Shown: in pieces, positions 1 to 64,000 of the stretch
Layout: each line of letters starts with the position of its first letter
How positions within the stretch are numbered: position 1 is the first letter of the stretch
NCBI GenBank assembly: GCA_036630325.1
Contig: CP142730.1
Coordinates: 806,001-870,000 of the forward strand
Source of the DNA: Vairimorpha necatrix
Lineage: Eukaryota
Length of the DNA stretch: 64,000 nt
Direction of reading: 5' to 3'
The notes under the pieces: model-generated
Database searches by the model: none
The model's input: only the letters and a program-made list of their open reading frames with translations
Told to the model about the DNA's origin: nothing
Translations under genes and position numbers: made by a program

Positions 1-417
1 ATCAACAAAGACTTCACTATATTCCTAAAATCCTCTCTAAATTTCAAAGATGTTGTCATCACCAAATCATTTATAACTCACAAAGTAGATTCAAAAAACA
101 GATTCCAATCTTTTTCAATTTTAAATAAAAACGAGTCCGTGTTTTTATATGATATTTATAAAGACAAATTATCAAGAATATTAAGCCTAGATGATGCGAT
201 ATTCCTAGGACATTGGATTAAAAACATAGATGAGTCTGAATATTTTATAGAATTACAATATTATGATGAGAAAGGGAATATGAAAAAATTTTATACATCT
301 AAATTTTATTTTTTGAGAGATAAGTTGAATTTTGTGAATTTGAGTGTCGAGCAGAATGATGAAGAGATAATTAGTAAGTTTAAGGAATCTTGTACTTTTA
401 ATAATAGCGGAGAATAA
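1..417 (+). CDS. Hypothetical protein, 5'-truncated by the window edge
   Basis: The frame of ORF 139-417 is open back to base 1 (INKDFTIFLKSSLNF...). The stop TAA overlaps AATAAA. No family recognised. Confidence 0.7.
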   Translation: MNKDFTIFLKSSLNFKDVVITKSFITHKVDSKNRFQSFSILNKNESVFLYDIYKDKLSRILSLDDAIFLGHWIKNIDESEYFIELQYYDEKGNMKKFYTSKFYFLRDKLNFVNLSVEQNDEEIISKFKESCTFNNSGE

Positions 418-514
418 ACAAAATGATATTTAATAAAAAAAAACTTAAAATTTAATATTATGCTTTAAATAGAATAAAATATTGATATTATTATACTATT
501 AATAATATGCTTAT

Positions 515-683
515 AAATAGAACGTATTCTATAATGAATAGGCAGAATGAGTTGCTGCATAAGCGACATTCTCCACTAGACACATTGGCTCTACTTAATG
601 TAAGACTTAAATAATAACTTAATTCTCGAAATTATAGAGCTACTCTACATATGCGCCGACGGAGCATATTAGGGTCTATTTTT
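515..683. ncRNA. Candidate structured non-coding RNA, family unidentified
   Basis: Locally GC-richer island in an AT-rich intergenic region. Visible helices: ATAGAA/TTCTAT; GAATG-GTTGCT/AGCGAC-ATTC (545-571); TAGAC 577-581/GTCTA 674-678, enclosing GGCTCTA 587-593/TAGAGCT 635-641 and ATATGC 649-654/GCATAT 664-669. Ends in a T-run. Confidence 0.35.
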
Positions 684-1655
684 ATACTTCTATGTCTAAC
701 ATTCATTTTCTTGTATATTTATTTTATCATTCATAAATATCTTTCAAAATATCTTTCATAAATATCTTTCTTATCTTTTATTATTATATATCAAAATAGA
801 AGAATGTCTCTTATTGCCTCTTTGTGCCTTCTCTTTTAGTATTTTATAAAGATTTATTAAAAAATTAAAGAAGTACATGGTGATCATTTAATAATAACAA
901 TGGAAAGGCGACTTAATTATCTTTTCGATAAAAAAATTTGTACATTTTTTATATATCCATGTCTCACTATATTATTAGTATGATTTATTAAAAAAAACAT
1001 TTTTTTAATTATTAAAAATTTCTAAGATCAAATACCGGAGGAATGTTAGTAGAGCTTTTTTACCAGAATTAGAGCCACTAATATTAAACTTATATTATGA
1101 ATCTTACAAGAGCAAAAAGATAAATATTTTAACTAATAATTAATATCATATATCCTCCCGCCCATTATAATGGCTTAATTTATTTTTAAAGTACCCTTCA
1201 AATATATTAATTTTTTGTTTATTAAAATATTCAATTTTAATATATTTTAGTAATTGACACGAGTAAATTATATATCAGATCTTACTTTATTAGTACCAAA
1301 ATAGGAATTTATATGATGTCTAATAAAATATTAATTTATATGATGCTTAATGAGATATTAAATTACAAACAAATAAAAACTTTTTTATAAATTTTACATT
1401 TTTTGAAATTTAGTATTGTAGACAAATGACGTGGTATTTGTTTATAACTTGTAAACAAATTCTTAAAGTACCTCTTTTTTTACATAAAATTCATTACATA
1501 TTTCATGTTGTTTTAAAAATTTATTACATATTTCATATTGTTATCAATAAACATCCCATTTTTTTTTAATCAATATACATTTCATTTTAAAGTATAATTT
1601 CTAAATTCACTTTTTTCTTATCTAAATCTTATCTTTTTTTACACCCCCTTCTTTT

Positions 1656-2480
1656 ATGTTCTCTACATTACAGAAAGTATCAATCCTTGCCAAAGGTAGA
1701 TATTCAGAAATTTACAAATTTCTCGATACAACTTCTACAGATTTATTTGTAATCAAAAAGCACCCTAAAGTAATAGGCGGTTCTCTAAAAGAGTGCAATG
1801 TAAGAGAACTAGAAGTTTATAATAGAATTTATACTGATAAAATGTTTACACACAAGAATATTATAAAGTTTTATGGGTATGTTGAAGATGAAGATGATGG
1901 ATATTTTAAACTTGAATATGTAAATGGATATGATTTGAATAGAATAATTAATGAGTCTAAGACTAATAAAATTGAGAAATATATTAGTAAAGAGAAGATA
2001 ATAAATTATATCGTACAGGTTATTGACGGATTAGAGTTTTTACATAGTAAGGGTGTTTACCATTGTGATGTCAAACCAGAGAATATTTTAATTTATAAGG
2101 ATTCTGTGAAGATAGTGGATTTTGGGTCGAGTATTATTTCAGATAAGAAAGTTATAAATATTAAGGATGATGACTTTATAGGCACCCCTGGGTATCTCCC
2201 CCAGGAAGTGGCAGATTTCACTTATAAGGGAGATATAAATCTAGAATATGTAGATATATTTGGACTGGGATGTACTTTATATTTCTGCCTTACTAAGAAG
2301 ATACCCTTTGCCGGGGAATTGAGATGTATCATCAGTAATAATGTCAAGAATATGAATGTAGACTTGTTTCTGGTAGAAGATGAAGAAATGAGGAATATTG
2401 TAAGGAAGATATTCTTCAATAAAGAGAAGTCTAATCTGGGGGATATCAAGAGGGCCTTATTGTCAGTAAGAAATGTTTAA
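1656..2480 (+). CDS. Ser/Thr protein kinase
   Basis: Motifs VIKK, HCDVKPENIL, DFG, GTPGYLPQE, DIFGLG. CCCCC upstream of the ATG; AATAAA at the stop. Confidence 0.95.
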   Translation: MFSTLQKVSILAKGRYSEIYKFLDTTSTDLFVIKKHPKVIGGSLKECNVRELEVYNRIYTDKMFTHKNIIKFYGYVEDEDDGYFKLEYVNGYDLNRIINESKTNKIEKYISKEKIINYIVQVIDGLEFLHSKGVYHCDVKPENILIYKDSVKIVDFGSSIISDKKVINIKDDDFIGTPGYLPQEVADFTYKGDINLEYVDIFGLGCTLYFCLTKKIPFAGELRCIISNNVKNMNVDLFLVEDEEMRNIVRKIFFNKEKSNLGDIKRALLSVRNV

Positions 2481-2651
2481 TAAATAACATTTGTATCAAC
2501 ACACTATTTTTATAAAATTATATAAAAATTTAAAACAGTGTATCTAAGAATAGCATATTTAGATCGACTATATACTTAACATTATAATATTTAAAAAACA
2601 TATATTGCTAGTGCATAGACTTTCCATTACCATATGTAAAATTCAAATATC

Positions 2652-2717
2652 TTTACAATACTCGCTTATTATTTTTACAATACTCGCTTATTATTTTTAC
2701 AATACTCGCTTATTATT
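2652..2717. repeat. 22-bp tandem repeat x3 (TTTACAATACTCGCTTATTATT)
   Basis: Three exact copies directly after the stop codon of the minus-strand gene. Confidence 0.9.
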
Positions 2718-2719
2718 TT

Positions 2720-5182
2720 TTACTCCTCTAATTTCCATATACTGTTCCCTACAGTCAAACAGTACAAAATCGACTTATTAATTTCTAAAGAGTTCTCTGT
2801 AAAACAGACAATTTCTTCATCAACTTCATAAATCTCTATTATATTTGGTTTTAAATCCAAAGTCACAATCTTCCCCTCTGCAGATAAAATGATTTTATTA
2901 TTCCAAATATATCCCGAGTTATATTTCGTCTTAAAAAGACTACTTTTTACAGATTTATGTCTCTTTTTATAGTTTTCTTTATCTTCTTCGTAATTAGTCG
3001 TAAGATCAAGCCATTCTTCATTTACTAAGTCGTAAATAAAGAAGCCTTTAAAATAGTCAATGAATAAAATCATGTCTCCTTTGACACAGGCGTCTTTGAT
3101 AATTCCTTTTTCATATTTGATTATCTTTTTGTCTACTGTAAATTCATTATAGTAGACTTTTATCCTTTGATCACAATAGATGATTTTTCTATTTATACAC
3201 TCTTGAGAAAGAGTCTTAGTTTTAGTATTAAATCTTATTATATTGTCATTAGTCAACATTGAATATTCCTTATTTTTATATTCTAATAATCTCAGGGTAC
3301 TATTACTATGATGCTTTAAGATGTCATAATTCTTGGCGAAGTTGTCGTATTTTAAAAGGCCATTGGTGTCTACGCTGAATATCTTAGACCCTTTCTTATC
3401 CATACACAGTAACTTATTATTATTACTAATATATTTATAAGATAAATCACTAAATGTTACTCTGTATAATTTACCCTTGACCAAGATATAGTAAATATCC
3501 TGATATTTCTGGATGAACTTTATATTTTTGAGATCTAGAAAAGTCGCCTGACTTGTCGGATCAGATAATTTGACCGTAAAAGTCCCGAGAAGGAAAAGAT
3601 GATCAGAAGAAATCATATTTTTTACACTATCAAATTTCAAGGCACAAGTAAAAGCATTCATTTCTACGTCGTACACATTCAGGAAATCTTCAGTATCTAA
3701 AAAGTACAAATTTCCCCGGTGGATTGTAGACATTAAAAATGTGTCTTTTTTGTTTCTAGAAATTAAATCCAGACTGCTGTCATAAATCGAGAATTCATTA
3801 TTGTAAGTACTGACATAAATATTATTCTTATAATAAATGATACATGAAATATCAAATATCTCAAGACTGTGTCCTCCGCATTTGAGTTTGCCTTCTTCTG
3901 TGTAGTAAACAAATTTGTCCTGATCAAATGAACACAATAAAATATCCTCATTTAAATCTATCACATCCATTTTATCTTTAAGTTTGTGTATCTTAGACTT
4001 AGAATAAAAGTACAAAGTATCATCATATTCATAAAACCCTGTGACATTATAATTTAATGACTCGATATTCGCACTAAGTTCAGAACTTATAATATTACTT
4101 GATAAATCAAAATCTCTAAATTCTGTCAAATTTTCATACGTAGAAATGAAAATCCCTCGGAAGAAGTAAAAAGACTGCAAATTTGTGCAGTCTGTAATAT
4201 TCACAGTTTTACACATCTGGAAATTACTCAGCATGCTCATAAACTTATCATTGTAGAAATACAATCTTTTATCATTATAAATACTCCTGTTTAAATTGCT
4301 TATCGAATCAAGACTCTGAATAATTTCTATCTCGTCATTTTTAATATTAAAAATCTGACAATATCCACAAGTAGTGTGTCCTAAAATTAAATTGTCTACT
4401 AGTACGAGATTATTAAAAGTATTCAACTCGAATACTTTGACTATAATCATATTTTCATTCTCTACTGAAATCTTTATCAATTCATTATCTTTCATACTCA
4501 AAATAAGATTTCCTTCATAAATTACACTACTCGTAATTTTAGTATTCCCAAATTCTGTCTCTGCGACTTTCTTATTATTTATTTCATACCATACAAGTCC
4601 CTCATTTATCAAAATGTATCCTTGATTAAATGCATAAATAGCCATGCAAGATTTCTTTATCTTTTTTGTAAGACTAAATTTATTATTATATCTCAAAATA
4701 TAAGTCGTATCTTCTACATCTCTAGCCACAATATTCAAAATATTCCCACAGAAATCATAATGAAGTAAAGTGAAAAAATCCAAATCATTTGGCACATCAT
4801 CTTCTAAAAGTCTGTCTTTTGTAAAATGATACATTTTAAGTCCTTCATCAGAATAAAATATTACAAGATTTGACCATACATGATATTTCTCATAATATTT
4901 TATATTTACATTTTCCAAATTTATCTTCTTTAAATTATAGACCTTTTTATTAATTGAATATTCAAAATTACAAATTTGATATTTGTTTTTTCCAATTAAA
5001 ATTAAAATATTCTCAGAATATTTTACTAATTTGTAAGTGTAGAAATCTAAAGATAAAGAAGATAAGAATGATAATTTTGTATCATAAAATTCTAGATGTG
5101 TTGATTTGTTACATATGATTATTTTTCCTATGTTTGTCATGTCGGATATTTTAGTATTTTTTTGAATTCTGGAAATTGTCAT
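2720..5182 (-). CDS. Large beta-propeller protein, DDB1/Rse1(SF3B3)/CPSF160 family-like
   Basis: ~820 aa, beta-rich. The segment ITSSVIYEGNLILSMKDNEL...NNLVLVDNLILGHTTCGYCQIF...IIQSLDSISNL resembles the MMS1_N propeller pattern. Start moved to the ATG at 5182, which is preceded by CCCC. Confidence 0.6.
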   Translation of the reverse strand: MTISRIQKNTKISDMTNIGKIIICNKSTHLEFYDTKLSFLSSLSLDFYTYKLVKYSENILILIGKNKYQICNFEYSINKKVYNLKKINLENVNIKYYEKYHVWSNLVIFYSDEGLKMYHFTKDRLLEDDVPNDLDFFTLLHYDFCGNILNIVARDVEDTTYILRYNNKFSLTKKIKKSCMAIYAFNQGYILINEGLVWYEINNKKVAETEFGNTKITSSVIYEGNLILSMKDNELIKISVENENMIIVKVFELNTFNNLVLVDNLILGHTTCGYCQIFNIKNDEIEIIQSLDSISNLNRSIYNDKRLYFYNDKFMSMLSNFQMCKTVNITDCTNLQSFYFFRGIFISTYENLTEFRDFDLSSNIISSELSANIESLNYNVTGFYEYDDTLYFYSKSKIHKLKDKMDVIDLNEDILLCSFDQDKFVYYTEEGKLKCGGHSLEIFDISCIIYYKNNIYVSTYNNEFSIYDSSLDLISRNKKDTFLMSTIHRGNLYFLDTEDFLNVYDVEMNAFTCALKFDSVKNMISSDHLFLLGTFTVKLSDPTSQATFLDLKNIKFIQKYQDIYYILVKGKLYRVTFSDLSYKYISNNNKLLCMDKKGSKIFSVDTNGLLKYDNFAKNYDILKHHSNSTLRLLEYKNKEYSMLTNDNIIRFNTKTKTLSQECINRKIIYCDQRIKVYYNEFTVDKKIIKYEKGIIKDACVKGDMILFIDYFKGFFIYDLVNEEWLDLTTNYEEDKENYKKRHKSVKSSLFKTKYNSGYIWNNKIILSAEGKIVTLDLKPNIIEIYEVDEEIVCFTENSLEINKSILYCLTVGNSIWKLEE

Positions 5183-5293
5183 CTTGGGGTCAGAAAATAT
5201 TTTATGCAATTTTTCGTTTCTTTTATATTTTTTTGCATAAACAGTTTGTTTGTTTTTACCAACAAAGTCCTTTATTTCAAGAATACCCTTAGT

Positions 5294-5578
5294 ATGGGTA
5301 TTCTTGATTATTATACTAGTGAGAATGTTAAGATTTGTAAAAATATGACATTTGATGAGAATTTAGAAATAAATTCTAATTTTTCGTATTTTTCAGTATA
5401 TGATGCGTATTTTAATGATATTGAAGATAAGAAGTCTTATGATATTTGGACTGAGGTTGGTATTTTAGAAGATGTTGAGATTAAAGAAGTCCCTTTGAAT
5501 TTTGCTAATTTGTATAAGAAGATTGGGAATAAGCACATGTATAAAAGATTTATGAAGGAACACTATCGATCCATATAA
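5294..5578 (+). CDS. Small hypothetical protein (~94 aa)
   Basis: ATG at 5294 follows a CCC motif (ATACCCTTAGTATG). Divergent from the propeller gene. Coding-like composition from MGILDYY onward. Confidence 0.65.
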   Translation: MGILDYYTSENVKICKNMTFDENLEINSNFSYFSVYDAYFNDIEDKKSYDIWTEVGILEDVEIKEVPLNFANLYKKIGNKHMYKRFMKEHYRSI

Positions 5579-5733
5579 AAAAAAAAAAGAAAGTTTTAAA
5601 ATTAATATTTTATTTATAATATTTTTTAAGTTAAATATATATGAGATAAATATTTTTTTTAAATAAAAACTCTTTAAATTACAACTAGTATATTTTATAT
5701 CAGTATATTTTTAAATAGATGTATATTTTATAT

Positions 5734-6087
5734 TTATTTCCTTATAAATTTTAATATTCTTTCTTTACACTCTTCATTTATTTCTTTCTTTGTTATTAAC
5801 ATACACAAATATTTTATATAAAAATTAAATCTCAAGATTCTTTCTTTAATAATTTCTTCTTTTAATTTCCAGAATTTCTTCTTTGGGAATGTTGGCAGTT
5901 CTTTGATTTCTTTTTTGACTTGTTCGTGTAGATCTCTGAATTCAGAGTATCTTTTATAAATTACTTGATGATTCTTCATGTTCGGGATATTTGTGACTAT
6001 AATTATTTCATAGACAGTGTAACTATTTGATACACATTTCGACCCAGAAATGTACCCTTCTATGATTTCTTCTTTTAGTAGATGCAT
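5734..6087 (-). CDS. PX-domain-only protein (Snx3-like sorting nexin)
   Basis: PX signature YTVYEI...KRYSEFRDLH...LPTFPKK...ER. Confidence 0.88.
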   Translation of the reverse strand: MHLLKEEIIEGYISGSKCVSNSYTVYEIIIVTNIPNMKNHQVIYKRYSEFRDLHEQVKKEIKELPTFPKKKFWKLKEEIIKERILRFNFYIKYLCMLITKKEINEECKERILKFIRK

Positions 6088-6234
6088 GTTTATTATTGTA
6101 GTAAGTTTTTATGATACATATGAAACAGTAATCTAATGAAGATTGATTTAATTCAAAGTTGCTTAATTCAAAGTTGCTTAATTTGTTTGTTAAAATTGCT
6201 TAATTTGTTTGTTGAAAAATTAAGCATTTATAAA

Positions 6235-6325
6235 GGTGCATGATATTTATGCATAATATAACATGCATAAATCTAAGCCGCATAAATATAACATGCATAA
6301 ATTTAACATGCAGTGCATAAATTAA
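6235..6325. promoter_or_regulatory. Cluster of (AT)GCATAA motifs upstream of the PX gene
   Basis: Five GCATAA copies in ~80 bp; the same motif is clustered at 7680-7830. Confidence 0.35.
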
Positions 6326-6363
6326 ATTCTTTTATATATTATTTCATTATAAAACTCCAAGTT

Positions 6364-7083
6364 TTATCTCCTTATGACCCAGAAGAATATTCCCAGTATA
6401 ATCCAGAACATAAAGAATTTTATCATTGTTTTTCTTGTGCTTGTTATTCCTTCTATTCCTCTTTTTAAAATATAAATGCTATTATCTATAAATCTGTCAC
6501 TTTCCTCCATTAATTCGTCTATCTTTTTAAAGCTTTCTTCTTGTAATGAGACATGTATTCCTATTTCTTCCATTAAATTCCCTATTTCTGATATTTGTTT
6601 ATTTATTTCTTGATTTCTCAATCTGACATTATTTTCTTCTTGTAAATTTATTTGTTCATTAAGTAGTTCTTGTTTATTTATTTCTTCTTCTTTATTTTTA
6701 AATTCGCCTGGTTCATTTTTATATTCGTCTGGTTCATTTTTATGCTTTCTTAAATATTTGATTATTTCTAATTTGTGCTCATTTATTCTACTTTTTAATA
6801 TATTATAAATTGTATTATAAACTTCTTCTTCTTGATTATTTTGATATTCAATATTCTCTTCTTGAATCTTCTTTGATATTTCTGTACATTTTTCTTGTAT
6901 TTCTTTAATTTTATTTCTTATATTAAATTTCTCATATTTACTTTTTTTAATTTCTAATAAAGTGGTTTTTATGTTTCTTTCTTTTTTAAAAAGGTCTTTT
7001 AGATCATTTTTAAGATATTTGTGTGATTTCTGGGGGATATTTGTAGTTTGGACAATTTTATAGAATTCATTTGTTCTATTCAT
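6364..7083 (-). CDS. SED5: Qa-SNARE syntaxin, Sed5/syntaxin-5-like
   Basis: N-terminal MNRTNEF (Sed5 RDRTxEF-type), SNARE helix QISEIGNLMEEIGIHVSLQEESFKKID and a C-terminal TM. Start reassigned to 7083 (TACCCCCATG). Confidence 0.8.
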   Translation of the reverse strand: MNRTNEFYKIVQTTNIPQKSHKYLKNDLKDLFKKERNIKTTLLEIKKSKYEKFNIRNKIKEIQEKCTEISKKIQEENIEYQNNQEEEVYNTIYNILKSRINEHKLEIIKYLRKHKNEPDEYKNEPGEFKNKEEEINKQELLNEQINLQEENNVRLRNQEINKQISEIGNLMEEIGIHVSLQEESFKKIDELMEESDRFIDNSIYILKRGIEGITSTRKTMIKFFMFWIILGIFFWVIRR

Positions 7084-7234
7084 GGGGGTACTAAAAAAAC
7101 ATAACATCATATTATATTTTATAAGATATGTAAATAAGATCATATAATATTTACATATTACATATTTATAGTTTAAACATAACATATGTTATTTACATAT
7201 GTACTAATATGATCTTTTTGCCCTTCTTTTTAAA

Positions 7235-7651
7235 ATGGACTTCGCTGAGACTAAATCTTTTGTCATTTTATTTTCTTATGATTTATCTCTAGACACTACA
7301 AAGATAAATCTAATAGACAAAAGGTCTCTCTTCATTTCTCCATCTCAGACTATAAAACTCTACAGGGAAGTGACGCATATTCAAGCCATAAAAATAAACA
7401 GGAAATCTATAGAGATAATCTTAATTAAAGAAACACCATTTAAGTGGTACAGTCTCCAGGGACCAGAGAAGATAAAAGAAACAAGACAAAATAAAGAAGA
7501 AGAGGAGGAAGAAGAAGAGAATAATGACATTATACATGTACTGAGCAGAATATACGAGAATGGGGATGAGAACACGAGGAGAGCCATGGAGAAATCACTG
7601 ATAGAAAGCAAAGGGACGGAACTAAGCACAAACTGGGAAGACAAGAAATAA
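7235..7651 (+). CDS. SGT1: Minimal Sgt1-like co-chaperone (CS remnant plus SGS domain)
   Basis: SGS motif IYENGDENTRRAMEKSLIESKGTELSTNW; CS-like end IEIILIKETPFKWYSL. Confidence 0.88.
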   Translation: MDFAETKSFVILFSYDLSLDTTKINLIDKRSLFISPSQTIKLYREVTHIQAIKINRKSIEIILIKETPFKWYSLQGPEKIKETRQNKEEEEEEEENNDIIHVLSRIYENGDENTRRAMEKSLIESKGTELSTNWEDKK

Positions 7652-7679
7652 ACAAATGTAAAGGAACTTAATAATATTA

Positions 7680-7830
7680 TATATGCATAGAATTAATGCA
7701 TATATTTAATTTAAAGGCATGCATAAAATTTAATGCACATATGAAATTTAAAGGCATGCATAAATTCCATATGCATATTACAAAATATTAAATATTATAT
7801 AATATGCATAAATATTATATGATATGCATA
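7680..7830. promoter_or_regulatory. Cluster of ATGCATA motifs upstream of the B55 gene
   Basis: Seven ATGCATA copies in 150 bp. Confidence 0.35.
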
Positions 7831-8025
7831 TAGAATTATAAAATTACATTTGTATGGAGAGTGAAAATCCGTCACTTTATACAGAGTTTGTTTGTTTTAA
7901 TTTAAAAAACAAACAAATTAATAAATTAATATAAAAGATATTTCCTGCATAAAAATAAATTTTATAAATTTTAGAAAAAAATTTCTTAAAAATTATAAAA
8001 TTTCAGGGCAAGTAAAAATAAGAAA

Positions 8026-9108
8026 ATGTGGATAAACAAGAACAAATTTATAATAGACCAGTCAAAAAACAAATCAAAATCTGAGATTTCAAATTTATTA
8101 TATAAAAATAATTTATATGTAGGTACAGAAAGTGGATCTATAATTTGTTATTCTAATTATAAAATTTATGATTCTATTTATTTTAAGCATAAATTTGATT
8201 ATTTAGAAAGTTGTGATATAAATGCGAAAATTACAGCTTTTGATTTTATGGAAACAGGAGGAATTACAAATTTAAATATTGTTAGTAATGAAAGAGATGT
8301 AAAAATTTATGAAGTTAGAAATGATTTAAGTACATTAGATAATATTAATAATATAAAAACAGATAAATATAATCATAATCTTATAAGAGAATTTAATAAT
8401 ATTCATGGGTATATGTGTAATTCTATATCATTGAATAATGATAATCAATATTTCATTTCTTCAGATTATTTGACTGTAAATTTATGGAGACCTGATAAAT
8501 TAGAAGGGTGTTTTACTTTAATAGACATAAAACCCTTAAAACATACAGATTTAGTTTATGTAATTAATACTAGTAAATTTAGTGAACATTTAAACACTGT
8601 CTTTGGGTATTCTACTACAAATGGAGAAATAATCTTAAATGACTTAAGGGAATCTACAAAATCTACTAAGATTTTGACTTTATCTACAAATGATTTAGAA
8701 ATCAGAGATGGGGCATTTAAGCCCATCTCTGATTTCTCATTTATAAATGAAAATTTGATAATAAGTAGAAGTTTAAATAATGTCACTTTAACAGATATAA
8801 GAAATCCATCAAGTAATGTTTATAAAATAACAATTTCTGAGACAATAAATGAAAACCCGTCAATGTTAAATTCAGATGCAATTTATGAGAAATTTAAAAT
8901 TTCTGAAAATGGGAAATGTGCCTTCACAGGCACATTTGGAAATAAAGTTTATTGTATAGATTTGCTTACTGGGAAAAAAGAAGAAATAATTTTAGATGTA
9001 AAACACAGATCTGTTGAATTAAATAAAACTAGGCATGTGGCTGCTAATAAAAATGGATTTTTTGTGTCATATGGAAATAATATTTATGAATACGAGGAAA
9101 AGTTCTAA
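8026..9108 (+). CDS. CDC55: PP2A regulatory subunit B55 (WD40)
   Basis: FDYLES, HGYMCNSISLNNDNQYFISSDYLTVNLW (compare HxYHINSIS..D.ETF.SADDLRINLW) and LIDIKP. Confidence 0.88.
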   Translation: MWINKNKFIIDQSKNKSKSEISNLLYKNNLYVGTESGSIICYSNYKIYDSIYFKHKFDYLESCDINAKITAFDFMETGGITNLNIVSNERDVKIYEVRNDLSTLDNINNIKTDKYNHNLIREFNNIHGYMCNSISLNNDNQYFISSDYLTVNLWRPDKLEGCFTLIDIKPLKHTDLVYVINTSKFSEHLNTVFGYSTTNGEIILNDLRESTKSTKILTLSTNDLEIRDGAFKPISDFSFINENLIISRSLNNVTLTDIRNPSSNVYKITISETINENPSMLNSDAIYEKFKISENGKCAFTGTFGNKVYCIDLLTGKKEEIILDVKHRSVELNKTRHVAANKNGFFVSYGNNIYEYEEKF

Positions 9109-9429
9109 AAATGAATAGATCAAAAAATAAATATTTAAATGACAAAATAGTAAATTTTATTTGATAAATTTTACATGACAAAATTATTTTGATAAATTAT
9201 ATTGGATAAATTATATTACACTTATCTTATTATACATTACAACATTTTATATATTTTTTAAAAATACCTGTCAAATGTGACGACATAATATTTAGTTTAG
9301 AAAAACTTGGATAAATTCACTTTAAAAAGGTCAACTAATTAAATTTAATAGCTTGACATCTTTTTATTTACAAACAAACATTGAAACATTTGTTTCAATG
9401 TATTTAAAGGAATAAACCCCCCTCTTATA

Positions 9430-10794
9430 ATGGAAATCGGTCTTATTGGTTTGGGAAACATGGGAAGAAACCTGGCGAAAAATCTAGACGATAAAAATTA
9501 TAAACTTCATGTCTACAACAGAACTTATTCAAAAACTGAATCTTTAATAAAAAATCATCCAAAAATAATTCCTCATAAAAATATAAAAGACCTTATTTCT
9601 AATATAAAAACGAAAAAAATAATTTTTATTATGTTGACTGCAGGCAACATAATCGACCAAATCTTGGACGAATTATCAAATTTTTTAAACGAAGAAGACG
9701 TGGCGATTGATCTAGGAAATTCATATTTTAAAGATACAATACGACGAACTAAAAATTACAAATTTAATTTCGTCGGCGCAGGTATTTCAGGCGGGGAACT
9801 CGGTGCAAGACATGGTGGGTCTATTATGGTAGGATGTAAAGAACATGTTTGGAAATTATTGAAAAAAGTTTTTGATGATATTTCGACAGACTCGCAAATT
9901 TCTAATATGAAATGTTGTGAAAGATTCGGAGACGACGGCGCAGGCCATTTTGTCAAAATGGTTCATAACGGGATTGAGTATTGTGATATGGATATTATTG
10001 CTGAATGTTTTAATATATTAAAAAATATGAAAAAAGATAACAAATACATCTCTGATTTGTTTTTAAAATGGAATGATAATGATTTGAAAAGTTATTTATT
10101 AGAAATAGCAGGTAAAATTTTAATTAAAAAAGAAAATAATGAATTTTTAATTGATAAAGTAGAAGATTCTGCTCAGCAAAAAGGCACAGGGAAGGCGTGC
10201 ATCACAGAAGCAGTAGAATTGAATGTCCCTGCTATAACAGTGGTAGAATCAACCTTTTCTAGAGTGATCAGCTCAAGAAAAAGTGTCAGGGACGAATTGA
10301 GCACTAAATGGTTTTTTGAAAGTAAAGAGTCCTGTGATTTAAGCGAAGAAGATATTCATAATAGTATTTATCTCTGTAGAGCTATTTCTTATGTACAAGG
10401 ATTTAATTTACTAAATATCGCATCTGATAATTACAAATGGGACAAAGACCTCAGCAAAGTGTGCGATGTCTGGAGCAATGGCTGCATTTTACGAGGAACA
10501 TTTCTTAAAACTATGAAAGAAATTACAAGTGAGACTAAAGAAGATTTTGAGTTAAGTGAAACATTCGCTAAAATTTTTAATAAGAATATTTACAGTCTAA
10601 AGAATCTTGTAAAATATTCTACATTGAAAGGTATTCCTATACCGACAATATCTTCATGTTATAATTATGTATTGGGTATGAGAGAAAAAGAGAGTAATGG
10701 GAATATGATACAGTGTATGAGAGACTGCTTTGGAGGACATACAGTGATATTTAAAGGAGAGAAAGATCCAAAACATATTGAATGGCTTGAATAA
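9430..10794 (+). CDS. GND1: 6-phosphogluconate dehydrogenase, decarboxylating
   Basis: Motifs GLIGLGNMG, YNRT, GISGGELGARHG, GAGHFVKMVHNGIEY, QKGTG, QCMRDCFGGH. Confidence 0.98.
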   Translation: MEIGLIGLGNMGRNLAKNLDDKNYKLHVYNRTYSKTESLIKNHPKIIPHKNIKDLISNIKTKKIIFIMLTAGNIIDQILDELSNFLNEEDVAIDLGNSYFKDTIRRTKNYKFNFVGAGISGGELGARHGGSIMVGCKEHVWKLLKKVFDDISTDSQISNMKCCERFGDDGAGHFVKMVHNGIEYCDMDIIAECFNILKNMKKDNKYISDLFLKWNDNDLKSYLLEIAGKILIKKENNEFLIDKVEDSAQQKGTGKACITEAVELNVPAITVVESTFSRVISSRKSVRDELSTKWFFESKESCDLSEEDIHNSIYLCRAISYVQGFNLLNIASDNYKWDKDLSKVCDVWSNGCILRGTFLKTMKEITSETKEDFELSETFAKIFNKNIYSLKNLVKYSTLKGIPIPTISSCYNYVLGMREKESNGNMIQCMRDCFGGHTVIFKGEKDPKHIEWLE

Positions 10795-10847
10795 AAAGAA
10801 TTGAAATTTGAAAAAATATCTAAACAAGTTTACATTAATAATCTTTA

Positions 10848-11500
10848 TAAAATTCGCGCGACTTACAAATTTAAAAAAATTCTTTTCAAACTCGCGCAAA
10901 TTTTATTTTTTTTTGCATCAAATTCGCGAGAATTATCTATTTTTTAAAAGATTTTTTTTAAAAAAGTCGCGCGACTCGTCTAACAACTTAAAAGTATCAA
11001 ATTCGGCCGACTTACCTTTTTTTAAAAGATTTTTTTGTATCAAATTCGCGGAACTCGCCTAACAACTTAAAAGTATCAAATCCGCCCGACTTATCTATTT
11101 TTTAAATAATTTTTTTGTATCAAATTCGCGCGACTCGCCTAACAACTTAAAAGTATCAAATCCGCGACATATCTTTTTTTAAATGATTTTTTTTGTATCA
11201 AATTCGCGCAACTCGCCTAACATTTTAAAAGTATCAAATCCACCCGACTTATCATTTTTTAAAATGATTTTTTTGTATTAAATTCGCGCGACTCGCCTAA
11301 CAACTTAAAAGTATCAAATCCGCTCGACTTATCATTTTTTAAAATGTTTTATTTGTATCAAATTCGCGCGATTTATATACCGGATTTTTTTGCACCAAAT
11401 TATACTACCTAAATATTTTAAAGTATGATTTTTACTCCCATGCGCACCTTAACTTGCCTATTAACTTTAATTATTTTTATACCAAATCCGCGCGACTTAT
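10848..11500. repeat. CpG-rich minisatellite, ~80-bp unit built from two ~40-bp related halves
   Basis: AAATTCGCGCGACTCGCCTAACAACTTAAAAGTATC-AAATCCGCCCGACTTATC...TTTTTGTATC recurs at ~10962, 11042, 11122, 11200 and 11280, with a partial copy at 11360 and degenerate halves on both flanks. Confidence 0.92.
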
Positions 11501-11718
11501 CCTTTTTATAGAATATATTTCGTAGATTAAATTCATAAAGCTTAGATAAATTAAAAATAGCCGCCTTTGTCCATATATTTTGGAAAGATTACAAAAACAA
11601 GACATTTTTTTTGTAGAAATCTAATAAACACAATGCAACTCTGAATATATAAACAAATACATGTAAGTATAAAAGCTTCATTTACAAGTATACTTCTTAT
11701 TTATTTTTTTATACCCCA

Positions 11719-12648
11719 ATGCGGCTAGTAAGGACTCAAAAAGAATACGATCAAATTGTAGCTTTCCTCAAGGGGGAGATTTCCCCTAAGGAAGTTGGCT
11801 CTAAAAAAAAATTTCATCTAAAAAAGAAGTCTGAATATTTCATTCTTATAGACGACATTCTTTTCCTTAAAGTTTCAAATGGAGCCCATAAAAAAGTATT
11901 AGTAACAGATGATTTGGAAACTCTAAAGGAAGAAGCACGGAAGATCCATAACCAAGGCCATTTAGACTCTTTTCGTCTCTTTAAAAGGTGCACAGAATTA
12001 TATCATAATATTCCAAGAAGTATTACAAAAGAGGTGTTCGGGGAATGCGATGTCTGCAACGGGCATCTTCCCAAAGTTGAGGAAAAAAGTAACGAACTTT
12101 TGGCTTATAGACCTTTTGAAAGGATAATACTTGATCTTGTCGATATGAAGTCTTATAGCGACCAAAATGATGGGATGAGTTGGATACTCACGGCGTTAGA
12201 TGTACGCACAAAGTACGCTTATACATCTGCCTTGGAGACCAAAGCTCCCGTCGAAATAGTAGCACAATTAGAAAAGACCTTCTACATGCTGGGCTTTCCT
12301 AGTGTGCTTCAATGTGAAAGAATACAGGAGTTTAGGGATACAAAAATGGTAGAATTTTGCAAAAAACATAAAATATTGCTTATTAATCAAAGGCGGTGTG
12401 ATTCCCAGTATAGCAGGCAGATTAAGAGGTTTATACAGACTCTTAATAGATATCTGCAGAAGCATCTGCACGGGGAAACAGGGGCAAATAGTAAGAGGTG
12501 GACTATGATTATTAATAAAGTTGTTTATGACTATAACACTGCCGTACATTCTACTACGAGAAAGTCGCCTTTTATGTTACTCTTTGGAAGACTTGGATAT
12601 AACACGTGCATGAGCATTGATGAAGAAGGGGAAGAAGAGGAAGAGTAA
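11719..12648 (+). CDS. Integrase-derived protein (H2C2 zinc finger plus rve fold, KRBA2/SCAND3/Ginger-like), catalytic residues altered
   Basis: HNQGH...CDVC; ERIILDLVDM; LQCERIQEF in place of LQSDNGxEF; QIKRFIQTL in place of xVERxNxTL; YNTAVHSTTRKSPF. Start context CCCCAATG; acidic tail; no LTR or TIR seen. Confidence 0.85.
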   Translation: MRLVRTQKEYDQIVAFLKGEISPKEVGSKKKFHLKKKSEYFILIDDILFLKVSNGAHKKVLVTDDLETLKEEARKIHNQGHLDSFRLFKRCTELYHNIPRSITKEVFGECDVCNGHLPKVEEKSNELLAYRPFERIILDLVDMKSYSDQNDGMSWILTALDVRTKYAYTSALETKAPVEIVAQLEKTFYMLGFPSVLQCERIQEFRDTKMVEFCKKHKILLINQRRCDSQYSRQIKRFIQTLNRYLQKHLHGETGANSKRWTMIINKVVYDYNTAVHSTTRKSPFMLLFGRLGYNTCMSIDEEGEEEEE

Positions 12649-13689
12649 TTTATGGGATTATAGAAAGTTAAAAATAAATTAAAGTTAATTAGAAAAATAA
12701 AATTTTAATAAATGAAAATTATGTTTTATTTGTGCAACAATATTTTGATTTTTAAAAAGTCTAAAAATAAAATGCTTCTTAAAATAAATTTAAATTTAGT
12801 CAAAAATGGGTATAAATTTTTTTCTGGAGAAAAATAACTACTGTTTGTTTATAGTCTTATTATATTATGGATAAAATTTTTCACTTTAATAAGAATTTAC
12901 AGTTTTATTTATGTTATTATAGCTTAATCTTACAATAAATCCATAAACATGTCATAATTCAAATTAAAAACCAAACAAATTTTTAATGAATTTATTTATA
13001 AAAAATGATAAAAACATGTGTTAAACTAGCTATATAGAGGCAAAAATTAGTTGGATAGTATAGGAGCTTATACTTGATTCGAAGGTTTATATATAACATG
13101 CCCGTACTTAATTAAATGTAAGTTCTTCTTTAATCAAGAAATACTCTTGGGCGTTCGATTCAAGACCAAATGACATATTTAGATATAGCGTTCTCCCTTA
13201 TTTTACTATATTTCTAGAAGAAGTTACAAATCTGTTACGTATGAAATAATCAAGCCTATATATAGGGCGGCGGAACTCCCTCGCCCGTATTTTCTTTATT
13301 TTTTTAAATACATAAGCAGCGTGTTGGTTTTACTTTTTTTGTGAGAAATTTGCTTAAAGATATTGTATCTATAATTATAACAAAAACTTTTTGATCTATC
13401 GTCAAAAATAAGTCCAGACTTACACGAGACAAGTACGGCTGGAAAAGGCAAATCTAAAACACAGTGAAATATTACTTTTAATCGAATATTAACTAAAATA
13501 ATGTCGTACGTTTAATGTTATTAAGTATAAATTCCATGTACAAAATACATATACATGATCATTTGTATTCTTTACAAAAGCGGACACATTCAATATAATT
13601 TTAAAGGTCTAGGTGTAATTCATTGTTTTGGGATTAAAAATTTATTTTTAGATCTATAAAAGAAGAACGATAACTATTACGTAAAAAAA

Positions 13690-14480
13690 GATGCCCTTAA
13701 CCAGTGGTAGAAGGCAATGCTTTTATTACGCAGTGGCTGGGTTCGATTCCCAGGGCACCAAATTGTTTCTACTTTCTATGATGCAGTTGGAACAACTCAG
13801 ATGATGAAAATGTCCACGATAATCATTAAGTTGATTCGATGAAACTTGTGTGTGTCCAGCCACAAGGGGATAAGCATATAGTGTAGAAACGCACCTCGGG
13901 GCCAAAAAACAGTATCACCCTTGTGGTGACATAATGATACATAAAAGTAACTAATGGGTACGGCCTAGTTGGAGCCCATGGCCGGTGCGCTCTAGAGTGG
14001 TATCCTAGAGCTAACTAAAAGACTAGACGAAGTAGGGCAATAGAAGGTCTCGTGGACCCTATCCTACAAGATCCTGTAACACGGTGGCCGAAACTAGTGG
14101 GAGACTGGTGGTCAACGCAGCCCAATAAAAAACGCCGGGCTGGTGATGTGGTCGTGTAAGGAGCCGCGTGTGCAATACGGATGATTGTGGAGACCTTTGA
14201 GTCATACGATAATGTCTCTCCTCGGGTTATAGATAGCCATTCACGTTAAGAATATCCGCTGTGAGGTCACTCTGGACGCGATTTGAGGTATAAATGGAAA
14301 GTGTCCTCCTTGAGCCAAAGTCCAATGGACACGGCGGAGCCTTCTGCAACGGCAAGTTGTATTGAGGGAGCTTTAGTGAGTAAGAATCTCACAGTACCAG
14401 TTAGATGAGGATCACACCCTTTTCCCTCTGGTCCCTATGTAAGGTTTCTCCCTACCTCTTACTTGCAAGAGAAAAAAAAA
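13690..14480 (+). mobile_element. tRNA-headed SINE-like element with a long structured body and A-tail
   Basis: tRNA-like head 13690-13760 (box A-like TAACCAGTGG 13698-13707, box B GGTTCGATTCC 13740-13750, ends ACCA). ~700-nt GC-balanced body with many helices, terminal hairpin CTCTT/AAGAG and A9 at 14472-14480. No ORF in the track. Confidence 0.7.
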
Positions 14481-14832
14481 TACAATTTTTTGGGTACTAT
14501 ATTTTTTCATCACCATATGGTTAATCATTCATTGTATTTTAGGGACCAAAATACGGGAGTTCATACCAATACCATACAAGGTAATTGGCGTTCACTAAAA
14601 AATTCTATACTTAATAGAAATAGATCAGTTAATAGTGCAAAACTTTATTTATTTAAATATATGCTCCAGAGAAATAATTCCAATTCTGTTTTTGATGCAT
14701 TATTAAATTAATTGTTCTAATATTAATTTTTGTTCCTTCCTCAACATTTTCTCTCCCCCATTTTGGAAAAAAGCGGCAAAAAACACAAAAAACCCCATAT
14801 CGAAATTTGCGTGCTAAAGTGGACTTTAGCCC
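14481..14832 (+). pseudogene. 3' fragment of a Merlin/IS1016(ISXO2)-type transposase with a probable element end
   Basis: VNHSLYFRDQNTGVHTNTIQGNWRSLK matches the Merlin VNHS...GVHTNxIEGxW motif. Confidence 0.75.
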
Positions 14833-15347
14833 ATTTATTATCTTATGGGACAATTTTAAATTATGTAAGATTGATGAGCATGGATTTATAAAATAAGTGT
14901 TGTACGTAAAACTGTTATTAGAAAACATGTTGTTATTTTTTACGGAATTTATAGTCCAAATATCACATGCAAATATCTTGTATCGAATGTCATTTGATAA
15001 ATAATTGGATGAGATTTGACATGTTATACTACCAACAATAAGTTACCAATTTGACAGCAAAAATCAATCATTTTATATTCATGTGTTTATTTGCTTTGAT
15101 TTTGAAATCAAGTCATGGGCAGATGTCAAATGTTTTGAAAAATTTGATATATTAACAAAGACAATAAAACCTTATTTTTAAAAGTTTAAATTTTTTTTCA
15201 TATATAACACTAAACTTATACACAATCTAAATTGTATATATTGATTGATCATCGCAATATTTTGCTAAAATGTTTGTTCAAAAATCAATTTAAATTTTTT
15301 TTAAAGATCATCTAGTTCCGTATAAAAATAAATTTTCTTTTTTCCCC

Positions 15348-17570
15348 ATGAAAATTTTTACTTATTTATCTGTATTATTTTTTACACGAGAATGTCAACA
15401 TGTGTATAATAAGCTTAATACTGCAATAATAAATAAAATAGATGAAGGAGACTACTGCACAATAAATTTAGAAAAACGATACATGATAGTCTACTTATCT
15501 GAAGACTATTTATCATCCGGGACTGAACTAGACATAAAAATAAAAATTTACAATTCTAATAATGAACTAAAATGTCATACTATAAAAATTAAACAGGGTT
15601 ACAAAGAACCTAAAGATTTGTTCCATGAGATTGAAGACAATATATTAAATGCACATATAAAGTACAACCCTAACCATATCATATTAATATACAGTAAGGA
15701 AAAGTTTAGGTCGTCAGAAATTTTTAAGAAAATAATCATGCTATTAAAAGAAGCAAATAATAAGATCAAAGAAAATTTTTTTAAGCCGGATTTTTATTAT
15801 ACATACATTATTAGAAGTGATTTTTTGTGGGGAAGAATGTTTGAAAAAATAAGAGACTTTAGTATTGATGGAAATGATGAACCAATTAAAATCCCCGTTA
15901 TATATGTAAGAAGGAAGGATAAAGATGTTAAACGTCGTATAAATCTATGTATTAGAGCCGAAAAAATATTTTATTTTTTTGAAATCAATCTTCAAGAACT
16001 TGATCCCGAAAAGCTTGTATCTTTGTTTGAGTGGAAATCTTCTTATGTTAATAATCCCGAAAAAAAGATAGGTACTTATTTTTACGATTTACATAAGCTC
16101 GTATATGTTAGTGAGATTGATACAAGGCCTTCATGTTTCTGGATTTGTACATCTAAAAAAATTACTATGGCCAAAACTAAATTTAAAATTTTTATGTTAA
16201 AAGATAAAATAAAATTTAAACAGAAGGCTGGAGATTTCATTTATTCACTGAATACAAATTCAAACGTTAACAGTACAACAATGATTATTAAAAATGAAAT
16301 TTTTACGGAATTTAAAGAAATATTTAAAGAAATATCTGTAATAGAAAATGAAGACATTATTGTAAAAAGTATTGGTATGTTATATAAAGTTATGGAAAAG
16401 GGAAACAAATTATTGTTTCTACTAGGAAGAATTCTTAGTAGGCCAGGCGCAGCTTTAAATATAATCTTTGCCCATTTTTTATTGCATCATGGAATAATAG
16501 ATGGAAATGAACTAAATAAAATAATAGGAAAAGATGAACAAGCTGAATTTAACAAGACCCAACTTTTAGAAAAAATATTAAAACATACGCCCAATTTTTA
16601 TTCAATTAAATTTTGTCTACTCTTGGAATTCGAACGCTACATAAATGAAAATGACGTTAAACACGACAAAATATTTAGTACATTTATTAAAATTTGGGAT
16701 CTTATTCGATTAAAAGAGCAAAATCAATCGAAATCTTCGATTGATCCATACAAAAAACTAGGAAAAGATAATATTTATGTTACAAAATTATATTATGAAG
16801 TTTTAGGTTGGCATAATATCGATATTAAAGAATTTAAATATGACGTATGGCTTCATATTCTAAAGTTAGCAACATTATTTACAGAATCAGAAAATAATTA
16901 TTGTGAGTGTAAATGGGTCAAATGTGATACCATAAAAAACGACATCATAACTAATTATAAATTGAAAAAAAACGATATATTACAGAATAATGAACTAATT
17001 AGAGCAAAATTACTAGGAAGTACGCGAAAAGATTCTGAAAAAGAAAAATCTATGAAAATAATACAAAAAATACACAAACTAATACAAAGAGTTTCATTAA
17101 ATAAAATACTAACAGTTGATTCAAATAAAGAAGTAAAAAATATATTTTATGATAAAGTAAGTTTAAAATTTGAAAAGGAGTTAAGAGAAGAAGGCATAAA
17201 AGCAATGGAAGAAATATATAATAATTTAAGAATAAAAGTATTATTTAGAAAAATTGAAATTGTAAATCCAAATTTAGTAAATGAATATAAAAACAAGGAA
17301 ATAGAAAACTTCTTTCACAAATTAAATCTCAATATAAAAGCTAATATAGAAAGAAGTTGCGTAAGTGAATTGCCAAAGATTGTTAAAACATTATTAGAAT
17401 GTGAAATAAAAAATAATAAAACACTAAAAGCAAGACATCAACTAAGCATAAAGAAAATTAGAAAGAAGTTGCCTATAAAAAAAAAATTACATATTTTTAA
17501 CGAAGTTTCGGGCATTAAATTGCATGATGAATCTGTAAAAGTAATAGAAGACAAAATTTTTTCGATCTAA
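15348..17570 (+). CDS. ~740-aa signal-peptide protein, expanded family paralogue 1
   Basis: Hydrophobic N-terminus. Shares YNKLN..I.NKI, YxFE, KxCLxxExExYINEND and terminal GxxLHxxxxKV with the ORFs at 21144, 27257-33441 and 40536. Start context CCCCATG. Confidence 0.88.
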   Translation: MKIFTYLSVLFFTRECQHVYNKLNTAIINKIDEGDYCTINLEKRYMIVYLSEDYLSSGTELDIKIKIYNSNNELKCHTIKIKQGYKEPKDLFHEIEDNILNAHIKYNPNHIILIYSKEKFRSSEIFKKIIMLLKEANNKIKENFFKPDFYYTYIIRSDFLWGRMFEKIRDFSIDGNDEPIKIPVIYVRRKDKDVKRRINLCIRAEKIFYFFEINLQELDPEKLVSLFEWKSSYVNNPEKKIGTYFYDLHKLVYVSEIDTRPSCFWICTSKKITMAKTKFKIFMLKDKIKFKQKAGDFIYSLNTNSNVNSTTMIIKNEIFTEFKEIFKEISVIENEDIIVKSIGMLYKVMEKGNKLLFLLGRILSRPGAALNIIFAHFLLHHGIIDGNELNKIIGKDEQAEFNKTQLLEKILKHTPNFYSIKFCLLLEFERYINENDVKHDKIFSTFIKIWDLIRLKEQNQSKSSIDPYKKLGKDNIYVTKLYYEVLGWHNIDIKEFKYDVWLHILKLATLFTESENNYCECKWVKCDTIKNDIITNYKLKKNDILQNNELIRAKLLGSTRKDSEKEKSMKIIQKIHKLIQRVSLNKILTVDSNKEVKNIFYDKVSLKFEKELREEGIKAMEEIYNNLRIKVLFRKIEIVNPNLVNEYKNKEIENFFHKLNLNIKANIERSCVSELPKIVKTLLECEIKNNKTLKARHQLSIKKIRKKLPIKKKLHIFNEVSGIKLHDESVKVIEDKIFSI

Positions 17571-20500
17571 ATAAATCTAAACAAAATAAAAAACTGCATA
17601 GATTATTTTTATGCCGGACAAAAGGTATCATTTTTTCTCATTACTCAAAGAACATATTATTTTTCCATGATGCCAGCGGCAACCTTGTATTTTAAATCAA
17701 TCTACAAATTTACATAATTAATGACAAAATAAATATTAATTGCAGTTTAATGCTTTTGTATGAGTCACATGATCGGATAACTAGATTTTTGATTAATCTT
17801 CATAATGTTTTTTAGATTTATTTTTGATTTATAATACACGCTGAAAATATTTGGAGTAAAGAGTAATAGACAAAACTTTCTAAAATATTAGAGTTAAAAG
17901 ATTAACATATTCTTTATATTATGTCGAATAATGTTTACTTAGATTTTTTTTTTCATATGAAAACCTCTATCAAGATCATATATGAACAATAGACTTGTGA
18001 AACTGTGGTAATATTATTGACGAATTTACAAAAAGTAAACACTCTGGTGTTTTTTGACATATTTTAAACAACAAGCAATTATTTTGTAGAAATCTGGAAC
18101 TAATACTTTCGAATTCTTACTTTTTCTATTTTTCTTCGATAAAATGTAAAAAATAGCTTTATACGTGTAAATAAAGTGTACTTTTATTTGAGAAATATTT
18201 TATCCGCCTTTCTTTATTACCATAATATGATAATAAGTTGTTGTTTCCTTGTGTGTTAAGGTCAATGTGTCTTATTTATCATAACTAAAGATAACCCTCA
18301 ACATTTCAAATAGATTTACTTCTTTATTGCTAAAAATTAAAGAATATTTTGAAACCTTTTAGTTTTTTTAAAAATTGTTTTAAGAGATTCTTCGCTCGAG
18401 GACTATTTTTATAATTTTTTTATACTAATTAATAAATCAAATTATAAATTATATTAGGTTATATAAAACTATCAGACAAAGAATACTTGTTGAAGTTTTT
18501 GTTGTATATGGTTTTAAATATAGATCATATATATAATGGTGTTAAAACATTAATGAATTATAGTTTTTCTTGAATTTCTTAAATTTTGTTATATGTGTAG
18601 AGATGATAATTTTTTGATATCTTAAACACGCTTTATATTAATTTAATGACTGCCGTAATTGAAATGAAGGGTTGCCTCTGTATAAAATACTAATCTAGCA
18701 GTATAATGTTCCGTGTTAATTTAATCATACTTTAACTAATTTTTTTAGCATAATGTTCTATATGATTTATATTTATTCTTCACTATTTTTGACCAATGCA
18801 AAAGATAGGCTGCATTTTTCGTTCTGTTCAATCGCATTAACATATTTTTGATAATTTCTATAATTTTAAAAGATAAAAAACAGCTTTGAGTTTTTTTAAA
18901 ATAAATGTTTTTTATTTATTTTATATATTAGTTTTACAGTGATATTAATAGAATCTGGGCCATAGGAAAGTTTTTTTCATATTAATAAAAACGTAATTCA
19001 AGATTCGTTTTATTTTTCTTTTATTATTATTTTTGTACGTACTGGTACCTTCTAAGTGAGTATTATATTGTTTCTATAATTTTTATAAGTTAGAAAGCAC
19101 AAAAATTTTACTAAAAATTAAAGTTAAATATAGACCTCAACAATTTCTGGCATTATATACTAACAACACAGCTAATTTTATCAAAAAATCATTAATAAAA
19201 CTTAAACGATTTTGAATAAAAAGTTTTTTGTATCTTAACCAAAAATAGACTCTATCATGGCAAGCATAAGTTAGAACCATTTATGTTGTCATTTAGGATT
19301 TTATTGAGCGTAAATAATTATAGTATGGGGTTTCACAATAAGAAAATTTGCTTTTATCGCACTGTTATTCATTATATATAACTTTAACTCGGTTTTTAGT
19401 TAAGAAATTTGTTACATTAATAACAAAAAATCTTTTTTTTTTGCTGTTTTGAGTATTTCTTGTTTATCATAGCGAATTCAAATATATGCAAACGCGAGCT
19501 CAAAAAGAATCATAAAATCGTGAAATTTTATAAATATGATTAATAAAAGGTTAGCTTCTATTATAAACGTATTTCGGTGTCAAATTGAAGCTAGTGATAC
19601 ACATGAATTAAATCTTACTTAAATGATATTAACATTTAGAAACATTTTTTATTTAGAGCTCTATTTAAGATTTTGTTGTATCTCAACAAATTGATGTAAA
19701 CAAAAATTCTTTTGCTGTTAAAAATTTGAATTTTATAGAAAACAATTAAACCAGGTAAATTTTAATTTGATTTAATAATAGATGATGCTTTTTTTGCTAT
19801 TTGATAGCGTCTGAATGTCAATAAGATTCTTATAAAATGCGATAATGCATACCGACTTAAACATTGCTTGATAATAATAATGCAAGGCCTCTTAATTCTA
19901 ACTACAAAACAGCTATTAATATTATATTATGGAATTGATAAGTATGCCTAAAAACCGACAAATGAGATTTTTTAAAATTCTCTTGATTACAACTTTTTTA
20001 AAAAAAAAACATGATCATAATAGCAATTTTCGTCAGAAAAATGCATAGAAAATATATTATAGAGTAAGCAGCACTGTTCTCACTTCGAGAAACAGTATAT
20101 ATAAAAAAGTAACCTAATATGTGCCTTTTACTAACAAAGCCAGGGCAGCAAACAGCGGCAACGGACCGCTATATAATGTATTTATATGGTTATTTATGTT
20201 ATTTTTAGTTCATTCATGCTTTTTTAGCATGTGTTGACAAACAAAAAAAAATCATAAGAATAAAAATCCAACAGTACAAATTATAAACCATAGTAACAGT
20301 AGATTCTAAAATGGAGACTTGAATACAAAGTAAAATAAGATTAGATAAAATGAATGAATAAACTTAATTGAAGAAAAAATCTTAAATTGTAGAAGGAATC
20401 ATTTTACTTGCTATTTAGAGCTGTATATTTAGCAAAAAAACATAAATGTAAGTTGATAGGTATTTTAAACGATTTTTTATTAATTTAACACATTTATATA

Positions 20501-21143
20501 TCTTTGTCTTATTATATGAGACGAAATATTGACATACAACCTGAACATATAGAAACGAAATTGGATTCCCTATTAACCCACACATATTTAGAATTAAAAT
20601 ATCAATTGAAGTTATAAAGAGCTTAATTTTAAAATTACATGGTATGTTAAAATCTGTAAATCATACCTTATGTTAAATCGAAGGCATTATGAAAGAAAGC
20701 TGACCATTACTATGTAAGTTTTATAACCTGAAAAAAAACATCAATATAGCCTAAAAACATTTTTTAAAAATAATACATAAAATACAAAACATAATGAGTT
20801 ATATTTTTCTTATTTCAAAAAGACATTAATCATCTTTTTTTTCACTTTTAACTAGTTTTGTATAAATTAATATATGATCAATAAGGTTAGACTTGCTTTT
20901 ATTGCCATCAAAAATTTCATTTCAACTTCAATTTGGAGTGTATATTAAATATAACAAATATAATCATACACTACCCTATAACATTATATATCAGCAGCAT
21001 ATATTTGATACATTAAGAACCAAGTTAAAAGTTAAAGGCTTGTGGGATTTGATATGAAGTAATCTACACAAATTAGTAGTCATATTATAAGTATTTTTTA
21101 AAAATTGCGTAATTTTGAATCAAAGTATATAGAATAAATTAAC

Positions 21144-23387
21144 TTATTTATTATCTTTATTAATTGCTAAAACTTTTATCAAATCATTGTGTAACCCTAT
21201 TCCAGGGGTTCCATTTAAAACTTCAAACAAATCTTTTTCATTCAACAAAGATCGAATAATAGTTAAGTATTTTTCACAGCTTTCTTTTCTAGATTTAACA
21301 GAGTTAAATAATTTTATTAAAGCTTTTGGTAAATTTTGTTTGGCTTTATTTATTCTATTTTTATTTACATTAGATGTTATGTATTTTTTAAAACATTGCT
21401 TTAATTTTCTCTTATAATCATTGACTAGTTTTTCGTTATTGTTTAGTGCGAATATTTTTTTAATGTAGGTTGTTTCTTTTTTAAACACATGTTTTTCAAA
21501 TATGTATTCGATTATCTTAATTCCTTCCTTTATTAGTGCATTTTCAAATTCAAGTCTAACATTTTCATCAAATATATTTTCTACGTTTTTAATTAAAGCA
21601 TTCATAAGTTTTTCATTCAATAATTGTTTTAAAGATGTTTTTTGCAATATTTTCGTTATTTTCAGTGTTCTTATTTCTTTAATTTTTCTTCGTTTTTCAA
21701 AAATTTTATCTTCCCGATTATTTTCAAACAATTTTTTTGATATGCCTTTGCTACATTTGCTTATTTCAATTTTATCTAATCCAAGAGATTCAATAATTTC
21801 ATCTTTGGTGAGACTTATCTCATCATATCTACTTTTATACTTACTTAATCCTATGAATAATGAAGTTATTTTACACACATGTTTAATGAACTCTATTTTG
21901 TAGTTTATAATATTATCGATTTGAATATTTACCACTTCTTGTATAATTTTCGCAATTCTAATATTTTCTCTTTTACTTTTCATTGTGGCACCATTTGTAT
22001 TATTTTTTGTATCAATAAAATTACCAATCTCCTTTAAAGTAATAAATAACGGGCAGTCAATTACGTCATTTTCATTTATAAAATTCTCTGCCTCAATTAA
22101 TAGACAAATTTTTATTAAAAAAAATTCTAAACGTCTAGTTACAGGAGAAATTGTCGATATAATATATATAACATTTTCTATCATTTGTTCTTTTTCGTTG
22201 TTCTGCCTCTTTCCTATTAATGTATGAAAACTATACGATTTTATCAGTTTGCCGTACATTAATAAATGTGCAAATATTAATTTTAGAGCAGATCTTGGTG
22301 GTTTGAAAATTCTCATAACCAAAAAATCTATTTTTTTATTTTTGACTAACAATCCAAAAAACATTTCCACTCCTTTACCACTGTCATTGTTTTTAATTGC
22401 TTTGATATTTTCCAAAACTTCTTGAAGTTTAGAAAAACATTGATTCTCAATATAAGTTTTGCTACCATATTGTTTTGAGTCATCTTTTATGCAGTATAAA
22501 TGTTCAATAGACCCATCATTAATACTTAAACTATGTGAATGCAATTCGATTTTCAAATACGGATATTCTATTTCGATTATTCTAGGCGTACATTTTAGTT
22601 GACGCGGCACAGAATAAGTATCAAGCAAATTTACATCATGTGTTTTATAAAATACAAGCAGTTTTTTAAAAATTTCTTCATCAAATTTATTCTTAAGATT
22701 TATATTAAAATTTTTTAAATATTGAAATTTGTCCATATCAAAATCTTTGACATCCAATTCAAATAAATAATGAACATTCTCTATGCTCATGCGAAATCTG
22801 ACAAACAATCCATTATTTTCCAGAATGTAATAAATCCGAGCAGCAATAGCACTAAAATCACGTCCTTTGATATCTATACCATTTTTAATTTCATTGAGCA
22901 CTTCAGCTAAATAACTATTGTTATCACATATATTGTCATAATAAATTTCCCAACCGTTCTTATTTTCTCTTCTCTCTTGGTTAATATTACTAATATTTTC
23001 TATAACATCTTTAAAAAATGAACAATTTTTAATAGTTATTGAGTCATATATTAAGTTAACTGACTCTTCAATTGGAAATTTCAACATACTTCCTAAATAT
23101 ACTTCAATGTCTTCAGTGATGTCAATCAGAGATTTGTCTTCATAGAGAAACATAAAATTCCTTGTAATTTTTTTACTATCATCAGATAAATTTTGTTCTA
23201 TGTCTAAGTGTATCATTTTTTCACTTTCAATAAAACGGATAGTCACTTTAGTAATGGGTTTCTTAGGTATATAAATAGAATATTCTCTGTTTATTATTTT
23301 GTTCATTATAATATTACTGATTTCATTGGACATTATCTGGTTAGTTCGAATACGTATAAATGAAAAAAAAAATATCGAAAGTTTCAT
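21144..23387 (-). CDS. ~747-aa signal-peptide protein, family paralogue 2
   Basis: Same family motifs (YLFELDV, IKICLLIEAENFINENDVID, GIGLHNDLIKVL). Confidence 0.88.
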   Translation of the reverse strand: MKLSIFFFSFIRIRTNQIMSNEISNIIMNKIINREYSIYIPKKPITKVTIRFIESEKMIHLDIEQNLSDDSKKITRNFMFLYEDKSLIDITEDIEVYLGSMLKFPIEESVNLIYDSITIKNCSFFKDVIENISNINQERRENKNGWEIYYDNICDNNSYLAEVLNEIKNGIDIKGRDFSAIAARIYYILENNGLFVRFRMSIENVHYLFELDVKDFDMDKFQYLKNFNINLKNKFDEEIFKKLLVFYKTHDVNLLDTYSVPRQLKCTPRIIEIEYPYLKIELHSHSLSINDGSIEHLYCIKDDSKQYGSKTYIENQCFSKLQEVLENIKAIKNNDSGKGVEMFFGLLVKNKKIDFLVMRIFKPPRSALKLIFAHLLMYGKLIKSYSFHTLIGKRQNNEKEQMIENVIYIISTISPVTRRLEFFLIKICLLIEAENFINENDVIDCPLFITLKEIGNFIDTKNNTNGATMKSKRENIRIAKIIQEVVNIQIDNIINYKIEFIKHVCKITSLFIGLSKYKSRYDEISLTKDEIIESLGLDKIEISKCSKGISKKLFENNREDKIFEKRRKIKEIRTLKITKILQKTSLKQLLNEKLMNALIKNVENIFDENVRLEFENALIKEGIKIIEYIFEKHVFKKETTYIKKIFALNNNEKLVNDYKRKLKQCFKKYITSNVNKNRINKAKQNLPKALIKLFNSVKSRKESCEKYLTIIRSLLNEKDLFEVLNGTPGIGLHNDLIKVLAINKDNK

Positions 23388-23952
23388 TTAGGATAAAAAA
23401 TCTGATTTTTTAATATATATAAATATAAATTGTAGCAATAAAAATAATGATAAAGATTTTCTATTTAAATATAAAATATATCATAAATATTTATTTGAAG
23501 AATAAAATATGAAAAGTAAGATTTCAATTTATGACAAGCAATTATAATAATCCTCAATTTCTTAAAAAATAATATAATAATATATTTAAAAAACTGGTTA
23601 AGTAAATTGCAACATTAGGATAATATGTGTAAAACAATGCTTATTTGCTTAAATATGTTAAGTACACTATAGTTTCATTTACATTTATCAAAAGTTGTAG
23701 CACATAAATTTTATGCCTTGAGAATCTAGACCAATTCTGAACAGCCCAAATGAATTCTCTAGTTAAAAACAATCAAATATATTTAAATACGCGAAGACAA
23801 AATATTGTTCAAATATTTATCAAAAATTTAATTGAGTATTTTGATATGTTTAGGATTAAATATAAATTCTAAATTGTATTGTTTTTTGTATCATATTTCT
23901 GTGCATAATAAGATGCGTTTTCGGTTGGGTTTAGTTGAAAAAAATGGAGGGA

Positions 23953-25189
23953 GGTACCACAATACCCCTCCCCCCTCTGGGGGTGTTTACTTTATTTTTT
24001 CGAACCCCAAAATCGAAGTGCAAAAAAGGAGGAGCAGGAAGGGGACAAAAACTACTAGAACTTTATGAAAGTAAAAATACATAATAAAATGACTTAAAAT
24101 TGAATTTCAACCCAAATTTTGTCTCTAAATATATGATATAAAAAAATTAAAATTTATACAAATTTATCTACTTTATCCTAGTTTTTATTTAATAGCCCTT
24201 AAAAATGACAGATCTCTATAAGGATGTCGAGAAAATAATGGAAAAAATGATTTTAAGTACATTAGAAGGCAGATTTTGCCCATTATGTCTTGGAAATGTA
24301 CATCGACGTTTGGAAATACAAAATCAAATGCGTTGTACCACAAAAAGCTGTCGAAAAGAATATACAATAACTAAAAAGAAGCCTTTATTATGCTTAATTG
24401 TCTTGGTTAAAAATATGCCAGGTTCTATATCTATTGTTTGAAAATACAACTTTCAGAATGGTAAAAAACCTACTTAATATCCACAAAAAACAATCTATAG
24501 AATTATCAGAAAATGTAGTATACATATATTGTTAATATTATTATTGGAGGACCAGGTATAATTGTTGAAATGACGAATCTAAATTCGGAAAGAGACAAAA
24601 CAACAAAGGCCACAAAGTTGACGGTGTGTGGGTAATTGGGATGGTAAAAAGAACAGCCGAAAAAAGTCTAGTGCTTCTAAAAGTAAAAAATAGAAAAGCC
24701 GAAACTCTTGAAAGATAAATAAAAAAATATGTAAGTCCCGGAAGTATTATATTTAGTGACTGTTGGAAAGGTTATATAAATTTAAATCAATTGGGGTTTT
24801 AAAAACACATCACTGTTAACCATTCTCTTGGTTTTATAAATCCAGAGAAGGGTGTTCATACTAATTCGATTGAAGGGAGATGGGCTGGTGTTAAAAGAAT
24901 GATTCCTGCCAGAAATCCGACTGAAAAGGAAATAAATCGTTATCTTCATTTTTTTACTTTAAAAGAAATAATCCCATAAATACGTTCGAAATGTTAATAT
25001 AAAAGACATTTTACTACCACATCTTAATTTAAAATCAATTTTTGTATCTAAAAATATAATTAATTACTATTTTTACTATCATAAAGTTCTAGTAATTTTT
25101 GTCCCCTTCCTGCTCCTCCTTTTTTTGCACTTCGATTTTGGGGTTCGAAAAAATAAAGTAAACACCCTCAGAGGGGGTACTGTGGTTGC
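23953..25189 (+). mobile_element. Merlin-type DNA transposon with ~120-bp TIRs and a decayed transposase
   Basis: TIRs ~23953-24080 and ~25068-25189 are near-identical in inverted orientation. The interior gives CPLC...C, IGGPGIIVE/DESKFGKR, DGVWVIG, SDCWKGY, VNHS and GVHTNSIEGRW, with stops and frameshifts. No TSD found. Confidence 0.9.
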
Positions 25190-27256
25190 TTTCTCCCGAA
25201 AAAAATATAGCTCTTTCGACACGCGCGTTGCGGCAAAAAGATTACATCTACATCATTGCATTACTATTCCTTCTCAGCATATATCTAAAGATATCACAGT
25301 TGGTGCGTTATCTTGAAAAATTAACCTCTTTCCTTAATCTCAACATTAGTTAAAATTTGTGCGTTTTTACGTGAGCTTCTTAAAGGAATTATTTACATAA
25401 TTCTTAAAAGAAAATTAGAAAGCAGGCGATAACGGATAGTATGCCATCATACCAGGGGACTGGAACATGAGACCGAAATACGATGTATGTCTAATGATAG
25501 AAATGTGTTTCATTATCTCCTACAAACTGCATTTTTTCTGCAGCTTGCTATATGTCTTCTAAATTTGTTCTAAATATTTTGTTTTATACTAGCGGGTACA
25601 ATTATAACAGACAAAGGGCTTTCAAATCCACAATGCGGCGGGCTAAATACAGATCGCTATCTTGAATTTCAATACATAATAATTTCTAACTCTTAGTGTG
25701 TTTCATTTGAGTATAGTTTACATTCTTCCATCCTTGTTTCTTAAAAATTGTTGTGTTTATAGAAGAATTCATTTTTTATACATGAGCCTGTGAGAATTGG
25801 AAGCTGGGAATTTTCGAGTAAAGGAAAATCTTAAAATTATTAAATGAGATTTGTTTCTGATCATAGTTTTTTTCCAATGTTTCCGTTCTATATGAATGTA
25901 TATCATGATACAGTAGTTTAACGTTAGAATTTAAATCTTGATTTATAAGAATACAAATTTGAATACAGGAAGCTTATCATTCTGACAAAGATTGAAAAGG
26001 ACAACATTAGAAATATTTTTTTTCTAATGCAGACAAAAAATACAAATAAAATCTAAACGAATCGAAAGGAATGAAGTCAAGAAGTAATGTTTATTCAGAA
26101 ATCGATAAAAAACAATAACTATATTTATTTTAATCAAATTGGACGCCTACATTAAAAAAATCCCTGCTATACAATTTAAAAAAAAAACTCTTTATTTTTA
26201 CATCTTCGATTATAGCATTACATAATTGTATTAAAAGAAATGGTTCCATGACATAGATTTACTTCGCTGGTTTTTGGTCAAAAATCGTACGCTGTACTAG
26301 TTGTTTTGTTTAAAAATAAAGATTAAGTTTTTAATACAATTGCAATTTATCTTGTGATGACAGGTGTATATTAATGAAAGCAAAATAATGACGTATGTGT
26401 TTAAATATTTTTTAAAAGCATTGTAAAATATAGTAATTAGAATAATATTATTTACAATAAATCATAATAACACACACTATTACTTTTAAATAGATCATCA
26501 TTGTGCAGGAAGTTTATTTTTTTATATCCTATAGAGATTTGGAAATAAAAACTTATATTGTAAAAATAGCATATAAACAAAACCATAACAGTTTTGGATG
26601 CTATTTACAGTCATTTTCGTTGCAATTTATTTCTCATTTTTCATTTTATTATTTAAGTTTAAAAGACTTGTTACAGTAGTAGTGAATATAGATCCAGAAA
26701 CGTAGCGTTTTGTGTTCAATGGGCAGTTAGATTTATAGATGGGAGAATATATGCACATATGTTTTTTTTTGTGTAAAGAGAATTATTCACATTGGAAATT
26801 ATTTATTCGGAGTTACAGCAAATAAAGATATAATAAAACAGATTATAATATTTTATCAAGAAAGTAAGCAAAAAAGAGATTTTCTGTCTTAAAACAAAAA
26901 TTGTAAACTTCCAAGGGCTATTTATTGATAAATTAAGAGTCTTTTTGGGCACTGTATGTCAAAAAGACACAAGTTCGATTTTCAAAGGCGTCAGAAATTA
27001 AAAATGTTTAAAATGAAAGTTTGTTACAAATACGCCGAATTCTCGATCCCAGTAAATGACAATAATTATTGAAATTATCATTAGATACTAATGACTTAAA
27101 ATTCATCTGGCAATATTGAAACAAAATTTAAAATCTTTTAAAAAAAAAACGCAAACAATTAAACAACAATAGGATATAAAGTTGAGAAGTATTTTTACAT
27201 TTCAAACATCTAGAACGCAACGAAAGTAAGCTGTTCTTCTTAGTTTTTAAAATTTA

Positions 27257-30200
27257 TTAAATTATATTTATTAATTCATCTTCTAATACTTTTGTCATTT
27301 TGTTGTGCAAAATAAGCCCTTCATGTCCACAAAAAAGCTTAAATAATTCATCTTTCGACAATATTGAATTTAATTTAGAAAAATCTTGCTCTAGATTTTT
27401 CATTATAATTGATTCATTTTTCAATTTATTTTCAAATAGAGCTATTAAAATAATGGGTAATTTTTTCTTGCAACATTTTTTCACATTTTCCTCAATATTG
27501 TTGCTTAATAGAGCATAGAACTCTTTGTTTAATTCCTTTTTATATTCATTAATTATTTGTTTATCATATTTGTCAAATGTTTTATTTGGATTTTCCATCC
27601 CCTCTTTCGGAAATGTTTTTAAATACTTTTTGTAGCCAATCAAATCTGTCCATTTGTAAGAATATGATTGGTCAGCATTTGATCGGCTACGACACCCCCT
27701 CAATCAGTCTTCGACGTGTCCTTCTTAATATGACTTATGTTAACTCTCAATTCGCCTGCTGAATTTTTCCTTTTTACCAGAAATGCGTCTTCACTTAAAA
27801 TTTTGACAATAATATAACCAGGTGACCATTTAGCTTCTAACTTTCCACTTCCTGGGTAATCTCTGTAAACTAAAACATCTTCTCCTATTTTAAACTTTTG
27901 CTTTATATCTTTTTTCCCTTTAACGATGTATTTGCTGTATTTTTTAAAGTTTAAGTCCCTCTTCCGTAAAAGTTCTTGCTTCGTATAGGTCTTAGGGGTA
28001 ACTCCTATTCTCTCATCTATGGCTGTTGTTATTTGCTGACCGTATTTTAGAATGTACGGCGACGTTCCTATTGATCGGTTAAACGATAGATTTACTGCCA
28101 ATGTAGCTTCTTTGACAACTTTCCTCCAGCCAATTTCGCCATAGTTTGCTAATTTTCTAATTTTGTTCGTCAATGTTTGTATGACCCTCTCAACCGCGCC
28201 TGTAGTCTGGTGATGGTATGGCGAACAAAATTCCCATGATATATTATACTTTGAACCTAATGCTTGTACCACGCTGTTATCAAACTCTAAGCCGTTGTCT
28301 GTCAAGATTCTTTCGGGTATCCCATGCTTACTAATGATTAATTCTTCGATCGCCTTATATATTTCACAGCTCTTTTTGCTTCGTAAGATCTTGGTTTCTA
28401 TCCATTTAGAGTAGTGATCGATCGCTACAAATATGTATCCGCTTCCGCTGTTGTCCGAAAGTTTTCCAAGCAGATCAAATTCCCACAGCTGATTGGGTCT
28501 TTCTGAAAGTATTACTTTGTTCTTTGTCTTCACGCGTTGATATCCCGAACGAAGACATGTTTTGCAATTGCTTACGAATTTCGAAATGTCTTGGTGCATT
28601 GTTTTCCACTTATGTGCCTGTGAAATCATAAATTTCATGGTATTTGATGTCCCATGCCCTGATATTTTATGGTACTCCTCTAGTATGTCGTTGATGTTAT
28701 TATTCGATAACTGATGTAAATCAATGTTACATGTTTCACACTCTTGGTGAAATCTACTAAAGCCATCAGCAATGTTATGCTCTCCTTTTATATACTCCAA
28801 TTCGAAGTCGTATTCCGCCAATTTGAGTGCCCATCTGAGAATCCTACTAGTTGGATCCTTCACTGTCCATAGATAGATTAAGGCTTTGTGGTCTGTTCTG
28901 AGCGTAAATTTGCTTCCCAAAAGGTAATGTCTAAAATGTTCTATTCCTTTAACCAAGCCAAGAAGTTCTTTATCGGTAACTGAATAATTCTTCTGACAAT
29001 TATCTAGTCTTTTGCTAAAGGCGGCTATCATTTTTTCAGCTCCAGTTTTGTTCTTTTGCAGCAGCACTGCTCCTATTCCCGTTTCAGATGCGTCAGTAAC
29101 CAGAATGAATGGAGCTTTAAAATTTGGCTGTGTACGTATTGTATTTTGGCTTAGTACTTTTTTAACGGTTTTAAACGTATCCAGCTGTTTGTCAGTAAGT
29201 TTAATTTTTTTACCAGATGTCTGTTTTTCGCCCTTAAGTACATCATACAAGGGTCCCGTAATTTCTGCCATCTTTGTCACAAAATCCCTGCAATAGTTGG
29301 CCATTCCTAGAAAACTCCTTAATTCCTTTATGGTGGTAGGAATTGGGTACGCTTGTATATCCTTAATGCGCGTTTCGTCTACCTTTATGATTCCGTTTCC
29401 AATGACGTTCCCCAAGATCTTTATTTCCGATCTAAAGAATTTACACTTTTTCTTATTAAGCGATAGATTTGCCGCTCTTATTTTTCCCAATACTATTCTC
29501 ACATGTTTCTTATGTTCTTCCTTGTTCCTTGAATATATTATAATATCGTCTAAGTATGGGATCACAAAATTATGGTTTTCTTTCCTGAATATATTGTCCA
29601 TTGCCCTTTGAAATGTTGCTGGGGCGTTACATAGTCCGAACGGCATACGATTAAATTCGTATAATTTCCCCCTATACGAAAATGCTGTCTTTTCCTTGTC
29701 TTCTTCTTGTAAAGGAATTTGATGGAATCCACTAGTCGCGTCCAGTATTGTAAAAATAGTTGCAGTTGATAGACTGTCAAAAATCTCGTCGATTCTAGGT
29801 GTCATGTATGCGTCCTTTACTGTTATGCTATTCAGACCTCTATAGTCTACGCACATTCTCCATGTTTTGTCAGGCTTCGGTACCATCAGTATTCTGCTAC
29901 ACCAGGGACTTCTGCTTTCCCTTAAAATTCCAAGTTCTAGGAGTTTGTTGATTTCTTCATTTACGGCTTCTTCTTGTGATACTGGTATTCTTCCGTTCCT
30001 TTGGCAAATTATCTTCGTACTGTTCGTCTGTATACGATGACTACCTGCAGTGCAGAGGTTATAGTCGCTTATTTCTGTTTTGAAGACGTCCTCGTACTCT
30101 TTCAAAATTTTGTTCTCTTCTAAATCACATGCGGAATTCGACATTTGGTTGATTCTATATTTTGGTGCATTTAGAATATCTAAAATCAGTTTTTTATTGT

Positions 30201-33200
30201 CGCATATTACATTTGCTCCTATTATAACATATTTTATGTCTTTGATTATTAAGGGTGAGAAGATCACACCTTTTCCATTAATTTCGATTATACAGTCTTT
30301 TAAATAGCCTTCTATTTTTAATATTTCATTTCCTATACCTTTTACTACGCCATTATATCTAATAATCTTATTACGTTCTTCTTGTGGAATATCATTGTAA
30401 TTTATGACCGAAACATCGGCCCCAGTGTCTAGTAGTACTTTCGTATTTTTATTAAAGAGACGGCTTTCCACAAAAAATGGGTTAAAACTATTTTGTATAT
30501 GATGTAAATAGAATTCAATTTCTTTATTGTCATGATCTTTCTCGTCACTTTCGTATTCTTCAACGGCATTTATATTTTTTCTCTTCAAGTTGTTTCTTTC
30601 TCTATTGAGTATTATGGTAAGTGCTTTGCAGTCTCTTGTGGAATGGTTACATTCCCCGTGGAGTGTGCACCGTTTATTAGTATGCCGCGGTAGTTTTTCA
30701 TGGGTTATGTTTCTTTTAAATCCTTTTTCTTTGTAAAAATTAGTGTGGGGCCCTCTGCCCGCGTTGTCGTGTAGCTTAGTCCTAGCTAACATCTTATCGG
30801 GATATGGAATCCACGATATCTCCTCCGCCTTTTGTATAAATCCTTGCCACGTCTGGACAGTAGTTGCGGTCTGGTATAACAGAGCTTTTATCTCCATTGG
30901 TGATTTATTAATTACCATTTGGCACAAAGCGTCCAAATTTATAAGAGATCTCTCATATATTACAGTAGCTTCCTGTAGCATCTGCGAGTAATCTTCTCTC
31001 GTTTCCGGGACCATTATTGAGAGGAACCTGCTTAGTGTTATATCGTTGTTCTTATACGATCCAAATCTTTTCTTTATTAAATGAAGTATTTCCTCTAAGC
31101 TGACTGTCTCCATTTTCCCGCCTAATGTCTGGGAAGCCCATGATAATGCTTTCCCCCTGAGCTTGCTCACCAATGCCGCTTTGAATTGATCATTGGTCCA
31201 TTTCGAAACTTCCCCTACCAACATTATGTCTCTCAGCCAGACATTTACATCCTCACCTGCTTCTCCTGTGAAGCATCCGACATTGTTTGTCGTTGTCGCC
31301 ATGTCAAATGTTTTATTTGGATTTTCCATCCCCTCTTTCGGAAATGTTTTTAAATACTTTTTGTAGCCAATCAAATCTGTCCATTTGTAAGAATATGATT
31401 GGTCAGCATTTGATCGGCTACGACAATATTTATCCAGCATTTTACATGTATTAAATGTTGTTTTATTATATTGAAATGTTTTTTCAATTTTGTTTTTCCC
31501 AATTTCAATATATGTTTCCTCAAAATTTAATTTTACCTCTTCATCATATAAATCATCTATCTCTAAACTGTAAACATCATTCATAATTTCATTAAATAAT
31601 TTATTGAATATTGATTTGGTCAATTTTCGTAAAATCCCATTTATCTTTCCTTTATATAGGTTTATTTCTATTTCGCTTGATGTTTTTTTCCTATTTTCTT
31701 CTAAATTCTTTTCTAATCTATTAAAATATTGGAATTCGATCTTTTCGGCATCTTCTTGCGAATTTTTAGTAATTTCTTTCTTAATTATCTTAATATTGTT
31801 TTCTATTGTACTTTCATTCAATCCAAAATTATTGACAACTTCACGTTTTAGATTATAAAAATGATTGCTCCTTAATACATATGTATTTTCTTCAAATCCA
31901 GTAAATAATGACGACAATTCTAGAAATAAAGTCAATATATAATCTTTATGATTTGTAATATCTTTTAGGTGATGTTTTAGAAATTCTTGATTGATTTCTA
32001 ACAAATCGGTACTATCATCATAAGATGAATTGTTAATATTGTTTCTAGTATTTTTTCTTGACACAACTAGTTTTCCTAAATGTTTTAAAGAATTGAATAT
32101 TGGGTCATCAATATTATTATTATTATTTATATATTTTTCTGCTTCTAAAAAAATACAGATCTTCATTATGTAAATATTTGAAGAATATTTTTGATTGTCT
32201 GTTTTTTTCAAAAATTGGCTAATAAGTTGTTTCTTTCTCATTTTGTCTAGTTTTTCGCTGCCTAAAATAATTTTAATTTCATTTTCTGATATTATTTTTT
32301 GACTTAACAGGAGGTGGGCAAATATAATATTTATGGCAGTCCCTGGATTATTTATTATCTTGCCTACAAGAAATCCTAGTTTTTTTTTATGTCTTAATAA
32401 TCTATAAAATAATTCAACAGCTTTTACGTATTCATCATTTTGCTCTATCACATAAATTTTTTTAAATAAATTTCTAAATTCTAAAAGAGATTTTTCTTCG
32501 ATGTTTATTTCATTGGAGATAGGAATTAATCGTTTTCTTGTTGAATAAACAAAGCAGTCTTGATCTTGCATGATTCGTATTTCATTATTGTAAATCTTTA
32601 TTTCGAAAGTACCATTTATCAATTTTATTTCATTAAATTTAAAAACTTCAAAACGATGTTGTATATATAAATCGCTTTCATCAATTAACATAAACTTATA
32701 TAGTTCATGAAAATGCTTACCGATCCTAATATCGGTATCATTAGTATGTGAAGATATAAAACTTACACTAGATAGAAGTGATTTTTCATAAACTTCATTA
32801 AGATCTACTTCAAATAAGTAAAATATATTATCAGTTTGTATACTTAAATTCAAATAACATTCACTGTTAATCTCAGTTATCATGATTGGTATTTTGTATG
32901 TATTTGAACTAGATTTAAAGTATTTTAAATCACATGCGATTTGAATTATCGTTCTATTCCACAAACCACAATGATCAATTATAATATCATAATAAATTTC
33001 GGGGCGCATATCCATTTCTTTTCTCTTAAGATTCTCTTCCTTTAGATATTTGATGATCTTTTGGTAGGTTTGATTATCTTTACAATATTTTGGATCGTAT
33101 ATTAAAATTATAGCATCTGCGAGATGTTTTATATATTCAATTAATAATTTTCCCTCAAATTCTTCAACAATAGATTTTATAGATTTGTCATCTATAGCGA

Positions 33201-33441
33201 TTGTTATTTCTTCTAGTTCCTCATTTTTATTCCAAGGGTATGTTACCATTGTCAGTTTTGCATTTATTTCATATAGACTCAAATCCAAATTAAGTATTAC
33301 TTTTAAATATCTGTTTTCAATATTAATTATAGAATAATCTCGCCTAACTATTTTATTCAACAATGTAATATTGAGTTTATCATATATAAGATCAGATGCT
33401 TGTAAAAAATTAATAAATAAAAGTATTTGAACAATATTCAT
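27257..33441 (-). CDS. Family paralogue 3 (774 aa reconstructed), interrupted by a Ty3/gypsy element and read as a 1913-aa in-frame fusion
   Basis: Host codons 1-672 (33441-31426) are in frame with the LTR (41 codons) and Gag-Pol (1200 codons). The remaining 102 host codons lie at 27565-27257 (DKQIINEY...GLILHNKMTKVLED). Start context CCCCCATG. Confidence 0.9.
27571..31425 (-). mobile_element. Full-length Ty3/gypsy LTR retrotransposon (3855 bp)
   Basis: Identical 124-bp LTRs (31302-31425, 27571-27694; TGTC...GACA). 5-bp TSD AATAT (31426-31430, 27566-27570). PBS TGGCGACAACG; PPT GAGGGGG. Confidence 0.97.
27700..31302 (-). CDS. Single-ORF Gag-Pol polyprotein (Gag, CHHC knuckle, protease, RT, RNase H, integrase)
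   Basis: Motifs CTLHGECNHSTRDC; LLDTGADVS; LDATSGFHQ, RMPFGLCNAPATFQR, YLDD; VTDAS; H..H..C..C, TDNG, AVER. The PR-RT-RH-IN order is that of Ty3/gypsy. Confidence 0.97.
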   Translation of the reverse strand: MATTTNNVGCFTGEAGEDVNVWLRDIMLVGEVSKWTNDQFKAALVSKLRGKALSWASQTLGGKMETVSLEEILHLIKKRFGSYKNNDITLSRFLSIMVPETREDYSQMLQEATVIYERSLINLDALCQMVINKSPMEIKALLYQTATTVQTWQGFIQKAEEISWIPYPDKMLARTKLHDNAGRGPHTNFYKEKGFKRNITHEKLPRHTNKRCTLHGECNHSTRDCKALTIILNRERNNLKRKNINAVEEYESDEKDHDNKEIEFYLHHIQNSFNPFFVESRLFNKNTKVLLDTGADVSVINYNDIPQEERNKIIRYNGVVKGIGNEILKIEGYLKDCIIEINGKGVIFSPLIIKDIKYVIIGANVICDNKKLILDILNAPKYRINQMSNSACDLEENKILKEYEDVFKTEISDYNLCTAGSHRIQTNSTKIICQRNGRIPVSQEEAVNEEINKLLELGILRESRSPWCSRILMVPKPDKTWRMCVDYRGLNSITVKDAYMTPRIDEIFDSLSTATIFTILDATSGFHQIPLQEEDKEKTAFSYRGKLYEFNRMPFGLCNAPATFQRAMDNIFRKENHNFVIPYLDDIIIYSRNKEEHKKHVRIVLGKIRAANLSLNKKKCKFFRSEIKILGNVIGNGIIKVDETRIKDIQAYPIPTTIKELRSFLGMANYCRDFVTKMAEITGPLYDVLKGEKQTSGKKIKLTDKQLDTFKTVKKVLSQNTIRTQPNFKAPFILVTDASETGIGAVLLQKNKTGAEKMIAAFSKRLDNCQKNYSVTDKELLGLVKGIEHFRHYLLGSKFTLRTDHKALIYLWTVKDPTSRILRWALKLAEYDFELEYIKGEHNIADGFSRFHQECETCNIDLHQLSNNNINDILEEYHKISGHGTSNTMKFMISQAHKWKTMHQDISKFVSNCKTCLRSGYQRVKTKNKVILSERPNQLWEFDLLGKLSDNSGSGYIFVAIDHYSKWIETKILRSKKSCEIYKAIEELIISKHGIPERILTDNGLEFDNSVVQALGSKYNISWEFCSPYHHQTTGAVERVIQTLTNKIRKLANYGEIGWRKVVKEATLAVNLSFNRSIGTSPYILKYGQQITTAIDERIGVTPKTYTKQELLRKRDLNFKKYSKYIVKGKKDIKQKFKIGEDVLVYRDYPGSGKLEAKWSPGYIIVKILSEDAFLVKRKNSAGELRVNISHIKKDTSKTD

Positions 33442-34130
33442 GGGGGTATAATTTTCGAATTTGCTTTATGTTAATAATAAATATAAAAAAAAAAACTAAA
33501 AAAAAGAAATTGAAATAAACCTCGTCTTATTGATAATCAAAAATTTTACAACATAGTATTAGAAAGATTTTTTGATTAAAAAAATATTTTGACAGCTTTC
33601 AAGATGCCTTCTAGATTATATCAGAGCATGACATAATCATTAAATTTATAAAATAAAAAAAGCAAAAATACAACAGAAAATTATAAAACTCACAATTCAT
33701 TTTATTATAAATGCATAAACTAAAAAGTTAAAAATTCATTTTTTAAAAGTAAAAGTAAGGGAAAATAATACATGGCTGGCAGATATTCAGTCGTCCTGCG
33801 ACCTACCGTTTAAAAATCAACAACCAAAAAATATAATCCGAAAAGAACAAAAACTAGAGAAAATATAACGTCAAAAGGCATAAAAAATAAACGGAGCTGG
33901 GATCCGAAAGACCCCCCCCCCTCTGAGGGTGTTCACTTTATTTTTTTGAACCCCCAAAACGAAGTGCAAAATAAAGGAGGAGCAAAGAAGAGACAAAAAT
34001 TACTAAGCACTTATGATATTAAAAATAACAAATAAATACATGCTTTTATTCAAAATTTAATTTTAAATTTAGTTATAATAATCATTTAAAGTGTTGTATC
34101 TTTTTTGCCCTTCTTATTTTTTCCATTTTT

Positions 34131-34203
34131 TTTTAATTGTTGGTTTATTATAAAAGTAGATTTTTGAAGAAAATCTACTTTTATAATAAACCAACAATTA
34201 AAA
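34131..34203. repeat. Perfect palindrome, 34-bp arms, 5-nt loop
   Basis: TTTTAATTGTTGGTTTATTATAAAAGTAGATTTT-TGAAG-AAAATCTACTTTTATAATAAACCAACAATTAAAA. Confidence 0.95.
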
Positions 34204-34288
34204 TTATTAATATTATTTATATAAGAAAATTTAAATAAATGTTCAACGATCTATACAGATTGTTAAATCAAAAAATTTAATTTAAAAT

Positions 34289-36370
34289 TGTCATGTATCC
34301 GGGGTACATGGCCATTTTTATAATATCTCTCTAAATAGTTTTTAATGTAAATATGTTTATTGATGGTTTTAGTCTCTCTTGGATTCTATATATTCCATAC
34401 CCTTCACAGACAGACTTTCTTTTATAGTTTATTTTTAATTTAAAGATTCTTGTCAACACTAAACTACAAACATTGGCGTACTTACGAATGTAGTAACGAC
34501 CATGCAACTTTCGTTTGTTTGTTTGTGCGACTCATCTTGACATGTAACTTGAAATGCTTGACATGTCTTTGGAAATCAGTGACAGATGACATATTTGACA
34601 TCTGTTCATGTGATGTAGCAATGTACATCACATTCTGCCCTCTCCTAAAGCTTTAAATTTTTTAAAGTTCTCCATTCATTGTTGCATGTTGCTGACCACC
34701 CTTCATGTTTAGATATTATATTCGGCGGGTCTACTATTGCTTTATCTATAACCCTACTTAACATTTTTTGCTTTTTCTTCGTGTTTATACTTTCTAATAT
34801 TTCATTTTTTTTCTTTCTTATTTTATATGTCTTCTTTTGTTTATATTTATCACGGTATTTTATTTTTATTAATTTATTACCTCGATTTCTTTTATTATCA
34901 TCTTTTTTATTTTCTTTTTCTATATTTTTCATCGGATTGTTAAGCTTCTTGTCAATATCTGTATTTCTTTTGACAATTGAATCCTTCTCTTTTAATATAT
35001 TTGTTCCAACTACATTCTGTAGTTTCTCATGACTAAGCGTTTTCGCTATTATTTCATCATTTTTCGATGTTTCAAGTTTTGTTTTCACTTCTTTTGAATT
35101 TTCTTTATTAGTTACTTCTTGATTTTTTATTTTAATGTTCTCGACTTTATTTTCTCTATTAAATACTACCTCTTCTGGTATGTTATTTTTCTTTATTTCT
35201 CTAATTGTAAATAATTTTTCTGGAACAATATTCGGCATTTTTATGTTTTCTAAATTTTTCTTAAGCTGCTCTGAGGTATTGTTTAGTCTAAAGCAATCCT
35301 CTGTATTGTGCGTACTGTTTTTATGGAGGCGGCACCATTTATTGTTCTTGTAACCGTCCTTTTCGGTCTCAAACTTGAATCTATCATTATGAACTGATTC
35401 ATATGTTATTTCACGCCTTTTTCCTTCAAAAATCAAACACTCTTCCACTGTTTCTAAATACGTCATGGTTTCTTCGACGTTATTTTTTCCAAGCTCTAAT
35501 ATCTTAAGACGAGTGGAAAAACCTAATCCCAAGAAAAAACTCTCTCTTAACTTTCTTTCGTATTCTTTTCTCGTTAAGTTTTCTAGTCTAGCATACTGAT
35601 CTACTAGATTCTTTATTTCAAACAAATATTCTTTAATGTATCTGAAATTAATTTGTTTACATGCCTGTAGCTTTAAATGTAGCATCTCAGGACTTGATCT
35701 TTGACTTACATTTTTTTCAATATATCTTCTTATTTTTTCTAAATCTGGTAATCCAAATATTTGTTGCAATGTGGGATCTCGCACTAATTCTCCTAAGGCG
35801 ATTTTTTCTTTTTTAAAATCCCATTTTTTATTTCTGCTGATTTGGTTGAAATCCTCAAACCATGTATCTAGCTCCATTTCATTATATTCTTTTATGTTTT
35901 TTATTATACTTAAGTTTTTTTTTACTTCTAAATCGATCTCTTCGATCGTATACTTAAATTCTAACGCTTCTTTAATTACTGCGTTGTTGTCCCCTTTTGA
36001 TACTTTGTGGGAATTGAATTCAATTATGTCATGTATCCGGGGTACATGGCCATTTTTATAATATCTCTCTAAATAGTTTTTAATGTAAATATGTTTATTG
36101 ATGGTTTTAGTCTCTCTTGGATTCTATATATTCCATACCCTTCACAGACAGACTTTCTTTTATAGTTTATTTTTAATTTAAAGATTCTTGTCAACACTAA
36201 ACTACAAACATTGGCGTACTTACGAATGTAGTAACGACCATGCAACTTTCGTTTGTTTGTTTGTGCGACTCATCTTGACATGTAACTTGAAATGCTTGAC
36301 ATGTCTTTGGAAATCAGTGACAGATGACATATTTGACATCTGTTCATGTGATGTAGCAATGTACATCACA
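34289..36370 (-). mobile_element. Non-autonomous gag-only LTR retroelement (2082 bp)
   Basis: Identical 344-bp LTRs (34289-34632, 36027-36370; TG...CA). TSD AAAAT on both sides. PPT AGGAGAGGGCAGAA. No pol. Confidence 0.93.
34645..35877 (-). CDS. Gag-like protein with CHHC knuckle and Lys-rich tail
   Basis: LDTWFEDF...W, KQINFRYIKEY, FFLGL and WCRLHKNSTHNTEDC; lies between the LTRs. Confidence 0.85.
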   Translation of the reverse strand: MELDTWFEDFNQISRNKKWDFKKEKIALGELVRDPTLQQIFGLPDLEKIRRYIEKNVSQRSSPEMLHLKLQACKQINFRYIKEYLFEIKNLVDQYARLENLTRKEYERKLRESFFLGLGFSTRLKILELGKNNVEETMTYLETVEECLIFEGKRREITYESVHNDRFKFETEKDGYKNNKWCRLHKNSTHNTEDCFRLNNTSEQLKKNLENIKMPNIVPEKLFTIREIKKNNIPEEVVFNRENKVENIKIKNQEVTNKENSKEVKTKLETSKNDEIIAKTLSHEKLQNVVGTNILKEKDSIVKRNTDIDKKLNNPMKNIEKENKKDDNKRNRGNKLIKIKYRDKYKQKKTYKIRKKKNEILESINTKKKQKMLSRVIDKAIVDPPNIISKHEGWSATCNNEWRTLKNLKL

Positions 36371-37644
36371 AAAATATGTTAAGTTATTTAGAATTATATA
36401 GTTTTATGGTTATATTCTTTTTTTAAATTAAATTTCGTATACAAATATATAATTATTTGGTATTTTTACTGTTTAAAGATGCAAGTAATTTGAGTGCTAA
36501 TGATTGCTCCTCCTTCATTTTGCACTTCGTTTTGGGGGTTTAAAATAATAAAGTGAACACCCTCAGAGAGGAGCATTTGGGTCCCCAATTCCAATAAATA
36601 AGAAGGGCAAAAAAGATACAACACTTTAAATGATTATTATAACTAAATTTAACATTAAATTTTGAATAAAAGCATGTATTTATTTGTTATTTTTAATATC
36701 ATAAGCGCTTAGTAATTTTTGTCTCTTCTTTGCTCCTCCTTTATTTTGCACTTCGTTTTTGGGGTTCAAAAAAATAAAATGAACACCCTCAGGGGGGGGG
36801 GTTTATTAGCCCGTTTAGCCAAATAAACATTATGGGGAAATTATAGACTGGGGTTTGACGACCCAAAAAGAGTTTTCGTAAGCCAAATGTCCATTTATTT
36901 TTCTAAAAATCCTTTCTCCGGGCCGTGTATGAATTAATTTCATTTTTGTGGATGTAAAACATAGTACAAATTCCTTACATTACAAACTTAGAAAAAGAAG
37001 GAGAATATTTATGGAACAAACTTCTCTTGTGCCCAGGGCGATCTTAGTACTATTGATGACCTGCCACTAGACATACAATTTTGGGGTTCTCTCAACTTAT
37101 TATTACATACATATTTTAAGATTCAGTTTGAAAAAATTTTATGTGGATATACAAAGTTTTAAAAAGTGTGGTATATGTGCAAATGTTTGTGGAAAAGTAA
37201 AACGCCCTTTATATATGTGTTGTTGGTATTTTTTGTGCTAAAAAACCAAAAACAAAATGTAAAAATAATTATTGAATAATTTAAATTTTAAAAATAATAA
37301 ATAAAATTGTTTATATACAAAATTCAATATAAAATCATGCCATTACAACTAAATATATCTTAATTACTGTTTTGAGGAAAACCTATCTGAAATTTTATTT
37401 TTGTTATTATAATCATTTTATAATGTACAATATGGGTTTTATTGTTCGACTTTGCACGGTTTCTCTTTATAGTTACTTTATTAATGTTAAAGATAATTGT
37501 AAGTTAAGGGTTAAATTTATTAAATATATATTCTCAACAATTACATATTAAAATTAAAAAAAATCACTTAGTATAATTAACAAAACGCACAAAAAAAAAA
37601 CAAAATGTATAGTGCAAGCAAATGCTCAATGCGGCTAAAGTGCA

Positions 37645-38846
37645 CTACAGCCCCCGCTTTTAGAGGTATACAATGTTTTTTCGAGCCTTAAAATAGAGTG
37701 CAAAAAAAGGAGTAAGCAAGAAAGAGACATAAAATACTGACATCTTTTGATTTTTAAATACTTAATAGAATTTTCAAATGACTTTAAATATTTTTATAAA
37801 CCAGTATAATTGATTAAAATAATTATTTAACAAGTTTGATATGGAAGTTTTTGTCTTTGTATATTCTTAATCAAACATATTTAAAAAGCATTTTATACTT
37901 TTTACCGTTCGGTTTAGTATTGGTGCCACTATTTTTTCTGCAGATCAAGTTCCTTCAATTGTGTTTGCATGGACATCATTAATGGATTTACAAAATTGAT
38001 TAGATGATTGATCGTAAAGTATTTATAGATTCCTATTTTTGCTAAATTACGTATTTTTTTGAAATTTGTATATATTATGGATCCAGATAATACGTATTCT
38101 TTGATAAAACTTTCCTAAGTTTCCCTATTCCTTTTTTAAGCAAGACTAACACTCTTGCATTTGTCCTTTAGACTATTCTAAGTGCCCAGGCACCGTCAAC
38201 TTTCTGCCCTGCCATGTATTTCCTTTCCCGAATTTAGATTCGTCAATCTCTACAACTATACCCGTCATCAAATCTTCTTATAGCTGATAACAATAACACT
38301 AACTATACTAATAATCGTATTAATCGTTTTTACGTATGGATAAAATATTTTTCATAATTTTAAGAGAAGTATTATCAAAAAAAATATAAATTACCTGACA
38401 AATAATTAAATATGGTACATAAGCGTTGAAAAAAGGCTTTTTGTTTGTCAAAACGTGTTCTTATTCACACGTTCTCGTCGAATATTTGAGTTTGTTTTCG
38501 ACTTAGACTTATTTTTAATTCTGAATGCAGAATATACAGAATATGGGTTTTATATTTATGTCTATTATAATATCTAAGATTCTTCGACAACTTTAAAGTT
38601 CTTAATCATTTTTAAGGGTCTGTATAATGAGTCTGAAGCAAATTCTGAAATTCAAATCATATTTTTAAACCAAATAATTAAGCAAAGTTCTTTCAAAAAT
38701 TTAATTTAAGGTTATTTTATTCTATAGACTTTTAGTATTTTAGTATCAAAATTTGTCAGCATTTTATGTCTCCTTCTGCTCCACCTTTTTGCACTTCATT
38801 TTTGAGCTCGAAATAAAAACTTGGCACTCATAAATGCGAGGCTGTT
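37645..38846 (-). mobile_element. Decayed Merlin-type DNA transposon
   Basis: Diverged TIRs at ~37645-37742 and ~38754-38846. The minus strand gives VVEIDESKFGK, KVDGAW and VHANTIEG with stops. Confidence 0.85.
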
Positions 38847-38851
38847 AAATA

Positions 38852-39195
38852 TGTCATGTATCCCTAGGACATGTCCGTTTTTATAATGAAACTCTAAATA
38901 GTTTTTGGTGTAATTTTTTTATATTTTTTATTGTTGTTATTTTATCATTCTATCTATATTTTTATCGCTGCCCTAAACTGCAAACTTTTTTTTATATTTT
39001 TTTTATTAATTGTTGTCAACACGAAACTACAAGCATTGGAGTACTTACGAATGTAGTATTAACCATACAACATAAGTAGGGTTGTTTGCGTAACTTATCT
39101 TGATAGGATGCTAAAGATGCCTAACATGTCTTTGGACATATGTGATAGATGACGTTTATGACATCTGTTCTTGTGATGTTATACTATAAATCACA
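38852..39195 (-). mobile_element. Solo LTR related to the 344-bp LTR family
   Basis: TGTCATGTATCC...ATCACA, 344 bp, colinear with 34289-34632 but diverged. Flanks AAATA/GTATC do not match. Confidence 0.88.
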
Positions 39196-40535
39196 GTATC
39201 CTATTTCGATATTTGTTTAGAAAATAGTAACAATATTGTTTAAATTTTGATTTTTTTGTATTTTAACATAAGAAGATGTTAGTAAGTTTTGTCCTTTTTC
39301 ATCTTTTTTTGATCCAAGAAAATGAACGCTTAAAGGTTGGGTTCCTTCGCACCTCATATTCAATAACTCATATCAAACGGTATTTCGATTCAACATTTTT
39401 AATATTTTCATAGGTCTATTTTTATTCTGAAGTTTTTAAGTTCATCAATAGTTATTTTTTCGAATGGTTTTTTACACAACTTTTAGAAGTTCAAAAAACA
39501 ATTTTAAAGAATGAAGGTAACAAGTCAAATAAAAAACTGAAATGATTATATTATAAAAAATCGATTTTGACATAGGAATTTGTTTCTTTCTTTGGATATC
39601 TATTATCAAGTATTTTAGTACTTATAAATAGACATATAATTTTTTTTTGTGATTTGAATTTAAATACGAGGCATATATTTTGAACGGTATACTTTAGCGA
39701 TTATAAAAAATTATGCCTTTCGGTATGTAGAATTAAAAGTTATAATATTAGAAATAAGACTCATTACAACATTTAAATAAGCCGAATCTTTGAAGACAAG
39801 TACAATCACATAAATAGGCTTTATTTTTTAAAATGGGAAAATCTCCCCAAATGTACTATTGGACAAAAATTAAAATTTTTATTTATGTTAATATGTAAAA
39901 GATAATAGGTGTTATGCGTATCTGATGCACACATCATGACAAGGACAAAACAATATTCATTGATGTTTTTCTTTGAGTTATTACAAAAAACAAAAAAAAC
40001 GGGCCTCAAAAAATTGTAATATTAGAAGTTGAACAAAGATGGCATCACTAAATTGCCAAGAACAGTGATAACTTATGTTATAACCCAGATATAAATATCA
40101 TACGATCAATATTATTTTAAGTGAGCAAAATGTTAAAAATTTTAGATTCTAATTTTCTGCAAGTAATTGTGCTTGAAAAATTATTTTGGCAACATTTAAC
40201 GTAGCGGGTTATTGTACAGTACAGACTTTTTCTAGAAGCAAGGTAAAATTAAGTGTTTTACTTTATTTATAGTTGTATTCTTTATTCAGCGCCAAATTAT
40301 TTATCGATCCAGCTCTCAGCATTGCAGTGCAACTTAACTTCTCCAATGTTTTTTCCGGATGTTTGACACCAGCTGAAATTTTCCATCACCAATCTCTTGA
40401 GGATTCTTTTTATTTAAAAAGATAAAATTAAGTATATATGTATTATATAAATAGCACATATTAAACAATATGAGCCATGTTTCACAGCACAATACAATAT
40501 TGGTATTGCGCATTGTAATAATTTAAATTAAAACA

Positions 40536-42806
40536 TTAATTTATTTTTTCCTGATCCTCTAATACTTTCGTCATTTTATTATGCAATGCAACCCCTTCGT
40601 GTTCATTAAGCAACCTCGATAATTTGTTTTTAGACAATATTGAACAAATTTGATGCAGAGTTTTCTCCTTATTTTTAGGTGTAACCCAATAATTTTTCAA
40701 TTTAATCCCGAATAAATCCACCAAAACAACATTTAAATTTTTTTCACACCAAATAAAAACAATTTTCTTGATATCATTGGTTACTTTTTGAAAGAAATTT
40801 TGTCTTAATTCGTTTTCATACTCAATCATAAATAGATTATCATATACATTTAACATAGCACACAAATTTTTCATTATTTTATCGAACTTAAATGTATTTT
40901 CGATTTCTTTTTTCCCTATTTCTCTGAGTTTTTTTTCGAATTTGGTGGTTAGATCTTTAATAATTAAATCATCTACTTCTATTTTATAAGCTGCTTCCAT
41001 AATTTCATTAAACAATGTATTAAACATCGATTTGTTCATTTTCCGTAAATTTTTTTTTATTTCTAATTCTTCACTTATTGTTTTCTCCTTTATTTCATCT
41101 AAAATAATTTTTATTTTATTATAATATTGCAATCTTGGCTTTTCGTCATCTTCTTTACAGTTTTCGACCAATTTTTTCTTGATAATTGCAACATTTTTTT
41201 CTATTTCTTTTTTATTTATCATAAAATCTCTAAGGACTACGTAATTTTGTGTATAAAACCGATTAGAAAGTAGTTCACATTGATTTTCTTCTAATCCAGT
41301 AAATAATGAGGTCGTTTTAATATAATATGTCAAAACTTTCTTTGTATAATTTGAAATTTCCTTCAAATGAAAATTTACTATTTCTTGGTATATTTCAAAC
41401 AAATCTATATTATTATTTTTATTTTCATCTTTATGATATTTAGACTTAATTAGTTTTCCTATTTCTTTCAAAGAATCAAATATTTTGTCATTTATCGTAT
41501 CGTTTTCCTTTAGATATTTTTCTGTTTCTAAAAAAAGGCAAATCGTTATTAGGTAAATAGCCGGAGCATTTACATCAAGTTTTAATTTTTTTACTAATGT
41601 TTTTGCAATCTCACTTTTAATCAGCTCATCATGCTCTATATTATTATTTACTTCATTTTCTCCAATTATTTTCATATAAAACAAAAGATGTTTTAGTAAT
41701 ATATGTAATGCCGTTCTTTTTTTAGACAAAATTCTCTTGATTAAAAATTCTACTTTGTCTTCACTTTTTACTAATCTAGAAAAAATTTCGAATCCTTTAG
41801 CGTACTTATTGCTTCGCTTTACCAAATGCAATTTTTTAAAAATTTCTTGAAATTCATGATAACATGATTCGGTAATAATTAGTTTCCGTTGTGGACCAAG
41901 ATCGTTATTTATTACATATACAAATTCAAAAGCATTGTGGCGAAATAATATCATGTCATTTTTTATCTCTAGCATAAATTTTTTACATGATGATCTAATT
42001 ATAGAATTTGATGATGGTTCCAATGAATAGGTAAAGCAAGAATTCACACTTTCAATATAAAAAGAAGCTTTATACAAATTTAAGATACGTTTACAAATTA
42101 TTTGATCAGTATTGTTTTTAAATGGCGTCTTTACTTCTATCAAATTCAAATTTTTTTCCACATCAAACTCAGCAACATTTACCTCAAAAAAACAACATAT
42201 ATTATTTATAGGAATGAAAAAATTTATATAGGATTCGTCATTTTTTTTTATATAAATAATTTGTGAATTAAGTATAAGTAAATTGTCTCCATTTCTGTTA
42301 CTTTCAGCTAATGTTAGCGTTTTAGCATACAAACTACGCTGATCAATGATATATTCATAAATTATATCTGGTCGAACAATCGAATTCTTTCTTTTACAAT
42401 TTTCTTTTTCCAAATGATTAATTATTTCTAAAACTATATTGCTTCTAATTGTAAACGAAGATAAATAAGTCAATACAATTGCATCTGTTTGATTTGATAC
42501 ATATTCATCTAATACAATATCTTCGAAAACTTTGATCATATCTTCGAGAGTTTGATTATTACATTTAAGTTTAAAATGTTTATATTTTTCACTGACAATG
42601 ATATTGAATGTTGTTTTGATAGAAACGTAAAGTACGTTGGTATCGTCTTGAAAACGTAGGTTAATTATCATGTATTGTTTTTCTAGGTTAATAATTTTGT
42701 ATTGTTTATTTTGTATCTTATTGTTTATTATAATGTTGAGTTGATCATACACACGTTGACATCCTTGTATAAAGAACATAGCAAAAAAAATATTGATAAT
42801 TATCAT
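40536..42806 (-). CDS. ~756-aa signal-peptide protein, family paralogue 4
   Basis: Same motifs (YDQLNIIINNKI, ICLFLETEKY, SLFTGLEEN, EGVALHNKMTKVLED); closest to paralogue 3. Start context CCCACATG. Confidence 0.9.
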   Translation of the reverse strand: MIIINIFFAMFFIQGCQRVYDQLNIIINNKIQNKQYKIINLEKQYMIINLRFQDDTNVLYVSIKTTFNIIVSEKYKHFKLKCNNQTLEDMIKVFEDIVLDEYVSNQTDAIVLTYLSSFTIRSNIVLEIINHLEKENCKRKNSIVRPDIIYEYIIDQRSLYAKTLTLAESNRNGDNLLILNSQIIYIKKNDESYINFFIPINNICCFFEVNVAEFDVEKNLNLIEVKTPFKNNTDQIICKRILNLYKASFYIESVNSCFTYSLEPSSNSIIRSSCKKFMLEIKNDMILFRHNAFEFVYVINNDLGPQRKLIITESCYHEFQEIFKKLHLVKRSNKYAKGFEIFSRLVKSEDKVEFLIKRILSKKRTALHILLKHLLFYMKIIGENEVNNNIEHDELIKSEIAKTLVKKLKLDVNAPAIYLITICLFLETEKYLKENDTINDKIFDSLKEIGKLIKSKYHKDENKNNNIDLFEIYQEIVNFHLKEISNYTKKVLTYYIKTTSLFTGLEENQCELLSNRFYTQNYVVLRDFMINKKEIEKNVAIIKKKLVENCKEDDEKPRLQYYNKIKIILDEIKEKTISEELEIKKNLRKMNKSMFNTLFNEIMEAAYKIEVDDLIIKDLTTKFEKKLREIGKKEIENTFKFDKIMKNLCAMLNVYDNLFMIEYENELRQNFFQKVTNDIKKIVFIWCEKNLNVVLVDLFGIKLKNYWVTPKNKEKTLHQICSILSKNKLSRLLNEHEGVALHNKMTKVLEDQEKIN

Positions 42807-43589
42807 GTGGGTAAGAAATTAAAAAATATTTATACAAAAATTAAATAAATTATATTAAAAACTTTGTAAATTTAACAAACCCCATTATATTTAAAATGCT
42901 ATTGTTTTTTACTCTGTGTTTTCTTCATATAAAGATAAATGAATTGATGGGCATATTGATTTTTCTAATAAAACATAGTCAAAAATTAAAAAATTTGAAC
43001 TTAATCTAAGAATTAAAAAATTAGTTGTTTATAAAAGTTTTTTATTACTTGTTTTTTCTAAAGATAAATAATTTATAGACTAAATAAAAACTTTTTTTAT
43101 CATAATAGTCTTAATCCGTTTTATATTACAATAAATCCATGCAAAAATAATACAAATATGAATCTTAAATAATGAAAAAATGTCAACTTGTTACGTTTCA
43201 ATCAAATTCTAAAGTTCATTTGAAATAAATGACATTTAAAAATTATACAAACTTGTAAGAAAATTATTTTTATTTATTTATAGCTAAAACACAAAATACA
43301 ACTTTAATGTAAGTTCCCAATCACAATGGCAAATGTAATTTGCATCTTCTTTTATATATTGCGACCCCCATCAAACGTCTTCTTGAACTGTCAAAGTAGG
43401 TCATATAAACAAATGAACAAACAAATATTGTAACAGATACTACATTCGGATGTACACCAGTGTTTTTATTGATATCTAAACAATAGATAACTTAAAAATT
43501 AAATATAAAAAAAAGTTGTGAAGAACGATTTCACATTGACGAAGAAAAATATTGAAAAATGGCACTTAAGAGGGGAGCAGGGATGGGAT

Positions 43590-43705
43590 GCTTTAGCCAG
43601 CGCATTTGAGGGTGGACGATTTTTTTTCGAGCCTCAAAAACGAAGTGCAAAAAATGGAGAAGCAAAGAAGGAACAAAAATTAATGAGCACTTATGATAAT
43701 TAGAA
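43590..43705 (+). repeat. Merlin-family TIR copy (further copies at ~46290-46380, ~47945-48055, ~49395-49485)
   Basis: GAGGGTG...TTTTCGAGCCTCAAAAACGAAGTGCAAAAAATGGAGAAGCAAAGAAGG matches the TIR of 23953-24080. Confidence 0.8.
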
Positions 43706-43725
43706 TATTAAATTAATATATTATT

Positions 43726-46185
43726 TGTTACCGGCTGTGTTGCACACACCAATAATCAGACTAAAACTGAAAGATGAAACAAATCATAATGATCTGAAAC
43801 AATCATGTTTCAGATCCGAAACTAAAACTATTTAAGAAATCTTAAATAGAAGAGATATGCCAAATAAATATAGTTCTTCTTCTAATAAAAAGCCTTCTTC
43901 AATAACCAGCTCTCCTTCTGGTAACACTGGCTACAACTATTCGAAATCCAACGAATTGGGCCACCTACTAGAAAAATTAGGGATATCTACTAACACAATG
44001 GTGAAATTCAACGGTACCCAAGGCGAGAACGCATGGGTCTGGATTAATCAATTTAAATACCTCGAGGGAGAATGGAATGATATAAAACTGCTCAACTACA
44101 TTAAGAGATACTTAGGGGAATCAGCTCTCCTATGGTATGAGGCTGTAATTGAAGACGAGGTGGAAGGATATATGGAATTCAAACAGAAATTTCTAACAAA
44201 ATATGGGAAAGAAGAATTCCGGGAGGGAATTAATCCCATTAAAATGCTTTATAAGAGACTATACTCTGGACCTGTAAATATGAAAATTGAAAACTTTATA
44301 TACGAACTAATGAAGCTTAACAAGAAAGCAGGAGTTAGCGTGTCTGAAATTACGGAGGAGTTGGCTAGATATTTCCCACCGTCACTTAAAGAAAAGGTGG
44401 AAGAGGCAACGTCATGGGACGTTGTACTAAAGATTTATGAGAGAAATCACAAATTTATTGAGAGTTCAAGGCAGAGACCTGAACAGAGTAGGCCAAGAGA
44501 AGCGAGGACTTTGAGGTCAGATACTACAAGGACTAAAGAGAGTCCAAAAAAGCTAGTATGCTATAAGTGCGGAGGTGAGCACTTGCTTAAGGACTGCAAT
44601 AAACACGAGGAAATAGAGGTGTTTTTAATCGAGGCAGATCCGGTGTCAAGAGACACGAACGATACTACAGTCGAAGGAACCGTTAATGGCGATGTAGTAA
44701 GAATGCGCCTGGGATCAGGTGAATCCAACTCATTTGTTGATAAAACCTTAGTTAATAGAAAGAAACTAAGAAGGGCTAAAGGAGGCCATTGCATTCGAAA
44801 CTATCCACAGAGTATAGACAAAAGAGTGTCAAAGCAAGAAGATATGCGGATTAAAAAAAGAGCAAGTATAGAAACAGCTCAGACCCCACTTCAGTATCGA
44901 AATCTGAGATTAACCGAGATGAGTGCATCGACCAGCAGGCATATTGTTTGCTTACAAAAGAACATACTTGGACACGATGGAAACAACCCAAACATTGCGC
45001 AAGTAAATAAAAGCGCGGGAAGAGACGACTATACGAGCACCAAGGACTCATTAAGTTCGATCGTAACGAAAAGAGACGATGGTGTGCGCCTATGCAATGA
45101 AGATACAAAAGCAAAAGAAACCATGATTGAAGAAGTATGTCAACCTCAGTTGTTTAAAGAATCTTTTACATATTTAAGTACAGTGAAATGCAACCGCCAG
45201 CTCGACCCGGGAAAGCGATACTACCAAACACCCGCTGTAATCTCAACGGAAGGGGTCGACTGTATGCAACTATGCATAGATTTTAAAGAGTTTAATGGAA
45301 CAAAGTTAAACAAGGCAAAATCCGGATTATTTGCGCGTTGGGCTTATCTAAGTAGCACGAAAATAAACCAACAACTCGACCCGGGAAAACGATACTATCT
45401 AACTCTTCTGAGAAAAGAAATTTACGAGCACGAAGTGAAGAAACAAACATTTTTATGTGTGAATAAAAGCGTGGTGAGCGAGGAAGTAGCGATCGTGCAG
45501 ATCGTGCTTATCGAAATAATATCTAAAATAGATGAAGGTATGAGGCCAATACTGACCTGGAAGTTACTATTTATGGTTCTGCACTGTGAGTTGAATAACA
45601 TTAGAATAAAACTCAAAAGAATAATATTTAATATATTTAAGAAGCCACGTAAAAAGTTCCTAATGTCTTACCATACATTATATAGAAATGGAATATTGGA
45701 TATTCAGAGCAGGAACATGCCCAGTAAAGATTCTATGAAATACGAACAAAATAAACCAAGATGTCTTCTCGCTAATATGCATAAAATGGAAATCTTAGTC
45801 GCAACTGAATATAGGAACATGAAGAGACCTTTCAATAAAAAGAAAATAGGATCATTCATTAATATAAAAAGAACATCTAGAAGAACCTCTGAAACCCTAA
45901 GTCTTGTGAATAAAAAGCTCCACGATAAATTGGTGAATGCAGCCTCTTCCCAGGAAGTGAAGCCTTGTTCTAAGGAGGGGAGAGTGTTACCGGCTGTGTT
46001 GCACACACCAATAATCAGACTAAAACTGAAAGATGAAACAAATCATAATGATCTGAAACAATCATGTTTCAGATCCGAAACTAAAACTATTTAAGAAATC
46101 TTAAATAGAAGAGATATGCCAAATAAATATAGTTCTTCTTCTAATAAAAAGCCTTCTTCAATAACCAGCTCTCCTTCTGGTAACA
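43726..46185 (+). mobile_element. Non-autonomous LTR retroelement with gag and degenerate pol (2460 bp)
   Basis: Identical 201-bp LTRs (43726-43926, 45985-46185; TGTTACC...GGTAACA). TSD TTATT. PBS-like TGGCTACAAC; PPT AAGGAGGGGAGAG. Confidence 0.95.
43857..46094 (+). CDS. Gag (CCHC knuckle) fused to an inactive protease and RT-derived remnants
   Basis: FNGTQGENAWVW, LGESALLWY, CYKCGGEHLLKDC; protease-like RMRLGSGESNSFV lacking the catalytic Asp; RLC/QLCIDF and QLDPGKRYY each occur twice; no YxDD. The ORF starts in the 5' LTR and ends in the 3' LTR. Confidence 0.85.
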   Translation: MPNKYSSSSNKKPSSITSSPSGNTGYNYSKSNELGHLLEKLGISTNTMVKFNGTQGENAWVWINQFKYLEGEWNDIKLLNYIKRYLGESALLWYEAVIEDEVEGYMEFKQKFLTKYGKEEFREGINPIKMLYKRLYSGPVNMKIENFIYELMKLNKKAGVSVSEITEELARYFPPSLKEKVEEATSWDVVLKIYERNHKFIESSRQRPEQSRPREARTLRSDTTRTKESPKKLVCYKCGGEHLLKDCNKHEEIEVFLIEADPVSRDTNDTTVEGTVNGDVVRMRLGSGESNSFVDKTLVNRKKLRRAKGGHCIRNYPQSIDKRVSKQEDMRIKKRASIETAQTPLQYRNLRLTEMSASTSRHIVCLQKNILGHDGNNPNIAQVNKSAGRDDYTSTKDSLSSIVTKRDDGVRLCNEDTKAKETMIEEVCQPQLFKESFTYLSTVKCNRQLDPGKRYYQTPAVISTEGVDCMQLCIDFKEFNGTKLNKAKSGLFARWAYLSSTKINQQLDPGKRYYLTLLRKEIYEHEVKKQTFLCVNKSVVSEEVAIVQIVLIEIISKIDEGMRPILTWKLLFMVLHCELNNIRIKLKRIIFNIFKKPRKKFLMSYHTLYRNGILDIQSRNMPSKDSMKYEQNKPRCLLANMHKMEILVATEYRNMKRPFNKKKIGSFINIKRTSRRTSETLSLVNKKLHDKLVNAASSQEVKPCSKEGRVLPAVLHTPIIRLKLKDETNHNDLKQSCFRSETKTI

Positions 46186-46433
46186 TTATTATTTACTGAA
46201 ATTGATTTTAATTAATTAGTTAAATTATTTTAACTATAGTGCATTTTACCCTTCTTTTTTTTAGTTGGGCGTCAAAAATGCCCCTATCTCAAAGGGTTTC
46301 GCATTATTTTTTTGAACCCCAAATGAAATGCAAAAAAGGAGAAATAATTTTAACACTCAAATTACATGCATCTTTAAAAATTAAATATTTCAAAAAAAAT
46401 ATTTATTTATTTTTTTTTAGATTTAAAAGATTT

Positions 46434-46767
46434 TGTCAGGGGACAAGCCCAGGTGCATACTGAGACTTGCCCTGCCCAAGGAATGAAGTGTCTTTTGACA
46501 GGTCATTGGAGAGACCAACACAATAGTTGAGATATGACAGGAGAATAGGCAAAGGCCTAGTTATTTATAAAGGGCTCAACCCGCCATGTTTGGTCAACTG
46601 TACTTTTGTTGTCAAAACTGTCATTCTCAACTATTGTAGCAAAGCTACCCCCGAGGGAATGAAACTAAGGAAGGAAAAGGAGATGGAAAACTCCACATTA
46701 CCAAACCACAATGAAAGTATTTTAAATAAAAAGCATTTAAAGCAGGCAGGCAGAAGCCAGCCTCACA
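46434..46767. mobile_element. Probable solo LTR of a fourth family
   Basis: 334-bp GC-richer block TGTCAGG...CCTCACA with internal inverted repeat ACAATAGTTGAGA(T)ATGACAG/CTGTCATTCTCAACTATTGT. Flanks GATTT/GATAA match only partly. Confidence 0.5.
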
Positions 46768-46803
46768 GATAAATTGAGTTAATTTATCATTAAGCTTAGA
46801 TAT

Positions 46804-47600
46804 TCATAGCACATCTTTCCCGGTATCGCTCATAAGCTTTAGCTCTTCAAAGACTTTTGTTTCTGTGGAATTATTAATATTTTCCAACTTCACTTTTTCA
46901 GCTTCATTCCCCTTTGCCGACACCATTTCTTTAACAGTCGCCATATTCGCTGGTGCGCTTACAATTCTAGCCACTTCTTCTTCTCTTGCATCCTCCTGAT
47001 CGTATCCTCGTCGTCGTACCAAGGAGATGGACTCTAGAGTCTTCTTCATCACAATAGACTGGATGTATGCTTCCAGGTAGGGTTGGATTTCTAGCTCCCT
47101 GATGTTTTTTCTGTGATATTTGGTCATTACGTAAGGAACTATCTTGTCCGGGATTTATGTATTAGTCCCAGTTCATTTGCAAGAAGCTCATATTTTCTTA
47201 CTTTTTCATTCTCAACTATAGTAAGTCGATCCTGGTTAGTTATACCAACTTCAACTATTAAAATTCATTCTTCTTCTTCAAACACAAGAATATCAGGCTT
47301 ATGATGGGTCACCTTTATATTAGTGGATATTTTCGTTTACTCTAATTTCTGCACGATCATTTTCCATGATCTCTTGTACTGAGTGTCCATGTATTTTCTT
47401 TGTCTTATTAACCCCATATTTAATACATAGTAAGAGATAAATGAATCTAACTACCTCATTGTGTCTTTTCATATAATCAAAACCCAGCATTCGATCACAC
47501 ATGGCAGCTAAATGATCCATAATCTTCCTATGAGATTTACAATGGGGACATTGTACCTCTTGTCCACAGAAGATATTTCTATCCCGTAGGAAGCAGTAAA
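46804..47600 (-). pseudogene. 3' fragment of an RLE-clade (R4/Dong/R2-like) non-LTR retrotransposon
   Basis: CPHCKSHRKIMDHLAAMC (CCHC), KRHNEV, KPDIL, IVEVGIT, EKVRKYELLA; frameshifted. Confidence 0.85.
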
Positions 47601-48493
47601 TATATATATTTATATATAAAATTTTATTTTGAAAAAGATTTTTCTTATTAAACTATTTATTTCTAATTATTTTAACATATTTAGTATATAATTTTTGATT
47701 AAAAAAATCTGTTTAGATTTTAGAATATGTATTTAATTTTTCTCTATCTAAATCATATTTCAAATTTTAAATTATTTGTTTACAATAAAAGAAGATTTAT
47801 GAAGAAAGCCTCCTTACATAATGAACCAACGATTATAAAATTCAAAAAATCGGAAGTGTAAACAATGCATAATAATTAAAACGATTATAAATATGAGTTT
47901 TTAAAGCAATTTCCGTATTAGAAATATATTTATTTGGTATTTTTATAATCATAAGTGCTTAGTAAATTTCGTCCCTTACTCGCTCCTCCTTTTTTTAACT
48001 TTACTTTTAAGGTTCTAAAAAAACGTACACCCTTTAGATATATGGGCTGTTAGCTCTCTTTAGCCTTGGAGAGGCGATCAAGAATCATTATAAAAATGGA
48101 ACTATATAGGATTTGAATTCAATATAAAACTACTACAAGAATAGTTAAGTCCCCTGTTATACAGGAAAATAATAATATAAACAATGAAAGTTAGTCCATT
48201 TTTGATAAAATAAAATTTTGCTCTGGTTAACATATAGAATGCCTGAAATAACTGTAAACCCCCAAATATTATTGTTCCAACACACAAATGTGATATAATT
48301 GCCCAATCATATTTTGTGTTAAAGTATTTTTAATTAAGCCGAATTATAACCGAATAAATATCAACATAGCGTCATTTTAAGATTTCTTAGTAAATCCAGT
48401 TTCTAGATATTTATGCATTTTCTGTTGAGTGTTTGTTGATTTTATCAAGATACCTGTATGACCAAACATAACAAATGAAAATATTAAATAAAT

Positions 48494-48830
48494 TTAATTA
48501 GGGCATGCCTTTGTAATATATCCTTTTAGTTTAGCTAGGATAAATTGCGCGTTGGCGTCTCCTGCTTGTAGGTAGCTTCTAGTCTCCATAGTCCTTTCCA
48601 CATCGGCTTCGTCTCCTCTCCTTCGGTAGTCCAGAGAAATGTTTTCTAGCGTCTTCTTTAGCATGATCATCTGGATGTACGCTTCTACCTTATTAGAAAT
48701 TTCAAGTCTTGTGGTAAAAGAATTGTGAAACTTAGTCACTATACCGTCCCAAGTGATTACGTAGGGAATTATTTCTGTTTTAAAACCATATATTAGGCCT
48801 AGTTCGTTCGCGAGGACATCATAATTTCTT
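48494..48830 (-). pseudogene. 3' fragment of a related RLE non-LTR retrotransposon
   Basis: YDVLANELG...IIPYVITWDGIVTKFH...EAYIQ...KKTLENISLDYRR, homologous to 46804-47200. Confidence 0.8.
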
Positions 48831-51800
48831 AATGAAAATATTATATCATTAATTAAATATGTAACATCATGATTAATTTTAAAAAAATATGTGTCTTATT
48901 TATAAATGCATAAAAAATTTTAAATGGGGAAAGGAACATCTAACAGACTCCTTTGATTTTTTTTATTTTAAATCTTTCAACTCCTAAAAAAAATCCACAA
49001 ACTTAAAATGGAAGCAATCGAGCAGTAGGATAATAAATATTAATTGCTTTTATTTAAAGATATAGAATAAACAGCCTTTTGGATTTAAGTAATCATCTAA
49101 AATCGTGCTTTTACTTATAGTTAATATTCAGAAAACTAAACAACAGATGTCATATGAAATTTTCTTGTAGATTTAAACAATTTTAAAAGGTAAAGTGTAT
49201 GTTCTATATATAACCAGCATTCCCCCCGAGCCATTTACCTTGCTTAAAAAAATTATTTTTTTCATATATCATCTGTTAAAAAACAAGTTTTCTGCGAAAA
49301 AAATTACAAAGAAATAATTTTTAGTTATGCTTGGAATTAAATATTAAAATACTTTAACTAGTTTAATATTCAATTATATTAATTTCTATTCTTTATGAAA
49401 GGAGCATTGGTAATTTTTGTCATCTTCTTGCTCCTTTCTATTCAATTCATTTTGAGCTAAAAAACGTGAACACACTCAAAAGGTTTTGACTGATGATGGT
49501 TCTCATCTATAATTTCCAAAATCGGCACATAAAAAGTAATCTATTCCACGTAAAATAATGATTTTGTAGTATAATTAGTACAATATCATATTATAGTGCG
49601 CTTTTTAATTTTTATTTAAAAACCATGAAAAATTCATAGACTAAAACTAGAAAAATAAATTTTAAATTAACTTCTGAATCTACTTAGATGATCAGATGAT
49701 CTTAAAAATGTAATTTTTTTTAAATTTATATTATCTATTTATATTGTTTAAATGTGATTGTTTTCTAATTGTAACAAAAAAACATGTTCAACTAAAGAAG
49801 TGTTAAAACTTTTATTAAAAAGTTTACAATACTTTTAACTCGGAAGGTAGCACAATTACAATTTCTCAAAGTTTTAGCAACAAAATACTTTGTTTATATC
49901 TGTATTATTTTTAACAAATTATAGTATATAGCCTTTTTGGATTACAATTAGGTATAATAATATTGTTTGCATAAATCATGCTAAATTTGTTTAATACTTT
50001 TTTAGCAATTTTTTTTAATTTTTGCTTTTTTGAAAAGGTGGCACAAAAACAATGTGCGATTATATAAATATAGGTTGCATGATAATAAAAGCCACAAAAA
50101 TTAATTAAACATAAGATATAATTTTTTTTAAAAAAATATAATAATAAGTACGATGGTGCGATTTTTAGTGCACCTTTTAAACAATAATTATAATTGGGTA
50201 TATATTTGTACTTCAATGCACAATATTAATTACTTGCAATTGTCCAAGGGAAAGAAAGTTAATTAGGGGTATTTCTATATATTTTTTTCACTTTGCATTT
50301 ACACCGCCCTACATATAAGAAACTCGATATGTAAAATACCCCCTTTCATAAGTTCAATCTTAGTGAACTGGAAAAAGAAATTTTAAAAAGTTTTAATAAA
50401 ACATCATAAAAAATTTAAAAAATAACATTTTTTACCCTTTTAATTTTTAATATTAAACATTTTACTTTTCTGAATAAGACTTTCTTTTGTATAATTTTAT
50501 TTGAATAATATTATGTGTTTCATATAATATATGTATATTGAACATTTCATAACTAGGAACAATCTTTTAAATATAAATATATAAGAAATAATACGTATCA
50601 ATAATGGAACAAAATTTTGAGAAAATGTTTGCAGTTCTTAATATATGTTATAGAAGACATATGAATGTTTATAAAACAAACATATGATCGACTCCTAAAT
50701 TTTTCTCAACAAACCACATGATTACTAAAAAGAATAAATCTTTTATATATACATAAAATAGTGTATACTAAGCACAATTCTGGGATTAAACAATATAAAA
50801 TGAATGAAAATATGTTTAACACTAACAAAAATAATTGTAATGTCGAAAGAATAAAAGAAAAGCGAAAAAATTTACAAATTGAGACATCCATGAACACAAA
50901 TTTCAAAAAGATTATTAGAAGAACTAATTATTATGTTTTTTATATGTTTCAGTCATCTTAGTCTATAAAACCCTACTCCAAACTATGTAAATTTTTGATT
51001 GTTACTTTCCTGCTTGGCCGCTTAAACTTTGAAAAAACGAGGCCAAAATTAATTCTGTAATTATATGTGAAGGACAGATAACAAAGACCAACCCAAATAA
51101 GTTTTGTAAAAAAATTTAATTTCCTGAAATTAATTTTATAAACTCTTTTATGCATGCAGATGAATTATTATAAACATAGACACCGTTGATGAGTCATAAA
51201 TTTAACTCCGTTATTGGCTGTTTAAAGTACTAATATGTGACTAGATTGAACATTTATCTAAATTTTTACAACTGAATTGGATCATCAGATAAAAGTTTTA
51301 AAATTGTCTTGAGTTGTCTTAAGATATACATTGTATTTTAAACAATTATTGTTTATATGAAAATTTATGATTAACATTTACATATGAATACCCATATATG
51401 TTAGCTGTAGTATGTCTGTAAATTTTGTTTCGTGAGATGAAAAAAATAAACAATTAACAATCACATCAAACATATAAATTCTCAAAACGAATTTGATCTA
51501 GAATAATCAATTCATTTTCTCGTAACTAATATAAATTCGGTCTATGTTAATCTTTAGGGATTAAAAACTGAGCTTCATTAGACTAAAGATTAGCATATGT
51601 TGTTATCAAATTTTGTCTTTTTTTAAGATTCTAAGAATATAATAGCTGATTTTGATAAAACAATGATATGAATGTAGTCCAATTTTTATAACACTTCATG
51701 AATGACTTATTTCTAAATTTAATTTATCAATAAAAAAATTACCGAATTTTAATCAAATAATTCTTTGAAATTTTTTCCTGTTTTTTACTTATATTTGAAT

Positions 51801-53874
51801 TGATCGATTGAGCTTTGTTTTCCATTTTTTTAGAGTAAGTTGTTTGACGAGAATGTCATTGTTTTATTTAGATTTTCTATTTATTGTTGTCAATTCTCAA
51901 GAATATACTTCGTCATTTATATTTTTTATTGTTTACAATATTATAAACCAAATTAATTGTTAACTTACATAATTACTGCATAGAAAAATCTTGTTATTTG
52001 GGCAAATACTATATTACTCATAATAACCGTCCTTTGATTTTTTTTAAACAATATAAGAGCTATATATGTATTAATATAATAATTTTTTTTAAACAGCTGA
52101 AAAAATTCGAATCTACTTAAACGAAAGTATATTTATATCATGTATACCTTTTGATCTATAGCTAGCTTCGGTTTGTTTTATATCATAGTTTAAGAGCTCT
52201 AACATAAATTTACCGTTTATATTGATTTTTGAACCTTAAAATAAGTAAGTCTTATAAAGAGTCATATCAATAACTTACACTTATATTAAATATGATAAAA
52301 ATGATACAAATAATCCATGCTGGTATTTTAAATTCTGTATTATGTTCAAAATTAGTTTTTTTTATTCTAGTACTACAGTTAGTTCTGGATATTTCAGTTT
52401 AATCTAAAATTAAGCCTAGAGGTATAATATTATTATTTGAATCTAATCTTTAAAAAAATTCTGTAAATGATGTATACATCTTACGATCTGTTTGTGTAAA
52501 TTCTGTAACTTCTTACAAATTTACTAGGTTATTAGAATGTCATTTGTAAACATATAAATCGACATTTCCACTTTGAAGACGTATAAATAGGTAAATTGAC
52601 GACTTAAAAAGCTCAAATCTCTAAATTTTAGATTGAATCTAAAGATATAAAATTACAATTAGGTTATGTTTAAATTAAATGCATCATCATTGATAGAAAA
52701 AAAATCCGTAAACTCACAACATCTAAGAATTTAAAATTAAAGCCAAATAACATATCGAAAAATGCTGTTATTATTTTTAAGTAACACTTTAAATTAATAT
52801 TCGGTCTTTCTCAAATATTCATTACCAAAAATAACGATTTCTTTACCTCTAATGACTTTCCCTATAAGAGTTACATTTTACTTAAGTTTTATTTTTGTCA
52901 GATCTTAAAATATATTTTTTTTATATAGTTTTTACTTTAACAAAATTTTGACATTTTTTTTTGTAAAGTAAAATTTTGAATTTTAAATAGTAAATAATAT
53001 TAAGAAAAATCATAAGCTTCCATTTGTTTTATAACATTATACACTTCTAAATTCTCTTGTAATAGTTCAAACAAAGGAATTTGTGCCTTTACCTATTCGA
53101 TATAGCAGATATCCTACAATATCAACTTTAACTTAGAGCCAAAGTTTAAAAAAGTAGTTTAATATTTTTTGGAATTTAAAAAAGAGGAATTATACATAAA
53201 TTTAAGATTTTATTACTTGGTTTTAGTTTATTTCGGTCATAAAATTAGCACATAAAAAAACTATACCATTTACTGTAACTTTTTAAAATGAGAACAATAT
53301 AATTCATTTACATAATTTTACATAATGAAAAAAAAAATTAAATAAAAAAAGTTATTTCGATAGATCCATAGTTTTTAACAAAATCAAGGGTTAAAATCAT
53401 CTAATTGATATTTTTTTGTAATAAAAATCATAATTTTTATAATACAAAAGAAGATAAATATTGTACTATTTGGTTGTGATTATTTATTATAAATACTACC
53501 ATAAACATAAAAGCCTTGTAAAAAGAGTGTTTTTTAATTAATATGCAATGTATAATACGACTTTATCGGAATAAAAGGCGGATACTTAATCATACCTTGA
53601 AAATTGTTTTTCATATGTTATTTTTTTATATAAATAGTAAAAATTTTGTTCTTCATTTGCTTTTTAGTAACTTGCATTCATTTACACAAGACATTGAATA
53701 AAAACATGAGCTGTGTTGTGATATATGTCGAAAGTATATTTTTACACATGAATACAAAGATTGCATGGCTTAAGTTTGATTATGTTTTAATTCATATAAA
53801 AGATAATATGGTTTATATATTCATAAAGTTTTCTTTTAAATTTTTTTTTGTCAATGAAACCTTTTTTAATTTTA

Positions 53875-54159
53875 TTAAACGTCAAATATTTCATTAAAAA
53901 ACACATTGCTTTCCACCATTCCTACAATAAAAGAAAGAATAGTACTGTTGAACAACAGTAAAAAATTAGTACCAATGTATTTAAGACCAGAGATAATTTG
54001 CGTGCCAATATTGACGGTACTTTTCTGCTGGGTTTCTCGATTAATTCTTGACTTACTTTTAACTTCAATTTTTACAGCCAAATAATTACTAGCTCCTTCA
54101 GATGTATCCACTCCACACAATATTGTTAAACATATGCATAACAGAATCATAAAAATCAT
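53875..54159 (-). CDS. Small signal-peptide/membrane protein (94 aa)
   Basis: Start context GCCCATAATG; hydrophobic N-terminus MIFMILLCICLTILCG; second hydrophobic stretch near the C-terminus. Confidence 0.6.
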   Translation of the reverse strand: MIFMILLCICLTILCGVDTSEGASNYLAVKIEVKSKSRINRETQQKSTVNIGTQIISGLKYIGTNFLLLFNSTILSFIVGMVESNVFFNEIFDV

Positions 54160-54248
54160 TATGGGCTAAAAATACATTTCTTTAAATAAGAAAATTAATT
54201 TATTTTTACACAAATTAAATAATGACAGACTGAAATTAATGGCTAAAA

Positions 54249-54825
54249 GGCCCACAAAGGTCGTTTTTTGGCTATAAATTTTTTTTTAAAAAAAAACACC
54301 CTTTTTTGGAAAGTCAAAACGGGAAAAAAAGGAAGAAAAAATAAATTAATAAATATTTGTAAATAAATCATCAAGAAAGTTATTTCTTGACATAAATCTT
54401 ACGAACAGCAAGTAATCAGAGTCTCTGTTCTGTGTCTTACTAAAGTCTTAATTTTTTCCTTTATACCTACTACTTTCATTGGTGTTAGTATTGAAGTTAT
54501 TAAAATCGTTTAGAAATTTCATACAGAACAAAATAATATATCAATTTAGTTGTTATTATGATATATGTTCATATTATTTTTATTAAAATGAAACAATGTG
54601 TTAAGGAATGATGACACTTTGAGTTAACAAGCTTTACACACAAAAATGAATACAATATTATTTCTATATGTTAATTTACACTTAGAATCCTAATTTGGAT
54701 ACTTTACAGTCTTATTTTAAATTGCTGTTCCGAAGATGACCATGAGCTCCTCCTCTCGACTTTTCATTTTTGGGGTAAAAAAATTACAAATTTGATTAAA
54801 TACCCTTTTTTAACCTTTGTGGGCC
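54249..54825. mobile_element. MITE/deleted DNA transposon with GGCCCACAAAGGT TIRs
   Basis: Perfect 13-bp TIRs at 54249-54261 and 54813-54825 with GG termini as in Merlin. Weak NTNTNES similarity inside. No TSD. Confidence 0.6.
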
Positions 54826-57683
54826 AAAGCTCCGAAATTAATAGTTTGAATTGAGAATTTAAGTATAAAATTTTATAATTTTGGACAAAATAAACTATTC
54901 ATCTTTTCGTTTTAGTTACAAACAAAGCTTTAAAGTTTAATCGCATAAATATTATTCATCATAAATTCGATTGTTATTGTTTAGGCTGATTTAAGAAATT
55001 ATGATTGATTGAAATAAATTAAAAACCGACATATAAATAAATTAGTCAACGTAAAAATTGTATATCAGAAATACCTATTTAAACTACATAATATTAATCC
55101 TTTGTTTACCTCTTATTATTTTGAGTAACTAGAGCAAAATCCAAATTCTAAACTTGCGTATCTACTACTGCTATTTATGATTTTTCTATAAAAGAAATAC
55201 AATAATTTACATAATTGTCATACAAGACATTAAATATAAAATATGAAGCGACATTGTTTGTATGTATAAGTAAAAAAAATATCATAAAGACAAACATAGC
55301 AACAATGGGACTTACTGTCTGTTACAACCCTTATTTTCTTTTGTTTCTATTTACATAAAAAATGATAAACAAATGATATCCTTTGTAGATCTCGACTCAT
55401 TTTAAAATCTGTGAAGTAAGATGTTTGATGAAGAGAAGATAAAAGCATGACAATCCTGTAATTTACAGCTCAAATCAACAAGGATATTCTAATAAATAAG
55501 CAATAACAAAATCATTATACAAGAACCATCATAACAAAATGAAATATACACTTCACTTTGTATTAGTCAATTTCTAATCGGTGTTTCGCTGACCCACGGG
55601 CAAAGATTACACAACTGTTAGCCTCTACTCTTATGTTAATATACATTTATTTTTTATAGAAATTTTTAAATAAAAAAAAGTAGATTCTAGCTATAAAATA
55701 TTTTTTCATATTTATTTTTAGATTAAAATGACGAAAAGCTAGAAATTAGACAAATCAAGACAAATACTTGTTCTTATAATATTATCGGGCAATCTTTTAG
55801 TGCTTGGTTATATTATAACATGTAATGATTCTATGAATAAAACATAATATAAATGGGCATAGATTCATGTTTAAAATTTTTTTATAGGCCTGTTAGGAAC
55901 CTTTAGATATAAATCCTTAACTTTTTTTTTAATTTCAACTTACTTCTCTCCACTTCCAGTCCCAGTTTAGCTTCAGCACTTTGGTTTTGCCCATCTTCAT
56001 GCTTCCCAAGATCATTGTATGAATACTATATTAAATAAATTTTGATAATAAAGGAATTTCAATAAACTAATATTAATTGCTTTTTTGTAAAAATTTTAAT
56101 TAATAACATCGGGTTCGTCATTCTATATTTCTAAAAGTATTCGATCTGTTCACTGCTGCTACTTTATGTTTCTTACAATAAAATAGTGCTAAAATAAAGA
56201 CTAACAAAAACTTTTAGAGATTCGTGTTAATGAAAAGAGATAAAACAAAATGTGGAATATAATATGAATCATATCTATACCATAGAAACAGCTATAAAAT
56301 AAATCTGAAGAATACTCAAAAAAAAATTATCTAATTTTTATACTAAAAAATGCTATACACAAAGGAAGAGCCCAACAAAGAATACTGTTTAATAGGCAGA
56401 CAATACCTATATTATAGTTTATTTTAGCACCCAGGCTATTAATATTTTACAAAATTTTCACTATTTTTAAAAACACCAAGGATTCGTCCATTATCATTTT
56501 CATTAAGTATTTAATCACAAATAATCCATCTTAATCTACTTTTATATCAACGTATTTATCAAAATTCTGTTTGTTTTTACCTCAATTTAGCTCTTTATGC
56601 TAAAATTATAACATAACAAAGAATGATGTAAAGGCAATGTTTTTTCTGAAATAGAATATAGTAAATCCTGAACAGATCTATTTTTAGCATTATTTTTTAC
56701 AGCGTACCCATATCATAATCCTCATAAACTAAAAAATTTGTTAAAAAAATATATATTTATATTAAATCATATTTTTAGATACAATAATAAAGAATAATAA
56801 GAAAATACTAATGTAATTTTCTTTACAAAATACAATTATAATGCCTTATATTAAAACAAACAAACAAAAGTAATAAAGTAGTATTTAAATACTGAGATTG
56901 CTTACGAATATATAATTTTTATATTATTTAATCAATTAAAATTTGTAAACAAATAAATAAAAGATATTAGTAAATTTTTCGCCCCAAACAAAGATTTATA
57001 TGTTTTAAATATATAAACGAATAGGAGTTATTTAACTGGGTTTCATTAAATTCATGTAATATTATTATGGATTACAGTATGTATGTATATTGTTTCTTTA
57101 AATTAAAGTTTTCATGTTTGTAGCTGTAAAATTTTTTGCTATTAAAAAAAACAAACAGTTCGGACAAAATAAATTTTTATAGCACAATAAATAGATTATC
57201 CAACAGGAAAATGGTAATATTATATATGTTAAATATGACCGAACCCATTACAATTGTTTAAAAATAGCAATTTTATAATCTTAGATAGTTAAATATTTCA
57301 AATTTTTATAAAAATCTTTTTAGCAAACCCCACCTTCTTTAATCAGCAGCCATCCCATAAAAATAGATTCTGATATTTATTGTCTGATTCATCTATTAAT
57401 AAGAAAAAATTTTGGTCTTAACCACTGGTTTGAATTCAAAATGCCGTAGGATCTCAAGAGCTGCTATTGTTTAACACGTATAACATATCTCAATGATTTA
57501 ATATTTACAACTTTTATATTTTACCCCTAAGCAAGATAGAAGGAAGAGAATAAAAAAACAAATAAATAATTAAATATCGACATAAAATAATAAAAATTCC
57601 TAAGAAGATATTATTTTCGGCCTTTTTACATATAAAATCAAAATAATTGAATATTTTAATATTTTATTGTAAGGCCAGACATG

Positions 57684-58274
57684 GTACATGAACGATTGGA
57701 ATCCGCATTGAGAAAATGAACCCGCATTTATATTTAAAAAAATTTACTTAACAATTTGTTCTGAATAATAAAAAAAGATGATTTATATTTCATTTTTTGG
57801 TGTTTGATAAGACCAGAGGACCTGTAAAAGGTACTCGTAGGTTTGTCCTAGTTTATTCTGTGCTTAGACCGCCAACCTCTCTTGGAAAGAAATCAAAATC
57901 TCCTATTTTGTTTGGTAGTGTATCTCGGAATCGCCCAAGTTTACGACATTGACGATGTGATTCACAGTCCCGTGCTCCATCCCTGAGATTTGTCTAATGC
58001 GGCATCATATGTTTTTCATTGATCAGTAATCACAATAGAACTATGTGAAATATTAAGTTTTATTACCTTTAGAAGAATAGCCTTAGGATAAGCAAGACAC
58101 ACGCTATTCTGCACTATTTTTTTTAAAATGAACTTTTAATCATTCATAATCAAAAAAAACTTTCGGTCTTAACAAATTTTGTTCTTACCAATTTGGTCAT
58201 TTTAAAATAGAGGTTTTTTTTCAAATTTTCGATGAAATTCATATTCCCAATGCGGGTTCCAAACGGCCATGTAC
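57684..58274. mobile_element. MITE-like element with ~37-bp imperfect TIRs
   Basis: GTACATGAACGATTGGAATCCGCATTGAGAAAATGAA versus the reverse complement of the right end GTACATGGCCGTTTGGAACCCGCATTGGGAATATGAA. Confidence 0.6.
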
Positions 58275-59099
58275 AGCAAAAACACAATACGAGCTTATCT
58301 GAGTTGAAATATACAATTAATATCAGGAATTTATGCACAGATATAACTGTTTAATAAGATTCCTTTTCAATTTTATGAATATTGTTTGACCTAAGAAGAG
58401 CATCCATTTTGTTGTCAAAATTAAGTAGTTTAACTGAAGAATCGAGGCTATTTGTGGTTGTTTTGAACAGATTAGGCTTCCTTAGTGCTGCTATAACCAT
58501 TATTGGACAATCAAAACAAATTTTTTACATATATATGTTTCAAAAATAATCCCTGATTTTTTTGGGCTAAGAGATCAACCCGCGGCCAAATGGTAAAAAA
58601 TTTAATCTAAAATAACTGAAACCTAAGAAATTCTTTAATTTTTTTAGTAATCTGCAACTCGAGATCAGTCATATTTATGTTTCCATTGTTCCCGCAACTT
58701 TTTTAACCCTTTTAGTTATTTTTTAAATTGTAAGATTTTTTTTATAGAGATAAGTTTAAAAAAATCAAAAATATTTTATATCAATAGAAAAGATCCACCC
58801 ATAGATGAGGCCTATGGTCTTTATTATGGGTAGATCTCTTAACCCGGAAACCCTGGTACTAATTGTTGTAAGATAATTTGGAATGCTTTTGCATAGAAAG
58901 AGATGTTACCAAATGTAAATTGAATGATTTAAATATTTTAAGCAGTTATACGTTAACAATATTTTGTTTAAAAATCATAACATCGTCTCGATCATTAAAA
59001 TACATGTCTTAAAAATGCAATTTCTTTATTTTCTAATTTTGGTATAACCATTTTAAAAATATTGAATTAATTAGAATTTAATTATGTACAATTAATTAA

Positions 59100-59695
59100 C
59101 ATAGACGGCACAATGAGGCATTGCGATGGATACATCTGCAGTTATGTTAAACCAATGGATTATCATATGCTTAAAGAATTAGAAATCATTCAGTCTTGGA
59201 ATAAGTAGCTAATGAGTGTGTTGAGATACGAGTTGACACTAGGATACATTCAAGTATCAAGATAAAGTATAACAAGCCTGATATACTAATTGTGGGCAGT
59301 TGAGGAAAGAAGTGATTGTTGTTGAAATTGAGATCACAAGCGATTAACCTCCATGAGGTAGAAACAGAAAAGAAAAAGTAAATACGACTTTGATTGCAAA
59401 CCATGTGGCTTCTTTCTATAAATATGAGCCGAAAATAATTCCTTATGTGATGACCTGAGATGGAATAGTAACCAATTTTCACCGCGCGCATACCAAAGAG
59501 CTCCGATTAAAACACGGAACTAAAGCATATATACAAACAAGAATTCTTAAAATGACTTTAGAAAGCCTAACTATGTCAATCAGACATGAGATTGATACTG
59601 ATTAGAAAGAAGTATTTGAGGGTCATTGCGTGGATTCCAGAAAAAAACTCGGGGAACCACCAGAAGAGACTGTAAGCGTATCTTGTGAAAAGTAA
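59100..59695 (+). pseudogene. Decayed 3' fragment of an RLE non-LTR retrotransposon
   Basis: RRHNEALRWIHLQLC, VEIRVDTRI, YNKPDIL, EVETEK, KAYIQTRILKMTLESL across frames. Confidence 0.8.
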
Positions 59696-60267
59696 TTAGT
59701 AAGTAAGATATTATATTATAACTAGATAAAGTATTTATATAAATCATTAAAAACATAATTTACAAGAAATCTCAAAAAATATAAAGCATGTTTATATCAT
59801 ACATTTAAACATATGAATATCTTTATTATATAATATTAATTTTCTCGTTAGATCAAATAATGTAAGATCATATCTTTACATACTCCAAATTGTAGTTAAT
59901 AATCCTAATATTTTAATTAGTTTTCCTTATTATTAACACACGGAAACATTAAGTTAATGTAAAATGTTATTATATTGTTCTTATAATTTTTGTTAATAAT
60001 TTGTTTATTAAATAATATTTTAATGTATCAAACATAATGTACACAAACAAAAATTTAAGCTTAAACGTTCATTATAACTTAAAATTTAATTTGTTTGTTT
60101 ATTTTTATTAAATAATTTTTTATTAATATTTTAAAATTGTGCTTTTTCAAATAATATTAAAAATATTTGTAAAATTGTAATTTAGAAAAGTTCATTGTTT
60201 TTAATTTATCAAATATAAAATTAAAATATATATTTTTCTATAAATCGAAAAAAGGTCTCCCCATAAA

Positions 60268-61056
60268 ATGTTATTCATTTCGATATTTTTTAGTCAAAAT
60301 ATTCAAAGTTCGACAGCTAACCTTAGCACCGATAAAAAAAACAGGGAGTACCAGAAGTGTACAAATACCTTTTATTCCGAAGAGTCAAAGTTCAATGTTA
60401 ATCTTCCTTCAAAGAAGAATAAAAAAATATCAAATTTATTATTGGATTCAATTTTAGATAAAATGACTTTCCCAATAAAAATGCATTCTGAATGGCCAAA
60501 AAAGCTTAACGGGACTGAATATGAAATTCTGAGAAAAGACATTGATTATGATACATTCTTTTTGCATTTAATTTTTAATAAAGAGTTAAACAACGACTTT
60601 ACTGGAAAAGAAAAAGTTGTGGACAGTATAATGTACAACTTGAGGATCGTTACTTCCAAAATGTATAATTTATTTTTTTGTATAAATTTTAATGTTTCGG
60701 ATCTTAATCTTGATATACTTAGACTGATTGTTGATAAATATATTAATGTTGAATTTACTGAAAAAGATTGTATATTTTCAAAAATATTTAATGCAAGTGA
60801 CTTTAATACAATGTTTAATGAATTAAGAGAAAGTATTGGCCTAAAGGGAGATATTTACGACACCCATGAAAAAGTCTCACCTAGAACCATCAATGAGTTA
60901 AGAGATAGTATTGACACTGATAAAGATATTACTGACAGAAGTGGAAATGTATATAATCATGCTACAACATTGGACTTTAATACAGGTTCTGTGCTACAAC
61001 TTGGTAGTTTAATTGGTATCGGATATTTAAACCATAATAATTTCTTGTTGAATTAA
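60268..61056 (+). CDS. Hypothetical signal-peptide protein (262 aa)
   Basis: Start context CCCCATAAAATG; short hydrophobic N-terminus; internal repeat NELRESI/NELRDSI. Confidence 0.8.
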   Translation: MLFISIFFSQNIQSSTANLSTDKKNREYQKCTNTFYSEESKFNVNLPSKKNKKISNLLLDSILDKMTFPIKMHSEWPKKLNGTEYEILRKDIDYDTFFLHLIFNKELNNDFTGKEKVVDSIMYNLRIVTSKMYNLFFCINFNVSDLNLDILRLIVDKYINVEFTEKDCIFSKIFNASDFNTMFNELRESIGLKGDIYDTHEKVSPRTINELRDSIDTDKDITDRSGNVYNHATTLDFNTGSVLQLGSLIGIGYLNHNNFLLN

Positions 61057-61176
61057 AAATTTTATTTGTTTAGCTATTAAAAATAGGTTTTAATGATTTT
61101 TTTGGTAACCATTTTATATTATCATAACTAATCGTATAATATAATGTATAAAGCCACTAAAAAGACATTAAATACA

Positions 61177-62430
61177 TAGGTTTGAATTTTTTTTAGTCGA
61201 ACTTTTGGATTTTTTAGTCGAACTTTTGCATTTTTTAGTCGAACTTTTACTTTTTATAGTCCAAATTTTGAATTTTTATAGTACATATTTTTTTATTTCA
61301 ATGGCCTTTTTTGAAACAAAATCCAACACAATACCTAGAAAGGCGAGATCTACAGTCACTCCAGATGTCTTAAAACTAATTAAAAGACATATAAAAAACG
61401 AAAACTTGACCTTAAAAAAAATTTCCACTACATTAGATTTAAGTTATAAAACAGTTATGAGGATTCATAAGAAAATGTTAGTGGGAGAATCTGAATTGTC
61501 TACAAGTACAATAAATCTTTCAAAATTCAATCATCTAGGTATTAAAACCTATCGATCTCGTGTTAAAAAACAACATTGCAGTAGTAATGACAAGACTCTT
61601 AGTGAAATCAAAGAAGAACTTAATACAATAGCAAATGTTTTAATGTAGTTGTCACTATCTCGTTTAAATTATAATACTTAAATATTATAAAAAAGGACCA
61701 TCTCTAATTCCTGCAGAGCGTAATTCTCAAAAGGAAATTGATAAAAGAGCTGAATATGACATGAAAATATCGTTATATTATCTAGAAAATTTAGTTTTTT
61801 GGATGAAACTGGATTTAATGCTCATACTTCAAGGCATTATATATTTTCTTAATATAATAAAAGCATTTAAAACAGTTACTCCAAATCGAGGCAAAAATTT
61901 TAAGTTGTTTTTGCGTGATTTCGAAATCGAATATTTTAGCATACGAAATGAAAAGGGCGCATATAATTCTGCTCTATTCATTGTCTTTATTGAGGGGCTT
62001 CTTTTAGATTTTTTCCATACAAATCCTCAAAAGATTTAAATAATTTATAATTGCAAATTTCATCATTCAAGAGAAGTTTTAGGTAAACTAAGAGAATTGG
62101 GCATATCTTATGTTTTTTGCCTTCATATTCACCACAGCTTAATTCTATTAAAGAATTTTTTTCCATAATAAAATTGAGGTTTTGTGCTATACAAAAATCA
62201 AATAATACTGTAGAAACTAATTTAGAACAAATGCTGAACAATGATTTTAGCTTATCGTGCAATAATTCTACACTAATATGGTAAGATGGCAAGGCAGAAA
62301 AATGAGTTTGTCTAATTTTATGAGGTTGTTTATTATTTTACACATTATTCTATTAAAGGTTCATTATATTTCAAATTTTGGGTTTTTTGTTTTTTTTTTT
62401 AAAAGTTGGTCTGTTAAAAAATGCAACCCC
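61177..62430 (+). mobile_element. Decayed Tc1/IS630-type DNA transposon
   Basis: HTH-like N-terminus from 61301, FLDETGFN, FLPSYSPQLNSIKEFFS, with stops and frameshifts. Three 21-bp subterminal repeats (TTTTTTAGTCGAACTTTT) at 61190-61250 and a degenerate inverted copy at ~62401-62430. Confidence 0.82.
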
Positions 62431-64000
62431 AATGTGAAATCACAAATGTATAATAGATTCACGAGTATGTCCTTGTAATATTAGCATTCTTTGTACAAAA
62501 AACTTTGTTACATCGATTAAGATTCAAAAAAGCAAGAAAAGACAAATTGTTTAAACATTAATTGTTCGCAAAAAAAAATTAGTTGTATTCGATTTTCTTA
62601 CTCGAAATTTCATTTTAAAATCTAAAAGCGGCAATGTACCATACCTTCTATATTATTTTGTCTTTTATGTTATCTTTTTATAATTTGTAAGACTTGTTAA
62701 AAACCTTATATAATATTACATTTTGGTATTAACATTAAATGGTATAATAAGAGGTTGAGATTTGAATTATGTGAAATAAGTCCTTCCCCAATAATAAAGC
62801 ATATAACTTAAATCTACAAATTTTAGATTAAATCATTTTGCCTTCTGTATCCTCATGGTTTAAAACTAAAATATAGAACTTATTTTCTATGTTCTACAGA
62901 TGATAAATATTTTAATGTAAATGTATAAATATTATTGTTGTAAAAGCGCTTTATTTTGTTTTCGTCCTCTTCTCTTTGTATAAGATCGGGTTAATATATG
63001 TAGAAATAATCAAGCACTATAAATGCTCTGCATGAGTGCAAGGAACTACGACAAAATATTTTACAAATTGTTAATATTTTATTATTTATGTTTTACTAGG
63101 ATATCTTTATCTCTTTTAAAGTTGGATTTAGATTTTATAAATAATTATTGTTTACTAATGATTAAAATGTCTATGGGCTTTTAAGCAGAAACAGAGCCAA
63201 AACACAGACAAATCTTTGTGTTGCTTTTTACTGCGACCTCATAAATGGTTAGTTGAAACGAATATTGCTTAATGCTATCATATGCGAAGGGTCAAGGGAT
63301 GCAGTGCCCCTTTGAAGAAAAAGACTTGCTGCTGCCTTCTAACATATATTGACGATTAAGAGACTTTTAATTAACAAAAATAGAAAGGTTTAGGCTCTTT
63401 TTAAAAAATAGAGTAAAGAAATTAAGACAATAAAGAGAATATATATGAACTAGTAATGAAAAATCAAATTAAGCCCTGTAAAGCATGTAAATCTAAAATG
63501 AGATAACTAGTAAACATGGTTGTTTTTAACATTTTCGAAGAATAAATGCGAAAAGACATATTTCATTTGGCATGATACGTGCTTTGCTATTTCTAAACTC
63601 ATTCATATAACAATTTTACATGTACTTTATCTGTAAATTCCAAAATATCCCAGCAGGAATTTTTATAACTATATGAATATTAAAATAATTGAAAGAAATG
63701 AACATTTATGATAAGCATTTTTCTTCTGTGAAAAACACAGGCGGAAAAATAAAAGTGGGAATCGATACTAAATAATAGGAAAGAATGAGTAGGACAAACG
63801 TAAACTATTGAAAGGATTTTGTTGATTTGTTATTAGAACTTCATATGTAACGTAAAATAATACTAGTACATACAAAAATGGATTAAGCAACATTTTATTG
63901 TCTTTTCGAATATGTAAATCCATAAGGTATTAAACATAGAGATGATATGATGCTTATCGTCCTTTGGGTACAATATTTAACTAACTTCACATGATTAGCC

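What the first reader, a model, noticed from the sequence alone, without database searches (positions are those of the whole stretch)
13690..14480. tRNA-headed, ~790-nt densely structured A-tailed element (SINE-like Pol III RNA)
Seen: an abrupt GC-balanced island starting with a non-functional tRNA-like unit (perfect box B, T-arm CTGGG/CCCAG, 9-nt anticodon loop, mismatched acceptor). A non-coding body follows, with helices CCACAAGGG 13860-68/CCCTTGTGG 13918-26, GCTCTAG 13989-95/CTAGAGC 14005-11, GTAGG/CCTAC enclosing GGTC/GACC, CAGCCC/GGGCTG, GTGTCC/GGACAC, GTGAG/CTCAC and a possible pseudoknot at 13954-13989. It ends in a terminal hairpin and A9. Established: tRNA head + body + A-tail defines SINEs, which are usually shorter. 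Inference: an unusual long SINE or parasitic structured RNA, possibly with a ribozyme or RT-recruiting domain. From memory only, the TTTAGTGAGTAAGAATCTCACA hairpin resembles 3' tails of arthropod LINE/SINE repeats, which raises possible host-parasite transfer.
Basis: partly seen in the sequence, partly recalled or inferred. Interest (0 to 1): 0.8.

Follow-up and report, generated by a model that had tools for sequence, protein, structure and literature searches.

The report
Foreign SINE-like retroposon in a microsporidian
A 791-base GC-balanced island in an AT-rich microsporidian genome is one non-coding copy of a tRNA-headed, A-tailed retroposon that is highly repeated in other organisms, so it is most likely a dead, horizontally acquired mobile element rather than a structured functional RNA.

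Summary
The sequence features are real. There is a GC island (46.6% against 24-26% in the flanks), a degenerate tRNA-like head with a perfect box B, a non-coding body and an A9 tail. The claim of dense structure is not supported: the fold z-score is -1.21 and stem counts match shuffles. Rfam and ARAGORN find nothing. The window is microsporidian: its 6PGD is 59% identical to that of Nosema granulosis. The element is single-copy in the window. Laid on public contigs, however, its body matches 278 contigs in coded organism A and 450 in coded organism B at 80-99% identity. Summed depths are very high, tRNA-like heads lie upstream and poly-A lies downstream. One bat-gut metagenome contig bridges the 5' junction with 0 differences in 237 bases. 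The 3' flank is a truncated Merlin/IS1595 transposase remnant. Best reading: one inert, horizontally acquired copy of a long SINE-like retroposon. At 782 nt without the tail it exceeds SINEBase's <700 bp criterion. The donor, the route of entry, the partner LINE and the copy number in this genome remain open. Interest is moderate.

The parts
13683..13689 (.). A7 run in the 5' flank, directly before the element. It could be one half of an A-only target-site duplication hidden in the tail.
   Evidence: No other shared word longer than 5 nt between the 40-nt flanks.
13690..13759 (+). Degenerate tRNA-like head: acceptor-like pairing with one A.C mismatch, an intact T-arm, and no D-stem (0 of 4 pairs by my reading). 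A TTTT run sits at 13721-13724.
   Evidence: ARAGORN finds none. Copies elsewhere also carry a tRNA-like 3' half directly before 13760: 11 contigs in X2 with a median of 73 loose letters, and 1 contig in X4.
13697..13707 (+). Box A-like motif TTAACCAGTGG. It matches 6 of the 9 specified positions of the recalled consensus TRGCNNAGTGG.
   Evidence: for the sequence; the consensus is recalled, not from a tool.
13740..13750 (+). Box B, GGTTCGATTCC, a full match to the recalled consensus GGTTCGANNCC. It starts 43 nt after the start of box A.
13760..14471 (+). Non-coding body. It is colinear with repeat copies in other organisms. The segment around 14132-14214 is replaced by 80 unlike letters in one 1475-nt X3 contig.
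   Evidence: overlapping pieces 13730-14065, 13800-14097, 13940-14116, 13967-14148, 14134-14308 and 14212-14398 in X2, and 13874-14131 plus 14215-14459 on one contig in X3. for the stop counts.
14372..14393 (+).
   Evidence: No differences within the stem appear among the 40 of 119 differences shown, so it neither supports nor refutes a structure.
14402..14471 (+). 3' end region, the most abundant part in organism B (summed depth about 217,000-219,000 against 8,000-68,000 for most of the body). It is a candidate LINE-recognition tail. The TTTT at 14420-14423 is private to the window copy; other copies read A at 14420-14422.
   Evidence: tables 2 and 3
14472..14480 (+). A9 tail.
   Evidence: 17 X3 contigs run on behind 14480 with a longer A-run (table 7).
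14481..14711 (+). Context, not part of the element: the C-terminal fragment of a Merlin/IS1595 (ISXO2-like) transposase, starting within 3 nt of the tail. It reads NTIQGNW where the window's second copy reads NSIEGRW. The 5' half of the gene is absent upstream.
   Evidence: Pfam PF12762, E = 2.6e-4, 21.5 bits, below the 27-bit cutoff. tblastn gives 40% identity over 57 aa to a second degenerate copy at 24797-24967. tblastx finds no upstream half. This stretch is also repeated in X2 and X3.

Best explanation
Window 13690-14480 is one full-length, probably inert copy of a long tRNA-headed, A-tailed, non-coding retroposon (SINE-like). The family is highly repeated in other, non-microsporidian-looking genomes. 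In its home genome such an element would be transcribed from the internal A/B-box promoter of its tRNA-derived head and copied into DNA by a partner LINE's reverse transcriptase primed on the A-tail; both steps are inferred from how SINEs work. This copy sits in a microsporidian chromosome next to a truncated Merlin transposase. It is most likely a horizontal acquisition from an animal, probably a host or host-associated one. It does nothing here beyond marking that event. The route of entry, as RNA copied inside the parasite or as DNA joined at a break, is not settled.
For: SHOWN. (1) The window is microsporidian. The intronless 6PGD at 9430-10794 has Nosema granulosis as its best named hit (59%), with Encephalitozoon at 45-49%; its own contig is 1.30 Mb. 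(2) The composition break is abrupt, 0.466 against 0.24-0.26 GC. (3) The element has a head with a perfect box B, a closed-frame body and an A9 tail. (4) It is a repeat family elsewhere. At >=80% likeness, 278 of 1,663,360 contigs of X2 laid on it (17/56/83/122 at >=99/95-99/90-95/<90%) and 450 of 2,671,266 of X3 (71/104/141/134). Summed depth reaches 949 in X2 and 219,021 in X3 inside the element, and 0-3 over 13500-13663. (5) The family's ends appear to coincide with the insert's ends. Eleven X2 contigs carry a median of 73 loose letters before 13760 that end in a tRNA-like 3' half. One X4 contig carries the T-arm and acceptor end with one extra base. Seventeen X3 contigs continue behind 14480 only as a longer A-run. 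(6) The nearest copies are 92-97% identical: X1 3/109, 14/307 and 15/185 differences; X4 4/121 and 9/197. That is too close for vertical descent between a microsporidian and any other lineage; this last step is inference. (7) The insertion is real at its 5' side: a 237-nt X1 contig covers 13541-13777 with 0 differences. (8) It is single-copy in the 64-kb window, and both flanks are unique there. (9) The longest records in X2 and X3 are 6,030 and 4,741 nt. No small genome is well assembled there, so the copies come from large, thinly covered genomes (inference). (10) Transfer of transposable elements between microsporidia and animals is documented for piggyBac, Merlin and mariner (passages read in PMC3614468, and PMC4202319).
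Against: No clear target-site duplication: only A-runs flank the element, A7 upstream and A9 as the tail. The head itself is thinly covered by other copies (X2 1.5-74, X3 97-2,642 in 13664-13745), so heads elsewhere differ by more than 20% or are often missing. A TTTT at 13721-13724 inside the head would be expected to stop Pol III early (established knowledge; not tested here). At 782 nt without the tail it is longer than any of the 175 SINEBase families (75-662 nt) and above that database's <700 bp criterion (passages read in PMC3531059). Organisms A and B are coded, so 'animal' and 'host' are inferences. The copy number in the microsporidian's own genome is unknown because no genome is held. 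The window copy shows no AT-ward drift against the X3 copies (34 places GC>AT against 33 AT>GC), which leaves direction and age open. Other TEs in the window are also GC-richer than the background (0.35-0.38 across the Ty3/gypsy region), which weakens composition as an argument for foreign origin. The 3' junction is not independently bridged. X1 may not be independent of the window's source study.
Confidence: 0.68

Rival explanations
1. It is a native microsporidian SINE-like family that is multi-copy elsewhere in this genome. The copies seen in other organisms would then come from transfer out of microsporidia or from infections.
For: Copy number in the full genome could not be examined. Transfers from microsporidia to animals have been proposed for Merlin elements (passage read in PMC4202319). 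Pan et al. list a 'SINE' class as 0.18% of the N. bombycis genome (Table 2 passage, PMC3614468). The TEs of this window are GC-richer than the background.
Against: One copy in 64 kb. GC is 0.466 against 0.273 for the window. Summed depths reach 219,021 in a run whose longest contig is 4,741 nt, which does not fit a small parasite genome. No non-LTR reverse transcriptase was found among the 16 ORFs scanned against Pfam.
Confidence: 0.15
2. It arrived as a piece of host DNA. A fragment holding a SINE next to a Merlin remnant would have been joined into the parasite chromosome at a break, as proposed for the SINE in a baculovirus. No retroposition inside the parasite is needed. This is a variant of the best explanation that differs only in the route of entry.
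For: There is no clear target-site duplication. The adjoining Merlin fragment (14525-14700) is also repeated in X2 and X3, with depths of 23-305 and 539-7,390. Two foreign-looking repeats therefore lie side by side. The baculovirus SINE copy also lacks a TSD, and its authors suggested end-joining (passage read in PMC8010984).
Against: The insert starts at the first base of the tRNA-like head and ends with an A-run, which a random break would rarely produce. Depth drops to 30 (X2) and 938 (X3) in 14484-14524, so the SINE and the Merlin are not one repeated unit elsewhere. Merlin is also a known resident of microsporidian genomes, and a second, 40%-identical copy lies in this window.
Confidence: 0.25
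3. It is an assembly or contamination artefact: host repeat sequence wrongly placed in a microsporidian contig.
For: The element is foreign in composition, and its family is abundant in other organisms.
Against: It is a 791-nt island with AT-rich unique sequence on both sides, inside a 1.30-Mb contig. It lies 2.9 kb from 6PGD and 0.9 kb from a member of a window-specific paralogue family. A 237-nt contig from another run bridges the 5' junction with 0 differences.
Confidence: 0.05
4. It is a functional structured non-coding RNA: a ribozyme, an RT-recruiting RNA, or a Pol III gene of the parasite.
For: The T-arm and box B are intact. Several perfect short helices exist.
Against: The fold z-score is -1.21 and stem counts lie within shuffles. 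No Rfam family matches at E<=1 in 13000-15200. The 9-bp helix is broken by a 1-nt loss in most copies, and the 7-bp helix shows an uncompensated G>A at 13989. A TTTT lies 32 nt into the putative Pol III transcript.
Confidence: 0.03

Closest known systems
tRNA-derived SINEs with head, body and tail, as defined in SINEBase (Vassetzky & Kramerov 2013, PMC3531059; passages read)
   Same: A tRNA-related head with A/B boxes, a non-coding body of unknown or LINE origin, an A-rich tail, very many diverged copies in some genomes, and variants with internal differences.
   Different: 782 nt without the tail, against 75-662 nt (mean 253) for the 175 families and the <700 bp criterion. Pol III transcription and a partner LINE are not shown. 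The head is strongly degenerate and carries an internal TTTT.
SlNPVSE1, a lepidopteran SINE copy inside the Spodoptera litura nucleopolyhedrovirus II genome (Han et al. 2021, PMC8010984; abstract and passages read)
   Same: A single SINE copy in the genome of an intracellular parasite, more than 90% identical to the host family, with no target-site duplication. It is read as host-to-parasite horizontal transfer.
   Different: The recipient here is a eukaryotic parasite (a microsporidian), not a virus. The donor species is not identified. The family is unrelated as far as can be told; the sequences were not compared.
Host-derived or exchanged DNA transposons in microsporidia: piggyBac in Nosema bombycis (PMC3614468, passages); Merlin, piggyBac and mariner in Anncaliia algerae (PMC4202319, passages); Lep1 Helitrons (PMC4038834, search listing and start of abstract only)
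   Same: TE sequence shared between a microsporidian and animals at an identity that is incompatible with vertical descent.
   Different: Those are autonomous, or transposase- or Helitron-mobilised, DNA elements that can amplify after arrival. This is a non-autonomous retroposon that needs a matching LINE. 'SINE' occurs 0 times in the main text of PMC4202319 and of PMC7313128, and only as a 0.18% table row in PMC3614468.
Sauria SINE in a poxvirus genome (Piskurek & Okada 2007; recalled, and seen only as a one-line mention in PMC8010984)
   Same: A single retroposed SINE copy carried by a parasite of the SINE's home lineage.
   Different: A viral recipient. Details are recalled from memory and were not checked here.

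Membership tests
tRNA-derived SINE (SINEBase definition) | Head derived from a tRNA and carrying an internal Pol III promoter (boxes A and B) | tested here: inconclusive
   Box B matches 11 of 11 positions at 13740-13750. The box A-like motif matches 6 of 9 specified positions at 13697-13707 (consensus recalled). Only the T-arm is picked up by tRNA-like Rfam models, at 9.7-13.4 bits. ARAGORN finds 0 tRNAs.
tRNA-derived SINE (SINEBase definition) | Short: <700 bp (known families are 75-662 nt without the tail) | tested here: not met
   13690-14471 is 782 nt without the A9 tail. The criterion comes from PMC3531059. For this reason I describe it as SINE-like and do not file it as a formal member.
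tRNA-derived SINE (SINEBase definition) | Non-autonomous: no coding capacity | tested here: met
   9-19 stops in each of the six frames; the longest open stretch is 76 aa.
tRNA-derived SINE (SINEBase definition) | 3' tail of simple or A-rich repeats | tested here: met
   A9 at 14472-14480. 17 X3 contigs extend behind 14480 as a longer A-run.
tRNA-derived SINE (SINEBase definition) | Many dispersed copies with common ends | tested here: inconclusive
   Met in other organisms: 278 contigs (X2) and 450 (X3), with heads of median 73 nt before 13760 and poly-A after 14480. In the window's own genome there is 1 copy in 64 kb, and the rest of the genome is not held. No individual copies could be fetched: 5 exact-pattern collection scans gave 0 hits.
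tRNA-derived SINE (SINEBase definition) | Transcribed by RNA polymerase III | not testable with these tools
   No listed run holding the stretch is on record as RNA. A TTTT at 13721-13724 argues against full-length Pol III transcripts from this particular copy (inference).
tRNA-derived SINE (SINEBase definition) | Reverse-transcribed by a partner LINE, often sharing its 3' end | not testable with these tools
   No eukaryotic repeat library or host genome is available. No non-LTR RT was found among the 16 window ORFs scanned against Pfam. The only hint is that the 3' end is 4-20 times more abundant than the middle of the body in X3.
tRNA-derived SINE (SINEBase definition) | Target-site duplication flanking the insert | tested here: inconclusive
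   The 40-nt flanks share no word longer than 5 nt. An A-only duplication (A7 upstream, hidden within the A9) can be neither shown nor excluded.
Functional tRNA gene | Cloverleaf recognised by tRNA finders | tested here: not met
   ARAGORN finds 0 genes in 64 kb. No tRNA-clan hit above 9.7 bits. The D-stem has 0 of 4 pairs and the anticodon loop is 9 nt (reading). The MFE fold is not a cloverleaf.
Known structured RNAs and self-cleaving ribozymes (Rfam 15) | Match to a covariance model | tested here: not met
   5 matches at E<=1 in 13000-15200, all far below their gathering scores. Two lie inside the element on the minus strand and one partly overlaps the head; none is a ribozyme or a tRNA.
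Horizontally transferred transposable element | Sequence identity between distant lineages too high for vertical descent | tested here: inconclusive
   92-97% identity to contigs in X1 and X4, and 80-99% to hundreds of contigs in organisms A and B. However, those organisms are coded or are metagenomes, so their distance from microsporidia is inferred, not shown.

The most novel reading that the evidence does not exclude
The copy was made inside the parasite. On this reading, a host Pol III SINE transcript from the host cytoplasm reached the microsporidian nucleus, was reverse-transcribed by a parasite retroelement and was captured at a break that also removed the 5' half of a resident Merlin. 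That would account for the exact tRNA-head start, the A-tail and the missing TSD. It would be RNA-mediated host-to-parasite gene flow, and the first SINE traced into a microsporidian.
Probability: 0.2. Interest if true: 0.65.

Novelty: new member of a known kind. Interest (0 to 1): 0.38.

Why it matters
Microsporidia are known to exchange DNA transposons with animals. Non-autonomous retroposons rarely cross species, because they cannot move without a matching LINE. A precise, full-length SINE-like copy in a microsporidian chromosome is therefore a molecular footprint of contact with a particular animal lineage. Once the repeat family is named, it could help to identify the natural host of an unnamed parasite. 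It also raises a testable question: does host RNA, and not only host DNA, enter parasite genomes? The family itself is longer than any SINE listed in SINEBase in 2012, which may interest repeat curators. In the window itself it is probably an inert fossil.

Tried and rejected
- The window's own genome is not held, so copy number, other insertions and resident LINEs could not be examined.
- Earlier findings of this scan returned nothing by place, sequence or words.
- Fetching individual copies failed. Exact-pattern scans with three 20-22-nt stretches of the element gave 0 hits in metagenome contigs, viral contigs and genome contigs. No alignment, covariance model or covariation test could therefore be made.
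- The same three strings occur in 0 papers of the library.
- Run search: no listed holder is on record as RNA. All seven holders have small shares (0.05-0.17). Only X1-X4 were laid; the small shares in the unlaid freshwater, root and soil runs X5-X7 are not used as evidence.
- Parts without cover, such as X1 at 14402-14442, are not interpreted.
- The 27 joints in X3 (15 shown) were first read as internal-deletion variants. For 14 of the 15 shown, 'between' is not known. One is a replacement by 80 unlike letters. They may therefore be divergent segments and not deletions.
- Protein route to the donor's name: the longest open frame of the element (76 aa, minus strand) shares no words with any protein. 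The Merlin fragment found no longer relative. The atlas gave only ISXO2-like clusters of mixed eukaryotes.
- An LTR plus primer-binding-site reading on the minus strand was considered and rejected. The similarity covers a whole tRNA length, including a D-loop-like AGTGGTAG, and copies elsewhere extend the plus-strand A-run.
- Inverted repeats that might mark a 5' Merlin end upstream of the element: only AT-rich pairs of 72-94% were found, none convincing.
- Supplementary files of the papers are closed. TE lists in the supplements of PMC3614468 and PMC4202319 may name SINE families in microsporidia that I could not see.

Full report
WHAT IS IN THE SEQUENCE

Window 13690-14480 is 46.6% GC, between flanks of 24.1% (12650-13689) and 25.8% (14481-15347); the window as a whole is 27.3%. 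The first 70 bases look like a worn tRNA. There is an acceptor-like pairing with one A.C mismatch, a T-arm around a perfect box B (GGTTCGATTCC, 13740-13750), and a box A-like TTAACCAGTGG at 13697-13707. The box A-like motif matches 6 of the 9 specified positions of the consensus, which I recall from memory. No D-stem is present, and the anticodon-like loop has 9 nt.

ARAGORN calls no tRNA anywhere in the window. In a search restricted to 13675-13775, only the T-arm is recognised by tRNA-like Rfam models, at 9.7-13.4 bits. The body is non-coding: each of the six frames has 9-19 stops, and the longest open stretch is 76 aa. The unit ends in A9 at 14472-14480, and an A7 run lies directly before it at 13683-13689.

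IS IT UNUSUALLY STRUCTURED? NO.

- The whole unit folds at -244.3 kcal/mol, against -234.2 +/- 8.3 for dinucleotide shuffles (z = -1.21; 1 of 20 shuffles folds as well).
- Nine 150-nt windows give z between -1.93 and +1.87.
- Perfect stems of 6, 7, 8 and 9 bp within 80 nt number 17, 5, 2 and 1. Shuffle means are 13.7, 3.3, 0.8 and 0.24, and 18-26% of 500 shuffles reach the observed counts.
- Rfam gives only five sub-threshold matches at E<=1 over 13000-15200, and none is a ribozyme.
- Where copies from elsewhere can be compared, they do not protect the helices. A base at 13923, in the 3' arm of the 9-bp helix, is missing in contigs that carry 53-100% of the depth in 4 of 4 runs. G13989, the first pair of the 7-bp helix, is A in nearly all copies, and no change at 14011 appears among the 40 of 119 differences shown.

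WHERE THE WINDOW COMES FROM

The intronless 6-phosphogluconate dehydrogenase at 9430-10794 has Nosema granulosis as its best named relative (59%), followed by Encephalitozoon species (45-49%). Closer relatives (69-78%) are unnamed. The protein's own contig is 1.30 Mb. The window also holds a Ty3/gypsy polyprotein, an integrase-only ORF, two Merlin remnants and a family of roughly 740-aa proteins without Pfam domains. This is a TE-bearing microsporidian genome.

THE ELEMENT IS A REPEAT FAMILY ELSEWHERE

Within the window it is single-copy, and both flanks are unique. No public run holds more than 17% of its sampled words. I laid the contigs of four runs on 13500-14700 at >=80% likeness.

- In coded organism A (X2), 278 contigs matched. 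In coded organism B (X3), 450 matched. Identities spread from below 90% to 99% or more.
- Summed depths inside the element reach 949 (X2) and 219,021 (X3). Over 13500-13663 they are 0-3.
- Overlapping pieces tile 13730-14460 colinearly in both organisms, so the whole ~0.8-kb unit is the repeat and not a mosaic.
- Eleven X2 contigs carry a median of 73 further letters before 13760 that end like the 3' half of a tRNA. One root-metagenome contig (X4) carries the same T-arm and acceptor end with one extra base.
- Seventeen X3 contigs run on behind 14480 only as a longer A-run.
- The ends of the family therefore appear to coincide with the ends of the island.
- The longest contigs in X2 and X3 are 6.0 and 4.7 kb. 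These look like thinly covered large genomes in which only repeats assemble (inference).
- The closest copies are in a bat-gut metagenome (X1) and a root metagenome (X4), at 92-97% identity over 109-307 nt.

IS THE INSERTION REAL?

A 237-nt contig from X1 covers 13541-13777, that is 149 nt of AT-rich flank plus 88 nt of the head, with no difference. The island is embedded in a long contig with unique AT-rich sequence and parasite genes on both sides. The 3' junction has no such independent bridge. X1 may also not be fully independent of the window's source.

THE NEIGHBOUR

Directly after the tail, from 14484 (where the related X1 contig starts to match) to the stop at 14711, lies the last ~76 aa of a Merlin/IS1595 transposase. 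The Pfam match (PF12762) has E = 2.6e-4 and falls below the curated cutoff. The fragment is 40% identical to a second degenerate copy at 24797-24967. It reads NTIQGNW where that second copy reads NSIEGRW. The upstream half of the gene is not present before the element, and no convincing inverted repeat marks a 5' end.

A related X1 contig carries 74 further letters upstream of 14484 that do not match the window. This Merlin stretch is itself repeated in X2 and X3 (depths of 23-305 and 539-7,390 over 14525-14700). Depth dips to 30 and 938 in 14484-14524, so the two repeats are not one unit elsewhere.

BEST EXPLANATION

This is one inert copy of a long, tRNA-headed, A-tailed, non-coding retroposon whose home is another, probably animal, genome. 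It was acquired horizontally by the microsporidian. How such elements work, namely Pol III transcription from the head and reverse transcription by a partner LINE primed on the tail, is established for SINEs and is inferred here, not shown.

Two routes of entry remain open.

- Retroposition or cDNA capture inside the parasite. The exact head start and the A-tail favour this route. The missing TSD and the missing Merlin half would fit capture at a break.
- End-joining of a host DNA fragment, as was proposed for the TSD-less SINE copy in a baculovirus (PMC8010984, passages).

I give the overall reading 0.68. A resident microsporidian family gets 0.15, an assembly artefact 0.05 and a functional structured RNA 0.03. 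The DNA-fragment route is a variant within the main reading, at about 0.25 of all cases.

POINTS AGAINST

- No TSD can be shown.
- Heads elsewhere are thinly matched.
- A TTTT at 13721-13724 would be expected to stop Pol III in this copy. A second TTTT at 14420-14423 is private to it.
- The window copy is not AT-shifted relative to the X3 copies (34 against 33 places).
- Organisms A and B are coded, so the donor is not named.

COMPARISON WITH WHAT IS KNOWN

The element works like a tRNA-derived SINE. At 782 nt without the tail, however, it fails the SINEBase length criterion (<700 bp; known families are 75-662 nt, mean 253; PMC3531059, passages). I therefore call it SINE-like and do not file it as a formal member.

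Exchange of TEs between microsporidia and animals is documented for piggyBac, Merlin and mariner (PMC3614468 and PMC4202319, passages). 'SINE' occurs 0 times in the main text of PMC4202319 and of PMC7313128, and only as a 0.18% class in a table of PMC3614468. Supplements were closed and may hold more. SINE copies in parasite genomes are known from a baculovirus and, from recall, a poxvirus.

VERDICT

It is a new member of a known kind and is of moderate interest. Its main value is as a marker of host contact and as a possible test case for RNA-level host-to-parasite transfer.

Noticed in passing
window 15348-17570 (+), 21144-23387 (-), 40536-42806 (-): Three ORFs of 740-756 aa, all AT-rich (about 24.5% GC), are 27-29% identical to one another over nearly their full length. 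None has a Pfam domain. They look like a lineage-specific paralogue family of the microsporidian.
   Followed up: partly
window 27700-33441 (-): An intact-looking 1913-aa Ty3/gypsy polyprotein (RVP, RVT_1, RNase H, integrase zinc-binding domain, rve) lies in a region of 0.35-0.38 GC. TEs in this genome are GC-richer than the background.
   Followed up: partly
window ~23930-25250: A second, frameshifted Merlin/IS1595 element. Transposase pieces lie at 24569-24718 and 24803-24979. Long terminal inverted repeats are suggested by matching translations at about 23931-24062 (-) and about 25079-25252. It is only 40% identical in protein to the fragment next to the SINE-like element.
   Followed up: partly
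window 43857-46094 (+): A 745-aa ORF at 38% GC forms another GC-rich island. It has no Pfam match even at E<=0.1 and no similarity to the 740-aa family. It may be another mobile or acquired gene.
   Followed up: no
window 11719-12648 (+): A stand-alone 309-aa ORF has a weak integrase-core match (rve, E = 1.9e-5, below the cutoff). No reverse transcriptase lies nearby. It sits 1 kb upstream of the element and is either a retroelement remnant or a domesticated integrase.
   Followed up: no
window 13541-13777, against run X1 (bat gut metagenome): A contig identical over 237 nt to the parasite flank plus the head shows that this microsporidian, or a near-identical strain, occurs in that sample. 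Other contigs of the same run carry 92-97% identical copies of the repeat. Parasite and a possible donor may therefore co-occur there.
   Followed up: partly

Follow-up and report, generated by a model that had tools for sequence, protein, structure and literature searches.

An open reading frame of 1,913 aa, joining a secreted-type protein of the microsporidian Vairimorpha necatrix to an entire retrotransposon polyprotein, raises the question of whether the fusion is a useful product or an accident of insertion. It also brings up the standing question of how LTR elements with a single ORF produce far more Gag than Pol, for which frameshifting, read-through, splicing and, reportedly, selective degradation are the known routes. 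The locus lies within a window of 64,000 nt (the whole stretch of DNA analysed; GCA_036630325.1, CP142730.1, positions 806,001-870,000), and all features described below are on its reverse (-) strand. The ORF (27700..33441) has no internal stop and comprises 672 host codons, 41 stop-free LTR codons and 1,200 codons counted from an ATG whose A is the final base of the LTR. These counts agree with the initial annotation, which placed an insertion after host codon 672 of a single ORF. The inserted element is a 3,855-bp Ty3/gypsy retrotransposon bounded by a 5 bp target-site duplication (upstream copy 31426..31430; downstream copy 27566..27570) and by two LTRs of 124 nt, each displaying TG...CA termini. 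The 5′ LTR (31302..31425), seen to be stop-free in the host and gag frame as had been annotated, matches the 3′ LTR (27571..27694) fully, in line with the very recent insertion proposed earlier. Compared with six sibling copies, the window copy presents 7-12 differences per 3,855 nt; four are private to it, and all four are synonymous.

The description of a complete Gag-Pol is borne out by Pfam domains in Ty3/gypsy order, comprising an aspartic protease (30205..30462; PF00077, E 3e-7), a reverse transcriptase (RT; 29410..29883; PF00078, E 1.5e-39), an RNase H (28810..29196; PF17917/PF17919) and an integrase zinc finger and core (28213..28698; PF17921/PF00665). Together with TG...CA LTRs and a 4-6-bp target duplication, the Gag-PR-RT-RNase H-integrase arrangement is that of the Ty3/gypsy group (Metaviridae type). 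The ORF ends 5 nt short of the 3′ LTR, a short polypurine tract (27695..27701) overlaps the pol stop codon, and an env ORF is absent. The primer-binding site (PBS; 31288..31301), translated in frame as protein, can pair over 14 nt with the 3′ end of tRNA-Ser(AGA) (L167); a set of 30 tRNA loci gave no match longer than 6 nt. Given this tRNA-Ser match, self-priming of the Tf1 type was set aside. If ended at the site proposed below, Gag (30511..31329) would be a protein of 273 aa with a capsid domain and a CCHC-like zinc knuckle. Its model presents pLDDT values of 70-90 over the helical part, and in a fold comparison the capsids of PNMA2 and dArc rank highest (best E 2.5e-4; only one match with E <= 0.001). 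A sequence search of the PDB revealed nothing below E 0.1.

The RT sits in a FastTree clade of microsporidian elements (support 0.994), apart from 11 control RTs, and the nearest named homologues are from Nosema granulosis, Pseudoloma, Pancytospora, Enteropsectra and Nematocida. Scans for relatives of Gag identified one locus in genome contigs and none in metagenome or viral contigs. A scan with an RT pattern identified 13 metagenome loci, one of them of microsporidian type with its protease, and no viral locus. Six look-ups in a protein collection for exact matches to the fused protein, Gag-Pol or Gag alone gave none, an absence that carries little weight for Gag alone.

Several candidate signals are located within the LTR. 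A long inverted repeat in its U3 part (31364..31421) is predicted to fold as a hairpin (z = -5.6; none of 200 shuffles folding equally well). A GGG-type core-promoter motif, of a type described in PMC2803860, lies at 31327..31333 together with an in-frame ATG (31329-31327), which occupies LTR position 97, behind a GGGG motif and 27 nt before the ATG at the LTR/PBS boundary. The boundary ATG, previously taken as the gag start, is present, but it is probably the second Met of Gag, encoded by the PBS, and the protein probably starts at the LTR-internal ATG at 31329. The first ATG falls within the LTR in most families, and a public record (P0001) and four of five Gag homologues likewise start before the PBS-encoded Met. 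An edge in contig depth near 31330 provides a weak hint of a transcript start. The LTR also contains an AATAAA (31312..31317), read as Asn-Lys in the 5′ LTR, whose copy in the 3′ LTR (27586-27581) is expected to serve as the poly(A) signal.

The interrupted host gene is represented by a 5′ part of 672 codons (31426..33441) and a 3′ remnant of 102 codons plus stop (27257..27565), the latter resembling paralog C-termini at 8 of 11 loci tested. It belongs to a large secreted-type family with no assigned function and some 60 paralogs, mostly of 740-810 aa (67 own-genome matches). No relatives outside V. necatrix were found among 8,000 candidates scored, an Atlas search with the host part gave no match, and Pfam matches were absent for the host part and for one paralog. 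The N-terminus is briefly hydrophobic (best Kyte-Doolittle mean over 9 residues, 2.3), and no 19-residue Kyte-Doolittle window of the host part exceeds 1.6. From established cell biology, a signal peptide without a stop-transfer sequence would direct Gag-Pol into the ER lumen and separate it from RNA and the tRNA primer.

The locus is with high probability a very recent insertion, not under selection, of a single-ORF Ty3/gypsy family that looks active, with the 1,913-aa frame as a by-product, because the family LTR has no stop in the gag frame and itself encodes the first Gag residues. In all 11 young copies the first stop in the LTR frame occurs at codon 100 or beyond. Since the whole family shares the open LTR frame, a fusion of this kind arises whenever a copy inserts in sense orientation between two codons of a gene, as about 1 in 6 genic insertions would; shuffling gives a chance of ~7% for a stop-free U3 part. 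The earlier caveat that the fusion may be chance rather than selected is strengthened by the distribution of the family, since only 1 of the 11 young copies lies clearly within a long gene (L008 is possibly genic and would be out of frame, while L010 and L015 are upstream of genes) and no second long fusion was found. Among the RT matches listed (at least 103 and at least 150 in two lists), only the window copy has an open frame longer than 1,339 aa.

These observations also bear on the strong reading of the initial annotation, in which the host promoter would drive a secreted or self-processed host-LTR-Gag-Pol chimera useful to the parasite or to the element. The intact frame speaks for it, as does a U3 part lacking gag-frame stops in 5 of 13 LTR types versus 2.1 expected. 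It can also draw on a contig of run X1 that starts inside the 3′ LTR and crosses the LTR/flank junction, and the insertion is thus present in that run. Yet the chimera is a single case with identical LTRs and no private non-synonymous change, where a domesticated insertion would be old with decayed LTRs; none of 43 further LTR-bearing loci, solo LTRs included, is placed in frame inside a long ORF; and of 13 LTR types, 6 have an LTR and duplication whose combined length is divisible by three, close to the expected one third. The path of a host read-through RNA holds two AATAAA hexamers, the LTR copy at 31317-31312 and then the internal gag site, so that the full chimera would be the least abundant of the products; it would also be lumenal, a location presumably incompatible with particle assembly. 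A working or selected secreted Gag-Pol is consequently highly improbable, and the host fusion would be of little import unless read-through RNA exists. None of the X1 pieces listed (25 of 1,488) bridges 31426, and X1 cover thins at 31480-31596; as holes in contig cover prove nothing, neither observation was used as evidence. The joints listed include no empty-site joint, contigs being prone to drop rare variants. Counting against the accidental reading, gag-frame stops in U3 are mildly depleted (20/468 versus 69/921 codons, P 0.02), which chance insertion does not account for.

The second question, that of Gag excess, is brought into focus by an internal AATAAA (30523..30528) in the acidic linker between Gag and protease, which is proposed to be a poly(A) signal. 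The hexamer (30528-30523) sits 12 nt upstream of an in-frame Tyr codon (30508..30510), the proposed cleavage site, where TA followed by a poly(A) tail would read UAA. The motif falls within a low-confidence linker of the model (pLDDT <50 at residues 250-281). In run X1, two contigs display a loose end of eight T before 30509; the T run is positioned exactly at the predicted base, and the DNA downstream of this end is not A-rich. This tail evidence comprises 8 nt in two contigs from one study. Summed X1 depth, a measure inflated by overlapping contigs, is 285,000-469,000 over gag, 609-714 in mid-pol and, rising again, 68,000 at the 3′ end of the element, although contigs cannot show transcript ends or levels. 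X1 is labelled 'DNA?' and none of the runs is recorded as RNA, which says nothing about expression; X1 is taken here as RNA from this depth pattern, which is what poly(A)-selected RNA would give. Against this, X1 covers all 30 bins, and the depth of its flanking contigs (787 and 1,002) exceeds that of the host gene (175). Of the other runs, X2 presents an even cover that continues through pol, X3 contributes a single contig covering only 30575-31319, and X4, a small share, was left out of the evidence.

A genomic origin of the depth step is not apparent in the assembly. All 11 copies at >=98% identity continue into the protease and there are thus no gag-only DNA copies that could explain the step; all 14 matches to the site pattern are at element copies, and the assembly revealed no retrocopy of gag alone ending in an A tail. 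Of the 13 joints listed, a count in which contigs can miss rare forms, none displays splice-type ends where Gag meets the protease. None of five Gag-sized homologues ends at the predicted site.

Conservation of the site was analysed with a DNA motif defined as A[AT]TAAA, 11-14 nt and an in-frame TAY, no more than 120 nt before the catalytic Asp. It is present in 9 of 16 other V. necatrix families; the rate in control windows is 10 of 440, and under synonymous resampling 4.7 families would be expected (P 0.005), the families not being independent. The hexamer varies in frame (AAT AAA or A ATA AA), in sequence (ATTAAA) and in position (-99 to -105, or -51), yet its spacing to the Tyr codon remains constant at 12-13 nt. 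Because the signal occupies two different positions in two clades, repeated origin or relocation is possible. The motif is missing in the other 7 families, whose representatives include only two with a one-mismatch version (L144 and L156), a version common in controls (125/246 windows). Members of the L137 group have kept the Tyr and lost the hexamer, and older copies of the window element's own family (L012, L013 and L018) have lost both.

In outside homologues the corresponding protein motif, ([NI]K|[IL][NK])-x4-Y, is found in 44 of 61 sequences, with the Tyr 23-37 residues from the Asp. Other spacers (1-3 and 5-8 residues) occur in 4-11 of the 61; among control windows from pol, the motif occurs in 37 of 1,172, and shuffling gives a mean of 4.0. 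Five different dipeptides precede the Tyr, all able to encode A[AT]TAAA, at a fixed spacing and with free residues between. Among 18 proteins lacking the motif Tyr, Cys takes its place in 4 (UG plus A giving UGA) and Phe in only 1; the extension to Cys was noticed post hoc, after data inspection. Both microsporidian-type DNA loci from other sources display AAT AAA at -99 despite a GC3 of ~0.6 and a codon use in which AAT makes up ~0.3 of Asn and AAA ~0.4 of Lys.

The mechanism suggested by these data is as follows. Transcripts would start near the GGG motif of the 5′ LTR and be translated from the ATG that closely follows this motif. Most transcripts would be cleaved ~13-14 nt past the linker AATAAA, within the Tyr codon, where the poly(A) tail would convert UA to UAA and leave a Gag-only mRNA without a 3′ UTR. 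A minority would pass the site and extend to the 3′ LTR, providing both the Gag-Pol mRNA and the genomic RNA, which would be primed by tRNA-Ser. It is probable that incomplete use of this one poly(A) site, replacing frameshifting, read-through or splicing, is the source of excess Gag. The best overall explanation of the locus, accidental insertion combined with a tail-made Gag stop, is one that we consider likely on balance. That most protease-bearing microsporidian Ty3/gypsy elements set Gag:Pol by a tail-made stop in a Tyr, sometimes Cys, codon appears somewhat likely.

An alternative is that NK-x4-Y is a protein motif, such as a cleavage site or the start of the protease fold, with AATAAA as a by-product of AT-rich codons and with the X1 step and T run as artefacts. 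Excess Gag would then arise by another route, for example selective degradation of Pol, as is reportedly the case for fission-yeast Tf1. The motif Tyr is indeed near what we take to be the N-terminus and cleavage site of a retroviral-type protease, about half of the NK dicodons in the V. necatrix genome are AAT AAA (55/112 in pol), and NK-x4-Y also occurs within the RT of two related families, which indicates that protein constraint can make the motif. The seven families without the DNA motif and the record of X1 point the same way. Protein constraint does not readily explain, however, why five A[AT]TAAA-capable dipeptides share one spacing to the Tyr, why that Tyr is almost never replaced by Phe yet is by Cys, why AAT AAA is retained in the two GC3-0.6 elements, or why the T run coincides with the predicted base ahead of DNA that is not A-rich, and this explanation is considered unlikely. 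Internal polyadenylation could also be real but serve to attenuate the element, by host or self, or represent noise from a loose 3′-end machinery in microsporidia, the short RNA not being a main source of Gag. The 11 sense-strand A[AT]TAAA hexamers in the element are compatible with this, as is the stochastic AAUAAA use reported for Encephalitozoon cuniculi (PMC2803860). Among the 18 of 133 loose ends listed, however, a tail and a depth step are found only at the Gag-end hexamer, and the conservation of a stop-forming codon at fixed spacing across the five named genera is explicable only by translation of the short RNA; attenuation or noise is thus quite improbable.

The proposed tail-made stop has partial counterparts in known systems. 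Microsporidian Ty3/gypsy elements have been described as encoding a single Gag-PR-RT-RH-IN polyprotein between short LTRs (Parisot et al. 2014, PMC4202319; for Nosema bombycis, PMC2474625), as found here; the main text of the former, in which 'polyadenylation' occurs 0 times, and the corresponding part of the latter give no means of producing excess Gag. Another counterpart is mammalian EPRS PAY*, a polyadenylation-mediated Tyr-to-stop conversion (Yao et al. 2012, as described in PMC4159000), in which cleavage in an internal UAU/UAC allows the tail to complete UAA and a shortened protein is made beside the full-length one. The V. necatrix site shares the AAUAAA-type signal in a coding region at a fixed distance before a Tyr codon. 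It would differ from PAY*, as that source describes it, in belonging to a mobile element, in giving a major rather than a regulatory product, in its radiation-wide conservation and in a possible UG+A variant. The plant Ty1/copia element EVD likewise uses a single ORF, a subgenomic, prematurely polyadenylated short mRNA (shGAG) for Gag and a full-length RNA for Gag-Pol and genome (Oberlin et al. 2017, PMC5580714). In EVD, according to that account, splicing makes the stop and termination is further down, in the integrase, whereas the V. necatrix element, of a different superfamily, has no evident intron and the tail would make the stop. Tail-made UAA codons without a 3′ UTR are also described for Blastocystis nuclear genes and for mitochondria (Klimes et al. 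2014, PMC4159000). Those of Blastocystis are obligatory, at gene ends and associated with a downstream GU-rich element, in contrast with the optional, mid-ORF site with an upstream AAUAAA proposed here. As in the domesticated PEG10 and PNMA genes (PMC5009743), a retroelement protein is placed in frame under a host start, and the Gag fold resembles the PNMA2 and Arc capsids; PEG10 and PNMA are old, fixed and LTR-less, whereas the two LTRs of the V. necatrix insertion do not differ and ten nearly identical sibling copies exist. A tail-made stop setting Gag:Pol was not found for any retroelement in the literature searched. If correct, the proposal would add a poly(A)-made stop to the routes to excess Gag, one suited to few introns and minimal UTRs, and PAY*, known from a few mammalian genes, would become a strategy across a mobile-element radiation. 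Microsporidian ORFs may, by the same token, conceal tail-made ends from annotation.

Two minor observations concern the host flanks. A public record (P0126) that agrees with the host protein at all of 665 residues stops at 666 aa, an end that probably reflects a predicted intron; no evidence for such an intron was seen, and it was left out of the argument. On the other side of the element, the ATG in the 3′ LTR (27598) starts a 113-aa ORF that extends into the host remnant.

The host gene and the retrotransposon form a single 1,913-aa ORF on the minus strand (27700..33441), comprising 672 host codons, 41 codons from the 124-nt LTR and 1,200 codons from an ATG whose A is the last base of the LTR. 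Both LTRs are identical and flanked by a 5-bp duplication, and Pfam identifies protease, RT, RNase H and integrase in the order typical of Ty3/gypsy elements. The ORF, LTR and Pfam analyses thus confirm the initial annotation, which described an insertion after host codon 672 with a stop-free LTR frame, a 1,913-aa ORF and identical LTRs. Past the 3′ LTR, a 102-codon remnant matches the C-termini in 8 of 11 paralog loci, indicating that the element interrupts one gene. The secreted-type family of this gene has 67 matches in its own genome, three further members lying in the window at 15348-17570, 21144-23387 and 40536-42806, and no relative was found in Pfam, Atlas or the outside sequences searched.

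The element is represented in the genome by at least ten full-length copies at 99-100% and at least one at 98%. A 5-bp duplication flanks each of the 11 young copies, the LTR of each reads through in the gag frame, and in six of them all 1,241 codons are open. The window's copy presents 7-12 differences over 3,855 sites relative to six siblings, and the four differences private to it are all synonymous. The primer-binding site (PBS) has a 14-nt match to tRNA-Ser(AGA), and the modelled Gag is predicted to adopt a fold similar to the PNMA2 and Arc capsids. Among families whose LTR pair can be recognised, most begin the ORF within the 5′ LTR, from where it reads on through the LTR end and the PBS, and this start is often preceded by a CCC or GGG motif; PMC2803860 describes CCC/GGG-type motifs and 5′ UTRs of <7 nt as the microsporidian norm. 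The LTR-internal ATG of the window's copy is located at 31329, the position at which the public protein record P0001 also begins. The ATG previously assigned to gag does take its A from the last LTR base, but Gag probably starts instead at 31329. The U3 part of the LTR forms a strong hairpin (31364-31421 and 27633-27690, z -5.6), the symmetry of which may account for one antisense LTR frame also being free of stops.

Four sequencing runs were examined over the locus, all as contigs, which cannot show ends or levels and whose depths are sums over contigs; run X1 is labelled 'DNA?', and no run is on record as RNA. Depth in X1 extends from 98 to 469,204 within 7 kb, with 285,000-469,000 over gag versus ~610-710 over mid-pol (summed contigs), and climbs toward the 3′ LTR in single contigs of 609, 2,755, 5,345 and 16,579. 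Two X1 contigs carry a loose 8-T run before 30509 which, read on the minus strand, would correspond to a tail 13-14 nt past AATAAA (30528-30523) and within codon TAT (30510-30508), converting it to UAA. The DNA beyond this site is not A-rich, and the assembly contains no near-identical gag-only copies. As counter-evidence, X1 covers 30 of 30 bins, and its depth is greater over the flanks than over the host gene. Run X3 provides one contig (30575-31319), while X2 shows even cover that continues through pol. The tail position and the gag excess are thus hinted at by X1, and this hint set the prediction of a hexamer, 12-13 nt and an in-frame TAY codon. Portions of the element are left out by some joints in X1 (27994-28394, 31071-31283 and 27599-31153, one at depth 4,732); these joints lack splice-type ends and possibly reflect template switching or deleted RNAs.

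The predicted motif, A[AT]TAAA followed after 12-13 nt by an in-frame Tyr codon, is conserved in other families of the genome. From 42 loci examined, 33 with protease and RT in one frame were retained (nine dropped) and grouped into 17 families at <85% RT identity, the catalytic Asp of loci L155 and L159 being set by hand. With the window's family left out, the motif is located ≤120 nt before the Asp in 9 of 16 families, versus 10 of 440 control windows, while synonymous-codon resampling expects 4.7 families (P 0.005); independence is limited, since six of the nine belong to one clade. Across families the hexamer varies in frame, sequence and position, and its spacing to Tyr is constant. The motif is absent from the other seven families, among which only L144 and L156 display a one-mismatch version that is common in control windows, and neither hexamer nor Tyr survives in three older copies of the window's family. 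In a second clade (L146, L154, L155, L164 and relatives) the PBS matches tRNA-Ala(AGC), and the motif stands just 51 nt before the catalytic Asp.

Conservation extends to homologues from outside this genome. The 65 collected (61 with ≥80% of the Gag-PR-RT query plus four shorter; those from V. necatrix, animals or plants were excluded) were reduced to 61 scored proteins by dropping four that offered no usable protease motif. In 44 of 61 (43 with a stricter window, as one motif falls inside the protease), four unconstrained residues separate a Tyr from a preceding dipeptide whose codons can spell A[AT]TAAA. With spacers of 1-3 and 5-8 residues the count is 4-11 of 61; the motif occurs in 37 of 1,172 windows of pol, shuffling yields a mean of 4.0, and one of 12 control proteins matches. 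The spacer was fixed beforehand by the window, and the homologue counts were made after raw sequences had been viewed. The motif is present in Nosema granulosis (6/6), Pseudoloma (3/5), Pancytospora (3/5), Enteropsectra (3/3) and Nematocida (1/1), other homologues, without a species name or filed as bacterial bins, being placed by tree. Median RT-core identity is 61% (57 proteins), and the Asp follows the Tyr at a distance of 23-37 residues; the 18 non-Tyr proteins include four with Cys, a post hoc point, and one with Phe. Two of 14 outside DNA loci examined are of microsporidian type (L181 and L188), and both present AAT AAA at -99, though each of these codons is in the minority at the two loci; TAT follows 12 nt later in L188, and TGT at 9 and 15 nt in L181. 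In the predicted Gag structure, modelled from a 10-sequence alignment, the motif sits in a low-confidence linker. Microsporidian-type retrotransposon contigs were also observed inside bacterial metagenome-assembled genomes (L181; proteins P0003, P0035, P0041, P0042, P0059 and P0121), probably as contamination.

In the proposed mechanism, most transcripts would end in the Gag/protease linker and give a 273-aa Gag, while the remainder would provide Gag-Pol and the genome; we infer both translation of the short RNA and the Gag:Pol ratio. The chief alternative is a protein motif at a protease cleavage site; it accounts for the position of the motif but not for dipeptides that replace one another, for how seldom Phe occurs or for the codon choice in GC-rich elements. 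A tail-made Gag stop appears likely in this element. The element belongs to the Ty3/gypsy type with a single polyprotein described from microsporidia (PMC4202319), its stop would work as does the polyadenylation-made Tyr-to-stop change (PAY*) of EPRS (PMC4159000), and the outcome would be that of shGAG in plant Ty1/copia elements, an RNA that is spliced and ends prematurely (PMC5580714, PMC7197481). Passages of PMC2474625 and PMC5009743 describe no such mechanism, and full-text literature searching, exact phrase included, over mostly non-subscription papers and largely at the level of listings, turned up no retroelement whose Gag stop is supplied by the tail. It would be a variant of known mechanisms, itself new.

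The host-Gag-Pol chimera is probably an accident. Fusion would occur in ~1/6 of genic insertions because the LTR frame is open. Only the window's copy, of 11 young copies, lies clearly within a long gene; L008 is of ambiguous genic status and out of frame, L010 is upstream of a gene, and the remaining eight have ≤72 open codons on either side. Among the 103 and 150 RT matches listed, an open frame >1,339 aa belongs to the window's copy only, and none of 43 further LTR-bearing loci, fetched as part of two match sets (99 and 40), is in frame inside a long ORF. Together with LTR identity, these counts uphold the earlier caveat that the insertion is very recent and may be due to chance. In 6 of 13 LTR types the combined length of LTR and duplication is divisible by three. 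Stops in U3 affect 20 of 468 codons in the gag frame versus 69 of 921 in the other sense frames (P 0.02; 13 family representatives of related types), and U3 is fully open in the gag frame in 5 of 13 types versus 2.1 expected, a depletion that points weakly away from chance. A host read-through RNA would meet the whole 5′ LTR as a 3′ LTR, AATAAA included, and then the internal gag site. A signal peptide that is followed by no membrane segment in the host part would route the chimera to the ER lumen. At L175:82-3006, a long ORF downstream of an older copy (L015) shares its frame with the ATG of the 3′ LTR; 974 codons are open, the next Met follows after 44 codons, and Pfam gives no match. LTR-driven N-terminal extensions of host genes can thus arise.

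Other probable mobile elements lie in the window and elsewhere in the genome. An element at 33914-36801, with 209-nt terminal inverted repeats (97%) around an ORF (34645-35877) that has no Pfam match, looks like a DNA transposon, and its shorter relative at ~23970-25180 like a non-autonomous derivative. A repeated 1,242-aa RT-bearing ORF, found in many places in the genome and giving a longer RT match, is probably a young non-LTR (LINE) family. Two ORFs are probably mobile-element genes: one of 745 aa at 43857-46094, richer in GC and unmatched in Pfam, and one of 309 aa at 11719-12648, which gives a weak integrase-core match.
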